Shown here: positions 1 through 64,000 of the stretch, in pieces
How the letters are laid out: every line of letters begins with the position of its first letter
How positions within the stretch are numbered: position 1 is the first letter of the stretch
From: Convolutriloba macropyga
Taxonomy: Eukaryota
NCBI RefSeq assembly: GCF_964194025.1
Contig: NC_134470.1
Span: 25,916,001-25,980,000 of the forward strand
Reading direction: 5' to 3'
DNA: 64,000 nucleotides
Position numbers and translations under genes: made by a program
The notes under the pieces: model-generated
Databases searched by the model: none
The model's input: the letters and a program-made list of their open reading frames with translations, nothing else
What the model was told of the DNA's origin: nothing

Positions 1-2143
1 CAGTTAACTTAACTGAGATATTTAAAGACACTATCAACTTATCAAGAAAAAGAATAATCAACTACTATCAAGTTTGATAATAATAAGGAATTACGCAAGT
101 TGATTTCACTTTACTCACTTTACTCAAGAAAAGGAAACTTGAGTTTTATTTCCAAAAATTGCATGAATTGCATTCCATATCTGCGCGCAAACTCATTTTT
201 CAAAAATGACAACCGCAAAACAATTATTCTGGGTGGGGGCATAAAAGAATAATGAGATGTCACAAATCTTGTCGTTTTTAAGTAATAGTTACCTAAGTTG
301 TTATGAAACTTAGCTAGATTAGAAAAAAAGAGTTTTTGATTAACCCAGCTATGTAGCAAGAGCGGGATTTTCCATTCACATTAAACGAAGATTTGAACTG
401 ATTTTTGTTTGCTGATATGGAACTTTTTGTGTAAATTTGGTAGACCTTTTTGGTAGAAATATAGAAATATAAAAATGGACCTCATTAATCAAAAAATAGG
501 CATATGAGTTGAAATTAAAAAAGATAAGAGAAGAGATTTTCGTGTATGATTGACTGTGATCAAAACTTTTTAGAAAAAAGTGAGTGTAGTTAAAGCAAAC
601 AAAATTGTGATATGAACAACCAACTGATTTCCTAATACTATCGAAAATAGTTCTTATGAAAAATTCAATATGAACTCCAAGAAACAACCGATGGAAATCT
701 TTTAAACAAGATGCTATAAAACTGAACAAAAAACGGGGATTAATGGATACAAAAATACAACATCGTAGGAACTATTTTGTTGCCGTCAGCAAATGAAATG
801 AGTTTTTTTGTACATGCTTGACATTTTTTTTGTTGCTGGTTTAACTTGCATTATATGCGGATAAGTTATCTCAGCTATCTTTCTCAGTCGTCTTATAGAA
901 TTGGAAAAAAAATTGACGCTAAAATTTTTCTCAGAAAAAAGCGTCATGGTTCGCTCAGACCGTGAATCAAATTAACAAATCTTGGTTGACTTATTATTGT
1001 ATTATCTATTGCGACGTTTTTGCTTAAAAAATCTCTTTCTTGAAAAGTATAAATACAAAAATTCGCCTTCATTCATCAGAAAATAGGGATACGAGTTGAA
1101 TTCAAAAAAGATGATAGGAAAAAATATCTTTTTTGCATGGCTGTACGTGATTGTATTGGAAAAAGCTGAATGAGGTCAGGGTAGGCAAAAATGTTATATG
1201 AAGGGTTAAACTAATTCCAAAATGAAGTTTTTTATTGTAAAATATAATTAAAAACTACTACCGTCTCAGGAGTTACTTTTGCTACCATCATACAAATACA
1301 TAAGATTTGCATACTAAAATATTAAAATGACAAAAAATGCTGAAAATTTTGTTTGAAGTAATTTGATAAATTGTTTGAATTGTTTGACGTAATTATCTGT
1401 GAAAAATCTGAGGCACTCAATTGTGACATAAAATCATAGAAAAGTTGGAATTCTATGATGAGAGTTATTTGTTAGTCTATTTGAAAAAAAATGATCTCCA
1501 AAATTGTCCACATACAATGAGTTAAACTAAAATCTTTACTTTGTGTAAATGTAAGGAAAAGATGCTCTCTGGACTTTGAATTTTTGGTTTTAGTTGCTTT
1601 GAATTTTGTGTCAAATGTTTACCCAAGGTGCACTGAAAAAGCAAAAATCGAAATTTCATGGAACAAAAAGTTACCCTATGGTTCTCTTATTTTTCCACAG
1701 AATATGTGAACAATAATAAGAACTAAACAGGAACTAACAAAAGTAATATGCTAGTAATCATTCATAACTGAATAAACAAGTTTTGTGAGCTCTAGAGTGC
1801 CAGTAAATTCAAAGTTCATGTAAAACGGAGGAACACAAGTTTCCGATAGATTACAATTCAACTTCTCGGGGTAAAATAAAACTCAGATAAAATGTCTTTG
1901 CCAGGAATTAATATTTGTCAATTATTTTGCTCGTGGAAATGTTTATTGAAGTCGAATTCGACTCCCAGTTTTGGTTTATAAATTGCAATGAAAAGCTAGC
2001 AAGCCCTAATCTAAATTAGCAATGAAATAAAATCTCGTCTAGAAATATCTAACAACCCGTTTATTGCATTAAATTGAGATAAGAAGGAGAGATAATAAAA
2101 CAAAATGTTGGTCGACCGGGTCGTTAACGGGTCGTTAATTTTA

Positions 2144-5100
2144 CAAGTGTTTGGCGACCGTCATTGATCACATGCGTTTTTGAATGATCTCTTAATGTTT
2201 GAACAAATCGCCCGCAATGATTACTTTGTTACGAATAAAAAGTTTAATTAAAGTCTGTTAAGGTTGGAATTTACGCAACGTCTGTCAATCAATGCTAGCT
2301 CACCAGAAAGTAATTACGGAACTTTGTAAATTGTTTGACTTGTAAATAACATATTTGAACTTAGTTTGATTGAACGTATTTCAGGAAATTTTCTCAAAAA
2401 AAAATAAAATTAACGAAGTTTACGTAATTCTCTCAAATGAATTCTTAACACGGTTTAATAAGGTTGATTGATGTCTGCATTGGTTTCATGAAAAAAAAGT
2501 CGCATAATCTGATTCAATGAGCAGAATGCTGGAGTCATAATATAGATTTTAGTTCACGTGACCGACTTAATGACTAGTCGAACGCACATCATTCTCTGAC
2601 GTAAGGTTTGACTAAACCACAGTCTACAATTGACGCTAAAATCAAAATGATGTCGGCATGCTTGTTTAAAATCAATATCAAGTCACGTGGTGTCTGAACG
2701 AATTCTATTTTTCAATCTGTTCGAGCACAACAAACATTTATTTTTGCTACCTAATTTTTTTTCAACATCTGAGCAGACAGAAAAGCTCTCAAAAAACACT
2801 TACGCTGTCAAAAATATGTTTTTTTTTGGAAACGAGTCTTTGATATTGTCAATTTAGAAATTTATTAAACTTTGCATTAATTTAGTCGAATTATTAAAAA
2901 AAACATTATTAGGTAATCGAACAGTAAAAGATAATCTTAAGGGTTTGAGCCAAGACATCTGTTGCTATTAAGCCCTCAACGAAACTTGAGGTTTGATGCC
3001 AACCTAAGTTGAGGTCCCAAATCCAGATGCAATGAAGTATGTTCAGACCAAAGATGAACGCACGAGGGGGGGGGGGTCGTGTGTTCAAAAAATCACTTAG
3101 TCTTGAAGCATCGAAAAACGCACGACAGTCTGAACATGAGCGCAAAAAAGTCTGGACATGAACGCACGAGCGTCCGGAAATGAGCGCACGAAAGTTTGGA
3201 CATGAACGCACATAAATCTGGTCATGAACACATTAATTTTTTTCTGTCTTGTTAAACAAAACTACTATCTATCAGATTTCTTACTGCACTCTTACTCAAA
3301 TGGCACGCTTCAATACTGAAAACCGAAAATAATTTGAGTTCAAACTAAAAGCGAATGCTAAATGAGTTGCAGTCAACCTTTCGCGTTGTTGTTAACAAAT
3401 TTAATTCTTGCGTTATAAAAAGCAGCTAATGTTGAAAAAAACAAATACATGCCTTGAGGTTCCTAATACATCATATTTAGCAAAATAATAATCCAATAGT
3501 TTTTTAATTTAAGGCAAAGTTTTTCAAAACTCTACTAACCAGGTAATGATTTCGAGGATGTAATAGGAAAAAAACAAATTATTGAAATTTCAATTATACA
3601 AGTTTTGTATTATTGCAATTGGTCTAACTTTGAGCCCACTGAAGTCTGGTTACCACGAAAGTCTAAACATGAACGTAAAAAAATCTGAACATGAACGCAA
3701 AACATCTTGTGAAGGCAAGAAAGTCTGGTTGACGCACCAAAGTCTGAACATGATAGCACAAAAATCTCGTGAACACACGGAATCTGGGCGTTAACGCACA
3801 AAAATCTGGCAAACGCAAAAAATCTGGACGTAATATGGTCTGTCTGGTACGATCTAAACATAGACATTTCCCATTGGCACTTGAATCTGGAAAGATTTTA
3901 TGGTTAAGAGAGCCAGATCTTTTTGAAAAATGAATAAAAACAGTGAAAAACTAGTAAAGATTCAAAATTTTCTTGTTTCTAAACTGAAAGATAAAAACAC
4001 GAAATAAGAAAATTCCGGAGTAAACCGCAGTAATATTTTGCAATTAAAAATTATGCAATAATGTTTTGCGATAAAATATTGGAAAAAAATTGATGACATC
4101 AACGAGAGACTAAAAAAGCTAAAAAGAAAGTAGAGCAAGAAGGACTGTCTTATTGTACAAACTCACCTTTATAATGTTAGGATTAACGGAACGGTTGAAT
4201 GTTGTAAAATGTGAACGATTGAACGTGGTAAAATGTGATAAAGATCGAATGTTGTAAAATGTGAGAGGTATTAGATATTGTATTAGGTGAGAAGGATCTA
4301 AAGTCTATCATATTTGGCCGAAAAAAACAGAAATGTTTTGTATCACTGACCCTGCTGTAATTGGTAAATTTGAACACTGATAAAAACACGAGGCAAGTTA
4401 AAACTGAAAAACGCCCAAACCCCAAAAAAAACGCGCGCATAACCTTAATAAACGGTAAGTATATGGCCGTGACTGAAAAGCTACGAGCTGCTGAAGTATG
4501 TTAAAATTGTCTGCTGAAGCGAAAAAATGCGCGACAACCACATGTAACTGCGCAGAAACCTTACTATGCATTGGGCCAACTGATCAAACTGATGAAAAAC
4601 TAATTGCAGTAAATGATGACAATAATAACAAAAAAAGTCCGCAATAAGAAATTCTACATTCAGCTGAGTTTTAAAGAGAGTAACAAATTAAAGGTGCCAC
4701 TGAAATGAAAACAGTCAATCATAATGAGCAAGTCATGTGAAAACAAAAACACATTTTCTGATGCTCTGGATAATAATATTGAACAACAATCTCGTTGAAG
4801 CCACTAACACGATTATACGTGCCTTATTAAGCTAAAAATTTTTGCCTGTTGTGTTTTTTATTATTAACATTTTTTCACTGTGATAAAGTGAATTTAGATT
4901 TTCATTGGTTTGAATTCAACACAAAAGTCCTGAGTAGTTTAGGTTTAGAGGTTTGTGTTTTAGTTACCAGAGAAATATTCACATAACGGTAAAACAATTG
5001 TTCGTACTCGATGATTAAATTTCATCCAAATATTTCTCATATCAATAATTTAGGTCAGAACGTTCAAGTTTTTCAAAATACTCTTTGAAGAAGCAAAAAA

Positions 5101-8100
5101 GCTTCTCCGCAATGCTTTTGCGAATTCTTTTTTTCGCCATCACTGATTCTTCAAGTCGTGTAAAAATAAACAGGAGAAAACAAGTTAACGTTTCCGACAC
5201 AAACTCGAGGGATAAAAGAAAACTAAATAACAGCTTGAATATTATTTTTTAACAAAAAGAAAAAGTTCAAACCAAAAAATTCAAGTGTTTGGCGACCGCC
5301 ATTGATCACATGCGTTTTTGAATGATCTCTTAATGTTTGAACAAATCACCCGCACTGATTACTTTGTTACGAATAAAAAGTTTAATTAAAGTCTGTTAAG
5401 GTTGGAATTTACGCAACGTCTGTCAATCAATGCTAGCTCACCAGAAAGTAATTACGGAACTTTGTAAATTGTTTGACTTGTAAATAACATATTTGAACTT
5501 AGTTTGATTGAACGTATTTCAGGAAATTTTCTCAAAAAAAAATAAAATTAACGAAGTTTACGTAATTCTCTCAAATGAATTCTTAACACGGTTTAATAAG
5601 GTTGATTGATGTCTGCATTGGTTTCATGAAAAAAAGTCGCATAATCTGATTCAATGAGCAGAATGCTGGAGTCATAATATAGATTTTAGTTCACGTGACC
5701 GACTTAATGACTAGTCGAACGCACATCATTCTCTGACGTAAGGTTTGACTAAACCACAGTCTACAATTGACGCTAAAATCAAAATGATGTCGGCATGCTT
5801 GTTTAAAATCAGAATCAAGTCACGTGCTGTCTGAACGAATTCTATTTTTCAATCTGTTCGAGCACAACAAACATTTATTTTTGCTACCTAATTTTTTTTC
5901 AACATCTGAGCAGACAGAAAAGCTCTCAAAAAACACTTACGCTGTCAAAAATATGTTTTTTTTTGGAAACGAGTCTTTGATATTGTCAATTTAGAAATTT
6001 ATTAAACTTTGCATTAATTTAGTCGAATTATTAAAAAAAACATTATTAGGTAATCGAACAGTAAAAGATAATCTTAAGGGTTTGAGCCAAGACATCTGTT
6101 GCTATTAAGCCCTCAACGAAACTTGAGGTTTGATGCCAACCTAAGTTGAGGTCCCAAATCCAGATGCAATGAAGTATGTTCAGACCAAAGATGAACGCAA
6201 GAGGGGGGGTCGTGTGTTCAAAAAATCACTTAGTCTGGAAGCATCGAAAAACGCACGACAGTCTGAACATGAGCGCAAAAAAGTCTGGACATGAACGCAC
6301 GAGCGTCCGGAAATGAGCGCACGAAAGTTTGGACATGAACGCACATAAATCTGGTCATGAACACATTAATTTTTTTCTGCCTTGTTAAACAAAACTACTA
6401 TCTATCAGATTTCTTACTGCACTCTTACTCAAATGGCACGCTTCAATACAGAAAACCGAAAATAATTTGAGTTCAAACTAAAAGCGAATGCTAAATGAGT
6501 TGCAGTCAACCTTTCGCGTTTTTGTTAACAAATTTAATTCTTGCGTTATAAAAAGCAGCTAATGTTGAAAAAAACAAATACATGCCTTGAGGTTCCTAAT
6601 ACATCATATTTAGCAAAATAATAATCCAATAGTTTTTTAAATTAAGGCAAAGTTTTTCAAAACTCTACTAACCAGGTAATGATTTCGAGGATGTAATAGG
6701 AAAAAAACAAATTATTGAAATTTTAATTATACAAGTTTTGTGTTATTGCAATTGGTCTAACTTTGAGCGCACTGAAGTCTGGTTACCACGAAAGTCTAAA
6801 CATGAACGTAAAAAAATCTGAACATGAACGCAAAACATCTTGTGAAGGCAAGAAAGTCTGGTTGACGCACCAAAGTCTGAACATGATAGCACAAAAATCT
6901 CGTGAACACACGGAATCTGGGCGTTAACGCACAAAAATCTTGCAAACGCAAAAAATCTGGACGTAATATGGTCTGTCTGGTACGATCTAAACATAGACAT
7001 TTCCCATTGGCACTTGAATCTGGAAAGATTTTATGGTTAAGAGAACCAGATCTTTTTGAAAAATGAATAAGAACAGTGAAAAACTAGTAAAGATTCAAAA
7101 TTTTCTTGTTTCTAAACTGAAAGATAAAAACACGAAATAAGAAAATTCCGGAGTAAACCGCAGTAATATTTTGCAATTAAAAATTATGCAATAATGTTTT
7201 GCGATAAAATATTGGAAAAAAATTGATGACATCAACGAGAGACTAAAAAAGCTAAAAAGAAAGTAGAGCAAGAAGGACTGTCTTTTTGTACAAACTCACC
7301 TTTATAATGTTAGGATTAACGGAACGGTTGAATGTTGTAAAATGTGAACAATTGAACGTGGTAAAACGTGATAAAGATCGAATGTTGTAACATGTGAGAG
7401 GTATTAGATATTGTATTAGGTGAGAAGGATCTAAAGTCTATCATATTTGGCCGAATAAAACAGAAATGTTTTGTATCACTTATCCTGCTGTAATTGGTAA
7501 ATTTGAACACTGATAGAAACACGAGGCAAGTTAAAACTGAAAAACGCCCAAACCCCAAAAAAAAACGCGCGCATAACCTTAATAAACGGTAAGTATATGG
7601 CCGTGACTGAAAAGCTACGAGCTGCTGAAGTATTTTAAAATTGTCTGCTGAAGCGAAAAAATGCGTGACAACCACATGTAACTGCGCAGAAACCTTACTA
7701 TGCATTGGGCCAACTGATCAAACTGATGAAAAACTAATTGCAGTAAATGATGACAATAATAACAAAAAAAGTCCGCAATAAGAAATTCTACATTCAGCTG
7801 AGTTTTAAAGAGAGTAACAAATTAAAGGTGCCACTGAAATGAAAACAGTCAATCATAATGAGCAAGTCATGTGAAAACAAAAACACATTTTCTGATGCTC
7901 TGGATAATAATATTGAACAACAATCTCGTTGAAGCCACTAACACGATTATACGTGCCTTATTAAGCTAAAAATTTTTGCCTGTTGTGTTTTTTATTATTA
8001 ACATTTTTTCACTGTGATAAAGTGAATTTAGATTTTCATTGGTTTGAATTCAACACAAAAGTCCTGAGTAGTTTAGGTTCAGAGGTTTGTGTTTTAGTTA

Positions 8101-8410
8101 CCAGAGAAATATTCACATAACGGTAAAACAATTGTTCGTACTCGATGATTAAATTTCATCCAAATATTTCTCATATCAATAAGTTAGGTCAGAACGTTCA
8201 AGTTTTTCAAAATACTCTTTGAAGAAGCAAAAAAGCTTCTCCGCAATGCTTTTGCGAATTCTTTTTTTCGCCATCACTGATTCTTCAAGTCGTGTAAAAA
8301 TAAACAGGAGAAAACAAGTTAACGTTTCCGACACAAACTCGAGGGATAAAAGAAAACTAAATAACAGCTTGAATACTATTTTTTAACAAAAAGAAAAAAT
8401 TCAAACCATA
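2144..8410. repeat. Near-identical tandem duplication, ~3.14-kb unit (2144-5281 and 5282-~8410)
   Basis: CAAGTGTTTGGCGACCG starts at 2144 and 5282. ORF pairs 3610/6743 and 4183/7316 are nearly identical and offset by 3133 bp. Only scattered SNPs and homopolymer differences separate the copies. Confidence 0.95.
3050..3865 (+). repeat. Two clusters of degenerate ~20-23-bp repeats, consensus GTCTG(A/G)ACATGAACGCAC (3050-3235, 3645-3865; repeated at ~6190-7000)
   Basis: gtctgaacatgagcgcaaaaaa / gtctggacatgaacgcacgagc / gtccggaaatgagcgcacgaaa / gtttggacatgaacgcacataaa are directly adjacent, with no unique spacers. Confidence 0.8.
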
Positions 8411-9905
8411 AAAACAATAATTTCTTCTGTCGGGAAATGTTATCTCAATGGCTTTAAAAGTGGTATTGTCATTGCTTTTAAAATACTGAGTACGTTTTTG
8501 TTAAAAATTGAACATCAAACATGCTCGAAACTTCAAACCAGGAAAAACGAGCTTTTATACAAGTGTTTTGTATCAGTCCTTTATAAAATTTGAAACGGAA
8601 CGGTTGAATATTATAATTTTTGAACGATTGAACATGGTAATGTGTGATAAAGATCGAATATTGTAATACGTGAGAGGTATTGGATATTGTATTAGGTGAG
8701 AAGGATCTAAACTCTATCATGTTTGGCCTAAAAAAAACAGAAATATTTTGCATCACTAACCCTGCTGTAATTGGTAAATTTGAACACTTCCCTTAAAAAG
8801 ACGAGGCAAGTTAAAACCGAAATACGCCCGAACCCAAACAAAAAAACACGTGCGCATAACCTTATTAAATGGTATGTGGCCGTGACAGAAAAGCTACCAG
8901 CTGCTGAAGTATGTGAAATTGTCTGCTGAAACGAAAAAGTGCGTGACAACCACTTGTAATTGCGCAGACGCCTTACTATGCAATGGGCCAACTGATCAAA
9001 CTGGCGAAAAACTAATTGCAGCAAATGTTGACAATAAAGTCAAAAAATGCCCACAATAAGAAATTCGACGTTAAGCTGAGTTTTAAAGAGAGTGGTAACA
9101 AATTAAATGTGTCACTGAGATGAAAACATTTAATCGTAATGAGCATGTCATATAAAAACGAAAACACATTTTTTGATGATCTGGATAATACTTTTGAGCA
9201 ACGATCTCGTTGAAGCCATCAACACGAATATACGTTCCTTGTTAAGCTAAAAATTCTTGCCTGTTGTCTTTGTTGATAATTTCATTTTTTTCACTGTGAT
9301 AAACTGAATTTTGTTTATCATTGGTTTGAATTCAACACAAATGTCCTGAGTAGTTTAGGTTCAGAGGTTTGTGTTTTAGTTACCAGAGAAATTTTTAACA
9401 AAACGGTACAACAGTTGCTCGTACTCAATGATTAACTTTCACTCAAATATTTCTCATATCAATAATTTAGGTCAGAAAATTTAAGTTTTTCAAAATACGC
9501 TGTGAAAAAGCAAAAAAACTTCTCCGTAATGTTTTTGCAAATTTTTTTTGCCATCACGGATTCTTCAACTCGCGTAAGAAGAAACAAGAGAAAAAACTTA
9601 ACGTTACCGACACAAACTCGAGAGATAAAAGAAAACTAAATAACAGCTTGAATCTTATTTTTTGTCAAAAAGAAAAAGAATTCAAATCATAGAAACAGTA
9701 ATTTCTTTTGTCGCGCAAGGTTGTCTCAATGGCTTTAAAAGTGGCATTGTCATTGCTTTTAATATTGAATATATTTTTATTAAAGTTCATGAACATCAAA
9801 CATGCTCGAAATTTTCGCAAATTATTACTGCCAAATTAAAAGGGAATGCTAAACCAGGAATTACGAGCTTTTTAAACAAGAGTTGTGTATCAATCCTTTA
9901 TAAAA
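7319..9905. repeat. Older, diverged tandem duplication, ~1.3-kb unit (7319-~8590 and ~8594-9905)
   Basis: AACGGAACGGTTGAAT at ~7318 and ~8594. GAACATCAAACATGCTCGAA at ~8510 and ~9791. Visibly more substitutions than in the 3.1-kb duplication. Confidence 0.85.
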
Positions 9906-10336
9906 TTCCAACTACCTTGACCCATTTTCCTAATCCCTGTTTTTTAAGGGAGGAACAGACCCAGATTAAATGTTTGATTGACATTTTATTACTAATGCAG
10001 AAACAAAATCGAAAAAAAAGATTAGGTCAATGATCAATTATGAACATTGCACTGAACTGGTGTCAACACAGCAATGAGTAATTACTACTGTAAATTCACT
10101 ATCGTCTCCTTTTCAACTGCAAGAACAAAGAGAAGTCATACTCTGTCGGGGTAATGGAGAAATTTTCATTATATAGAGTTTTGACCAGATTTCAATTGGG
10201 AGCTGCTAAAAAGGTAGGAACGAATGAGCAGCGAATGACATCTGCCTATCGAAGAGGCGCCTAAAGCATGTCAAAAGCAGATGTTAGGAATTCTTTCCCC
10301 AATTTAGGGTTCAACAAAAGATCTTGGTATCTCACT

Positions 10337-10740
10337 AATAGATCTTAGTTCCGAATCCCGGAGGTGATTTTCTATTTTCATCAACATTTCATGAGAATCA
10401 TATATGGCCTAGGTACAATCGAGTTCTTCAGTTGGAAGTCAGTGGATGTTAGAATCAGGTTTCTGTAGGTGGGAAAATTTACTTCTGACACATGATTGAT
10501 AATAGTATTTATCTTTACAAAAAGTACAGAGAAAAATTATATTAGCTAAAAATATTTTACTTGGTTGCCATGCGAATAGATCTTAGTTCCGCATCCCGGA
10601 GGTGATTTTTTATTTTGATCCACTTTTCATGAGAATCATATATGACCTAGATACAATCGAGATCATCAGTTAGAGGTTGGTGGATGTTAGAGTCAGGTTT
10701 CTGTGGGTTGGAGATTTTTGTTTCTGACATCTGATTGATA
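10337..10740. repeat. Diverged direct repeat, ~165-bp copies ~238 bp apart
   Basis: AATAGATCTTAGTTCCG(A/C)ATCCCGGAGGTGATTTT...TTCTGACA(C/T)..GATTGATA at ~10337-10500 and ~10575-10740. Confidence 0.85.
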
Positions 10741-13700
10741 GGCCAATAAGATAAAAATAGCGCCAAAAGAAAATTAGAATCGAGTTTAGTTTTGTGGCCA
10801 ATACTTATCGACACAGCAACAATGTTCGTCAGGTAAGTTCTTCTTTCGTTCTTTGTAACTTTAATAGAGAAAACTTCTAAGTCTCTCGACGTTTCTTTGA
10901 AACCATCACAGGCAAAAAGAAAAATGAAGAAAACAAAGCAACCAAACTAAGTGTAAATTATAGCAGAAATAAATTAAAGTTTTTTTGAAATTTTATGAAA
11001 GAAATAGACTTGAGACGTTTTTCCAGACAAAGTTTTGGTAGTGAGACAAACCAAATTAATTTTTTACAAGATCGAAGACGAAAGGAGCCAAAGTATTTAA
11101 TGTTACAATAAAATCTTGCTACGGTACGGTAGCTGGAAGATCTCACGGGCACTAAAAGTTCTGAACAGTGGAGTTGCTGAATTGAATTACATCTAGACAC
11201 AGCATATGAGAACTTGTAGTTGCTTTTTCAAAGTTAAATCAAACATCAGATGAATTTTGTTACTGGGAATTCCAATGAAATGTACAAATAAACAGAAAGA
11301 AAATAAAATTAGCTTTGATAAAATAGGGCTTCCGCAAAATTTTTCAAAAATTTTAAGTGAATTGATGTGTGAACCATTATCTTTAATCCATAACCAATGC
11401 ATTAAGTGGAAAATTTTCCAAAGATGTTTGAAAACGGCTAAAATGATTACGGAACACAAAAACGGTATGTAGTCTCCAGCGGAACGATACCAATTTCACT
11501 GGTCGTTCCAAGGCTCTTTGGATATTATATAGACTGATTTTCAAAAAAATGAAAGAGAATTTTTCAAAAAATCGTTAACCTTATTGAAAGGTCCACAGAT
11601 GAGTAGAAAATTGAAACTAAGTAGTATCGTTGAGTTAATCGAGCAAAAAATTATGGACTTTGCACAATATCAGATCTAAAGAATTTTCTTGATGCAAAGA
11701 ATTTTTGAATCCAACTAATGATGTCAAAAATATTGGTTGTTCGAGCAGATAAAATTCAGCTCAGTCAAACTTGTTAATGATCCAGAATACAGTGCTTTCA
11801 AAATGAAAACGATTGTTCATCTCAAACATTTTGTTAGTGGTTTGTTTTTATTTATTGCTGTTCATCATCAATTTATAAAATCTATCCAACAACTCTTTGT
11901 TTACGCATTAGGGAAAAATTTAACAAATGAGCCATTAGAAAGATGAAAAATCTTTTTTTGAGTTCTATTGAAAACATTTATACATACCAAAGAGAATGAG
12001 ATAATCAAATTGGGATGAATGAGTGAAGGATCTGTCATTCATATTAGAACATCCGAAAAACGACAAATCTCTGTAGTTCTGTGCAAGCTACTGTGCAAAA
12101 TATTTTTAACAATGGGAAATTTTTATCAATTTAACATTTTGATAAGGAGTAATTATATTGAATCACAATTTTATTTGAAACGTTTTGCATATTTTAAGAG
12201 CTAATTACATAGAATCTGATAAGTCTTCAAAATTATTTTTACCGCAATTCAATTTCACACATTCTTAATTAAAGTCTAAGTTGTGTTTTGTTATGCTACT
12301 TGCTCTTGAAAAACCAAATTGAATGCCGAAATTTTTTGCGCTAATTAAAAACAGGATGTATGGCCTCACTTTGTTTGCTCATAAGTCGTGCTCTCATTTT
12401 TTTTTAATTGTTTAACATAAAGAATTTTCATAAACCAATCTGAAAGCGAATATGTTATACGCTGTTCAACAACGTCCGATTACAGGTCAATTCAATCAAG
12501 TCTTTCAGTACAATCGGCGCTCAATTTAAGGTTTTTTCATTGAAATGTATTTTAATGGAACACGTGATTGATGACTCAAAAACTTGATGAGCCAGGGGGT
12601 CCGTAGAGGAACATTCCGGTTTGTAATACATGAATTAAATTTTTTGTATGCAAATCCACTTTGTTAACATTTCTTAACTCCTCTAGAAAGATACTTGCTC
12701 GATTTCATCTGTAGTCCGTTTTTCAACTCTGATCTATAAACTTTAGACTGATGAGATCCAGTGACCCGAACTGTTGATGACTTCCGTCACAAAAAATTAC
12801 TGTTGTTAAAAAAAACTTACACGGTTAAAGCAAAGCGATATAAGTGTTCAAGTTCATTTGAGGAACATGAAACTCCTGTTTTGCTCATCAGTCCGACTGA
12901 CTAATAGGTAAGGTTGTTTGAAGTTATACATCTTGTGTGAATGGTATATCAATAATGTTTTCGAATGTGTCCTATTGCAGTTTTTCGAAGGATGTTGAGA
13001 GTTGCGAATTCTTATTGTAACAATATTGCTCTAATTAAAAAACTATTTTTATGACAACGACGGAGAGTCTCTAAAACCTTGTGAGGATCATCAAGGTGAT
13101 CAAAATGTTTCAACAGTGATTCTACACTTTGAATCATTTCTGCAAATTTCAGGCTACTTGTTTGGTGTCCAAGCAGCAGCACCAAATACTTCGAATCACA
13201 GCAATTTGTTTAGCAGGATTGTGATGTCGTTCTGCACCCTCAATACATACGATTTGCAGCATCAGATTTGTGTTTTTTTTTGGCTATAGAATTGATGCAA
13301 TTAAAAGAGGTTCTATCTGTTCACCCTGCTGCACTACATTGCGGCTAGTGAAAATTTTATTACCGCAAAATAAATGGCTGTGCCTTGAAAAACAACATAT
13401 CTAAAAGCAGTTAATCAGGTCATGTGACTGCATTCAGACGATGGCATTTTCTAATAGATCTGAAAATTTTTCTCTGAATACTGCTGCTTTAATGGAAGAG
13501 GAGGCATTCTGTTTTAAACTTTTCTTTGTAGAGAGAAAAATAGCCTCGGCACTCACTACAGCGGATATGTCTAACTGGTAGTGCTCAGACATTTGCCTAC
13601 TATCTCGTCTTGACTCCTATACCAGAAATTTTGCAACCACTACCTTTAGTACTTATTCAAGCGCAGAAGTTCAGACATCACGTTTGTTTCCTTTAATCCT

Positions 13701-14938
13701 GTCAACTTTCAAACATTTATATTGAAGACAGGACACAAACTGTGGGAAATTGCTTCTGCAGGCAACGTTAACATATTTGGTTTGATTTTTGAGTTTAATT
13801 TCCAATTGATATTGCGCAGTACATTGAACCGTGTGGCAGCAAGCGCTGAATTGGCATCGTACCCAAACTGGCAGCGCTATGTTTGGAGAACGCCTTCATT
13901 TGACCAGAGGCGGTCTGTTCACTGGATTGATAAGATCATGAAGACAATTCTGGTGTTGCTGGTGCTGATAGTTCGTTTTTGAGAGTATGTAGTTTTTCGG
14001 ATGTTTCATGTGTAGTTTTTTTTGAGTGAATCTACGCTCTCAGCGCTTAGAACTCTGGTTGCTCGCTAAATTTTCCCTGCAAACATAAGCCCTTTGCTAC
14101 GCCTGCCGGAATGTCGATGTACTAATCAGAACAGTCGCTCCGTTTAGCTTGTTTCAATGAAATGCCTCTTCACACAGACCACTGAAGTCATTGTTGTTCC
14201 TTCAATCAATTCTACTCAGCAGTAATTGTTCTTTTTGCAGCCTACAGTTTTTTGTTACCTCCATTTTGATATCTGAGGACATAGTTAGATACTTCGAACA
14301 ACTCTATTCAGTTGCTCAGGTCTTGAAAATCTCCGCGCACCCATTCAAAACGCCAGTGAGCAGCTGTGAAAATTTCATGCAAAACTTTATCGGAATGAGC
14401 CGTGTTGTAGGAATGGTTGCAGCGGTTTTGACTTTAGGTTCTTTAGATTACTGTTAAATTGGTTCTCGGATTGGTTAGTTTGTTGAAGTACTTTTTAATT
14501 ATTTTTCTCTTACCGAAATGCGAGTACAAGTTATCAATCTGACCAGAATTTGCTCTGGGTACCCGTTGGATGTTACATAGTTGCTAGGTGAAATAACGGT
14601 ATGTTCAATTTGTGGTAAATTTGATCCTTGTTTCATGCTGTGAGCCCAACTGAGATACCGTACTTTTGTGTTGCCATTGTTGTGTTGAATTATCTGAAAG
14701 CTTATCTGAGGTGACAGGGAAAAAGCAGTTCTGCCTACTCGAACCTCAAAAATTTCATCAACCCAGAATTCTTGCAATTTCTTGGCTGAGTCCCATTTGC
14801 CGAAAATTTTCAGTTCAGTAACTTTTAGCGTAAAATTTTCCATGCACTGGGTCAGACTTGTTGAGAAAACTCCGGATCTTTTCCGTTTGCATCCGGCAGC
14901 TTAGTGGGTGCATATTATTTGCACCCCGGAGTCGCACG

Positions 14939-14942
<4 letters not shown>

Positions 14943-28610: not shown

Positions 28611-28959
28611 CTGAAAAAGAAATGGAAAAAAAATCACTTAATCTGAGGCATTATTGATACTCCACACTTCCAATGCTATTTGAGATAGCAGGGATTTGGT
28701 ATAGCCACTGGCTGACAGGTATCCTACAGAGAAAAGGCAAAAAATAATTTTTAAAACCTTTAATTCAGGGAAAGTTTTCCCACAAACAAGTTTAACCGCG
28801 TTTTTGGAAACTCATTAGATAAGTTTCCATCCTTCGTGGCCGCATGGAACATTAATGACCTTGAACACACAACATAACCAACGATAGTTAATTTGGTGAC
28901 TATGATTAACATGTGAAATCGGAAAAAAATAGCATATTCTTGTGACTATCTTTGTTTAC

Positions 28960-29057
28960 TTTGATATCGAAGAAGTTGATTCGTCTGTCCCACCCGACAG
29001 AACACAACAGTTTCACATCTCTTGACATCTTCACATCTGTTATCTGCTTACGATGAC
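28960..29057 (-). CDS. WD40-repeat gene, exon b (GHRKQITDVKMSRDVKLLCSVGWDRRINFFDIK)
   Basis: aag acceptor and gtaaac donor, 98 nt. Phase 1 start joins exon a to rebuild a canonical GH...(W/F)D repeat. Confidence 0.85.
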
Positions 29058-29197
29058 CTTTGAACAGCAAAAATCAATCCCTTCTACTTCATGCTCAATG
29101 GCAACTTACACGTGCTCAACTTTCAAAGCAATCGCGCCTGCAAATTATGAATACCATTTTTCAAGATATGCTATATCCGTGTCTGGTTAATTAGCCC

Positions 29198-29587
29198 TGT
29201 CGTACTTTATTATTTTGCTGTGGTGATTCGCGTTGCGAGTATGCAGACAGAATGTTTATGAGTGATTCGCGGAGCGAGATCTACTTTAACTTTTGTTTCG
29301 CTTACTTGCGGAGCGGGAGAACAAGAGACAGTTTTGCAAACTGAATTGAATTGCATAAATTGAGAGGAATGAATTAAACAGATTGGAGCCACTTGGGCAC
29401 AACGTGAATACGTGATCAGACATGTCTGATCACGAAGCGGGAAACTATCAGACAACGGAATGAAATGATAAGGTAAACAAATTGAACAAATTAATGAAGG
29501 TGAAAGTAATTGAACTAATTTAAGGCATCAAATAAATTTTACTGCAATGATTAAATAAAATGAATAAATATACCATCAGGTATCACA
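29198..29587 (-). repeat. 3' LTR (390 bp)
   Basis: 29321-29587 matches 31614-31880 with only a couple of substitutions. Bounded by TG/CA. Confidence 0.9.
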
Positions 29588-29771
29588 TACCCTTCGCAGC
29601 AGCAAGAAAAATTGTAATATACAATTTTTTAGATATAATTAATAATAACAATATTTACAAATTAATACAAGGTCCCCGGTTAAATAGATAATATCAATAT
29701 ATTTGCTGGTTATCATAACTAAAAATACGATGATTAATACAATATAAAATGTCTTTTCAGTTTTTTGAGTT

Positions 29772-31610
29772 TTACAAGGTCCAATCGTCATTTTCGTAAT
29801 CTTGTTCTTCTGCATCGAGAGCAGTCATAGATCTAGCCAATGTCGGGGTGTCCGTTTCTAGCAAAGGTACATTTCGTACCGCGGGAGGCGAGACAGAACC
29901 AATCTGTGGTGACACGTTTTGCTCTTCCGGTTGTATTTCCAAGATTTGTTGCACCGATTCGACAACGGTGACAGGTGGTGCAAAATTTTCGACATCACCC
30001 GCTCGTCGGGGTCGTTTAGGCGGTGGTAGGATGTCTGATCCTGGAGATGACGTTTCAAAACCGTAATATGACGGGCTTCGCCTATTACGGTCAGAGGATC
30101 GTGTTGAAGATGATGTTGCGGGTGGATCAGTGGGCGCATTTGTAGGCGGTTCGCTGATCTCGAGTGGAGGTTGAGCGTTTCGGATTGCAGCGAAGTTTGG
30201 CAATTTTGGGACGCGCCCCCGCATTGCGCGAGAAATGTTTGAGCGCTGTGAAGAGACTCCGCTGCCTGGCTCTCTCTTCCTATGTTTCATCTTTTTGTCA
30301 CCCTTTTGCTTTCGAGTGAACTCTTTAATATGGCTGTGGATCAGCTCTTCAACGACCTTCTCCCCAGCACGTGGCCCGCGTCTGTCGGCATATACTCTTA
30401 ATGGAGTCTGTCTCTCCTGATGGGTGCCGAATTTGGAATATCGCTATTGCGGACGGTAACAATTTGTTTGCCCGGCTCCCTGATGGTCGATGTAGTCGGG
30501 CTTACTTTTAAGATGTGTGATCCTGGGGCGAGAACTTCATAGAGGCCTTCAAGTTTCTTCTTGGATCGTCTTTTGCCGTTGATTTTTCGAGCCAAGTTTA
30601 GCTCTACGGATCGTTCTTTTAGGGGAATGGGGCGGATTGCTTTTGTTTTTAGAAATCTGGATTCGCCATCCGTGCTCGCCCTCTTTCTTGCGCTCGCTTC
30701 CGTTGTGGCGCGTGTCATGCCCTTTTCAACTTCTATGTCGCTTCTGTATCCACTTATCCATTTGTCATCGGGCAGTATTTCCTCCGGCATCACTGTTTCT
30801 TCGTCTAAATAGTGATTTATGATACCCTTATACGACAAATTCATCAAATTCGGTTAAGTTGCAATCACGCTTAGCGGGGTATTAGGTTTTCCCCCAAAAT
30901 GTGCTTCGAAGGGCGAGATCTTTGTTGTTCTTTGTTTACATATTCGCAATTGGTGAATGATTATCTTTAATGCATGCTTTACATGAAAGGCGTGTGCAGC
31001 TAATTTCTCTTCTTTGATACATGCGAGTCTATTCTTAATTGTTTGAATTAATCGTTCCACTAACCCAATAGCACGGTGATCATTTACAGGCGCTTCAATA
31101 ATATCAATGTGGTTTTTATTGCAAAAAGTCTTTACTTGATGTCCAATTAAACATTTAGCTTGGTCTAAACGGATAGATCTTGGAATTCCGTGAGTTTCGA
31201 TGTACATGTCCAAAAATTTTAGAATATTTGGTCCATTAGCTTTTTCATACATATATGCAGTTGGATATTTAGAAAAACGATTGATTGCTGCCAAAAAATA
31301 TACTTCATTGTTCTTTTCATCAAAAATTGGTCCCCCAAAATCGATTTGAATTTCCTGATTAGGTTCAACACATGGTATATGAGGAGTAACTTGTTTAGCG
31401 GGAATTACGGATTTTAGATTCTTACCAATTACTGTGCACGGTTTGCACTCAGTGGCCTTGACTATTAGCTCCCGATGCATGTAAGGCCACCAGCAATGTG
31501 TTGCCATACAGATCATGCCCCATGTACCTGGATGACTGGCATGAATATCATCTGTGAGTGCTTCGCGAAGTACGTTGGGGATAGCTACCTTCTCGTCTAT
31601 GCATACGCAA
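29772..31610 (-). pseudogene. Gypsy pol remnant: integrase (HHCC zinc finger + DDE core) and low-complexity C-terminal extension, split into three ORFs
   Basis: IHASHPG...ECKPC zinc finger; QIDFGGP, IPRSIRLD and AIGLVERLIQTIK core; SPFEAHFG. Continues in 30398..30847 and 29772..30290 after frame breaks. Confidence 0.9.
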
Positions 31611-31613
31611 GAG

Positions 31614-31880
31614 ACAAGAGACAGTTTTGCAAACTGAATTGAATTGCATAAATTGAGAGGAATGAATTAAACAGATTGGAGCCACTTCGGCACAACGTGA
31701 ATACGTGATCAGACATGTCTGATCACGAAGCGGGAAACTATCAGATAACGGAATGAAATGATAAGGTAAACAAATTGAACAAATTAATGAAGGTGAAAGT
31801 AATTGAACTAATTTAAGGCATCAAATAAATTTTACTGCAATGATTAAATAAAATGAATAAATATACCATCAGGTATCACA
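31614..31880 (-). repeat. 5' LTR, truncated (267 bp retained)
   Basis: Direct repeat of 29321-29587, fused directly to integrase-coding sequence. Confidence 0.9.
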
Positions 31881-32110
31881 AGCCCTGTCAGAATTTCATG
31901 TCCACACTTGCGATACGGAATCTCTTTTTTGAACAATTTCTTATCAAAAAGAACTTGAAAGACGGTTTCAAGAAGATAAATCTTCTTCAAATCAGAATTT
32001 CGACTCAAATTTTGGTCAATCATCTTTGTTTTTCTACGTTCCATTCAATTTTTTTTCGATATTTTGATCGTTTTTATCGAATTGCTCAGCCTCGGTAGAA
32101 TTTCCATCAC

Positions 32111-32357
32111 CTTTAAAAGATTTGACTAGAGTGAGTTGAGGCAGTTGAATGAGGTTTATTGCACGATCATGACCAGCAGAGGCGATCAAAGAGTCGTTCT
32201 CGGAGGAGGCGAGGCAGTTGACCTGTTGACCATCCAGGTGACACTTGAGAGTGGCAACCATAGTGTGAGGTTGCTCCTTTTCAAACATCCTCACCACACC
32301 ATCTGCACAGCCAGTGATCACGTGTGAGCCACTATTAAACACCAGGAGAGCTGTCAC
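32111..32357 (-). CDS. WD40-repeat gene, exon a (VTALLVFNSGSHVITGCADGVVRMF...ASAGHDRAINLI...SFK); TEP1-like WD40 region
   Basis: ttgaag acceptor and gtgatg donor, 247 nt, ending in phase 1. Two WD40 repeats, within ORF 32034..32378. Upstream and downstream exons were not confidently located. Confidence 0.85.
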
Positions 32358-33189
32358 CTTCAAATTACAAATATACAATCATTTTGGCTGATTTGAATTT
32401 TCCATTTTTTGTTTTTTGTTTTCAAAAATTGCTCATTTTAAAACTAAAAATTTAGCAAGAGTTAGTTGTCGCAAAAAAATGATTGAAATTTTAACGAGAA
32501 CGCACAATCTCGAAAATGGTTCATAAAAAAACGTACGCTTAACCGAAAAACTGAGATTGAGTTTTTGGAATTTTTTCAACAGAAATTTAGTCTAGGTGAC
32601 ACTGATAACTGAGCACTAAAATGGTTAAAGAGAGCAAATGAGAACAAATGCAGTCACCTTGTATATGTAATGCAGCGAAGGTGCTAAATGGTTTTGGAAT
32701 ATAACCTAAATGCAACTTTGCTTTTTGTCTAAATCACTGTCTAATTTTGATCTTTTTAGAATAGATGCTAAAATATTGCATTTAGAGACCAGATTCGGAA
32801 AAATTCATGCGTTTTGTTTTTCTCGTTTGGAAAAACATAACGCTGCAAAACATGTAATTCTTCGGTTTCCCATTAGTAGAAAGATCAATTTTGCTGATTG
32901 GATCTTCACCGTTCCGGGGGCACAAACGGCAAATATCCGGGGGGGGGGGGGGGCACAAACGGTAAAGATCTGATCTCTATTTTCAAATCATTCTCAAAGG
33001 AATTTTTAATATCAAGGTAAAAATTTTTTGCTGCCAATCTGAAGTAGATTTACAGCTAGCATAATGTCAAAAAGTTGCTACAGGGCACATTTTTAAAAAA
33101 AAACAGCCTTTATTTTTCGCATTTTTTATTATGTTTGAATTAATTGAGAGTGCAAAACTATCTCGGGTTGAATTTTTCCGCTCAAAGTG

Positions 33190-34020
33190 ACGTAAGAGTG
33201 GGGTTGCAATGGGAGGATTTTTTTTAGGAAAATGCAGCTCAAAACTCTCACATCTTTTTGAGCTGCATTGGGCTTCCAACGGGGGTAAAATGGTGTAAGA
33301 GTGAGGGGATAAAAGACAAATTAACCCCCCACTCTTACATTTTTTGGTCTGTCAAGGGGGTAAAACGATGTAATAGTTCGGGGTAATGGAGAAATTTGTC
33401 CTTTAACCCCTCCCTCTTACACCATTTTAACCCCAATGGAAGCCCAATGCAGCCCAAAAAGACGTAAGAGTTTTAAGCTGCATTTTCCAAAAAAATCCTC
33501 CCTTTGCAGCCCCTTTCTTACATCATTTTACCCCCTTGGCAGCCCAACTCTTACATCATTTTACCCCCTCAAGCTTACATTGTTTTAGCTCCCATAGCTG
33601 AAGACTGCCAGTTTTGCACCCACAACCTCTGTACCCTCATCTGCGTCGCCTTAACCTCCAGACCATCAACGCTTGTCCAATTCTTGATGGTCAATATATA
33701 TGAATAATACTTGTTAGAATTGTCCCCTCTCAACAAATTAGCCCCTCACTCTTACATCTTTTTACCCCCTCAGAACAAATTACCCTCTCACTCTTAAACC
33801 ATTTTACCCCCCTTGGCAACCCAACTCTTACATCATTTTACCCCCTCTGAACAAATTACTCCCTCACTCTTGCACCATTTTACCCCCTTGGCAGCCCAAC
33901 TCTTACATCATTTTACCCCCTCTGAATATATTACCCCCTCACTCTTACATCATTTTCCCCCTTGGCAGCCCAACTCTTACATAATTTTACCCCCTCTGGA
34001 CAATTTACCCCCTCACTCAA
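33190..34020. repeat. C-rich repeat region: inverted ~130-bp arms (33190-33325 vs 33393-33520) plus a ~70-bp tandem array (CTCTTACATCATTTTACCCCC core)
   Basis: Repeated LLHHFTP / SYIILPP in the ORF track reflects the DNA repeat. The arms are reverse complements by eye. Confidence 0.8.
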
Positions 34021-36504
34021 AATGGGAGGACTTTAGGGAGGGCATTCGACCCGGGATTCTTTGTACTAATGAGAAATCGAATAGTTACAAAATGCTTCAA
34101 ATTAATATTTTGTTTTTTATTGTATTTCTTGCTGCTAAACACGCATTCATTTTTTTACAAGATTTGTCGCAATTTATAGACTGATTTCAAAATTATTTGT
34201 GCAAATTTTTGCATTTTTCTGAACGGTTTACGAGTGAACTAACGTCTTAATAAGTTTCAGTCTACAACAGTTTATGCAGGTAACTAAACTTTCCATGAAG
34301 CTGTGCTTTTATCTTTTTGGATCGGTTTAATAAACACAGAAAACTTTGAGGAGAAAAATAGTGAATCGCGATAGAAAATTAGTACTCACGAAAGTTTTGA
34401 GGTGTAAGATTTGTTAAGATTTATATGAATTTATCAGCGAAAAGAGCTTTAAAGAGCAAAAATCACAGAAATATGCTCACGTGATGGGAATGACCCCAAA
34501 AATGATCAAAATTTATGGGTTCAAACTCCGGTGGACTTTTTGCAGCCTCCATTTTGATTTTAAAAAAATGTAATATAATGATAAATTACGACAGCAGTAA
34601 AGAACAAATCATAATTGAAACAGTGCTCAGTTTGCTCAATCCAGTTGAAAATACTGAGCCGATAACAAATAGCTGTAGATGCGATAGAAGTAGATGACAG
34701 AAAAACAAGATTAAAATTTTATACAGAATATGAATGAATTATTAAATAGCCAGCTCAAAAGAACAAAAATAATGCATGCCTGTAGTTGCTGCTTGCACGT
34801 GCGGCCAACTTTGTTTGTGTTGTTCGAAGGCTGGAGGAAATATTCCTGTTGAATCAATGGAATGGAGCGAGGAGTGGATCAAATTCACTTTTGACTAGAC
34901 ATAATATTCTTTGAATATTCTTTTAATCTTATAATTTTACCGATCTGATGGTGAATGAGTTTTTAATATATAGATGCCGTGAAATCATTGAGAAAATCAG
35001 AGTATTCAACAGCAACTCTCTCAAGTAAATTTTAAATTAAAAATTCCATGTCTTCTCTATTTTTTGCTAGTTTAATTTTCATTTTAGTTTCCAGAAAACG
35101 TTTTGTTTGAAACCATTTGTTGCTCTAGAATTTTTCCATTAATTGGTGAGAGATACTATTTCGTTTGAGATGCGTTTTAATCTCTAGCGAACAAGGAAGC
35201 TCGATAATGTGCGTTCGCACATAATATTCCGACACCGATCAAACATATCTCTGACTTAATTGTTGACATATGGAGGAAACTTCTGGATGGAAACACCAAA
35301 AAACACTAAAAACGCCCAAAATACTCTATCTATTAAATTAAAAAACATTTAGTAACAAAATTAAAATAGCGTCAAACAAAACCTATAGAAAACAAATAAT
35401 TTGTGCTCCACGAGAAAGCAGATAGAGCATGTCCTTAATGAGACTAGGTATTACAAGCAAAAGTGTGCAAAGACAATAAAAAGTGCCAAGTGCCACAAAG
35501 ATTGAGCAGTATCAATCACTTACATTTTTTAGAAAAAACTAAAACACCTATTGGCAAAGTCATAAAAAGTCGGTTAAGACATCAAATGAAATTCGACAAT
35601 AATATTTGATTCTCAAGAAAGTGGCCTAGACGTGCCAGTAAAGAGACTATTGATATATTTGAAAACGAATACATTTAAATTCATAAAAAACATTAGCTAT
35701 CAGCAGCAGGCTTTAAAACGGTTCACATATACTTCCACTGGAAGCCTTTGCCATCTTTCTTTAATCAAAATAAGCCACACGAGTACAAATAGAACATTAA
35801 GCACAGGCCAAATCAATAACTCAATTAAAATTGGCAGGAAAACAATTTCCAAACCGATTAAACTGAACTTTGATTAAACAGATTATATATTACGTCTCAT
35901 CTCAAGGTGGATGAGTATTTTCATTATTGTGATAAACTGACAATACGCTAAAATGAAACTCAATTACCGACAGATATCCAAATATCAGATTTGAAAAAAA
36001 ACTTTGGTGTCTCTTGAAAGACGATGTGAGCTGTCACTAAGGCGACTCAGCGGAAAATTAGCAAAAGTAAGAGTAAAAGGTGACAAAGCTCCACATTTCA
36101 CTAAATTTTTGCGGCGAATATATTCAAAGTCATTAGAACCCTTAAATCTCAACTCAAAGTGATAGAAAAGTTTAATTATGATTTTGTCGCAGGATAACTG
36201 GACTTTTGACTAATGTGGAATAGTCAGAAGCGTACAAAAAGAACAACAAATTCCGGCAAATCTCAACAACTTATTAAAGTTTACAAAAATACTTTGTCGA
36301 AGTCATTATAAGCTTGAGTTTTTCTCTAAAAACATAATACAGTTTTATTGGGCTACATTTGTAAATAATTAAACAATGATGTTAATGTTGTCTCGTCTGT
36401 AATGTTACATTTTGCATAAATATCGATTTAATTTATCGGAAAACCGCAAAGTTCTTTTTCACAAAACTCTTTTTTTTACGAAGCGGAGGTAAATATAGCT
36501 CTCG

Positions 36505-39500
36505 TTTGATTGTACACATGTTTTAAGGTCTCTATTACCATGAATTCTGGACAGAAGCTTAAGAGTCGAATTGGAAAACTGATCATATCAAAAAGTCCGA
36601 TGAAGCAGCTCATCAAACCTCCTCTATATTAAAGTAAAACCAGTAACCCTATCGTAACTAATTCTCGCATATTTTAGCAAAATTGTAGAGAAATTAAGAA
36701 AAACTGTTACGGAAAATGTGAACAGAAACAACGGAAATCAGTCAAATGTGCACATAACTTTAAACCTCGAAAACTCCCTGAAAAAACCAGAAAGTTAATC
36801 TGAGCTGAATCTTTGTTTTTGGTCACTTCATATTGATCACTGCTTTCTTTTGTTCGTTTTTGTCTATCATATTTCTCCTTAATTATTCGATGCTTTTCTG
36901 AATTCTCATAATTAATTATCCTAGGCTAGAATCAGTATTTAAGTTAAACTGGCTCTTTTATTCTTAAATTCCGATAGATGAACCTTACTCGGTCCTCGCG
37001 AACGTACTGTAGTAATTATTTACGACACGATTAAGGCTTTTTCCATTCTACTGAGTTTTCAGTTATCGAAATAAATATTACAAAAATCTCAGAGAGCTAT
37101 TGTATGCTGCAAATAATATGAAGAATGAAACTAGGACCTGCTCGAAAACATGACGCATAACGAATTCTCCCTCTGATGTTGTTAATGATTTTTGGCAGGA
37201 ATGATTCTGACTCATTTATTGAAAAAGTTGGAAATTAAAGTCAAAATCGATCATTATCCCGTTGATTTTAAATAAATACCAGAGGAACAATTCGAAAACA
37301 GATTTGATACTAACCTTGTTGTTTAACACTAAACTAAATATAAAGCAATCAAACTGACCAGTTGGTCGTCTAGGTAAAATTCCAGCATAGGTGCCATGGA
37401 GTCAACTTTCAACTTTTGTCATCGAGTTTTACTTTGAACGCAAATTTTTATATCAAACAACAGACTAGCAACTCTATAGCTTGATCACCCAGAGCAATTT
37501 CTACTATATGGAAAACACGGGATCAATATTAAGAAATTGGTACCAACATCATTTGCTTGTGCGTTATCAAAAAATATTTAAATGATTGATAATAGTATAC
37601 AAATTTCCTTTGTTTCAACTACAAAAATTGTTGTGTATGCCATTTTTGTCGAGGCATAATTTGTAAACACGTGATGCGTAAATAAATTGTTTGGAGGGCA
37701 TTAGAACCAAACTTCGTAACTGTCACGTTACTTGCTCTATTGGACGCATTTGACTGTTAGTCTCAAAACTCTTTATTGTATATCTTACAGGGCAGAATAC
37801 TGAGCCCAAAACCTTTTTCAAATAATATATCAACGATCTGAATTGCCGTATGTCTCATTCCCGTAGTGTCGTTCATTATATTAATGATTTGCATATTGAT
37901 ACATTTGCTGTCAGTACCAACTCCAAAACGGCGCTCAACGTCCTTACTCGTGTTTTAGTTTAAAGAAAACAGAAACTTCTTTATCACAAGCTAAAACATA
38001 AACTACTTCAAGTCATTCTATATCAAGCTTTTATTATCTCAACAAATTTTTGAAAGTTATATGTTCATTTACAGGGGGAGTAGGATAATAGGCGAAAGGA
38101 ATTTTTGTAGAAATTAGGAATTAAAGTTTTGAGGAATTTAAACCAATGCCTATTCAAATACTTAAAAGAGGTAAAACAATATAGGATTGATGACATAATG
38201 TGGTCAAATGACTAAAACAATGGTCTTCGTAGAGAAACAGCTAACAAAAAAAATGACCAGAGTGTCAGAATGTAGTTTTCCTACATCTCCCTCAATTTTC
38301 TGCGCTTTTACCATCAAAACTGTTGATGTGTAATGTTGAACTTTCAGATTAACTTTTCTTTCCCTTTTTCTTTTTTAAAATCAAAATCTTTGGCCATGAT
38401 GACACTGACTGAGTAGATTTTAAGAGATGCAAATCATTGACGAAAAAGAAACATTTTGCTTGTATCGCGTTTCCCAATTAAGATATCCTTTAACCATTAA
38501 TTTAGTTTGTCGACCAGCACAAAAAGCGGGAGAATTAAGCATGTTTAAGTCATGTTTTTCGTCAATACCAGAAAAGTAGTCACTTCAGAACAGGTATCCG
38601 CCTTTTCAACACGTTTTCCTTAAATTTTTTCTCCTGAAAGGAAAGTGCAAATAATTTTTTTCATTTTCAAAATAAATTTAAAAAGAAAAAATGATTGGAA
38701 CCTTTTTTGCCTCTCATTGGAGAGACTTTAAATTAAAATACTTTTTTCTCTTTTTAGAGCGGGATAATGTTTATCTTATCTTCGTTTTACCACAACATTG
38801 ATACAACATCAAAATCAAATAAGGCAACTAGCCTTATTTGATACAACGTCAAATAAGGCTAGTTATTCCCTTGAATAAACTCCCTCTTGAAAAATGTTTT
38901 CAATAAGATTAATGATTTAATGATTAAATAAATTAATGTCCTATTTAGCAGCCGTTAGAAGTCTAAAAATATTGTTCCGACCCCACTTGTGGGGGAAGGA
39001 ACTATATACTCAAATGGGTTTTATTGTTCAGACAATTGTGGGGGATCGATATATTCATCGGAGAGGAATGTCAGTGGTATCATTAAAAGCTCAGCTCGTC
39101 CAGAATAGAGTTAGGAATTAAAGAGGTCTTTTTGAATTTCTTGTTTTTCGAGGAGTTATCGGGGTACAATATTTTTCTAAAAGAAATTTCTTTGTGAGTT
39201 TGATTGTACACATGTTTTAAGGTCTCTATTACCATGAATTCTGGACAGAAGCTTAAGAGTCGAATTGGAAAAATGATCATATCAAAAAGTCCGATCAAGC
39301 AGTTCATCAACCCTCCTCTATATTAAAATAAAACCAGTAACCCTATCGTTACTATTTCTCACATATTTTAGCAAAATTGTAGAGAAATTAGGAAAAACTA
39401 TTACGGAAAATGTGAACGAAAACAACGGAAATCAGCCAAATGTGCACATAACTTTAAACCTCGAAAACTCCCTGAAAAAACTTGAAGTTAATCTGAGCTG

Positions 39501-41885
39501 AATCTTTGGTTTTGGTCACTTCATTTTGATCACTGCTTTCTTTTGTTCGTTATTGTCTATCATTTCTCCTTAATTATTCGATGCTTTTCTGAACTCTCAT
39601 AATTAATTATCCTAGGCTAGAATCAGTATTTAACTTAAACTGGCTCTTTTATTCTTAAGTTCCGATAGATGAACCTTACTCGGTCCTCGCGAACGTACTG
39701 TAGTAATTATTTACGACACGATTAAGGCTTTTTCCATTCTACTGAGTTTTTAGTTATCGAAATAAATATTACAAAAATCTCAGAGAGCTATTGTATGCTG
39801 CATATAATATGAAGAATGAAACTAGGACCTGCTCGAAAACATGACGCATAACGAATTCTCCCTCTGATGTTGTTAATGATTTTTGGCAGGAATGATTCTG
39901 ACTCATTTATTGAAAAAGTTGGAAATTAAAGTCAAAATTGATCATTATCCCGTTGATTTTAAATAAATACCAGAGGAACAATTCGAAAACAGATTTGATA
40001 CTAACCTTGTTGTTTAACACTAAACTAAATATAAAGCATTCAAACTGACCAGTTGGTCGTCTAGGTAAAATTCCAGCATAGGTGCCATGGAGTCAACTTT
40101 CAACTTTTATCATCAAGTTTTATTTTGAACGCAAATTTTTAAATCAAACAACAGACTAGCAACTCTATAGCTTGATCACCCAGAGCAATTTCTACTATAT
40201 GGAAAACACGGGATCAATATTAAGAAATTGGTACCAACATCATTTGCTTGTGCGTTATCAAAAAATATTTAAATGATTGATAATAGTATACAAATTTCCC
40301 TCGTTTCAACTACAAAAATTGTTGTGTATGCCATTTTTGTCGAGGCATAATTTGTAAACACGTGATGCATATATAAAGTGTTTGGAGGGCATTAGAACCA
40401 AACTTCGTAACTGTCACGTTACTTGCTCTATTGGACGCATTTGACTGTTAGTCTCAAAACTCTTTATTGTATATATTACAGGGCAGAATACTGAGCCCAA
40501 AACCTTTTTCAAATAATATATCAACGATCTGAATTGCCGTATGTCTCATTCCCGTAGTGTCGTTCATTATATTAATGATTTGCATATTGATACATTTGCT
40601 GTCAGTACCAACTCCAAAACGGCGCTCAACGTCCTTACTCGTGTTTTAGTTTAAAGAAAACAGAAACTTCTTTATCACAAGCTAAAACATAAACTACTTC
40701 AAGTCATTCTATATCAAGCTTTTATTATCTCAACAAATTTTTGAAAGTTATATGTTCATTTACAGGGGGAGTAGGATAATAGGCGAAAGGAATTTTTGTA
40801 GAAATTAGGAATTAAAGTTTTGAGGAATTTAAACCAATGCCTATTCAAATACTTAAAAGAGGTAAAACAATAAAGGATTGATGACATAATGTGGTCAAAT
40901 GACTAAAACAATGGTCTTCGTAGAGAAACAGCTAACAAAGAATGACCAGAGTGTCAGAATGTAGTTTTCCTACATCTCCCTCAATTTTCTGCGCTTTTAC
41001 CATCAAAACTGTTGATGTGTAACGTTGAACTTTCAGATTAACTTTTCTTTCCCTGTTTCTTTTTTAAAATCAAAATCTTTGGCCATGATGACACTGACTG
41101 AGTAGATTTTAGGAGATGCAAATCATTGACGAAAAAGAAACCTTTTGCTTGTATCGCGTTTCCCAATTAAGATATCCTTTAACCATTAATTTAGTTTGTC
41201 GACCAGCACAAAAAGCGGGAGAATTAAGCATGTTCAAGTAATGTTTTTCGTCAATACCAGAAAAGTAGTCACTTCAGAACAGGTATCCGCCTTTTCAACA
41301 CGTTTTCCTTAAATTTTTTCTCCTGAAAGGAAAGTGCAAATAATTTTTTTCATTTTCAAAATAAATTTAAAAGAAAAAATGATTGGAACATTTTTTGCCT
41401 CTCATTGGAGAGACTTTAAATTAAAATACTTTTTCTCTTTTAGAGCGGGATAATGTTTATCTTATCTTCGTTTTACCACAACATTGATACAACATCAAAA
41501 TCAAATAAGGCAACTAGCCTTATTTGATACAACGTCAAATAAGGCTAGTTATTCCCTTGAAGAAACTCCCTCTTGAAAAATGTTTTCAATAAGATTAATG
41601 ATTTAATGATTAAATAAACTAATGTCCTATTTAGGAGCCGTTAGAAGTGTATAAATATTGTTCCGACCCCACTTGTGGGGGAAGGAACTATATACTCAAA
41701 TGGGTTTTTTTGTTCAGACAATTGTGGTGGATCGATATATTCATCGGAGAGGAATGTCAGTGGTATCATTAAAAACTCAGCTCGTCCAGCATAGAGTTAG
41801 GAATTAAAGAGTTTTTTTTAATTTCTTGTTTTTCGAGGAGTTATAGGGGTACAATTTTTTTCTAAAAGAAATTTCTTTGTGAGTT
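36505..41885. repeat. Near-identical tandem duplication, ~2.69-kb unit (36505-39198 and 39199-~41885)
   Basis: TTTGATTGTACACATGTTTTAAGGTCTC at ~36505 and ~39199. Collinear to TTTCTTTGTGAGTTT at ~39195 and ~41880. Confidence 0.95.
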
Positions 41886-44530
41886 TTTCTATAAAAAATA
41901 ACGATTCTAAATTACATTTTATGCTAAAAATGAAACAAAATTGTGCTTCTAACAGAAGAAAGGCCACTAAAATCCTAGTTTTTGTCTCTTTGGGAAGTTT
42001 ACTGTAAAAAAATTCGATTGCTATTTGAAAAATGATATTTTAAAAACAGTTTCACATTTTTAAATTTTTTTCAAGTCCCTTAGAGACTAGTTGTTTTTCA
42101 AACCCAAATTGTGTTCAAGACAAGCCTCATTTACAGTCAAATGATGCCCAATGAATAAATTGTTTGTTTTTAGGGTATCGCTCTGTTTTTTATGGCTTCG
42201 ACTCTTAGTTGTCGTAATTTTTATTTAAATTTTGATTTTTTTTCTGATAAATTAAAAAATCTTCATAGTCCTATGACAGAGACTCGCTGACTAAAAGTGT
42301 AAAAAGCTTATAAAAGAGCAGTAATTGAACCTATGTAGTAATTTTAGTGGACAGCTAATGGCTGTTAAGACTTAAAAAAATCTTTTTTTTCGTAAAAAAT
42401 TTTGAAAATTAACCGATCTTAAACTTGTTTCAGTGAACTGTAAAACAGTCTCACTATTGACAGGACCACCTTCCTTTCTACTGTAGCCAATATTAATCTG
42501 GTTAGCGGTTTCATCTTTTAACTATTTTCTTTAAGACTCGGATGCCAATGATTATCATAATTTTTTATTCCTTAGGATATTTTTTTCATAAATTAAGATA
42601 CTTTTGAAGTCTTATCACAATAATTTATTGTTCTCAGTTCCCATTGACATAAAGCAGACTTTCAATATATCACAGATAAAATTTGCAGGGAAAAACGTAT
42701 AGTTTTAATGACTTCGACATTGTCCTCTCGCACTTTTCTATTGAGTTTTTGGTTTTTGCCTGTGTTTGTTGTCGTTTTCGTAGTCATACAACTTACTGTG
42801 ATGACTTATTGATGACTTAGCATTGAAAAAAATTACTGCCTTCTCATGGAAGCAAAACTTAATTTAACTTATTAATTATTCATTTTCGTTGAACGCTGTC
42901 GAGATTAATGGTTTTTCTAAGGGTTTTCTCAAAAACTTCGTGGTTTTAATATATTTGTTCACACTTATTTGTTTTTTGTAGTCGTAGACTTTAAATTAGA
43001 ACAAAAACAATTTTTTTATTTTTAGAGCGGGATAATGTTTATCTTTTATTCGTTTTACCACAACCTTGATAAAACATTTTGACGTCAAATAATGCTAGTT
43101 ATTTCCTTGAAGAAACGCCCTCTTGAAGAATTTTTTCAATAAGAATAATGATTTAATAATTAAAAGAATTAATGTCCTAAAATAATTCATTTAGGAGCCG
43201 TTAGAAGTGTAAAATCATTGTTCCGACCACACTTGTGGGTGAAGGAACTATATACTAAAATGGATTTTTTTCAGACAATTTTGGGGGATCGATATATTAA
43301 TCGGAGAGCAATGTGAGCGTTATCATTAAAAGCTGAGCTCGTCCAGCGTAGAGTTCGGATTTAAAGAGGTTTTTTGAGTTTCTTGTTTATTGAGGAGTTA
43401 TTGAGGTACAAAATTTTTCTATAAGAAATTTCTATGAGAGTTTTTCTATAAAAAATCTGGATTCAAAATTACATTTTATGCTAAAAATGAAACAGTCTTG
43501 TGCTTCTGACAGAAGAAGGGCCACTAAAATGGTGGTTTTTCCATCATTGGGAAGTTTACTATCAAAAAAATTTGAATTCTATTTGAGAGCTGATATTTTA
43601 AAAACAGTTTCACCTTTTTTAATTTTTTTCAAGTCACTTAGAGACTAGTTGTTTTTCAAATCCAAGTTCTTTTCAAGACAAGCCTCATTTACAGTCAAAT
43701 GATGCCCAATGAACAGATAAATCGTTTTTAAATTTTTTTATGGCTTCGACATTGAGTTGTCACAATTTTTATTTAAATTTTGATTTTTTTTTGATATATT
43801 AAAAAAAAATTTTGTAGTCCTATCACATAGGCTCGCTGACTAAAGGTGCAAAAAAGCTTATCAAAGAGAAGTACTCGAACCTATGTAGTAATTTTAGTGG
43901 ACAACTAATGGCTGTTAAGACTTAAAAAAAAATCTTTTTCGAAAAAAAAATTGAAAATTAACCGATCTTAAACTTGTTTCAGTGAACTCTATTACAGTCT
44001 CACTATGGACAGCAACGCCTTCCTTTCTACTGTAACCAATATCAATCTGGTTAGCGGTTTCATCTTTTAAATATTGTCTTTAAGACTTCGCCGCCAAGAC
44101 TTATCATAATTTTTTAATATTTGGGATAGTTTTTTCATAAATTAAGATACTTTGAAGTCTTATCACAATAATTTATTGTTCTCAGTTCCCATTGACATAG
44201 AGCAGACTTTCAATATATCACAGATAAAATTTGCAGAGAAAAAACGTATTGTTTTAATGACTTCGACATTGTCTTCTCGCACTTTTCTACTGAGTTTTTG
44301 GTTTTTGCCTGTCTTTTTTGTCGTTTTCATAGTCATACAACTTATTGTGCTGTTTTATTGATGACTCAGCAAAGACAAAAATTACTGCCTTCTCATCGAA
44401 GCATAACTTAATTTAACTTATTTTTATTGATTTCCGTTGAACGCTATTGAAATTAATGTTTTTTTTCTCAGGGTTTTTTCAAAAATTTTATGATTATCAA
44501 ATATTTGTTCACACTTGTTCGTTTTGTAGT
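41439..44530. repeat. Older diverged tandem duplication, ~1.55-1.58-kb unit (41439-43020 and 43021-~44530)
   Basis: TTTAGAGCGGGATAATGTTTATC at ~38753, ~41439 and 43021. TGAAGTCTTATCACAATAATTTATTG at ~42605 and ~44153. Confidence 0.9.
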
Positions 44531-46244
44531 CATATTGTTACGAAAAAGAATTCCATCATTGCTAAAAATTATTTGAAAATGGTTAATTTTTAATCGCTTC
44601 GACACTTTTCTCTCTCAATTTTTTTTGCTGTTATTTCCTGTTTTTGTTCTTTATGTAATTTTAAAGAGCTAAGAGGTTTCAAAAGCCTCTAACTGAGTGT
44701 TTATCGAATGAATTTACTCAATGGAGTAAATTTATAGCAAATAATTTTAAAGTTTATGATATGATTTGTTTTCGAACGTTTTTAAACTTTTTAGTTTTTC
44801 ATCTGTCCAATTGTATCTAATTCTCATCATTGGGAGGCCGCATACACTGGCCTTTAGTTCGAATATTAAAATGGTTTTTGATATTACGTCGTAACTAATG
44901 TTTTGATTGCTGAACAATATGCGTTTTCAAAAAGTTTTGTTAGTATTTGTGTTCCTTCTTCTCTTCTTTAAGTACATCGCGTAATAACAGGTGCCATTGA
45001 TTTGCAGATGAGGCGCAAGCGAACATACTTAATCTTTCTGTATAGTTTTAACTGAAATAATTTAATTAACATTTGACATAAAAACAATATTCAGATAACA
45101 GGGAAAGATTTAAGTGGCCTCAATAATTTGTGTTTCCGCAAATTGCTTGTAATTTTTTCAGTTTTCCTTCATCTGTTGTCCGTTTCTGTGGCTTAGTCTA
45201 ACCAAAGACAAATTCTATTGGTTTTGTAATAACTTTTTAGTAAATTTATCAAGAGTTTTTTTTGTTTAGAGCTAATGGTTTTTAAAACGTTTGTAATTAT
45301 TTGATTTAAAAAAGTTTGGTTGATTTTTGAATTTCTCATCATTATTGCTTCTTTTTGTTAACTTGTTTCCTAGTCTCTATAACATTAAGTCCCCTCTGCT
45401 TTTTGGTAACGAAATTGGTGTAGTTAAGATTTTTTCTGATTGTGTTTTTACGTTGTTACCACGTGCTTTAAAGTTTAAATGTTGAATTTTTACCGTAAAA
45501 TTTTTTTCTTTGCTTACTTTCTTTTCTATTTTACCCCGTAGTCTTATTAACGGTGTGAGATCTCGTGAGCGCTGTAATGAGGCATGGCATTATTAAATTC
45601 TTTTAGTAGATTGTGTAACAATTTTTTTAAACTTAAAGATCTATTTTTTTATTATCTTTTCATTTGGTTGACAGTTATGTCAAAAATGTAGATGAGCGCG
45701 GGTTGGAACATCATGTGCAAACTCATATTAACGAGCCTCCTTGTTTCAGTAATAGAATAAGTTCAAATGAGGTCTTGAACAGCTCTAGAGGGCAGACTGT
45801 TTAATCGGGATGTCGCCAAATACCTGCGATCAAAAATTAATAAAGTATGATAACTTTCAGATTTTTTGTTCTTCGGCAAATAGATCTGGTGCTATTTATT
45901 GAATTAGCGTGTTTGGTTTTAACAAAGCTGTTTTACTTTGAGTTTTGATTGGAGTGTGCATTCACGCAAAATTATCTTTTAATCACATAACTATGTCTCT
46001 TTGTTTCTTTGATTATCAGAAAGGATTACCAACTTATCAATGTTTATCTTTTCACAATCGAACACAAATTGTGATTTGCAGCTGACGAAAATTTGTTTCT
46101 TTGATTTAAAAACTTTGCATTAACTTATAAGCAACGTCTATCGTTTTTATTCTACGCAAAATCAGCAAAGTACAAAATCTAATTCAGTTGAATTTGAGTT
46201 TCTAGTTATTTTCTCATATACGTTGCTAATCTTTTTGTAACACC

Positions 46245-46666
46245 ATGAAACCCTTATATTGCTCAGATCAGGATTCTGTTTTTCATTCTCCTCTAGGAGA
46301 ATACAACTACGCATCAGAGAAATGGGAAAGCATGAAGCACTTTTTGTCTGATATATTCTTGGGAGAGTATCGTGAGAGTAGAGTGATTGAGTCCCTGTCA
46401 GAGAGAAGTCTCTCTTACGAGGAATTATACAGGAGAGGAGAAGAGGTCTCATCTCAACTGAGGAGACAGTTTGGAGTGTGTGAAGGATCCATTGTTCACA
46501 TTGTGAGTGAGAATGGATTTGATTGGCTCACAATCCTCCTCGCCTCCTACTTGAACAACTCTATCCTCTCAGCCACTCATCCTAAGTCACCATGGCCAGA
46601 GTGCGAGAGGAACATTGAGACCACGTGTTCGACAGTCCTCATTGTGTCTGAAAAATGTTACAAAAG
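46245..46666 (+). CDS. First coding exon of an ANL-family acyl-CoA synthetase (4-coumarate-CoA ligase/luciferase-like)
   Basis: ATG at 46245. SLSYEELYRR...FGVCEGSIVHIVSENGFDW...HPK...STVLIVSE matches the N-terminal part of AMP-binding enzymes. Donor AG|gtatat at 46666/46667. No further exons seen in the window. Confidence 0.75.
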
Positions 46667-47404
46667 GTATATTTTTTGACGCTCCCCACACCGCATGTCA
46701 ATTCTGTGAAACGAAAAACGTATACTTGTGGTGATGGCGTCGTATTTTATGTAAGATTAACGCAGTCGGCGTTAAAAACAAAATGTCGTTGCTTTTTTAA
46801 CGTCAATCTTACCTATATTAGCGTCGATAATACCTTGATCTTAGATGAATAAGTGTCAAAACATTGCATTTGATCTTCAAAACGATGTTGGATCTTTTTT
46901 GCTAGCGCCCCCACCCCAGCCCTATATAGTCGTTATTACAGCAACCCCAAAATCTAAGTTTTCCTGAATTGTAAGAACGTATTTGCATTTAACTGAAACA
47001 AGAGTGACTAGGTAGATTGAAGGCACTTTTAGAATAGTTTCCTTATAAAAATTTTAAAATCGAGCCCTTATTGTAGCCACCCGGTGCTACGATTCTCATT
47101 TTTCTTGCCAAGTTCCTATTTGGGACTTGCCAAGATCAGAAGAAATCCTATCAGGAATCCTATTGGGAAACTTACCAAGAATTGTAGGTGGTGGTAAGTA
47201 TATGCAAGTTCTCACTTTTCCCACTAGGAATTTTGAGAAACCTCGGAATCCTAGCAAGAAAAATGGGCACAATAAGAATCTTGCTAGGAAATTTTGAGAC
47301 TCTTTAGGATTCTCGTCAGGAAAAGTGGGAGATAATGGGTTTCCCAGTGAGAAAAATGAGAAAACAGTGGGATTGTTTGTAGGGAAAATCAGTACTAGAG
47401 TTAG

Positions 47405-47731
47405 CCAGGACCCGCAAAAAGTTGTTTCAGAGAAGCCGGGACAGTAAAGCACAAAAGCACACGATAAGGGTGAGGGACCCATAGAAGCCGGGACCCTAAA
47501 AAAACAAAAGCTGTCCCAGAAAAGCCACAACAGAAGAGCAGAAGCACACAAGGGATGGGGAGGGACCCAGAGAAGCCGGGATCCTAAAAGAACCAAAAGC
47601 TGTCCCAGAGAAGCCGGGACAGTAAAGCACAAAAAAACACAATAATGGGGAGGGACCCAGAGAAGCCGGAACCCTAACAAAACAAAAGCTGTCCCAGAGA
47701 AGCCAGGACAGAAAAGCAGAAGCACACAAGG
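47405..47731. repeat. GC-richer minisatellite, core CCCAGAGAAGCCGGGAC, alternating ~38/~51-bp spacing (~89-bp period)
   Basis: Seven core copies at about 47428, 47477, 47515, 47566, 47604, 47656 and 47693. Confidence 0.85.
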
Positions 47732-50700
47732 GTCTTTTCGATCCGAAGAATTGATAAATCTCATTCGCGACAGTTGTCCAACACGAAATTTGAATTGAAC
47801 TGTCATCCTGACCAACCAGTGAGTCACTCAAGGCCCATACCCTTTTCAATAGCATTTCTTCTAAACATACGTCAAAATATGACCAGTCATATGCGACAGA
47901 TAACAGGAAAAACGAGAACTGAAGAAAATTTTGGGTTCAGTTTACCCCTTAAGTTGATTTTTCGAGAAAAAATTATCATAAAAACCTTTTTCTAGTGTAA
48001 AACCAAGCTACAATAGTCACCCCATCTTTTGTTATTTGAAAAAGGATGTAAGCAATACTCTCCTTTGACCTCAAACAATTTTGAAATGGTCTTTTTGATC
48101 CGAAGAATTGATAAAACTCATTCGCGACAGTTGTCCAACACGAAATTTGAATTGAACTGTCATCCTAACCAATCAGTCAGGCTTTCAAAGACAAAACTTT
48201 TTGTAAATAGCGTGTTTTGTAACCAGACGTTAATATACGATCAGTCATATGCGAAAGATAACACTTAAAAACGGAAACTGAAGAAAATTTTGGGTTCATT
48301 TTACCCCTTAAGTTGGTTTTTGGTGAGAAAAAATTATCAGAAAAAACCCTCCGCTAGTGTGTAACCACGCTACGTTAGTCCTCCTATCTTTTGGTTTATG
48401 AATCAGGATGTAAGCAATGATCTCCTCTGACCTCAAACAGTTTTGAGATGGTCTTTTCGATCCGAAGAATTGATAAATCTCATTCGCGACAGTTGTCCAA
48501 CTCGAAATTTGAATTGAATTGTCATCCTAACCAACCAGTCAGGCTTTCAAGGACAATACGTTTTGTAAATAGCGTGTTTTGTAACCAGACGTTAATATAC
48601 GATCAGTCATATGCGAAAGATAACACTTAAAAACGAAAACTGAAGAAACTTTTGGGTTCATTTTACCCATTAAGTTGAGTTTTGGAGAGAAAAAGAATTA
48701 TGAGAAAAAACCTTCCGCTAGTGTGAAACCACGCTACGTTAGTCCTCCTATCTTTTGGTTTTTGAATTAGGATGTACGCAATAATCTCCTCTGACCTCGC
48801 ACAATTTTGAAATGGTCTTTTCGATTCGAAGAATTGATAAATCTCATTCGCGATAGTTGTCCAACACGAAATTTGAAATGAACTGTCATCCTAACCAACC
48901 AGTGAGGCTCTCAAGGAAAATACTTTTTGTAAATAGCATGTTATCTAAACATACGTGAAAATATGACCAGTTATACGCGATAGATAACAGGAAAAACGAG
49001 AACTGAAGAAAATTTTGGGTTCATTTTACCACTTAAGTTGATTTTTCGAGAGAAAAAATTATCATAAAAACCTTTTTCTAGTGTAAAACCAAGCTACAAT
49101 AGTCACCCCATCTTTTGTTATTTGAAACAGGATGTAAGCAATACTCTCCTTTGACCTCAAACAATTTTGAAATAGTCTTTTTGATCCGAAGAATTGATAA
49201 AACTCATTCGCGACAGTTGTCCAACACGAAATTTGAATTGAACTGTCATCCTAACCAATCAGTCAGGCTTTCAAAGACAAAACTTTTTGTAAATAGCGTG
49301 TTTTGTAACCAGACGTTAATATACGATCAGTCATATGCGAAAGATAACACTTAAAAACGGAAACTGAAGAAAATTTTGGGTTCATTTTACCCCTTAAGTT
49401 GGTTTTTGGTGAGAAAAAATTATCAGAAAAAACCCTCCGCTAGTGTGTAACCACGCTACGTTAGTCCTCCTATCTTTTAGTTTTTGAATCAGGATGTAAG
49501 CAATGATCTCCTCTGACCTCAAACAGTTTTGAGATGGTCTTTTCGATCCGAAGAATTGATAAATCTCATTCGCGACAGTTGTCCAACTCGAAATTTGAAT
49601 TGAATTGTCATCCTAACCAACCAGTCAGGCTTTCATGGACAATACTTTTTGTAAATAGCGTGTTTTGTAACCAGACGTTAATATACGATCAGTCATATGC
49701 GAAAGATAACACTTAAAAACGGAAACTGAAGAAAATTTTGGGTTCATTTTACCCCTTAAGTTGGTTTTTGGTGAGAAAAAATTATCAGAAAAAACCCTCC
49801 GCTAGTGTGTAACCACGCTACGTTAGTCCTCCTATCTTTTAGTTTTTGAATCAGGATGTAAGCAATGATCTCCTCTGACCTCAAACAGTTTTGAGATGGT
49901 CTTTTCGATCCGAAGAATTGATAAATCTCATTCGCGACAGTTGTCCAACTCGAAATTTGAATTGAATTGTCATCCTAACCAACCAGTCAGGCTTTCATGG
50001 ACAATACTTTTTGTAAATAGCGTGTTTTGTAACCAGACGTTAATATACGATCAGTCATATGCGAAAGATAACACTTAAAAACGAAAACTGAAGAAACTTT
50101 TGGGTTCATTTTACCCATTAAGTTGAGTTTTGGAGAGAAAAAAAATTATGAGAAAAAACCTTCCGCTAGTGTGAAACCACGCTACGTTAGTCCTCCTATC
50201 TTTTGGTTTCTGAATTAGGATGTACGCAATAATCTCCTCTGACCTCGCACAATTTTGAAATGGTCTTTTCGATTCGAAGAATTGATAAATCTCATTCGCG
50301 ATAGTTGTCCAACACGAAATTTGAAATGAACTGTCATCCTAACCAACCAGTGAGGCTCTCAAGGAAAATACTTTTTGTAAATAGCATGTTATCTAAACAT
50401 ACGTGAAAATATGACCAGTCATACGCGATAGATAACAGGAAAAACGAGAACTGAAGAAAATTTTGGGTTCATTTTACCACTTAAGTTGATTTTTCGAGAG
50501 AAAAAATTATCATAAAAACCTTTTTCTAGTGTAAAACCAAGCTACAATAGTCACCCCATCTTTTGTTATTTGAAACAGGATGTAAGCAATACTCTCCTTT
50601 GACCTCAAACAATTTTGAAATGGTCTTTTCGATCCGAAGAATTGATAAATCTCATTCGCGACAGTTGTCCAACACGAAATTTGAATTGAACTGTCATCCT

Positions 50701-53700
50701 AACCAACCAGTCAGGCTTTCAAAGACAATACTTTTTGTAAATAGCGTGTTTTGTAACCAGGCGTTGATATACGATCAGTCATATGCGAAAGATAACACTT
50801 AAAAACGGAAACTGAAGAAAATTTTGGGTTCATTTTACCCCTTAAGTTGATTTTTGGTGAGAAAAAATTATCAGAAAAAACCCTCCGCTAGTGTGTAACC
50901 ACGCTACGTTAGTCCTCCTATCTTTTGGTTTTTGAATCAGGATGTAAGCAATGATCTCCTCTGACCTCAAACAGTTTTGAAATGGTCTTTTCGATCCGAA
51001 GAATTGATAAATCTCATTCGCGACAGTTGTCCAACTCGAAATTTGAATTGAACTGTCATCCTAACCAGCCAGTCAGGCTTTCAAGAACAATACTTTTTGT
51101 AAATAGCGTGTTTTGTAACCAGACGTTAATATACGATCAGTCATATGCGAAAGATAACACTTAAAAACGAAAACTGAAGAAACTTTTGGGTTCATTTTAC
51201 CCATTAAGTTGAGTTTTGGAGAGAAAAAAAAATTATGAGAAAAAACCTTCCGCTAGTGTGAAACCACGCTACGTTAGTCCTCCTATCTTTTGGTTTTTGA
51301 ATCAGGATGTACGCAATAATCTCCTCTGACCTCACACAATTTTGAAATGGTCTTTTCCATTCGAAGAATTGATAAATCTCATTCGCGATAGTTGTCCAAC
51401 ACGAAATTTGAAATGAACTGTCATCCTAACCAACCAGTGAGGCTCTCAAGGAAAATACTTTTTGTAAATAGCATGTTATCTAAACATACGTGAAAATATG
51501 ACCAGTCATACGCGATAGATAACAGGAAAAACGAGAACTGAAGAAAATTTTGGGTTCATTTTACCCCTTAAGTTGATTTTTCGAGAGAAAAAATTATCAT
51601 AAAAAACCTTTCGCTAGTGTGAAACCAAGCTAAAATAGTCCTCCCATCTTTTGTTATTTGAAACAGGATGTAAGCAATACTCTCCTTTGACCTCAAACAA
51701 TTTTGAAATGGTCTTTTCGAGTCGAAGAATTGATAAATCTCATTCGCGACAGTTGTCCAACATGAAATTTGAATTGAACTGTCATCCTAACCAACCACTG
51801 AGGCTCTCAAGGACAATACTTTTTGTAAAAAGCATGTTATCTAAACATACGTCAAAATATGACCAGTCATATGCGATAGATAACAGGAAAAACGAGAACT
51901 GAAGAAAATTTTGGGTTCATTTTACCCCTTAAGTTGATTTTTCGAGAGAAAAAATTATCATAAAAAACCTTTCACTAGTGTGAAACCACGCTAGAATAGT
52001 CCTCCTATCTTTTGGTATTTGAATCAGGATGTAAGTAATGATCTCCTCTGACCTCAAACAATTTTGAAATGGTCTTTTCGAGTCGAAGAATTGATAAATC
52101 TCATTCGCGACAGTTGTCCAACATGAAATTTGAATTGAACTGTCATCCTAACCAACCACTGAGGCTCTCAAGGACAATACTTTTTGTAAAAAGCATGTTA
52201 TCTAAACATACGTCAAAATATGACCAGTCATATGCGATAGATAACAGGAAAAACGAGAACTGAAGAAAATTTTGGGTTCATTTTACCCCTTAAGTTGATT
52301 TTCGAGAGAAAAAATTATCATAAAAAACCTTTCGCTAGTGTGAAACCACGCTAGAATAGTCCTCCTATCTTTTGGTATTTGAATCAGGATGTAAGCAATG
52401 ATCTCCTCTGACCTCAAACAATTTTGAAATGGTCTTTTCGATCCGAAGAATTGATAAATCTCATTCGCGACAGTTGTCCAACACGAAATTTGAATTGAAC
52501 TGTCATCCTAACCAACCAGTCAGGCTTTCAAAGACAATACTTTTTGCAAATAGCGTGTTTTGTAACCAGACGTTAATATACGATCAGTCATATGCGAAAG
52601 ATAACACTTAAAAACGAAAACTGAAGAAAATTTTGGGTTCATTTTACCCCTTAAGTTGAGTTTTGGTGAGAAAAAATTATCAGAAAAAACCTTCCGCTAG
52701 TGTGAAACCACGCTACGTTAGTCCTCCTATCTTATGGTTTCTGAATCAGGATTAAAGCAATAATCTCCTCTGACCTCAAACAATTTTGAAATGGTCTTTT
52801 CGATTCGAAGAATTGATAAATCTCATTCGCGACAGTTGTCCAACACGAAATTTGAATTGAACTGTCATCCTAACCAACCAGTCAGGCTTTCAAAGACAAT
52901 AATTTTTGCAAATAGCGTGTTTTGTAACCAGACGTTAATATACGATCAGTCATATGCGAAAGATAACACTTAAAAACGAAAACTGAAGAAAATTTTGGGT
53001 TCATTTTACCGCTTAAGTTGAGTTTTGGTGAGAAAAAAATATCAGAAAAAACATTCCGCTAGTGTGAAACCACGCTACGTTGGTCCTCCTATCTTATGGT
53101 TTCTGAATCAGGATTAAAGCAATAATCTCCTCTGACCTCAAACAATTTTGAAATGGTCTTTTCGATTCGAAGAATTGATAAATCTCATTCGCGATAGTTG
53201 TCCAACACGAAATTTGAATTGAACTGTCATCCTAACCAACCAGTGAGGCTCTCAAGGACAATACTTTTTGTAAATAGCAAGTTATCTAAACATACGTGAA
53301 AATATGACCAGTCATATGCGATAGATAACAGGAAAAACGAGAACTGAAGAAAATTTTGGGTTCATTTTACCCCTTAAGTTGAGTTTTGGTGAGAAAAAAT
53401 TATCAGAAAAAACCTTTCGCTAGTGTAAAACCAAGCTACAATAGTCCTCCCATCTTTTGTTATTTGAAACAGGATGTAAGCAATACTCTCCTTTGACCTC
53501 AAACAATTTTGAAATGGTCTTTTCGAGTCGAAGAATTGATAAATCTCATTCGCGAAAGTTGTCCAACATAAAATTTGAATTGAACTGTCATCCTAACCAA
53601 CCAGTGAGGCTCTCAAGGACAAAAATTTTTGTAAAAAGCATGTTATCTAAACATACGTCAAAATATGACCAGTCATATGCGGTAGATAACAGGAAAAACG

Positions 53701-56440
53701 AGAACTGAAGAAAATTTTGGGTTCATTTTACCCCTTAAGTTGATTTTTCGAGAAAAAATTATCATAAGAAACCTTTCGCTAGTGTGAAACCACTTTAGAA
53801 TAGTCCTCCTATCTTTTGGTATTTGAATCAGGATGTAAGCAATGATCTCCTCTGACCTCAAACAATTTTCAAATGGTCTTTTCGATCCGAAGAATTGATA
53901 AATCTCATTCGCGACAGTTGTCCAACACGAAATTTGAATTGAACTGTCATCCTAACCAACCAGTCAGGCTTTCAAAGACAATATTTTTTGTAAATAGCGT
54001 GTTTTGTAACCAGACGTTCATATACGATCAGTCAAATGCGAAAGATAACACTTAAAAACGAAAACTGAAAAAAATTTTGGGTTCATTTTACCCCTTAAGT
54101 TGATTTTTGGTGAGAAAAAATTATCAGAAAAAACCCTCCGCTAGTATGAAACCACGCTACGTTAGTCCTCCTATCTTTTGGTTTTTGAATCAGGATTAAA
54201 GCAATAATCTCCTCTGACCTCAAACAATTTTGAAATGGTCTTTTCGATTCGAAGAATTGATAAATCTCATTCGCGATAGTTGTCCAACACGAAATTTGAA
54301 TTGAACTGTCATCCTAACCAACCAGTGAGGCTCTCAAGGACAATACTTTTTGTAAATAGCATGTTATCTAAACATACGTGGAAATATGACCAGTCATATG
54401 CGATAGATAACAGGAAAAACGAGAACTGAAGAAAATTTTGGGTTCATTTTACCCCTTAAGTTGAGTTTTGGTGAGAAAAAATTATCAGAAAAAACCTTTC
54501 GCTAGTGTAAAACCAAGCTACAATAGTCCTCCCATCTTTTGTTATTTGAAACAGGATGTAAGCAATACTCTCCTTTGACTTCAAACAATTTTGAAATGGT
54601 CTTTTCGAGTCGAAGAATTGATAAATCTCATTCGCGACAGTTGTCCAACATAAAATTTGAATTGAACTGTCATCCTAACCAACCAGTGAGGCTCTCAAGG
54701 ACATTACTTTTTGTAAAAAGCATGTTATCTAAACATACGTCAAAATATGACCAGTCATATGCGATAGATAACAGGAAAAACGAGAACTGAAGAAAATTTT
54801 GGGTTCATTTTACCCCTTAAGTTGATTTTTCGAGAGAAAAAATTATTATAAAAAACCTTTCGCTAGTGTGAAACCACGCTAGAATAGTCCTCCTATCTTT
54901 TGGTATATGAATCAGGATGTAAGCAATAATCTCCTCTGACCTCAAACAATTTTGAAATGGTCTTTTCGATCCGAAGAATTGATAAATCTCATTCGCGACA
55001 GTTGTCCAACACGAAATTTGAATTGAACTGTCATCCTAACCAACCAGTCAGGCTCTCAAGGACAATACTTTTTGTAAATAGCATGTTATCTAAACATACG
55101 TCAAAATATGACCAGTCCTATGCGATAGATAACAGGAAAAACGAGAACTGAAGAAAATTTTGGGTTCATTTTACCCCTTAAGTTGAGTTTTGGTGAGAAA
55201 AAATTATCAGAAAAAACCTTTCGCTAGTGTAAAACCAAGCTACAATAGTCCTCCCATCTTTTGTTATTTGAAACAGGATGTAAGCAATACTCTCCTTTGA
55301 CTTCAAACAATTTTGAAATGGTCTTTTCGAGTCGAAGAATTGATAAATCTCATTCGCGACAGTTGTCCAACATAAAATTTGAATTGAACTGTCATCCTAA
55401 CCAACCAGTGAGGCTCTCAAGGACAATACTTTTTGTAAAAAGCATGTTATCTAAACATACGTCAAAATATGACCAGTCATATGCGATAGATAACAGGAAA
55501 AACGAGAACTGAAGAAAATTTTGGGTTCATTTTACCCCTTAAGTTGATTTTTCGAGAGAAAAAAGTATTATAAAAAACCTTTCGCTAGTGTGAAACCACG
55601 TTAGAATAGTCCTCCTATCTTTTGGTATATGAATCAGGATGTAAGCAATAATCTCCTCTGACCTCAAACAATTTTGAAATGGTCTTTTCGATCCGAAGAA
55701 TTGATAAATCTCATTCGCGACAGTTGTCCAACACGAAATTTGAATTGAACTGTCATCCTAACCAACCAGTCAGGCTCTCAAGGACAATACTTTTTGTAAA
55801 TAGCATGTTATCTAAACATACGTCAAAATATGACCAGTCCTATGCGATAGATAACAGGAAAAACGAGAACTGAAGAAAATTTTGGGTTCATTTTACCCCT
55901 TAAGTTGATTTTTCGAGAGAAAAAATTATTATAAAAAACCTTTCGCTAGTGTGAAACCACGCTAGAATAGTCCTCCTATCTTTTGGTATATGAATCAGGA
56001 TGTAAGCAATAATCTCCTCTGACCTCAAACAATTATGAAATGGTCTTTTCGATCCGAAGAATTGATAAATCTCATTCGCGACAGTTGTCCAACACGAAAT
56101 TTGAATTGAACTGTCATCCTAACCAATCAGTCAGGCTTTCAAAGACAAAACTTTTTGTAAATAGCGTGTTTTGTAACCAGACGTTAATATACGATCAGTC
56201 ATATGCGAAAGATATCACTTGAAAACGAAAACAGAAGAAAATTTTGGGTTCATTTTACCCCTTATGTTAAGTTTTGGAGAGAAAAAATTATCCAAAAAAC
56301 CTTTTCTCTAGTGTGAAACCACGCTACGTTAGTCTTCCTATCTTTTGGTGTTTGAATCAGGATGTAAGCAATAGCCTCTTATGACCTCAAACAATTTTGA
56401 AATTGTCTTTTCAATTCGAAATGATAAATCTCATTCGCAA
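47732..56440. repeat. Satellite array, ~361-bp monomer, ~24 copies, two main subtypes with irregular higher-order structure
   Basis: GTCTTTTCGA(T/G)(C/T)CGAAGAATTGATAAATCTCATTCGCGA recurs every ~360-363 bp from 47732 to ~56405. Repeated short ORFs at 49534/49896, 52429/52791 etc. show the period. Confidence 0.98.
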
Positions 56441-56555
56441 AAATTGAATTAAATTTGAAAGAAAACACAAAAGAAGTGAAACACTCGGAAAGAAGTTTTC
56501 AACAGTTATAGTAAATCATTTTCAATCATTTTGAACAGGGTTTCTCTGAAACAGA

Positions 56556-57736
56556 TTAATCGCGCTCAAAAGTTACGCAAAGTGTAGACAAAATTAAGCG
56601 TCCGTCTATTTCTCGAACAATGCAAGGCGATAAAAGTTTTTTCACATCAACTAAGGTGACATCACTATTCGCACACTGAATTAAATGATGATTTTCGTAG
56701 CAGCTACTGACCAATTCAAGCCCCTCGTCCAAATTCACTGCTACTCTGGAATGCTCGGTTGGTGACGAGTGATTTTCGAGTTTCTGTATAAGAAAACCTG
56801 TGAATGTTTTCGATGAGTCAAAATCAACAAGATGCACAGCTGCACTTTTTTCCGAAACATCAACAAATATGTCAGTCAACTGACCAAAACCTGTCGCGCC
56901 TTCTTTTTCATACTCAACAAAATGCACGCAGGTTTTGTTAACGTTCCAAGTACATTTACTGCCGTGACAAGCATACATCTTAGAATCTAGCTCAAACGTC
57001 TTGCTTGACATTAAAGTCTCCCGGCTTCCATTTACTTCAATTATACGCTCCGTAGGCTGAAGCAGCTTGAGTGAACCCACTGTTATCGTCTTCGAGTTTC
57101 CCTTTAACTTTTTCCTGAAAAATCGTCTTTGATGCCGTTTGACTGCTAGCTTTGTAGCAACAATGGCACTTGTGTTTGGACCAATAGCGCGTTTCAGATG
57201 AAAATGAGCGGACTCAAATGGAATTGACGACAATGAAGCCAAGGGTCCCGTCTTTTTTGCCTGGTCAGCTAGATGACCGAGAGAATGCATATTGTAACTT
57301 TGAGCCGCTTCTCCATAAAAATTAGGAACCAATTTCCGAAAAATTTTGATAAGAACCTCTGCCTTGTCATAACTCTGCTCTCTGACCGGTTCAATTAAAT
57401 AACGTATTGCAGTACTCAGTAGATAGAAGTGCACAAACATGGGCACTGAGAGAACACCAAAAAAAGACACAAAGCCGTATAAGAGAAACAACTTCAGTTC
57501 TGTTGCCTTCCAATATTTGAGTGTTACTAGAGATCGCAATTGTCTTTTGTTGTCAGTTCCTGGCACCTTACACTTTGAAAGGTTGGCTGACACTTGCGTT
57601 TTATTCCGGCCCAAAAATTTTCTCGATCCGTTGATTCTGCAGAGAAGGGTTTTGACAACACCAAGGAGCACTTGATGCATGTAGTCTATCAGCATTTCAT
57701 CGGGGAGAGTAACAACACTTTCAATTGCTGAGGGCC
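56556..57736 (-). CDS. SET-transposase fusion, exon 2: C-terminal half of CACTA/EnSpm-like DDE transposase
   Basis: IDYMHQVLLG, WKATELKLFLLY and YNMHSLGHL...GPL...SSIPFES motifs. Acceptor tttttgtttag|GG joins exon 1 in frame (LYGLRG-PSAIE). Stop at 56556. Confidence 0.9.
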
Positions 57737-57870
57737 CTAAACAAAAAGATATCCAAAACAATTGGAAAATTTTTTGAGTTTTTAAGGGACTCTAGGAAAA
57801 AAACAGTGACTAAACGTTCTTAAACTCGAGCTATGCAGTAATGGGAGAAAGAAAAGATCAGAAATATTAC

Positions 57871-59734
57871 CTCTTAAACCATATAATGATCTGCACTCTG
57901 ATCCCAGGCATTCCAAAATTAACTGCCGCTCTTTTGATGTCCTTTGAGACACATCAGGCTCATGGAACGGATAAATCCAGGTATCTTTAGCCAGAGCTCT
58001 ACGTCCAACAGCTAGGCAATTCGTGCACCCATAACGCCCATTAAACTGAGTTTGGTTCACTAGAGGTGCTTTCATTACCATATCAACAATTACGTATTTT
58101 AGCTTCACAGTGAACGTATAGGAACTCCCATTTATCTGGAGAACCTTTGGCGAACTGAAACCTGACAGGATTTTGACTGTATGTTTCATCAGATTTTCAC
58201 AATGCGGTTTTTTTTCTCCACCAAATAATGAAACTAAGAGTAAATTCCGGTAGCTAACACGTCGCCTTGCGGGTAAGTTGAGAAGCATGAGCCAGACTGG
58301 GTACAGAGAAAATTTAGCTGAGTTAAAAGGAGAAACCCCGTCAGTGCTTAGAGCAAAATATAAACAGAATTTATTCGACTTCGGTAAACACAAGTCAGTC
58401 TGGAGTTGATAACCTTCAGTGCTAACAAGATCAAAATTTTCACTGAGCAAGTGACTGAGTTGTCGCTCAAAATTAAGGTCATACAGGAGGCCTTCTGGTA
58501 GTTGAGTTTCACTAAGGCCAGATAGTGAACTGATTTCTTGTTGTCTTAGTGAATATAAGCTCGGCAAATTGTTAGCTGCAGGTAACGCTTTTCTAAACAA
58601 GGAAAGAACTGCGCCCAAACCACGCTCGGGGAGATTATGAATGTCAGCTAATTCTATTAACTCAGAGCAAAATGATCGGGTAGTCAAACTCGAACCCAAA
58701 CAGATCATCTCTTCAATTTCAGAGCTACTTGTCATGTTCGACCTTTCACGCCTTTCATCATCAGAGTGATCACCTTGAGACCCTATCGGCTCTAAAAGCT
58801 CTTCGTCGTTGTCCGATATAAAGTCAATTCTATTAGGCGTTGAGCATTCCTTTTCTCTTACATTGTCAAAAAAAAGATTAGCTTCGGATGAAATGCCTAG
58901 ACTTTCATTTTCTGATATATCGGGCGACGCAGTAATAGAGCTCGAAGACTCGGAAGATGTTTCGTATCTGACTCTGTACCGAGACTTCTTAATTCTTCGC
59001 GGCTGATAAGTTGGCCCAACATCTCGATGTCGCCTACGAAGTTTTTGAAGAGCTCGTTGCTCTGTGGTACTTGTCACGAGCCGTTCGCTAACAGTGCTTA
59101 GGCTTCTAACTTTTCCAGAGCGCGTCCAACTTTGAATTGGATGTTCTTTACCGTGCATTTCAGAGAAGGGACATTCGCAATGCACTCTATTTGGGCCAAA
59201 ATAATCACCACTGTATAGCACAGTTATTTCATCACCAGGAAAAAGACCGTTTCTTGAAATCACTCGAATGCTCACTTTCGTTCGCTTTGAATTCCCAACA
59301 TAAGTACAGTTTTCCCTGCAACTAGAATTGATGAAGGAAACGCCTCCTAGCATAATTTTCGATCCCGTATGATGACGAAAAACCGACACATCGTTAACAC
59401 CCTCAACAATTTCGCATTCTTTAATCGGAGCCAAGAAACCAACAAGACCAGGTATAACATCTCCTTTCACAAATCTTTTCTTAGCAAAGACGCCAAAGCT
59501 TGTGAAACCGTTGTCCATTTTAAAATTTGAAGAAAGAGCTCGATACTCAACGTTTAACAAAGACAGAACATATTCCTTCTCAATTTCGTTTTTCAGATGA
59601 CTGAATCCGGACTGGTTTTTAAGAGATAAGTCGCAGACAATTTTATGGGAAACTTTGCCGTCCGAATCAATGTACTTCGAAGTGAGTTCAGCATCTGCTA
59701 ACGCTAAGTCATGCCAAAATATATGACGATTCAT
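57871..59734 (-). CDS. SET-transposase fusion, exon 1: Suv4-20/Set9-like SET domain, low-complexity linker and N-terminal half of CACTA/EnSpm-like transposase
   Basis: ATG at 59734. SET at ~59150-59500: GVFAKK, LVGFLA, NDVSV, LGGVSFINSSCRENC, GDEITVLYSGDYFG...CEC. Transposase: STDGVSPF..S.YPVW...NLP...R...N...KP and IVDMVMKA...NGRYGCTNC. Donor G|gtaata at 57871/57870. Confidence 0.9.
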
Positions 59735-59774
59735 GTTTTGTACTAAAGTATGAAACAAAGGAGTCAATTGGGTG

Positions 59775-60055
59775 TGGAAAAACTTAGAAAACAGTATATT
59801 CAAACAATTTCAAACACCGACCAGGCTATCTAAATTTGGTGTCGATCCCCTAACGAGCGTGATTTGAACCAGTTTAAAGTTGTATCAACCGAAAAGAAAG
59901 ACAAAGGATGAATTGCTTTGGCTAAAGTTTTATTTCATTTCAATTGCCTTATCCCACATTGTGAAACAGTTGGAATGGGTTATAATGAGAACGGAAAAAG
60001 CGTGCAGCGAAAAATTAGCAGGCCACAGAGGTTGAATTTAAAAATAAAACATTTT
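59775..60055 (-). promoter_or_regulatory. ~290-bp paralogous upstream module, copy 1 (others at ~61150-61425 and ~62332-62605); putative promoter/5' leader
   Basis: Shared blocks GGCTATC(T/C)AA, AAAGTT..TCAA, TATCCCA and AATGAGAACGGAAAAA in all three copies, each just upstream of a minus-strand ATG. Function is inferred. Confidence 0.5.
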
Positions 60056-60181
60056 AAGCATCACTGAATCAAATTATAGCTTGTCAGAAAATTGATTAGT
60101 TCAACACATTATTAAGACAACAGCAATAAGTTCTAAGAAAAGAGGATAATCAAACTCAGTGATCATGACTCAGTGTTCCAG

Positions 60182-60715
60182 TTAACAATTTTTGCAGCAA
60201 AAAATTTCGGATTCTACAAAGCAATCATTGCAACTAAATTCTCCGCACTTCGGACATTCTACAAAGTCAGCATTTGTGGATTTGACATTTATGCGGCAGA
60301 CCGCACATCGTAGTGGCAAGAAAGAGCCAAAGCTTGAAGTCAAATTCCGTTTCTTGAAGCTTTGCCACCATTCAGTTCCTGCTTCCTGCCGTTCATGCCA
60401 AGTTGCAGGGAAGTTCACATCATAGTACTTCCCCTTTTGATAAACATATCCCAGTATTTGCTTTAGTTGTCTTTTTCTTTGTGAGCACCAACCTTTGATA
60501 TCAGTAGCCATGGCTGCCTCTTGGATTTTGTTGAACACGTTCCTCTGAGCAGGACTATTGGTCTTCAGCTTCCTTTTCAGGGTACTCAGTGGCACACCCG
60601 TAGACCGTGCAACACATCTTGCTCCATAATTCCCCTCTTGCACCAAAAACAACGCCATCTTCAAATCATACTCTGTGTAGCTATGAGCGGTTTTTCGTTC
60701 GTAGGATCTAGGCAT
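60182..60715 (-). CDS. HTH-psq + CENP-B-type HTH + C-terminal 8-Cys PHD-like finger protein (pogo/Tigger-like, no DDE domain), 177 aa
   Basis: MPRSYERKT..YTEYDLKMAL..V..G......VARSTGVPLSTLKRKL; AGTEWWQSFKKRN; C-x2-C-x13-C-x2-C-x4-C-x2-C-x8-C-x2-C at the C-terminus. Confidence 0.8.
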   Translation of the reverse strand: MPRSYERKTAHSYTEYDLKMALFLVQEGNYGARCVARSTGVPLSTLKRKLKTNSPAQRNVFNKIQEAAMATDIKGWCSQRKRQLKQILGYVYQKGKYYDVNFPATWHERQEAGTEWWQSFKKRNLTSSFGSFLPLRCAVCRINVKSTNADFVECPKCGEFSCNDCFVESEIFCCKNC

Positions 60716-60945
60716 TTTGCATCTTAAACAGTTACACAAACGGAGACAATAATTGTTTCAAAAATTGATGCGTTATCTATGTTATTTAGTAAGATGTTCC
60801 ACAAAGATGTGTCGTAAAAATCAAATTCTAAAAAACGGTTCGATTCATTTGCAGGTTCTTCGGGGGACAACAAAACGAAAAGTCCAGGTTGGCATTGTCT
60901 AATTCAGAAAAAATTGAGCTCAAAAAAGGAATACAAAGAAAATAC

Positions 60946-61112
60946 AACATATTCCTTCTCAATTTCTTTTTTCACATGACTGAATGCCGACTGGTTTTTA
61001 TGAGACAAGTCACAGAAAATTTTATGGAAACTTTGCCGTCCGAATAAATATACTTTGAAGTGAGCTCAGCATCTGCTAACGCTAAGTCATGCCAAAAAAT
61101 ATGACCATTCAT
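60946..61112 (-). pseudogene. Frameshifted, truncated duplicate of the 5' end of the SET-transposase gene
   Basis: Matches 59567-59734. Reads MNGHIFWHDLALADAELTSKYIYSDGKVS, then a 1-bp deletion (GTTTCCATA vs GTTTCCCATA) and an early stop. Confidence 0.85.
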
Positions 61113-61637
61113 GTTTCGCACTGAAGTATGAAACGAAAGGAGTCAACTAGGTGTGGGAAAATTTAGCATATTAAAACAATTAAACACAGCCCGGGCTATC
61201 TAAATTTGATCTCAATCACCTAACTGGCCCAATTTCAACGAGGTTAAAGTTTGATCAACCAAAAAGAAAGAAAGCAGAAACTGGTTTGGTTAAGCTTTTA
61301 CATCATTTCAAATGTTTTATCCCAACTTGCGGAGCAGTTGACATGAGTGATAATGAGAACGGAAAAAGATTGCGAAAAAACTGGAAGCCAACAGAAGGTG
61401 AATTTATGAATACCGAAAACTTTTTACCATCAATAAGAGTCATTTTAAAAGGCTAAAAAACTTGTATCAAAACAATATTAACACAACAGCATCAGTAAAA
61501 GTAAAATAAAATCAAGAACTTCTGGTTCAAAAAGTATTATCGCTGTATAGAATACTGTATGAGAGACGCTGTATAAACCAGGAAACGATCCATCGTAATT
61601 GCTCGAATTGTTTTCAAATCGAAGGCTTTCAAAACTC

Positions 61638-62153
61638 CTAGTTTAAGTCCAATTGTTCACCATTATTTCCGGAGTTGTTAACCGTAGCTGACAGTTTCTT
61701 CAAGTCTCTACCTTTTTGATTGATTGCCCTTCTGGCTTCCTCCCATTTATTGCCGAACCTGCTCTCAATATAGCTTTTGATAATGTCGACTTTTTCGCTG
61801 TCCAGCGGAGTACGGGTTGAAGTCTTCTGTGGGCTTATTATTCCCTCTCGCAGTTCGTCTTCCGTAAACAATTCACTTGCCAAACGGACTCCATATGCCC
61901 CAGGAGTTGCACCAGTTTTCAACTTCAAACCACTGTCACTCTTGCCAATTGACTGATCGTCTTTCGCTGGGGTTGAGATGTCGGCTCCTTCGTTTGACGT
62001 TATCGCTACTTTATGATACGAGGCTCTCTCGTTGCACCTACTTAGGGCTTCCTGCAAACGCCTGCTCTCTATTCTAGTCTTCTTAACTGAATTTTTGAGC
62101 TCTTCTGACGCGGATTCTAAATCGCTTAGAACTTTCTCAAGCTTGGTGTTCAT
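61638..62153 (-). CDS. Coiled-coil + BEN-domain protein (BEN-1), ~171 aa, possibly with an upstream exon
   Basis: N-terminal heptads, then YGVRLASELFTEDELREG...TPLDSEKVDIIKSYIESRF...WEEARRAINQKGRD, a typical BEN pattern (LF..EEL, LD...I, W.....IN.K.R). An acceptor-like ttatttctag lies 10 nt upstream of the ATG. Confidence 0.8.
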   Translation of the reverse strand: MNTKLEKVLSDLESASEELKNSVKKTRIESRRLQEALSRCNERASYHKVAITSNEGADISTPAKDDQSIGKSDSGLKLKTGATPGAYGVRLASELFTEDELREGIISPQKTSTRTPLDSEKVDIIKSYIESRFGNKWEEARRAINQKGRDLKKLSATVNNSGNNGEQLDLN

Positions 62154-62959
62154 TTCCAACTTCTAGAAATAAGGCAAAAATGAAAATTTCTTCAAAACTT
62201 AGTAAAATTGTGTTGTCCCTAAGGATTCATGCAATTATTAAAACCCAAACTTATGTGCTAATAATTTGCTTATGTGCATAATAATAACTTATGTGCTTAA
62301 TATTTGAAAACACTTCAAACTTTTTAGGATCTGGAAAAAACTTAGAAAACAGCTTTTTCAAACAATTTTGAACCAAGCCGGCTATCCAATTTAACAGCAG
62401 TTACCTATCTATCACGCTTTGAACGAGGATAAAGTTGATTCAAACAAAAAAGACTAAAAGAGGTTAATTTGGTTAAAAGTTTGTTTCATTTGAAGTGATC
62501 TATCCCAATTCTCGAAACAGTCGACATGGGTGAAAATGAGAACGGAAAAATCTTGCTGCAAAAGTATAGAAGCCCAGAGAAGGTAAATTAATGAATACCA
62601 AAAAAAATCAATGAGAATCACTTCACAAGGCTGTAAAACATCAAATGCATAAATACGCCTCTCAATCAACAGTAATTACATTGAAAGCACCACTATGAAA
62701 GGTAATCGTAGCAGCTAAGAGAATCACTTTTTTACTGTATTGTAGGCATAATATCAGTTTACATAAACTTATTGCGAAAACAAAACAAGAAGCATTGGAT
62801 GACTCTGACAGTCAGAACAAATCGACTTTGTCACAATTAAATGATTGGAATGAGATCTGGATTAATTTAACAGGCAGTTGTATCAACATGAAAGCATAGT
62901 TTGCAACAGCATGAAAACGATCACACGATGTATCTTACTTTCTCGCAGCCATAAAAGTA

Positions 62960-64000
62960 TCACCCTTCAGTGACCACCCCAAAGCCATCATTTTCCTTCG
63001 ACGCATCCAGATCCTCCTTTTCAAAATTCTCAGCACTAGCATCCATCAACCGTTTCTTGACTTTTTTCGAGTCCCGTGCACAATCATTTATCGACTTTCG
63101 CGCAAGATACCATTGTCCAGGGAAACGCTCCTCGACCATCTTCTGAATTTTTTCCATGCGCTCAGGATCTAAAGCTGGTTTTGTTGCCTTCTCTGGTTGC
63201 GCAATTCCTCTAATTCGCTCATCTAAGGTGAATAATCTTTTAAAAAGATTAATACCAAATTTACCGGGCGTGCTCCCGGGCAGCTTATTGAGCACTTCGC
63301 CTCCTTCAATAAATTGCTCGCACGCACTGGCTTTCGGTGTTGGCTGCGCCGAAACTTCAGGAGCGTTAGAGTCTAGAAGCTTTCGAATATTTCGAGAATC
63401 TCGTCTTTGGATGTTCAATGCTTCGGTGACGAGCTTGAGCGTTTCACAAACGCTTTCTAGAGTCTCTACAAGGCGTTTATTTTGAACTTGATTAACAGCA
63501 ACTTCCACATTCTCGCTTACTTCTGGTTCATCGTTTACATCGTTGATCATTGCTGTTTCAGCCTCTTGATTTGGTTGATGTGTTTCCTCGTTATCAGACA
63601 AGTTAATAGACTCATTATCGCTCTCTACCCGGATTGACTTCGATCCTGACTGCACCGGTTCTGTCGCTTTTCGTTTTCCGGAAAAGAACGACACGATGTC
63701 GCCATCTTTCTTTTGCGGGGGTTGACTTTTGCAATTTTGAGACTTGGAACTGTCTGGCAGTTCTTCATGAAGATCAGAGAACGTTAAATCAACCATTTCT
63801 GTAGAGGACACATTGTCAATCCTGTTTTCTACTTGCGTGAGTACTTGCCTCTCAGAATCCTCAGAATCCGTCACACCAATGAACTTAGCGTGAAAAGTAC
63901 CCTCGTCATAGCGCAACGGTAGTTTTTTGTTCGAGCCCGGCGCATTCGCGAACTTCAATCGTTCCGAGTAGTTTAAGTCCTTCGGCCAAAACTTGCTATT
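62960..64000 (-). CDS. BEN-domain protein (BEN-2), 5' end beyond the window
   Basis: Frame is open to the window edge (NSKFWPKDLNYSERLKF...). Acidic linker and coiled coil, then FGINLFKRLFTLDERIRG...ALDPERMEKIQKMVEERF...WYLARKSINDCARD. Paralogous to BEN-1 (GSTPGKFG vs GATPGAYG). Confidence 0.82.
   Translation of the reverse strand, partial: NSKFWPKDLNYSERLKFANAPGSNKKLPLRYDEGTFHAKFIGVTDSEDSERQVLTQVENRIDNVSSTEMVDLTFSDLHEELPDSSKSQNCKSQPPQKKDGDIVSFFSGKRKATEPVQSGSKSIRVESDNESINLSDNEETHQPNQEAETAMINDVNDEPEVSENVEVAVNQVQNKRLVETLESVCETLKLVTEALNIQRRDSRNIRKLLDSNAPEVSAQPTPKASACEQFIEGGEVLNKLPGSTPGKFGINLFKRLFTLDERIRGIAQPEKATKPALDPERMEKIQKMVEERFPGQWYLARKSINDCARDSKKVKKRLMDASAENFEKEDLDASKENDGFGVVTEG

What the first reader, a model, noticed from the sequence alone, without database searches (positions are those of the whole stretch)
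47080..64000. A >17-kb transposon carrying a putative chromatin toolkit: writer, reader, DNA binders and its own satellite
Seen: four co-oriented, compact minus-strand genes (BEN-2, BEN-1, HTH-HTH-PHD-like, SET-transposase). About 115 bp after the transposase stop comes an 8.7-kb satellite, then a minisatellite and short subterminal-like repeats. The compact layout contrasts with the intron-rich host genes nearby. Established: BEN domains are sequence-specific DNA-binding/chromatin modules; PHD fingers read histone tails; maize Spm TnpA and Arabidopsis VANDAL VANC proteins are element-encoded factors that bind repeats in their own element and counter silencing. Inference: this may be an animal analogue, a self-targeting epigenetic control or anti-silencing module in which BEN/HTH proteins bind the internal repeats and act with the SET domain.
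Basis: partly seen in the sequence, partly recalled or inferred. Interest (0 to 1): 0.92.

Follow-up and report, generated by a model that had tools for sequence, protein, structure and literature searches.

The report
Giant SET-transposase transposon carrying its own satellites
This is one copy of a young, multi-copy, very large DNA transposon whose transposase is fused to a histone-methyltransferase-like domain and which carries three DNA-binding protein genes and several satellite arrays as cargo; that it controls its own chromatin is a good but untested idea.

Summary
Window 47080-64000 contains, on the minus strand, two BEN-domain genes, an HTH/zinc-finger gene and a 1014-aa SET-DDE transposase gene with one 134-nt intron. 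These are followed by a 361-bp satellite (24 copies), an 89-bp minisatellite and a 340-bp subterminal region.

It is one mobile unit, not a pile-up. At least four other copies in the same assembly are collinear and 94-99% identical. Four copies end at exactly the same base (window 47080) next to four unrelated flanks.

Families only 60% and 38% identical in protein keep the same gene set. Each has its own long-period tandem array after the genes.

A 48-bp minisatellite and a 180-bp satellite upstream of BEN-2 travel with it. The 5' end, TIR and TSD were not found.

The transposase is of the CACTA/Mirage (CMC) type. The SET domain is closest to Suv4-20/KMT5B-C (H4K20), but its NH motif is invariantly NS. 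"PHD-like" is not supported.

The anti-silencing reading is untested and not favoured. I rate it a new variant of a known kind, of moderately high interest.

The parts
47080..47416 (-). 3' terminus and about 340-bp subterminal region. It holds short direct and inverted motifs (ttcttgccaag, cctattggga, ctaggaaattttgaga). On the window + strand the terminus reads CCCGGTGCTACGATTCTC...
   Evidence: Similarity to L009, L012 and L013 stops exactly at 47080, and the four flanks are unrelated.
47417..47730 (-). 89-bp minisatellite, 3.4 copies here and about 20-24 in other copies. The unit holds two small palindromes, GTCCC-N9-GGGAC.
   Evidence: TRF. It is expanded in L009 9485-11595, L014 16586-18417 and L002 896-3565.
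47731..56438 (-). 361-bp satellite, 24 monomers of four subtypes, with recent multi-monomer duplications.
   Evidence: The same satellite lies at the same place in L001/L002, L007, L008 and L014, with 9-21 copies.
56556..57736 (-). SET-transposase exon 2: C-terminal half of the DDE transposase, with the H(3)H motif HSLGH at 57287 and the catalytic E in FESAH at 57218.
   Evidence: It aligns to the C-halves of intronless 1021-1073-aa orthologs.
57737..57870 (-). 134-nt GT..AG intron of the SET-transposase gene.
   Evidence: Splicing restores a single 1014-aa frame. The intron is 99-100% conserved in L007 and L008 and absent in the 38% family.
57871..59734 (-). SET-transposase exon 1. It contains a KMT5B/C-like SET domain (about 59150-59497; FINSSCRENC at 59335), a Ser-rich linker, and the DDE core (D in STDGVS at 58348, D in VDMVMKAPL at 58087, C(2)C YGCTNC at 58033).
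60182..60715 (-). Gene for a 177-aa DNA-binding protein: an N-terminal pipsqueak/CENP-B-type HTH, a second Tc5-like HTH, and a C-terminal 8-Cys zinc module.
   Evidence: ortholog HTH_7 E 6e-8, HTH_Tnp_Tc5 E 8e-4; LCoR HTH, E 0.005.
61638..62153 (-). BEN-1, a 171-aa protein with a coiled-coil region and a BEN domain.
   Evidence: (BEN, E 1.7e-5), and (BEND3, E 4e-4).
62960..64000 (-). BEN-2, 398 aa in intact copies and cut by the window end. It has an N-terminal beta-rich domain, an acidic linker, a coiled coil and a BEN domain.

Best explanation
SHOWN. The region is the 3' 16.9 kb of one copy of a very large autonomous DNA transposon. It is at least 18.8 kb in the most complete copy and probably more than 22 kb here. 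All relatives found come from one ENA assembly, ERZ25071359. The family is young and multi-copy.

The order, in gene orientation, is:
- an unknown 5' end;
- a 180-bp satellite of at least 4.5 kb;
- a 48-bp minisatellite;
- BEN-2, BEN-1 and the HTH/Zn protein;
- the SET-DDE transposase;
- the 361-bp satellite;
- the 89-bp minisatellite;
- a 340-bp subterminal region;
- the 3' end, ...GCACCGGG.

Some copies also carry an SGNH/GDSL-like hydrolase gene. The transposase is of the CACTA/Mirage (CMC) type, and all its catalytic motifs are intact. Its N-terminus is a Suv4-20/KMT5B-C-like SET domain.

INFERRED mechanism.
- The DDE domain cuts and pastes the element.
- The two BEN proteins and the HTH/Zn protein act as sequence-specific binders of the element's own minisatellites and subterminal repeats, in the role TnpA plays for Spm. 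They would assemble the ends or regulate transcription.
- The SET domain couples the transposase to nucleosomal H4, either by methylating H4K20 or only by docking on it. This could serve DSB repair, target choice or chromatin state at the element.
- The satellites arise from and travel with the element, and expand and contract after insertion.

The confidence given (0.6) is for the whole statement. For the shown part alone, one mobile CMC-type element carrying these genes and arrays, I would put about 0.85. For the inferred mechanism I would put about 0.3-0.4.
For: One unit:
- Window 63999-54827 is collinear with L001 at 94%.
- L007, L008 and L014 are collinear over 16-20 kb.
- Gene sequences in the window are 99.2-99.7% identical to L007 and L008, with no stop codons.

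Mobility:
- Four copies end at the same base with unrelated flanks.
- L007/L009 and L014/L012 have different 3' flanks but the identical junction between the 180-bp satellite and the 48-bp minisatellite.

Copy number:
- 40, 34, 49 and 96 protein variants in four clusters at 90% identity.
- 65 variants of the 3'-end ORF, on contigs of about 35 distinct lengths.

Selection and conservation:
- dN/dS is 0.19-0.42 for all genes against the 97%-identical copy.
- The same gene set occurs in the 60% family (L003) and the 38% family (L004/L011).
- Each family has a long tandem array after the genes: 361 bp, an unrelated 361 bp, and 887 bp.

Protein identities:
- Transposase: D, D, C(2)C, H(3)H and E are all present. 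Relatives hit DUF1258 (Mirage) above the cut-off (PMC3985635).
- SET: SUV420H1/H2 at E 3e-12, against NSD2 at 0.008.
- BEN and HTH identities.

Possible binding sites: the 5' minisatellite units carry palindromes, AGCCGATTGTGTGGCT in this family and AGCCAATTGTGTGGCT in the 60% family. The latter contains CCAATTG, the core of the Insv BEN site CCAATTGG (PMC6317261, PMC4281564).
Against: - The 5' terminus, TIR and TSD were not found. No inverted copy of the 3' terminus and no cluster of its subterminal 9-mers occurs in the 11 loci that had been fetched when one search was run.
- The 3' end reads ...CACCGGG, not the ...TG / CACTA expected for CMC elements.
- The Pfam transposase match of the window copy itself is below the gathering score.
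- The SET NHxC motif is NSSC in every family. The equivalent His is needed for activity in SUV39H1 (my recollection of Rea et al. 2000), so 'writer' is uncertain.
- No binding, expression or chromatin data exist.
- The satellites of different families are unalignable, so no conserved binding sequence in them can be shown.
Confidence: 0.6

Rival explanations
1. One reading: a self-targeting anti-silencing module, analogous to Spm TnpA or VANDAL VANC. BEN/HTH proteins would bind the internal satellites and, with the SET domain, keep the element active.
For: - Three element-encoded DNA-binding proteins and a SET domain are conserved across families.
- The element is rich in repeats that could serve as binding sites.
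- The family is young and seemingly active.
- Transposon-encoded epigenetic counter-measures are known (PMC12730594).
Against: - No homology to TnpA or VANC.
- The nearest SET relatives, KMT5B/C, write a mark of constitutive heterochromatin and DSB repair, not an activating one (established knowledge).
- The NH-to-NS change makes catalysis uncertain.
- Satellite sequences are not conserved between families.
Confidence: 0.12
2. The SET domain is a catalytically dead H4-tail or nucleosome docking module. It would tether the transposase to chromatin for target choice or transpososome stability, and nothing is 'written'.
For: - Ser replaces the NH-motif His in all 14 aligned sequences from five or more families, while the rest of the fold is strongly conserved.
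- The domain sits on the transposase itself rather than on a separate gene.
Against: - Other catalytic-site hallmarks are invariant: the Asn of the NH motif, the Tyr after E..V, and the CxC post-SET.
- dN/dS is 0.23 in the SET part, which fits either reading.
Confidence: 0.25
3. The satellites are passive by-products. Subterminal and internal repeats of large DNA transposons expand by slippage and unequal exchange, and play no part in the element's control.
For: - Array length varies from 9 to 24 monomers between 99%-identical copies.
- Monomer subtypes show recent local duplications.
- A LINE sits inside the array in one copy.
- Satellite sequence is unrelated between families.
- Internal arrays are known in CACTA and foldback elements (PMC8978399, PMC7320549, PMC4079207).
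Against: - A long-period array lies at the same position, directly after the gene block, in three families that differ by up to 62% in protein.
- Array periods cluster near multiples of about 179 bp: 180, 359, 361, 361, 534 and 887.
Confidence: 0.35
4. It is not a transposon but a host gene cluster in satellite-rich heterochromatin, spread by segmental duplication.
For: - No 5' terminus, TIR or TSD was found.
- Satellites flank the genes on both sides.
- Contigs often break next to the genes.
Against: - Four copies share a base-exact 3' end with unrelated flanks.
- The window copy lies 400 bp from an exon of an AMP-binding-enzyme gene in unique DNA.
- The DDE transposase is intact.
- There are dozens of near-identical copies.
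Confidence: 0.04
5. It is a chance pile-up of unrelated nested insertions.
For: None beyond the mosaic look of the region.
Against: The order and junctions are the same in five or more copies, and the gene content is conserved across three families.
Confidence: 0.01

Closest known systems
CMC (CACTA/EnSpm - Mirage - Chapaev) DNA transposons
   Same: [quoted passage not shown]
- Pfam Transposase_21 / DUF1258 (Mirage) homology.
- Large size, a multi-gene layout, subterminal repeats and internal tandem arrays.
   Different: - The 3' end is ...CACCGGG, not CACTA/...TG.
- TIR and TSD were not demonstrated.
- The transposase is fused to a SET domain.
- The accessory genes are BEN and psq-HTH proteins, not TnpA.
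- At least four separate arrays are present, two of them true satellites.
SETMAR / Metnase (primate SET + mariner transposase fusion)
   Same: One polypeptide joins a SET lysine-methyltransferase domain to a DDE/D transposase domain. SETMAR is linked to DSB repair (PMC2847698, PMC8704517).
   Different: - SETMAR is a single-copy domesticated host gene with an inactive transposase of another superfamily, and its SET domain is reported to methylate H3K36 (PMC2847698).
- Here the fusion sits inside a multi-copy, apparently mobile element, and its SET domain is KMT5B/C-like.
SET-encoding transposons of oomycetes (HarbingerS, MuDR; Kojima and Jurka 2014, cited in PMC12730594)
   Same: A DNA transposon carries a SET histone-methyltransferase-like coding sequence.
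   Different: - Different superfamilies and hosts.
- No BEN/HTH genes or satellites are mentioned in the one-sentence mention in PMC12730594; I did not read the original reports.
- Here the SET domain is fused in frame to the transposase.
Maize Spm TnpA / Arabidopsis VANDAL VANC
   Same: Element-encoded accessory proteins next to the transposase, and repeat-rich subterminal regions. This is a functional analogy only.
   Different: - No sequence relationship.
- Binding and anti-silencing are untested.
- The domains here are BEN and psq-HTH.
Satellite-carrying transposons (Tetris in Drosophila virilis, PMC4079207; Chenopodium CACTA, PMC7320549 and PMC8978399)
   Same: Internal tandem repeats travel with a DNA transposon and vary in copy number. 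Such elements are a possible source of genomic satellites.
   Different: - The arrays here are much longer (up to 8.7 kb and more than 15 kb).
- There are several per element, with long monomers.
- They sit beside chromatin-related genes in an autonomous element.

Membership tests
CMC (CACTA/EnSpm-Mirage-Chapaev) transposons | DDE transposase homologous to Transposase_21 (PF02992) / DUF1258 (PF06869) | tested here: met
   - Window protein: PF02992 E 6.4e-5 (22.7 bits, below the cut-off of 28.6) and DUF1258 weak.
- SET-fused relatives hit DUF1258 above the cut-off, for example P0158 at 51.2 bits against 33.1.
- The profile search finds 4765 relatives at E <= 1e-10, most matching only the transposase core.
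CMC (CACTA/EnSpm-Mirage-Chapaev) transposons | [quoted passage not shown] | tested here: met
   Residues in the 1014-aa product: STDGVS (D463), VDMVMKAPL (D551), YGCTNC (570-573), HSLGH (772-776), FESAH (E796).
CMC (CACTA/EnSpm-Mirage-Chapaev) transposons | Termini 5'-CA...TG-3' (CACTA-type TIRs) | tested here: not met
   The 3' end, defined by four copies, is ...GAGAATCGTWGCACCGGG. No inverted copy was found. The 5' end was never reached, so the TIR itself remains open. Up to three terminal G could instead be a fixed target or TSD.
CMC (CACTA/EnSpm-Mirage-Chapaev) transposons | 2-3-bp target site duplication | not testable with these tools
   No copy was obtained with both ends. The bases right after the 3' end are TGG, AAG, ATC and TTT.
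SET-domain lysine methyltransferases, KMT5B/C (Suv4-20) branch | SET domain sequence similarity, closest to KMT5B/C | tested here: met
   PF00856 at 27.7 bits, above 22.4. SUV420H1/H2 chains at E 3e-12 to 7e-12; the next best is NSD2 at 0.008.
SET-domain lysine methyltransferases, KMT5B/C (Suv4-20) branch | NHxC SAM-pocket motif | tested here: not met
   FINSSCRENC against FINHDCRPNC in KMT5B. The Ser is invariant in 14 sequences of five or more families.
SET-domain lysine methyltransferases, KMT5B/C (Suv4-20) branch | Conserved Tyr of the C-terminal SET motif and Cys-rich post-SET | tested here: met
   E172, V175, Y177, F182, C189 and C191 are invariant (P0007 numbering).
SET-domain lysine methyltransferases, KMT5B/C (Suv4-20) branch | H4K20 methyltransferase activity | not testable with these tools
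   Needs an enzyme assay.
BEN-domain DNA-binding proteins | BEN domain (PF10523) | tested here: met
   - BEN-1: 25.4 bits, above 23.2.
- BEN-2: 17.7 bits, below the cut-off.
- The family profile hits BEND3 BEN domains at E 4e-4.
- The BEN-2 model matches BEND6, BANP and BEND3 BEN structures with Foldseek probability 0.9-0.96 but E about 0.2-0.8.
PHD finger | C4-H-C3 zinc signature and PHD profile match | tested here: not met
   The four aligned orthologs share a Cys-only pattern with no conserved His; 7 Cys columns are strictly invariant and an eighth is offset by an indel in L004. There is no PHD hit in Pfam or PDB. The AF2 model has pLDDT 53 and is unusable.
Pipsqueak / CENP-B-type HTH | psq-type HTH followed by a Tc5/CENP-B-type second HTH | tested here: inconclusive
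   - Window protein: HTH_7 at E 0.012 only.
- 38%-family ortholog: HTH_7 at 33.1 bits (above 23.8), HTH_Tnp_Tc5 at 19.8 bits (below 22.2), CENP-B_N weak.
- The profile hits the LCoR HTH at E 0.005.
Spm TnpA / VANC-type element-encoded regulators | Sequence homology to TnpA or VANC; binding to own subterminal repeats | tested here: not met
   No Pfam hit to a TnpA-type family in any accessory protein. Binding was not testable. This is a functional analogy only.

The most novel reading that the evidence does not exclude
The element may be a mobile, self-contained heterochromatin module. It would combine:
- a Suv4-20-like H4K20 writer on the transposase;
- a Tudor-like H4K20me reader on the N-terminus of BEN-2, for which the support is weak (the model's best structural matches are KDM4A/B hybrid Tudor domains, including entries with an H4K20me3 peptide);
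- sequence-specific BEN/HTH binders.

These would act together on the element's own nucleosome-period satellites (179-180, 359-361, 534 and 887 bp). Each insertion would then seed a phased, H4K20-marked satellite block. That would make the family a vehicle that creates and spreads satellite or heterochromatin domains, possibly centromere-like ones.
Probability: 0.1. Interest if true: 0.92.

Novelty: new variant of a known kind. Interest (0 to 1): 0.64.

Why it matters
- It is a natural, apparently active transposon whose transposase carries a Suv4-20-like SET domain. SETMAR was assembled by the host; here the element itself carries the fusion. This gives a direct system for asking what a histone-methyltransferase domain does for transposition, whether in repair, targeting or chromatin state.
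- The conserved trio of DNA-binding genes and the family-specific arrays make a testable case of protein-repeat co-evolution inside a mobile element.
- Kilobase-scale satellites with nucleosome-like periods travel with the element and change length between 99%-identical copies. The family is therefore a concrete model for how satellites are born and dispersed.
- SET-transposase fusions of this type occur in at least eight further sequence clusters from other public assemblies. None of those I looked up carries a name.

Tried and rejected
- 5' end. I walked upstream in ctg28717 (L005, L006, L010) and fetched three further copies (L007, L008, L014). Every locus ran off inside a satellite. All 12 contig look-ups are used.
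- Inverted copy of the 3' terminus. I searched for it and for clusters of its subterminal 9-mers, and found none.
- 361-bp unit as 2 x 180 bp, or related to the upstream satellites: no similarity.
- Rfam on the 340-bp ultra-conserved block: no hit.
- AF2 model of the HTH/Zn protein: pLDDT 53, so it was not used for a fold search.
- BEN-2 fold search: no match at E <= 0.001. The Tudor-like hits are only a lead.
- Host organism. It could not be named, because all homologs are unnamed ENA or Logan proteins. 'Animal' rests on the BEN domains, the APE+RT LINE and GT-AG introns only.
- The L003 SGNH gene call contains an in-frame stop, so it was not passed to the protein tools. I compared it locally instead.
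- Literature searches found no description of a SET-CMC transposon with BEN genes. Absence from that library is not proof of novelty.
Full report
**1. What is in the window**

TRF confirms a 361-bp satellite at 47731-56438 (24.1 copies, 91% matches) and an 89-bp minisatellite at 47417-47718.

The satellite has 24 monomers of 352-368 bp. They fall into four subtypes with recent multi-monomer duplications, and the unit has no 2 x 180-bp substructure.

The minus strand carries five ORFs. Pfam assigns them as follows:
- SET (27.7 bits, above the cut-off of 22.4) and Transposase_21 / DUF1258 (weak) to 57782-59803.
- BEN (25.4 bits, above 23.2) to 61638-62159.
- A weaker BEN to 62960-63958.
- A weak HTH_7 to 60182-60739.
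- Nothing to 56556-57761.

The last ORF is the C-terminal half of the transposase. A GT..AG intron at 57737-57870 joins it in frame to the SET ORF. The product is 1014 aa with one terminal stop. This matches the intronless orthologs of 1021-1073 aa.

BEN-2 runs off the window. Up to base 64000 it is identical to the 398-aa ortholog of L007.

**2. It is one mobile unit**

All relatives found come from one ENA assembly, ERZ25071359. The 99% hit lies on a 64,199-bp contig, evidently the window's own.

A second copy (ctg28717; L001/L002) is collinear with window 63999-54827 at 94%. It has the same 361-bp satellite, here split by a LINE, and the same 89-bp minisatellite.

Three further copies are collinear over 16-20 kb: L007/L009, L008 and L014/L012. 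In the genes they are 99.2-99.7% identical to the window, with no stop codons.

The decisive result is the 3' end. Similarity stops at window base 47080 in four copies, and the flanks are unrelated:
- window: TGGCTACAAT
- L009: AAGATTCTTG
- L012: ATCACTATAC
- L013: TTTAGGCCCC

Copy number is high. The four 90% protein clusters hold 40, 34, 49 and 96 variants. There are 65 variants of an ORF covering the 3' minisatellite and subterminal region, on contigs of about 35 distinct lengths.

**3. The element is bigger than reported, and the 5' end is missing**

In L007, L008 and L014 a 48-bp minisatellite of about 0.86 kb lies just upstream of BEN-2. Its unit contains the palindrome GAGCCGATTGTGTGGCTC. 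Before it lies a 179/180-bp satellite of at least 4.5 kb.

The junction...gtaggagt|aggactgattgaag..., is identical in the three copies. L007/L009 and L014/L012 have different 3' flanks. The 180-bp satellite is therefore carried by the element.

The most complete copy (L014) spans at least 18.75 kb. The window copy would be at least 22 kb if it is built alike.

The ctg28717 copy differs upstream:
- a different satellite of 174-185/359 bp, more than 15 kb long;
- a 534-bp tandem repeat, 7.5 copies;
- an SGNH/GDSL-like hydrolase gene;
- a duplicated 48-bp array.

No locus contains an inverted copy of the 3' terminus or its subterminal motifs.

**4. Conservation across families**

The 60% family (L003) has the same order: BEN-2, BEN-1, HTH/Zn and SET-transposase, with proteins 56-61% identical. 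A 361-bp satellite follows, with more than 23 copies. It cannot be aligned with the window's satellite.

Upstream, L003 has a 94-bp minisatellite with AGCCAATTGTGTGGCT motifs, the SGNH gene (59.5% aa identity to the ctg28717 one), and the same 180-bp satellite as L007 at 93%.

The 38% family (L004/L011) has small BEN, large BEN, SET-transposase (intronless) and HTH/Zn. An 887-bp tandem repeat of at least 10 copies follows.

Against the 97% copy, dN/dS is 0.19-0.42 for every gene.

The gene set and a long array after the genes are therefore ancestral, selected features of this clade. The array sequences themselves turn over.

**5. The proteins**

*Transposase.* Alignment of 14 sequences shows invariant D (STDGVS), YPVWL..NLP, D (VDxxxKAPL), NQTQFNGxYGCxNC, HSLxH and FExAH. 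These are the DDE triad with the C(2)C and H(3)H motifs that define the CMC/CMCT group (PMC12730594).

A profile search of 1.84 billion representatives gives 9433 hits, 4765 of them at E <= 1e-10. Most cover only the core.

Of the ten hits I examined further, eight combine SET with DUF1258 and/or Transposase_21, and one more (P0144) shows SET plus a profile match across the transposase core. They come from ENA and Logan assemblies, and none is named. DUF1258 corresponds to Mirage transposases and is a close relative of Transposase_21/CACTA (PMC3985635).

*SET domain.* The best solved relatives are SUV420H1/H2 (KMT5B/C) at E 3e-12. The next best is NSD2 at 0.008. The NH motif reads NS in all families, while the Asn, the C-terminal Tyr and the CxC are invariant.

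*BEN proteins.* The family profile hits BEND3 BEN domains at E 4e-4.

*HTH/Zn protein.* It has a psq-type HTH (LCoR at E 0.005; ortholog HTH_7 at E 6e-8), a Tc5-like second HTH (E 8e-4), and an 8-Cys module without His. This is not a PHD finger by any test run.

*BEN-2 model.* An AF2 model gives a confident N-terminal beta-rich domain (residues 20-115, pLDDT 77-88). Its best PDB matches are the KDM4A/B hybrid Tudor domains (probability 0.8-0.9, E about 0.1, TM about 0.35). That is too weak to count as more than a lead.

**6. Mechanism**

Shown:
- an autonomous-looking CMC-type element with an intact transposase;
- recent insertions;
- co-inherited accessory genes and arrays.

Inferred:
- BEN and HTH proteins bind the element's minisatellites or subterminal repeats. 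The CCAATTG core in the 60% family's 5' minisatellite resembles the Insv BEN site CCAATTGG (PMC6317261, PMC4281564).
- The SET domain links the transposase to H4K20 or the nucleosome.

KMT5B/C marks are associated with heterochromatin and DSB repair (established knowledge), and the NH motif is altered. The SETMAR precedent is PMC2847698.

**7. Context**

The insertion lies 400 bp downstream of an exon that starts with ATG and encodes profile positions 18-100 of an AMP-binding enzyme domain (46245-46679, + strand). It is probably inside an early intron of that gene, antisense to it. This is an inference, because the rest of the gene would lie beyond the window.

**8. Verdict**

- Observation: confirmed.
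- 'One transposon with its own satellite and a chromatin-flavoured gene set': supported.
- 'PHD reader' and 'anti-silencing': not supported or untested.
- Novelty: a new variant of a known kind, namely a CMC transposon with a SET-fused transposase, BEN/psq accessory genes and multiple internal satellites.

Noticed in passing
L006 10001-10528; L003 about 2950-3458; absent from L007, L008 and L014: A fifth element gene encodes an SGNH/GDSL-like hydrolase of 175 aa, with GDSH, GGND and DGVHL blocks. It is 59.5% identical between the two families and matches Pfam Lipase_GDSL_2 at E 2e-4, below the cut-off. It is present in only some copies.
   Followed up: partly
L003 2406-2739 = L006 9628-9966: A 340-bp non-coding block upstream of the SGNH gene is 93% identical between families whose proteins are only about 60% identical. 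Its first 150 bp are amplified in a 534-bp tandem repeat in L006 (5773-9778). Rfam gives no hit. It begins AGAGTTTGGTCTAC, which faintly resembles the 3' terminus read in reverse (CCCGGTGCTAC).
   Followed up: partly
L007 1-4541, L014 1-4507, L003 1-2405: The 180-bp satellite is 93% identical between the window family and the 60% family, whereas their 361-bp satellites are unalignable. This points to exchange or concerted evolution of the 5' array between element families.
   Followed up: partly
window 47731-56438; L003 13161-21737; L006 5773-9778; L004 6392-15479; L010 5005-20165: By autocorrelation the array periods are 179/180, 359, 361, 361, 534 and 887 bp, and the minisatellite is 89 bp. 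All lie close to multiples (or half) of about 178-180 bp, a nucleosome-repeat-like length. No statistical test was made beyond this listing.
   Followed up: partly
L002 5867-9269 (same copy as L001 18593-21070): A non-LTR retrotransposon with endonuclease and reverse-transcriptase domains is inserted inside the 361-bp satellite of the ctg28717 copy.
   Followed up: no
window 29772-31516, minus strand: Three consecutive ORFs of 172, 149 and 220 aa. The last has an integrase core domain (rve, E 3e-9). This is probably a fragment of an LTR-type retroelement.
   Followed up: partly
window 32034-32378, minus strand; 46245-46679, plus strand: Host-like exons: a WD40-repeat exon and an AMP-binding-enzyme exon. 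The latter starts with ATG and is followed by a GT donor-like site. The transposon lies about 400 bp downstream of it, probably in an intron.
   Followed up: partly
window 26076-26263 / 27050-27237; 33184-33961: A 1.16-kb unit with inverted arms of 188 nt, 89% complementary, plus nested arms. A cluster of inverted copies of a motif of about 32 nt (GGGGTAAAATGGTGTAAGAGTGAGGGG). These look like MITE or foldback repeats unrelated to the finding.
   Followed up: no
window 22901-23100: A run of 200 N, an assembly gap or masked stretch. It was left untouched.
   Followed up: no
L003 2817-3458: The public gene call for the L003 SGNH ORF contains an in-frame stop near its 5' end. The real ORF probably starts downstream, at MNLSHLS.
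   Followed up: partly
BEN-2 residues 20-115 (model m507fbd5f1e30; window about 63700-64000 and beyond): A conserved N-terminal domain with no Pfam match folds confidently. Its best, but non-significant, structural matches are KDM4A/B hybrid Tudor domains, including entries bound to an H4K20me3 peptide.
   Followed up: partly

Follow-up and report, generated by a model that had tools for sequence, protein, structure and literature searches.

The window, a 64,000-nt stretch of the Convolutriloba macropyga genome, carries on its minus strand an intact gene in which a Suv4-20-type SET module is fused in frame to a CMC-type transposase. Three further genes and two repeat arrays accompany it. The features are listed below in the order of their coordinates.

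47081..47730: 89-bp tandem array (47417-47718) and about 340 bp of unique sequence
47731..56438: 361-bp satellite in 24 copies, adjoining the transposase gene on its 3' side, within the unit common to other copies
56556..57736, minus: exon 2 of the SET-transposase gene, aa 622-1014 and the stop codon
57737..57870, minus: intron of 134 nt, GT-AG, phase 1
57871..59734, minus: exon 1, aa 1-621 and the first base of codon 622
58690..59134 (approximate bounds), minus: linker of Ser/acidic/basic low complexity, about aa 201-348
59135..59734, minus: Suv4-20-like module, aa 1-200, with N-domain helices, SET core and post-SET CxC...H
60182..60715, minus: accessory gene C, 177 aa, helix-turn-helix (psq/CENP-B/resolvase-like) with a Cys-rich tail
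60943..61432, minus: degenerate duplicate of the SET-gene upstream region and first ~57 codons
61638..62153, minus: accessory gene B, 171 aa, coiled coil and BEN domain (Pfam BEN, 1.7e-5)
62960..64000, minus: accessory gene A, ~398 aa, C-terminal BEN-like domain

Gene structure and neighbouring genes

Two minus-strand ORFs were called in this region, with full extents of 57782..59803 and 56556..57761, and splicing joins their segments 59734-57871 and 57736-56556 into one reading frame. Starting from the first ATG at 59734, the spliced coding sequence of 3045 nt encodes 1014 amino acids without an internal stop. The intron begins with GTAATA and ends with a pyrimidine tract followed by TTTAG. 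Each of the other five members of the window subfamily keeps it with GT/AG ends, and its divergence (0.068) equals dS. It is missing from intronless subfamilies, whose 1021-1073-aa products are colinear with the 1014-aa protein over its full length. The alignment to P0007, an intronless homolog of 1033 aa, runs through the splice junction (...YGLRG/PSAIESVV...) with no gap, and both proteins have the C-terminal sequence FERD. The initial annotation, made from sequence alone, had proposed this two-ORF, stop-free fusion of about 1014 aa with its 134-nt phase-1 intron, and the spliced coding sequence and the P0007 alignment bear it out.

Exon 1 encodes the Suv4-20-like module, a linker predicted to be disordered and the N-terminal half of the DDE core, with D465, D551 and C570/C573. 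Exon 2 supplies the DYMH and HxxxH motifs, the catalytic Glu in PFES and a β-rich C-terminal domain whose fold was taken from the P0007 homolog. Because the SET module, the first two catalytic Asp residues and the CxxC motif all lie within exon 1, the fusion holds whatever the splice model, as had also been claimed. The linker opens with a conserved W-T-R-S-G-K-V-R motif and contains the basic clusters RRRHRD and RRIKKSRYRVR; its equivalent in P0007 (residues 199-352) is predicted to be disordered. Evidence from sequence, profiles, fold, paralogs and selection all supports an intact, in-frame fusion encoded as a single predicted polypeptide, for which there is no expression or splicing evidence. 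A Logan contig of 3307 nt with a 1038-aa SET-transposase ORF (L008) has an AATAAA past the stop codon but no poly(A) tail, and its end consists of TA repeats that look genomic; for these reasons we do not count it as transcript evidence.

The three accessory genes are kept across subfamilies and are co-inherited with the fusion, while their order is shuffled between subfamilies. The helix-turn-helix gene gives only a weak match to Pfam HTH_7 in the window but a match of 6e-8 in its L001 ortholog, and it is 30-43% conserved across subfamilies. It is now preceded by the degenerate duplicate of the SET-gene start, which has ~88% identity to its source and a 1-bp deletion. Accessory gene B is 38% conserved in other subfamilies, and the first ~52 codons of accessory gene A lie past the end of the window. 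ORFs of 60-83 aa at 53.8-56.2 kb were rejected as genes, since they repeat along with the satellite. A search of the window against Rfam returned no match. The locus of another copy, L002, contains a LINE reverse transcriptase, for which the named matches (sea cucumber, cichlid) reach only ~33% identity. The BEN domains and the type of LINE make a metazoan host probable.

The Suv4-20-like module and the transposase

The N-terminal ~200 residues are Suv4-20/KMT5B-C-like in sequence and in predicted fold. The motifs of the module are DAELTS (aa 14-19), SHK (29-31), NDVS (114-117), GDEITVLYSGDYFG (167-180) and CEC (186-188). The window protein matches the Pfam SET profile above its gathering score (E=3.8e-6). 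When PDB sequences were searched with phmmer, SUV420H1/H2 were the best matches (E~6e-12), followed at a distance by NSD2 as the next SET family (0.014), and a search with a family profile separated SUV420H1/H2 (4e-27) from KMT2D (2e-9). The window protein is thus nearer in sequence to Suv4-20 than to any other SET family. [quoted passage not shown] An AlphaFold2 model of aa 1-216 (pLDDT 87) was submitted to Foldseek, and all of the top 15 matches were SUV420H1/H2, with TM scores of 0.73-0.76 over ~235 columns. These matches span the whole crystal construct (structures of 232-243 residues), and the family-specific N-terminal helical domain is found in the predicted fold; other SET proteins matched over the core only, with a TM score of ~0.4.

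Across 25 of 25 SET sequences, residues G99, S117, N136, C139, N142, Y174, F179, C186 and C188 are invariant. The NHxC motif, in contrast, reads FINSSC in the window protein, with Ser in place of His, and this position is Ala, Asn or Ser elsewhere in the family, although some members have a canonical NHSC together with CxCxxC. The window clade apparently uses His194, not Cys, as the fourth post-SET ligand. In SUV420H1 the strand V252-T256 holds the H4 tail, and R257 and K258 contact DNA and H4 (PMC10697951). The SUV420H1 sequence VMYST-RK aligns to VFR(--)HH in the window protein, so that a 2-residue deletion shortens the strand and His-His stands at the positions of R257/K258; this H4-binding feature of SUV420H1 is not conserved. 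The assignment of the SET motifs to the H4K20 methyltransferase family in the initial annotation therefore held by sequence and fold, with the NHxC motif corrected to FINSSC. That the module methylates H4K20 remains an inference without enzyme data, because the window clade has lost the NHxC His and the H4-tail residues of SUV420H1 are not conserved.

Two other readings of the module were considered. The SET domain could be catalytically dead and serve as a reader-like domain that docks on the nucleosome or H4 tail and thereby tethers or targets the transposase to chromatin. This possibility cannot be set aside. It is favoured by the replacement of the NHxC His, by the changed H4-binding strand and R257/K258 positions, and by the conserved W-T-R-S-G-[KR]-V-[RK] motif after the post-SET region, in which two basic residues lie 5 apart; the acidic-patch anchors of SUV420H1, R352 and R357, have the same spacing (PMC10697951). 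Against it, some family members retain canonical NHSC and CxCxxC, and Asn136 of the SAM pocket, G99 of the GxG-type motif, Tyr174 and the Cys residues of the Zn cluster are invariant at only 20-50% identity. Because the SAM-pocket, catalytic and Zn residues stay invariant, a purely docking role is hard to reconcile with the data. Alternatively, the SET domain could be active but retargeted to another histone lysine, to the transposase itself or to the BEN/HTH partners. The substrate strand differs from that of SUV420H1/H2 while cofactor and catalytic positions are kept, and the fusion is inherited together with its partner proteins. However, the overall fold is retained, including the Suv4-20-specific N-domain, and no positive evidence points to any alternative substrate; we consider this reading unlikely.

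The transposase motifs of the window protein are STDG (463-466), IVDM (549-552), CTNC (570-573), DYMH (639-642), HSLGH (772-776) and PFES (794-797), which place the catalytic and metal-binding residues at D465, D551, C570/C573, H772/H776 and E796. All of the CMC signatures named in the initial annotation were thereby located. In two alignments of diverse sequences (A5, 12 sequences; A7, 71 sequences), the two Asp residues, CxxC, DxxH, HxxxH and the Glu are invariant or nearly so; at the positions just listed, conservation is complete or reaches at least 90%. The window transposase scores below the cut-off for Transposase_21 (22.7 bits, cut-off 28.6) and is also sub-threshold for DUF1258 (13.5 bits). 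Its homology to these families is transitive, because only relatives exceed the cut-offs (for example P0113, DUF1258, 51 bits; P0116, Transposase_21, 42 bits). At the family level DUF1258 (Mirage) outscores Transposase_21 (plant-type CACTA), and we therefore refine the CACTA/EnSpm label given previously to the safer "CMC" (PMC3985635). The fold was assessed on P0007 and not on the window protein: the model (pLDDT 80) matched RAG1 core structures over ~575 columns with E~1e-10 and target TM scores of 0.5-0.58. An affiliation with KDZ/Zisupton was rejected, as Pfam and fold evidence favour a CMC/RAG1-like assignment. The protein can be described in four parts, namely a Suv4-20-type module, a disordered linker of ~150 aa, a RAG1-core-like DDE domain with CxxC and HxxxH, and the β-rich C-terminal domain.

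Copies, selection and element ends

In assembly ERZ25071359 we found ~308 ORFs or fragments in 7 clusters, corresponding to at least seven subfamilies. Four of the six copies in the window subfamily are intact, and frameshifted copies exist beside intact ones. Eleven distant representatives carry both SET and transposase, and such relatives, only 21-26% identical, occur in a second assembly (ERZ25071366) and in SRA-derived Logan contigs. The capture of the SET module was therefore not recent. When the SET-bearing rows are constrained to group together, the resulting tree scores better than the one from an unconstrained quick search (p-AU 0.67), so one origin is not rejected, and a single early acquisition in the transposase lineage is likely. 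Among named entries, the profile search returned insect transposases without SET (Bradysia, Ooceraea) and fungal Set9 proteins without a transposase, and nothing else. The nearest SET-less relatives are ~700-800 aa long, and the fusion lineage adds ~440 N-terminal residues (SET and linker).

Between copies, dN/dS is 0.30 overall and 0.11-0.17 in the SET region, the lowest of the protein. The SET module is thus its most constrained part, more so than the catalytic core, and is under purifying selection. These results bear on the idea that the SET region is host sequence without function, picked up by transduplication (Pack-type capture), or that ORF calling or assembly created the fusion artificially. 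Only the prior expectation for captured host fragments speaks for this. A single uninterrupted SET-transposase ORF is present in many contigs, the SET region has the lowest dN/dS, and the fusion is kept at 21-26% identity, which together all but exclude it.

The search for element ends included a comparison of six window-subfamily copies and of three copies from another subfamily. Similarity between the window and copy L006 stops at 47081, past which the flanks diverge, and outside the shared unit the window, L006 and L002 have different flanking sequences. Copies L004-L007 are collinear over 17-20 kb with their flanking satellites included, as are L003/L009/L010, and collinearity runs on through the satellite arrays for as far as the loci were fetched. 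Since flanks and satellites are shared between copies for more than 17 kb, some of the amplification may be segmental. L002, L003, L011 and L012 showed no flanking inverted repeats, and the reverse complement of the 3' boundary sequence at 47081 was not found upstream in any locus. Neither terminal inverted repeats nor a target-site duplication was found in the fetched loci; the 3' limit at 47081 is the sole boundary set, and the 5' end of the window copy lies beyond the window, within repeat arrays.

Given these observations, the copies could instead belong to a host gene family of domesticated origin, comparable to SETMAR but expanded, which grew through segmental or tandem duplications within satellite-rich DNA. 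The missing terminal inverted repeats and target-site duplications, and the collinear satellite-flanked copies, agree with this view. On the other hand, a gene of the SETMAR type would be a single-copy, syntenic host gene with a degenerate transposase, and here there are many copies in at least seven subfamilies, frameshifted ones included, with the full DDE, CxxC and HxxxH set invariant. Intact and decayed copies occur in differing genomic contexts, gene order is rearranged among subfamilies, and the multi-gene content is CACTA-like. We regard domestication as very unlikely. The preferred reading, likely for architecture and transposon assignment taken jointly, is that a large CMC DNA transposon with several genes encodes, at this locus, its transposase and the SET module as a single polypeptide. 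The element also bears two BEN-domain genes, one helix-turn-helix gene and long satellite arrays. The proposal that a mobile element captured a host H4K20 writer is supported in its core, with refinements: the fusion belongs to a mobile-element family, the capture is old, and the writer activity is inferred.

Relation to known systems and possible function

SETMAR (Metnase), the primate SET-mariner protein, likewise joins an N-terminal SET methyltransferase and a C-terminal DDE-type transposase in one polypeptide. It differs in being a single-copy domesticated gene of anthropoid primates, in which a host SET gene captured Hsmar1 (Tc1/mariner) and the triad has degenerated to DDN. SETMAR is reported as an H3K36 enzyme, in line with the earlier statement that it involves a different SET family, whereas the SET module here is Suv4-20-type and is fused to a CMC-type transposase with an intact triad, in many copies and subfamilies, inside a multi-gene element. 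Suv4-20/KMT5B and KMT5C/Set9 are the best sequence, profile and fold match and share the N-terminal domain, the SET core and a post-SET region beginning with CxC. The module departs from host Suv4-20 in the Ser at the NHxC His position, in the different fourth Zn ligand of the window clade, in a shorter H4-tail strand and in altered R257/K258 equivalents, and a transposase takes the place of the host C-terminal region. Mirage (DUF1258) and CACTA/EnSpm (Transposase_21) elements resemble the present family in the Pfam matches, which pass the cut-offs in relatives of the window protein, and in the RAG1-like fold, and CACTA elements are also large, multi-gene and associated with repeat arrays (PMC12730594; PMC3985635). 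The present element differs from both by its added SET and linker, and CACTA-type termini were not identified in the window element.

SET and other epigenetic enzymes are known as transposon accessory genes in HarbingerS, Phytophthora MuDR and Helitrons; red-algal Plavaka PAG2 carries a DNA methylase and SET, and fungal KDZ, EnSpm and Plavaka elements carry TET/JBP (PMC12730594; bioRxiv 10.1101/2025.02.11.637652). In these cases, too, the enzyme that modifies chromatin or DNA is supplied by the DNA transposon, but it is described as the product of a separate gene and not as the N terminus of the transposase, in oomycetes, fungi and red algae, and with a SET domain not stated to be Suv4-20-like. 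We found no description of an in-frame Suv4-20-CMC fusion in the literature searched, which did not cover Repbase or Dfam; the initial annotation had likewise known of none. The fusion is old, conserved and apparently undescribed, while transposon-borne SET genes and SETMAR were already known.

The fusion suggests that the element marks or docks onto chromatin at the cut site. A mechanism can be pictured, which as a whole is inferred, is no more than possible, and is to be judged separately from the architecture. The helix-turn-helix and BEN proteins would bind the repeat arrays and recruit the transposase. The SET module would then engage the adjacent nucleosome and methylate a lysine in cis, by ancestry H4K20. 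The mark, or docking itself, may bring repair or heterochromatin factors that depend on H4K20me to the break made by excision or integration. H4K20 methylation acts in 53BP1-dependent repair, origin licensing and pericentric heterochromatin. SETMAR offers a parallel, as its SET activity has been linked to double-strand break repair by end joining; it is a precedent for SET-dependent help in end joining, and H4K20me attracts 53BP1 (PMC2847698). On a bolder reading, which is possible and rests on inferred activity, this is an ancient, still-active cut-and-paste lineage that couples cleavage to a working Suv4-20-type methyltransferase. If so, every excision or insertion would write H4K20 methylation on the neighbouring nucleosome, and the mark would direct how breaks are repaired, how replication origins are licensed, or how heterochromatin and satellites form at the element.

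Known links between transposons and histone methylation take the form of host domestication, as for SETMAR, or of a separate accessory gene; here the module is inside the transposase. The arrangement raises the question of whether a transposase gains from modifying or gripping the nucleosome beside the DNA it cuts. The family could also serve as a natural scaffold that combines a nuclease with a putative chromatin writer, for comparison with engineered epigenome editors. Finally, long satellite arrays recur with these elements, which hints at a role in the origin or packaging of such arrays.

Gene structure and transposase of the fusion

The ORF listing of the window contains two minus-strand frames, 57782..59803 (673 aa counted from an upstream TTG) and 56556..57761 (401 aa), and the first ATG of the SET-transposase gene lies at 59734. 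Minus-strand sequence across 58000-57650 reads ...GGTTTAAGAG / GTAATATTTC...TCTTTTTGTTTAG / GGCCCTCAGC... (slashes mark splice boundaries), from which we deduced a 134-nt phase 1 intron running from 57870 to 57737, with GT-AG ends and a pyrimidine tract. The spliced product of 59734-57871 and 57736-56556 is 3045 nt long and encodes 1014 amino acids without an internal stop. This model is independently supported by P0007, an intronless homolog of 1033 aa encoded as a single ORF on a different contig, since it aligns with the spliced protein from Met1 through a common C-terminal FERD (40% identity) and is gap-free at the splice junction. The intron GT and AG were retained in all five other copies of the window subfamily, and the intron has diverged among the copies (0.068) as much as synonymous sites have (about 0.07), which is what non-coding sequence should show. 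The initial annotation, made from sequence alone, had proposed this intron and a stop-free frame of ~1014 aa, and had stated that the fusion does not rely on the splice model. Both claims held, the second because exon 1 encodes the SET domain as well as the first transposase motifs.

The annotation had also claimed that the CMC (CACTA/Mirage/Chapaev) transposase signatures are kept, and all were located in the window protein:

aa 463-466, STDG
aa 549-552, IVDM
aa 570-573, CTNC
aa 639-642, DYMH
aa 772-776, HSLGH
aa 794-797, PFES

Among 12 diverse full-length proteins the corresponding D, D, C, C, D/H, H, H and E residues never varied, and in a set of 71 sequences each was either invariant or conserved at 90% or more; the pattern corresponds to the C(2)C and H(3-4)H signature that characterizes the CACTA-Mirage-Chapaev-Transib group (PMC12730594). 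The window protein scored below the Pfam cut-offs for Transposase_21 (22.7 bits) and DUF1258 (13.5 bits), which correspond to CACTA and Mirage, respectively (PMC3985635); relatives exceeded these cut-offs, more often for DUF1258 than for Transposase_21. In a full-length model of P0007 (pLDDT 80), a disordered segment (199-352) lies between two folded modules. Foldseek gave an alignment of about 575 columns between the C-terminal module and the RAG1 core (E~1e-10), and matched the N-terminal module to SUV420H1/H2. The transposase of the fusion is of the CMC type.

Ancestry, possible activity and precedents of the SET module

The SET match of the window protein exceeded the Pfam cut-off (E=3.8e-6). 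A sequence search of the PDB returned SUV420H1/H2 (KMT5B/C) as all ten best matches (about 6e-12), with NSD2 as the next family (0.014), and the gap widened when a profile from 12 diverse family members was used (4e-27 versus 2e-9). An AlphaFold2 model of residues 1-216 was confident (pLDDT 87, pTM 0.82), and its top 15 Foldseek matches were all SUV420H1/H2 (TM 0.73-0.76). At ~235 columns these alignments span the crystal construct completely, with the N-terminal domain particular to the family included; for other SET proteins the core alone was aligned (TM about 0.4). [quoted passage not shown] The SET module descends from a Suv4-20 enzyme, and the assignment to the H4K20 methyltransferase family in the initial annotation held for ancestry by sequence, profile and fold.

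Across 25 sequences with identities down to 20%, positions G99, S117, F134, N136, C139, N142, Y174, F179, C186 and C188 were invariant. Because these cofactor, catalytic and Zn positions persist while the surrounding sequence varies, we favor a retained methyltransferase activity, a reading inferred from residues that we hold only tentatively. A rival possibility is that the module is catalytically silent and has a docking role. Other features have changed. The window clade has Ser in place of the NHxC His (FINSSC), with NHSC retained in some family members, and the post-SET of the window protein is CxCPxxxxH, with the Suv4-20-type CxCxxC retained in the distant relatives P0113, P0124, P0116 and P0122. 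In SUV420H1 the strand V252-T256 grips the H4 tail and R257/K258 are required for activity (PMC10697951); the window equivalent in the PDB-hit alignment is VFR, a two-residue gap and HH. Given these changes, present-day H4K20 activity, which can only be inferred without assay data, is not well supported, unlike Suv4-20 ancestry, and a retargeted substrate is a further possibility. By inference, the module would act in cis on nucleosomes adjoining transposase-bound DNA. C-terminal to the post-SET region, the motif W-T-R-S-G-[KR]-V-[RK] is conserved; its two basic residues spaced by five resemble the acidic-patch anchors R352 and R357 of SUV420H1 (PMC10697951), an analogy that is no more than a lead.

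SETMAR provides a functional precedent for a SET role in a transposase fusion, as mutations in its SET domain impair end joining, with H4K20 methylation cited as a docking mark for 53BP1 (PMC2847698). As the initial annotation stated, SETMAR is a domesticated mariner fusion with a different SET family; it is also single-copy, and its transposase belongs to a different superfamily from that of the window fusion. A transposon-borne SET is not new, since HarbingerS, Phytophthora MuDR and Helitrons carry SET genes and a red-algal Plavaka, a CACTA relative, has a DNA-methylase + SET accessory gene (PMC12730594; bioRxiv 10.1101/2025.02.11.637652). No description of an in-frame Suv4-20-type SET and CMC transposase was found in the literature searched (Repbase/Dfam were outside the scope), nor did a profile search find named database proteins of this architecture. 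Within that scope the annotation's suggestion of an undescribed architecture held; the fusion itself is real and robust, and its architecture apparently undescribed.

Copies, phylogeny and accessory genes

A word-indexed search yielded ten clusters of relatives (30-99% identity), seven of which hold 1, 40, 34, 28, 96, 49 and 60 member ORFs; all member contigs that were retrieved belong to ENA assembly ERZ25071359. The members include many intact proteins of 1021-1073 aa encoded without introns, as well as many fragments. When P0007 was the query of an exhaustive HMMER search, 8435 relatives were returned, with E<=1e-30 for 148. SET and transposase occur together even at 21-26% identity, including in P0101 (assembly shared with the window), P0102, P0103 (Logan contig, run ERR13770114), P0108, P0113 (second assembly, ERZ25071366), P0114, P0116, P0122, P0124, P0126 and P0140.

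In a transposase-core tree of 112 rows, a split with good support had all SET-bearing rows on the same side, in two groups whose mutual relation was unresolved. Holding them together gave a tree better than the free quick-search tree by 17 log-likelihood units (p-AU 0.67), so a single acquisition of SET in the transposase lineage is not rejected and remains possible, with the caveat that the group was named only after inspection of the tree. SET features such as CxCxxC and NHSC follow the transposase clades. Comparison of the contig copy L002 with the other window-subfamily copies, including that of the window, gave an overall dN/dS of 0.30, lowest in SET (0.11-0.17) and higher in the linker (0.38-0.47) and transposase core (0.34-0.49). 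The copies in the window, L004, L005 and L006 are intact and those in L002 and L007 broken. The SET-transposase fusion is intact, conserved and multi-copy.

All window-subfamily copies have the same order: a 48-bp array, genes A, B and C, SET-transposase, 361-bp satellite, an 89-bp array and ~340 bp of unique sequence. The accessory genes encode:

gene A, a protein of about 398 aa with a BEN-like C-terminus
gene B, a BEN protein of 171 aa
gene C, an HTH protein of 177 aa with a Cys-rich tail

Their orthologs in other subfamilies are 28-44% identical, and gene C there lies downstream of the transposase; accessory DNA-binding genes travel with the fusion gene. In an internal ~490-bp duplication (window 59567-60046 and 60943-61432, ~88% identity), the sequence upstream of the SET gene and the initial ~57 codons of that gene recur before gene C with 1 bp deleted; the rearrangement that relocated gene C probably left this trace. 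Similarity between the window and L006 stops at window 47081, past which the flanks differ, and L002 is truncated within the 361-bp satellite, adjoining a LINE. The 5' side of the element leaves the window and in other copies continues into repeat arrays. Neither in the window nor in the retrieved copies could a TIR or TSD be identified.

Satellite arrays and neighboring features

Each SET-transposase subfamily examined has a long-period satellite array of its own, common to its copies, on the downstream side and in some cases upstream as well (the ~537 and ~887 bp periods are spacing estimates, not tandem-repeat-finder output):

window 47731-56438, 361-bp satellite, 24 units
L001 ~6400-15479, ~887-bp period
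L003 1-6324 and 14062-21800, ~537-bp period
L011 (contig from the other assembly) 12980-17775, ~340-bp period

The short ORFs (60-83 aa) between 53.8 and 56.2 kb are satellite read in frame and were rejected as genes. At L003 14523-20905 each ~537-bp unit carries a ~48-nt near-perfect palindrome (A-run, CCCCAGTGGGCC..GGCCCACTGGGG, T-run), a strong candidate for a hairpin or cruciform. In L004-L007 (1-4541) a common upstream 179/359-bp satellite directly adjoins the 48-bp array in all four copies; the coverages in their contig names (14x to 108x) suggest that some repeats are collapsed or vary in copy number. The 48-bp array of L002 is broken at 1285-3139 by ~1.9 kb with a 175-aa ORF, and the LINE beside its truncated satellite (18141-21100, endonuclease and reverse transcriptase, 825 aa) is only ~33% identical to its nearest named relatives.

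Other features of the window are:

46245-46679, plus strand, 144-aa ORF that matches AMP-binding enzymes significantly (Pfam 6e-9), ~400 bp past the element 3' limit; it is likely to be an exon from an acyl-CoA-synthetase-like gene of the host
29772-31516, minus strand, three successive ORFs (172, 149 and 220 aa); likely a decayed LTR-retroelement pol, given the integrase core (rve) domain in the third
~36476-37215 and ~39083-39906, near-identical short ORFs ~2.7 kb apart, such as MSQNHSCQKSL... at 37078-37215 and 39769-39906; they indicate a direct duplication or other repeat family

Follow-up and report, generated by a model that had tools for sequence, protein, structure and literature searches.

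Does a SET domain found beside a transposase in Convolutriloba macropyga, with altered residues in both its active site and its zinc site, represent a decaying gene copy, a catalytically impaired nucleosome-binding decoy or an enzyme whose product specificity has changed? In the present study, this question was followed in a window of 64,000 nucleotides (the whole stretch of DNA analysed), in relatives of the encoded protein and in the literature. The features of the window are collected in Table 1.

Table 1. Features of the SET-bearing element and its surroundings, with residues numbered from the ATG
Feature	Position	Strand	Basis or remark
SET-bearing frame	59734-57785	minus	ATG at 59734
Shortened Suv4-20-type N-flank with start codon, residues 1-75	59510..59734	minus	translation; AlphaFold helices 7-21 and 41-61
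SET core, residues 76-180	59195..59509	minus	Pfam SET, KMT5B alignment, column counts
SET core key residues			Ser117, Met128, Asn136-Ser137-Ser138-Cys139, Tyr145, Tyr174, Tyr178, Phe179
Post-SET C-x-C-x5-H	59153..59179	minus	putative C3H zinc site with Cys139
Conserved (R/W)TRS motif after the post-SET His	59117..59128	minus	motif counts
Linker, basic then Ser/acidic, low conservation	58700..59116	minus	11-41% identity to 13 relatives
Transposase, remainder of exon 1 (tnp2/DUF1258-like)	57871..58699	minus	Pfam, colinear relatives
Predicted intron, 134 nt, GT-AG	57737..57870	minus	removal restores frame; coordinates and phase
Transposase exon 2 (DYMH, PFES glutamate, C-terminal FERD) and stop	56556..57736	minus	P0194 match
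Tandem array, 24 copies of 361 bp, 91% matches	47731..56438		Tandem Repeats Finder; adjoins transposase stop
HTH gene with Cys-rich C-terminus, upstream	60182..60715	minus	weak Pfam HTH_7
Partial duplicate (79%) of 59567-60125, the upstream DNA and first ~57 codons of the SET gene	60946..61491	minus	blastn
BEN-domain frame, upstream	61638..62162	minus	Pfam BEN above cut-off
Second BEN-domain frame, runs off the window	62960..64000	minus	Pfam BEN E 0.004, under cut-off

The SET module and its kinship with Suv4-20

The SET domain occupies the first 200 residues of its frame and scored 27.7 bits against Pfam SET, where the curated cut-off is 22.4. When the module was compared with solved structures by phmmer, the strong matches were only Suv4-20h1 and Suv4-20h2 (E 4e-12), the next family following at 0.02. 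An AlphaFold model built from a 50-row alignment had a pLDDT of 89.7 and superposed on Suv4-20h1 with 186 residues paired (model 5-198 on 72-334). The two Suv4-20 enzymes headed the structural ranking (Z 20.6 and 19.0) with the next family at Z 11.0, and Foldseek also matched the model to Suv4-20 (E 4e-13, TM 0.80). Since the Pfam score stands above the cut-off and the confident model matches Suv4-20h1, the SET assignment is not due to chance. The N-flank holds two predicted helices in 75 residues and is about 70 residues shorter than that of Suv4-20h1; the four-helix bundle described for the Suv4-20 N-flank (PMC3874154) is absent from the predicted model.

The five motifs named in the earlier note are all present in this frame and align to human Suv4-20h1 as it had claimed, with the numbering taken from the full-length chain 8t9f_K in the phmmer alignment. 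Ser117 of NDVSV (59386-59384) corresponds to S251. In KIMLGG, Met128 corresponds to W264 and Gly131 to P267; in FINSSC (59335-59318), Asn136-Ser137-Ser138-Cys139 correspond to N272-H273-D274-C275; and in YSGDYFG, Tyr174 and Tyr178 correspond to Y307 and F311. Cys186, Cys188, Ser191 and His194 of CECPFSEMH (59179-59153) fall on C319, C321, C324 and R327. In addition, we found three changes beyond that list, namely Tyr145 (59302-59300) at F281, a substrate hairpin two residues shorter, and the (R/W)TRS motif after the His.

Like Suv4-20h1 and Suv4-20h2, which take H4K20me1 to me2, the module keeps Ser251, Phe270, Asn272, Cys275, Tyr307, Phe312, Cys319 and Cys321, has no aromatic residue at the canonical switch position (Val172 here for Cys305) and shows the same predicted fold, N-flank included (Z 20.6). 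Unlike them, it carries Trp264Met, Phe281Tyr, His273Ser and, in place of Cys324, a His three residues later; its N-flank and hairpin are shorter, the R352/R357 anchor is missing, and it is fused to a transposase. By its sequence the module thus appears to be derived from Suv4-20 and not a member of it, as it departs in the pocket, the NH and zinc motifs, the N-flank and the nucleosome contacts.

The likeness to fungal Set9/KMT5 was judged from the chytrid protein P0257 (Physocladia), the one named fungal H4K20 methyltransferase compared. P0257 also has Tyr at F311 and lacks Trp264 (Phe in its place), but it keeps NHDC, Phe281 and CxCxxC and is not on a transposase. A fungal donor was not shown by the SET tree, an unrooted quick-mode tree of 115 rows and 106 columns without the post-SET region; it names no donor, and the His label needs 3 changes in it, 1 being also possible.

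Conservation of the altered residues among relatives

Two samples of relatives were used. For the window's own kind, 98 members were fetched from eight clusters (281 members in total) and grouped as seven families, and the SET core was covered in 62 of the 98. For the wider view, a search at the level of 50%-identity representatives gave 724 matches, of which the best 150 were used together with five cluster representatives; 120 of these 155 cover the domain, the 35 partial ones were left out and the query was added. The rows of this best 150 of 724 comprise 45 with C-x-C-x5-H (His-type), 35 with C-x-C-x2-C and Trp264 (the Suv4-20-like group), 35 others with C-x-C-x2-C and 6 without the motif. 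The window's own family holds many close copies, one 90% cluster counting 40 proteins, and contigs of sequencing runs match the window nearly letter for letter; for 59150-59500, four sequencing runs show one near-universal difference among those listed, at 59251 (Asn162Asp), outside the motifs. Relatives 1,139-3,250 aa long were not found by the search, which is weak evidence.

The zinc site of Suv4-20 has four Cys ligands. Among the 62 SET-covering copies of the seven families (62 of 98 fetched, of 281), none has NHxC or CxCxxC, and the 11 of them that belong to the window's own family all keep NSSC with CxCPxSEMH. Because the changes are fixed across the 62 copies and across the 45 representatives, this comparison rules out copy-specific decay, the outcome against which the earlier note had set its reading. 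The post-SET His is kept in 61 of the 62 copies. In the wider sample (best 150 of 724), the fourth post-SET ligand is Cys at +5 in 70 of 115 rows and His at +8 in 45 of 115, both in 0 and neither in 0, as counted by a script that favoured the register with a fourth ligand when choosing among overlapping CxC registers. Since Cys139, Cys186 and Cys188 are kept and Cys+5 and His+8 are mutually exclusive, a C3H site is the simplest reading, in which the fourth zinc ligand would have been swapped from Cys (+5) to His (+8). The supposed loss of the last Cys from CECPFSEMH therefore stands in so far as Cys324 is absent, but this ligand looks replaced by the His at +8 and not lost.

The reported FINSSC in place of FINHxC was borne out, as Ser137 occupies H273 and His is absent in 62 of 62 SET-covering copies. 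The H273 position of the 45 His-type rows holds Ser in 25, His in 11, Ala in 7 and Asn and Tyr in 1 each (best 150 of 724). In yeast Set1, H1017A is hyperactive, whereas activity is abolished in H1017L/R and N1016A, and weaker SAM binding is reported for MLL1 H3907A (PMC3585878); PRDM9 has Cys at the equivalent position (PMC6054832). Because small residues (Ser/Ala) are used, as in the active Set1 H1017A, the substitutions of the family are almost only of the tolerated type.

The best-kept columns of the His-type rows are S251 and F270 (45 of 45 each) and N272, C275 and Y307 (44 of 45 each). They hold ranks 1-5 of 107 columns, where the median column stands at 0.40 (best 150 of 724), although such values are inflated by the picking of relatives on SET similarity, and the rows, sharing descent, do not count as independent events. 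Drift of the SAM-binding Asn, the channel Tyr and the lysine-binding residue, as in a pseudoenzyme, was not seen in these rows, where all three lie within ranks 1-5. The Ser of NDxSV, said in the earlier note to be kept, is indeed Ser117 at S251; this residue holds the target lysine in Suv4-20 (PMC3874154), and SUV420H1 S251A is a catalytically dead mutant (PMC10055266). Identity to 13 relatives is 31-73% in the SET core (inflated by the same selection), 22-72% in the transposase core and 11-41% in the linker; the SET core is at least as similar as the transposase core in 13 of 13, and the linker is lower in all. Private substitutions occur in single copies, Ser117Leu in P0188 and Tyr178Cys in P0180, and against the fixed family background these look like decay.

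The me1-to-me2 step of Suv4-20 is enforced by a pocket that has Phe281 at its centre and Trp264 in its lining and that locks the first methyl; the corresponding residues of Suv4-20h2 are F191 and W174, with S161 and Y217 as the Ser and channel Tyr (PMC3874154). The present module has Tyr145 and Met128 at the two pocket positions. Across the His-type rows, Tyr occupies F281 in 39 of 45 (rank 12 of 107 columns) and Met occupies W264 in 40 of 45 (rank 11); of the 35 rows with Trp264, 1 has Tyr281, and of the 80 rows lacking Trp264, 53 have it (best 150 of 724). We regard Phe281 to Tyr, paired with Trp264 to Met, as the key change in the aligned residues. In Suv4-20h1, Phe281 to Tyr caused a dramatic activity loss (PMC3874154), which was measured only with Trp264 present.

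The remaining two motif claims held in part. Tyr at F311, likened to Set9, is found in the chytrid P0257, but the His-type rows vary (Tyr 27, Phe 17, Ala 1 of 45), and the proposal that F311Y marks Set9-like specificity was rejected on the counts of Tyr and Phe. Similarly, KIMLGG for QLWLGP is supported by the frequent Met at W264, but P267 is Pro in 33 and Gly in only 7 of 45 rows, so that MLGG was rejected as family-defining (all best 150 of 724).

The surfaces that meet the substrate are less constant. Nucleosomal H4K20 methylation by SUV420H1 needs R257, K258, R352 and R357 (PMC10697951), and neither R257/K258 nor the acidic-patch anchors R352/R357 have a counterpart in the alignment with the window's module. 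The hairpin is 12 residues long here against 14 in Suv4-20 and 11-15 across the His-type family, and its dibasic pair is present in 10 of 45 His-type rows against 33 of 35 rows compared with them (best 150 of 724). Furthermore, the H4- and DNA-contact positions Y254, R220 and S283 rank 88-93 of 107 columns in the His-type rows of the same best 150 of 724. The phmmer alignment places lysines at the R220 and R286 positions of the window's copy, and H4 recognition by Suv4-20 is reported to be mostly through main-chain contacts (PMC3874154).

Among the 42 C3H rows, 22 have a motif [TL]R[STA] no more than 20 residues away from the His, whereas it was found in 4 of 133 control windows and in 0 of 28 and 0 of 33 rows of the other groups (best 150 of 724). 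As a speculative guess, (R/W)TRS may be a nucleosome anchor replacing the lost arginine anchor. The literature consulted gives no support to TRS as an acidic-patch anchor, and one paper on such anchors reports no sequence motif around them (10.1101/2024.06.26.600687).

The transposon that carries the module

The SET domain is the N-terminus of an apparently intact, intron-split CMC/EnSpm transposase of about 1,014 aa. The window transposase matched Transposase_21 (E 6e-5) and, more weakly, DUF1258 (E 0.05), without reaching the cut-off of either; the fused relative P0015, which is colinear with it, reached 40.3 bits for DUF1258 (cut-off 33.1). The D, D (STDG and IVDM aspartates), CxxC, H and E motifs are present, and we assume that they have the catalytic roles. 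Removal of the intron would give 1,014 codons and a stop, and the unspliced product would be SET plus half a transposase (650 aa). Both exons are colinear with relatives of 1,006-1,075 aa that lack the intron, and exon 2 is 42% identical to the intronless P0194 over 392 aa, through the last residue. The frame break at 57870 was also considered as a frameshift, which was rejected for an intron in view of these colinear relatives, the restored phase and the exon 2 match. At the intron site, after the GLRG codons, the frame is interrupted at this same codon in three other families and uninterrupted in two, which indicates intron gain or loss within the transposase lineage. Contigs of four sequencing runs showed no joint at 57870/57737, which has no bearing on splicing.

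The His form of SET goes with the transposase in the proteins compared. Of the 20 C3H proteins with a length of 420 aa or more, 17 matched a transposase profile, whereas none matched among the other Cys-type (0 of 12) and the Trp264-type proteins (0 of 23) (best 150 of 724); 5 of the 17 matches are circular, as they belong to the profile itself or to a cluster of one of its members. Three His-type SETs of 424-532 aa, P0034, P0055 and P0071, are without a transposase match, two of them with weak C2H2 matches; they are possibly domesticated or on other elements.

As for the element itself, the upstream BEN and HTH frames agree with the CACTA trait of neighbouring DNA-binding genes. A homologue of the HTH/Cys-rich gene lies upstream of the SET-transposase in a related locus, L001 (E 4e-27), where the HTH gene and further frames precede the SET-transposase in the same order as in the window. 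Besides the partial duplicate of the 5' part of the SET gene, blastn within the window showed a weaker third copy of the upstream DNA at 62336-62639, before a BEN frame, and the element genes may share a duplicated promoter block. The 361-bp array is probably a subterminal part of the element; an 89-bp repeat lies beyond it at 47417-47718. A candidate terminus near 47080 has no partner end within the window, the other end being past 64000. An AMP-binding (acyl-CoA ligase-like) host exon on the plus strand (46230-46679, Pfam E 7e-9) adjoins this candidate end, and the element may be inserted in an intron of that gene. Elsewhere in the window, broken LTR-retrotransposon-like frames with an integrase core occur at 29772-31666 (Pfam rve E 5e-9), and short tandem arrays at about 3100-4300 recur at about 6250-7400 with a spacing of 3,133 bases, indicating a local duplication of about 3.1 kb at about 3100-7400.

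A Cys-type sister of the SET cassette was seen at L002:3-2807, where it is joined to a zinc finger and a 553-aa frame comes after it. Other proteins with the Cys-type cassette are P0038, P0050, P0052, P0061, P0069 and P0077, of which P0052 and P0050 extend into the start of the 553-aa frame; several Cys-type cassette proteins start with an N-terminal TRS/LRS-like motif. The 553-aa frame matched no Pfam or PHROG family, its single-sequence fold (pLDDT 42) was too low for use, and one Atlas row at 0.90 had Phage_integrase in 15% of members. The frame carries motifs that we take to be tyrosine-recombinase-like. These observations suggest that a second, unrelated element class carries the Cys-type cassette.

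Possible activity and its meaning for the transposon

With the fusion, the fold, the family-wide fixation and the constraint on catalytic columns established, we infer zinc binding by the His, catalysis, product, substrate and purpose as follows. We would give an even chance to an active lysine methyltransferase with a changed methyl-state rule, acting on nucleosomes where the transposase acts. The element encodes a SET domain derived from Suv4-20 (KMT5B/C) and joined in frame to the N-terminal end of a CMC/EnSpm DDE transposase; within the fusion lineage this domain would have been rebuilt and not broken. The fourth zinc ligand would have passed from Cys (+5) to His (+8) in a putative C3H site, and the His of the NH motif would have been freed to shrink to Ser/Ala, the Asn being retained; the first-methyl pocket would have gone from Trp/Phe to Met/Tyr, and the lysine-binding Ser and channel Tyr would have been retained. 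The module would bind SAM and methylate a nucleosomal lysine near the element ends, the excision site or the new insertion. By analogy with Phe/Tyr-switch logic, an unmethylated lysine as substrate and mono-methylation as outcome would be favoured by the pocket hydroxyl, and the default substrate, from ancestry only, would be H4K20. Of the two outcomes foreseen in the earlier note, changed product specificity is thus the better-supported branch, by way of F281Y with W264M and not the Trp loss alone that it had named. The catalytically impaired decoy is disfavoured, as S251 is kept in 45 of 45 rows (best 150 of 724), the His change is of the type tolerated by Set1 and the Cys looks replaced.

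An unlikely alternative is a reader or tether that binds SAM structurally and grips a (methyl-)lysine, for instance H4K20 in one of its states, with no efficient turnover, steering the transposase to selected nucleosomes or shielding these against host enzymes; it corresponds to the impaired binder or decoy of the earlier note. Such a reader would retain many of the same residues, and it would fit with the killing of human Suv4-20h1 by F281Y (PMC3874154), the non-catalytic nucleosome effects of SUV420H1 (PMC10055266), fusion to a transposase as is often found for reader domains (10.1101/2021.11.30.470311), the conserved basic TRS motif behind the SET domain and the disappearance of H4-contact residues. 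However, the effect of F281Y is known solely beside Trp264, and the catalytic and cofactor columns are kept best where the H4- and DNA-contact positions rank 88-93 of 107 (best 150 of 724), the opposite of what is expected of a reader.

More unlikely again, the module may be an active enzyme with a non-histone substrate, such as its own transposase, the BEN/HTH proteins of the element, or a host silencing or repair factor. The catalytic columns are kept while the hairpin and nucleosome contacts drift, and the basic linker and co-encoded proteins would supply lysines in cis; however, Suv4-20 reads H4 mainly via the main chain, so that side-chain drift need not alter the substrate, and the window's copy has lysines at R220 and R286. 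That the module is a captured piece of a gene which decays or hitch-hikes neutrally is very improbable and by these comparisons largely refuted already, since, for all the private hits in P0188 and P0180 and a number of origins left unfixed by the tree, the frame is open, the motifs are identical across the family, the catalytic columns are fixed among clusters less than 50% identical and the SET core has changed far more slowly than the linker.

SET domains on transposons are already known, including HarbingerS and MuDR in Phytophthora, Plavaka PAG2 in red algae, and Helitrons (PMC12730594, 10.1101/2025.02.11.637652). In these, too, a SET domain is kept on a DNA transposon, and Plavaka belongs to the same EnSpm/CACTA superfamily (PMC12730594, 10.1101/2025.02.11.637652). 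In the available descriptions the SET of these elements is an accessory gene, with PAG2 joining SET to a DNA methylase, and it is by these descriptions that the window's SET, in frame with the transposase and derived from Suv4-20, is set apart. SET-transposon fusion gene models were also counted in a survey of 823 fusions (10.1101/2021.11.30.470311). In our literature search, which lay outside Repbase and most subscription journals, no report was found of a CMC transposase bearing a fused SET domain of Suv4-20 descent with a His-type zinc site. SETMAR is one domesticated host gene, found in primates, and carries a mariner domain. The present protein resembles SETMAR/Metnase in the joining of an N-terminal SET to a transposase (10.1101/2021.11.30.470311), but belongs to a multi-copy element family of another superfamily, and the SETMAR SET reached only Z 7.5 against the model.

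Transposon-borne SET domains have been reported, but their active site is uncharacterised in the literature examined. Here a rebuilt Suv4-20-type module is fixed across dozens of divergent transposase families, and it offers a natural experiment on the re-tuning of SET product specificity, as human F281Y is dead and yet Tyr is kept beside Met. As a small soluble domain, it makes the writing or reading of chromatin marks by a transposon directly testable. Anti-silencing is the usual proposal for transposon SET cargo. The in-frame fusion suggests a role during transposition at least as much as anti-silencing. In human cells, H4K20 without methylation is the mark of replicated chromatin, where it attracts homologous recombination, and H4K20me2 that of unreplicated chromatin, where it attracts 53BP1 and end joining (PMC6548474). 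It is a doubtful idea that the fused module writes or senses the H4K20 methyl state at the transposition site, coupling jumping to replication and repair. If this were true, a transposase with a Tyr/Met pocket tuned to unmethylated H4K20 could excise from replicated DNA, with the gap refilled from the sister, or could decide how the breaks that it makes are repaired. This would amount to an amplifier of copy number built into the element. The Cys-form cassette before the recombinase-like gene in L002 would then make a portable chromatin-state module for mobile elements.

Follow-up and report, generated by a model that had tools for sequence, protein, structure and literature searches.

Two divergent BEN-domain genes, most likely carried by a SET-fused CACTA-type transposon of Convolutriloba macropyga

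The analysed window comprises 64,000 nucleotides of the Convolutriloba macropyga genome (NC_134470.1, positions 25,916,001 to 25,980,000 of the forward strand). Four open reading frames were located on the same (minus) strand in the order BEN-B, BEN-A, an HTH/zinc-finger ORF and a SET-transposase; next come a satellite with a 361-bp unit and a stretch full of repeats that resembles a transposon terminus. The putative element formed by these parts measures more than 17 kb, its right end lying beyond base 64000 of the window; neither a TIR pair nor a target-site duplication was seen within these limits.

The short-form gene, BEN-A, was mapped to 61638..62153 (minus strand) and encodes 171 aa from the ATG at 62153, within a frame that is open over 61638-62162 (174 aa stop to stop). 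A long N-terminal helix, probably a coiled coil (about 61992-62153), is followed by a linker and then by the BEN domain (about 61695-61913). Against the Pfam BEN family (PF10523) the protein scored 25.3 bits (E 1.7e-5), above the curated cut-off of 23.2. A pyrimidine-rich AG acceptor at 62163, directly upstream of the frame and in phase 0, probably marks a 5'-UTR intron.

The structure of BEN-A was predicted with a mean pLDDT of 74.9. In the resulting model, a single long helix (residues 2-57, with a mean pLDDT of 86-95 over residues 1-40) would lead through a disordered linker to a compact domain at about residues 85-164. Following comparison with 48,161 chains using VIA-align, the top five rows were BEN structures; the best row was Bsg25A (Z 9.8, rmsd 3.3, 87 residues aligned), and BEN structures extended down to Z 7.2, with unrelated rows from 6.6. 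In Foldseek, BEN structures likewise took each of the first 10 places, although with weak E-values (0.01-0.06). Best structural matches of the model were Bsg25A (4x0g), BANP (7yuk) and Insv (4ix7), while identity of BEN-A to solved BEN domains is only 16-24%. BEN-A was firmly identified as a BEN-family protein.

The long-form gene, BEN-B, runs from 62960 to 64000 and beyond (minus strand). Its start lies just outside the window, leaving 346 of 398 aa inside and the first 52 codons past the edge; a database protein of 398 aa (P0010) was 100% identical over the region searched. An N-terminal alpha/beta domain (about 63806-64000 and beyond) is followed by a long acidic linker, a helix that is probably a coiled coil (about 63371-63499) and the BEN domain (about 63062-63277). 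Pfam BEN was the sole family listed, at 17.7 bits (E 0.004) and thus below the cut-off, and the predicted model was poor (pLDDT 41.7), a fold search with that model giving no meaningful match. With such a score and such a model, BEN-B was assigned by homology to BEN-A and not by cut-off, and is read from its sequence as a divergent BEN protein. The N-terminal domain, of approximately 85 residues, is conserved in the long-form proteins BEN-B, P0031, P0034, P0041, P0047 and P0050. It gave no Pfam match; its residue pattern resembles, we assume, that of the SH3/Tudor-like domains of other BEN proteins.

Homology between the two proteins was confirmed by BLASTP (37/92 identical, E 2e-18), by a local alignment score of 168 compared with a maximum of 74 in 1000 shuffles, and by 32 identical residues in a core of 72. 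The architectures differ, BEN-A consisting of helix and BEN domain only, whereas BEN-B adds the N-terminal alpha/beta domain and the acidic linker. Across the 72 core codons that align, identity was 0.50, 0.62 and 0.28 at the first, second and third codon positions, pS was 0.89 (saturated) and dN about 0.64. Since synonymous sites are saturated while the proteins are conserved, the A/B split is old; long-term protein-level constraint on both proteins is supported by these alignments.

An earlier note, made from the letters of the window, had described two BEN-like genes with open frames, a description that holds: BEN-A passes the Pfam BEN cut-off and BEN-B is homologous to BEN-A. The shared consensus given there, written as a regular expression, matched both proteins, and the Pfam search it proposed placed BEN-A above the cut-off and BEN-B below. 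Its claim that diverged DNA with open frames points to selection on both genes agrees with the saturated synonymous sites and conserved proteins. The pairwise dN/dS comparison it called for yielded a dN, and no ratio is quoted because dS is saturated. A coiled coil had been claimed for both proteins: the long, confident helix in the BEN-A model favours it, but the heptad signal relative to shuffles is modest for BEN-A (p 0.06) and for BEN-B (p 0.12). Among eight family members subjected to the same heptad test, three gave p < 0.05.

Relatives of the pair were collected by profile searches. Ten of 15 close relatives list BEN at E <= 0.5, one of them above the cut-off. A profile built from both families ranked BEND3 sequences first among PDB sequences, at E-values of only 0.02-0.05, and recovered 135 clusters among 1.84 billion representatives. 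Pfam BEN is matched by 47 of the 130 clusters that were new (E <= 0.01); no fewer than three of the 130 are unrelated. A second profile, of the N-terminal domain (six seeds), matched 16 of 147 proteins; seven of these were neither seeds nor BEN-B relatives, so that long and short forms both run through the subfamily. In a bacterial and archaeal genome set no relatives turned up: of 35 pattern matches, none was confirmed.

For tree building, profile hits were required to have 55 or more matched positions, which left 114 of 145. In a quick tree of 113 rows, BEN-A grouped with a third group, C, with a support of 90, and BEN-B was placed elsewhere. In a careful tree of 39 rows, chosen as nearest, A, B and C each fell on one side of a branch, and the relation among the three was not settled by that tree. 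A clade of A and B was recovered in neither tree; forcing it in the 39-row tree cost 6.6 log-likelihood units (AU p 0.066). The trees neither join nor firmly separate BEN-A and BEN-B. Their description as tandem paralogues in the earlier note stands as regards homology, but the two were not recovered as sisters, and a tandem duplication within the element is neither shown nor excluded.

The SET-transposase (56556..59734, minus strand) consists of an N-terminal Suv4-20-like SET domain fused to a CACTA/EnSpm-type transposase. A likely 134-nt intron was placed at 57870-57737 (GT-AG), resulting in an open frame of 1014 aa; among 28 possible in-frame GT-AG joins, this one shows splice sites close to consensus and fits P0022, an uninterrupted homologue. 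The protein carries D, D, CxxC, H and E motifs (TDGVS, VDMVMKA, CTNC, DYMH and FESAHFHL), which we take to be the CMC catalytic set. Pfam listed Transposase_21 on the first exon only (E 6.4e-5, 22.7 bits, below the cut-off of 28.6), in addition to DUF1258. Judged by these motifs and Pfam listings, the transposase belongs to the CACTA/EnSpm (CMC) group with a tnp2-type DDE domain and is apparently intact.

All 10 PDB sequences matched by the SET domain at E <= 0.01 were SUV420H1/H2 (E about 2e-11 to 5e-11), and by similarity the SET and post-SET sequence is closest to Suv4-20 (KMT5B-C). Where SUV420H1 has the motif NHDC, 8/8 proteins examined have NSSC or NSCC. The Tyr that follows and the Cys pair of the post-SET are retained in the SET-transposase proteins, the post-SET reading CxCPxxExH. 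In the same number of proteins (8/8 examined), the post-SET is followed by a WTRSG/RTRSG/WTRSR motif, which presumably resembles nucleosome acidic-patch binding motifs. A search with the transposase gave nine clusters; eight were scanned, and SET was listed in seven, Transposase_21 in six and both in five. As relatives of the SET-transposase span 37-95% identity, the fusion is old. The SET-CACTA fusion is arguably more striking than the BEN pair.

Between BEN-A and the transposase lies the HTH ORF (60182..60715, minus strand), whose N-terminal part is HTH-like and whose C-terminal part is rich in Cys and resembles a zinc finger. Pfam HTH_7 was matched at E 0.012, below the cut-off, and no significant match was obtained among PDB sequences (best E 0.056).

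BEN-A, the HTH ORF and the transposase are each preceded by a copy of a non-coding module of approximately 300 bp; the copies are 70-79% identical and share a 16-bp core without variation. The copy upstream of BEN-A (62336..62639, minus strand) is a probable promoter/5'-UTR and contains the best splice donor, at 62404. The copy upstream of the HTH ORF (60946..61491, minus strand) is accompanied by a frameshifted duplicate of the initial ~200 bp of the transposase CDS, the stretch 60946-61491 being 79% identical to 59567-60125. The third copy (59778..60125, minus strand) lies directly upstream of the SET-transposase start. The middle copy with its broken transposase start looks as if genes had been added behind duplicated promoters. 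A coding role for the module was rejected, as identity is flat across codon positions and every frame is interrupted. An Rfam scan of 46900-64000 gave no match.

The 361-bp satellite (47731..56438, 24 units) and the repeats beyond it were recorded without strand; the satellite probably lies inside the element. Its units are 83-99% identical, belong to interleaved subtypes and carry one TCGCGA each. Units 1, 4, 8, 11, 16, 19 and 21 group together, which suggests higher-order amplification; a 180-bp half-repeat within the unit was unsupported (score 20 compared with a shuffle mean of 20.5). An 89-bp tandem repeat of 3.4 copies follows at 47417..47732. The adjoining segment of about 340 bp, 47080..47416, is dense in short direct and inverted repeats and may represent a subterminal region and the element's left end. 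It holds 30 repeated 8-mers, compared with a shuffle maximum of 9, a count that was obtained for one end only and that 4 of 137 other windows reach.

Homology among module, subterminal segment and satellite was also considered and rejected, since local scores were not above shuffles and only short words (TTCTCA, TCTCATT) are common to them. TTCTCA occurs five times in the 357-bp subterminal segment and in all module copies; over the first 46 kb its frequency is roughly one per kb. Four BEN target words, typed from recall or abstracts, were tried: CCAATTGG, ACATGT, CCCACG and TCGCGA. The first three are absent from satellite, module and subterminal segment; TCGCGA in the satellite is a post-hoc lead only, and candidate sites are weak. 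On the plus strand, an exon of an AMP-binding-enzyme gene (46245-46666, Pfam E 7e-9) ends in a GT donor, so that the element probably sits in a host intron.

Further repeats were recorded elsewhere in the window. Direct repeats of 273 bp (98.5%) flank ORFs with rve integrase and H2C2 domains at 29321-31886, a short LTR-retrotransposon-like element. Large recent tandem duplications were found at 2144-8413 and 36504-44534 (3.1 kb at 98.8% and 2.7 kb at 97.6%), together with older partial copies at 80-86%. An inverted-repeat pair of ~335 bp (86%) and an imperfect palindrome of ~350 bp, at 26044-27270 and 33184-33529, are MITE-like. The assembly contains a gap of 200 N at 22901-23100.

Association of the BEN genes with the element was assessed from database clusters at 90%. 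Those nearest the window proteins contain 28 (BEN-A), 32 (BEN-B) and 40 (transposase) members, counts that may partly reflect several assemblies; clusters of a second family contain 13, 20 and 34 members, respectively. Between the two families, identity was 60.6% for BEN-A, 60.8% for BEN-B and 59.5% for the transposase. These matching identities are the ground on which the clusters of the three proteins were paired into one putative family, and multi-member clusters with a second family at ~60% are consistent with joint inheritance of the three. The longest contig is 174057 for both P0004 (A) and P0012 (B), and 971975 for both P0015 (B) and P0024 (transposase), which is only a hint of co-location. 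P0004, P0012 and P0017 end in a shifted frame or read through a stop, as decayed copies do.

With a probability of about 0.6, the BEN pair represents accessory genes of a multi-gene CACTA/EnSpm-type transposon of more than 17 kb, encoding TnpA-like DNA-binding regulators. Each BEN protein would form homo- or hetero-oligomers via its N-terminal helix, and the BEN domain would bind short motifs of the element in the subterminal repeats, the promoter module or the internal satellite. Bound in this way, the proteins could control transcription of the element from module-driven promoters and may help to recruit or position the SET-transposase. Insv and BANP oligomerise through coiled coils (PMC6317261, PMC11472053). 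BEN-solo proteins bind short sites as homodimers, in ELBA two different BEN proteins and an adaptor occupy an asymmetric site, and the Insv and Elba2 loci are adjacent (PMC4281564). By analogy with Drosophila ELBA and Insv, heterodimers or binding of different satellite variants, both raised in the earlier note, are plausible. That characterised BEN-solo proteins are host repressors or insulators and not transposition factors counts against a TnpA-like role.

A narrower form of this explanation is an obligate, ELBA-like heteromer of BEN-A and BEN-B that works only jointly and reads an asymmetric site. We consider it less likely than not. In its favour, at least two element families have retained both genes, which diverged equally, and Elba1 and Elba2 act as a heterotrimer with Elba3 on such a site (PMC4281564). 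However, BEN-solo proteins can each bind DNA as homodimers too (PMC4281564), and since the wider family includes long as well as short forms, the two genes may have been retained for separate roles. Alternatively, two BEN genes may have been picked up by the element as passengers, perhaps independently, and be retained because they act on host chromatin or damp the element, with no role in transposition. A and B are not sisters in either tree, the promoter-like module copied before several ORFs (one with a broken transposase start) offers a route to cargo expression, and BEN-solo proteins are known as repressors and insulators. Capture nevertheless appears rather unlikely, since saturated synonymous sites with a conserved protein in multi-copy elements would be easiest to obtain via element-level selection; moreover, A and B as one clade were not rejected (AU p 0.066).

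In mod(mdg4), one N-terminus is spliced to alternative 3' exons, and the clean phase-0 acceptor directly before the BEN-A frame would allow a comparable single gene, in which the N-terminus of BEN-B is joined to either BEN exon. Such splicing is very unlikely because no good phase-0 donor is visible: the BEN-B CDS in the window has none at 7/9 or more consensus matches, the best donor (62404) lies in the module, and BEN-A has its own upstream module copy. In addition, six short-form relatives (P0028, P0004, P0007, P0027, P0009 and P0032; 33-75% identity) have an initial Met immediately ahead of the helix, though this is a kind of start that gene callers tend to prefer. It is likewise very unlikely that ordinary host BEN genes merely lie beside a transposon. 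The right end of the element falls outside the window and BEN genes are common in animals, as the 135 clusters found by the profile illustrate, but multi-member clusters, damaged relatives, a module common to the transposase and matched divergence argue against single-copy host genes. Most likely, the BEN genes lie inside the element, as the earlier note had stated; the element would be of CACTA type and carry them between its two ends.

The proposed accessory role has parallels in characterised systems. TNPA of En/Spm binds subterminal repeats, is required for transposition and regulates the element; En/Spm TnpA and Tam1 TNP1 are likewise DNA-binding proteins separate from a tnp2-type transposase, in elements with repeat-rich subterminal DNA (PMC2613891). 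TnpA has tandem HTH motifs derived from the transposase, and a 2026 survey covering 962 Spm-encoded structures indicates that proteins of this kind seem to be limited to flowering plants (10.64898/2026.08.24.746577); besides HTH proteins resembling TnpA, the survey names further accessory domains that it does not specify, and its main text makes no mention of BEN. In the present element the accessory domain is BEN, and there are two BEN genes and an HTH ORF, with a putative function. Drosophila Insv, Elba1/Bsg25A, Elba2 and human BANP combine an N-terminal coiled coil with a single BEN domain, an arrangement that the present pair probably shares, but are host genes, whereas BEN-A and BEN-B appear to be multi-copy and lie in a transposon array. 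In contrast to ELBA, no Elba3-like adaptor was identified in this analysis, and BEN-B has an extra N-terminal domain. Bracoviruses carry a BEN gene family (PMC5704228), likewise on mobile DNA but as viral cargo. A BEN-like fold reads Tn3 ends in DBD1 of TnpA (PMC9579193), where it resides inside a bacterial transposase. Neither case is a pair of free-standing genes within a eukaryotic DNA transposon.

SET genes have been described in HarbingerS and MuDR elements of Phytophthora; these elements, fungal transposons carrying TET/JBP and VANDAL with VANC likewise encode their own chromatin-modifying or anti-silencing factors (PMC12730594). They differ from the present case in superfamily and host group, and here a Suv4-20-type SET is found in the same ORF as a CACTA-type transposase, together with BEN genes. 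A literature search, with subscription journals and Repbase outside its scope, returned no report of BEN genes in CACTA elements and none of a Suv4-20-CACTA fusion. The parts are familiar and their combination was not found in print; the BEN pair is real, conserved and divergent, and most likely constitutes accessory genes of a SET-fused CACTA-type transposon.

The gene content points to an element equipped to recognise and to mark its own DNA. A bolder extension, which we regard as distinctly unlikely, is that an oligomer of BEN-A and BEN-B reads the ends, the promoter modules or the 361-bp satellite and recruits the Suv4-20-like SET-transposase, resulting in H4K20 methylation on the element or at insertion sites. 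The transposon would then set its own heterochromatin state and could seed satellite-bearing heterochromatin where it lands. The Suv4-20-like SET on the transposase, kept across families to about 37% identity, allows a direct test of self-written histone marks. Work on BEN proteins has treated them as repressors and insulators of the host, and the accessory proteins described for CACTA elements come mainly from plants. Should BEN proteins fill the TnpA role in an animal-type CACTA lineage, the pair would provide a small, testable case of two BEN proteins dividing or sharing DNA targets, and transposons would become a candidate reservoir for the many lineage-specific animal BEN genes.
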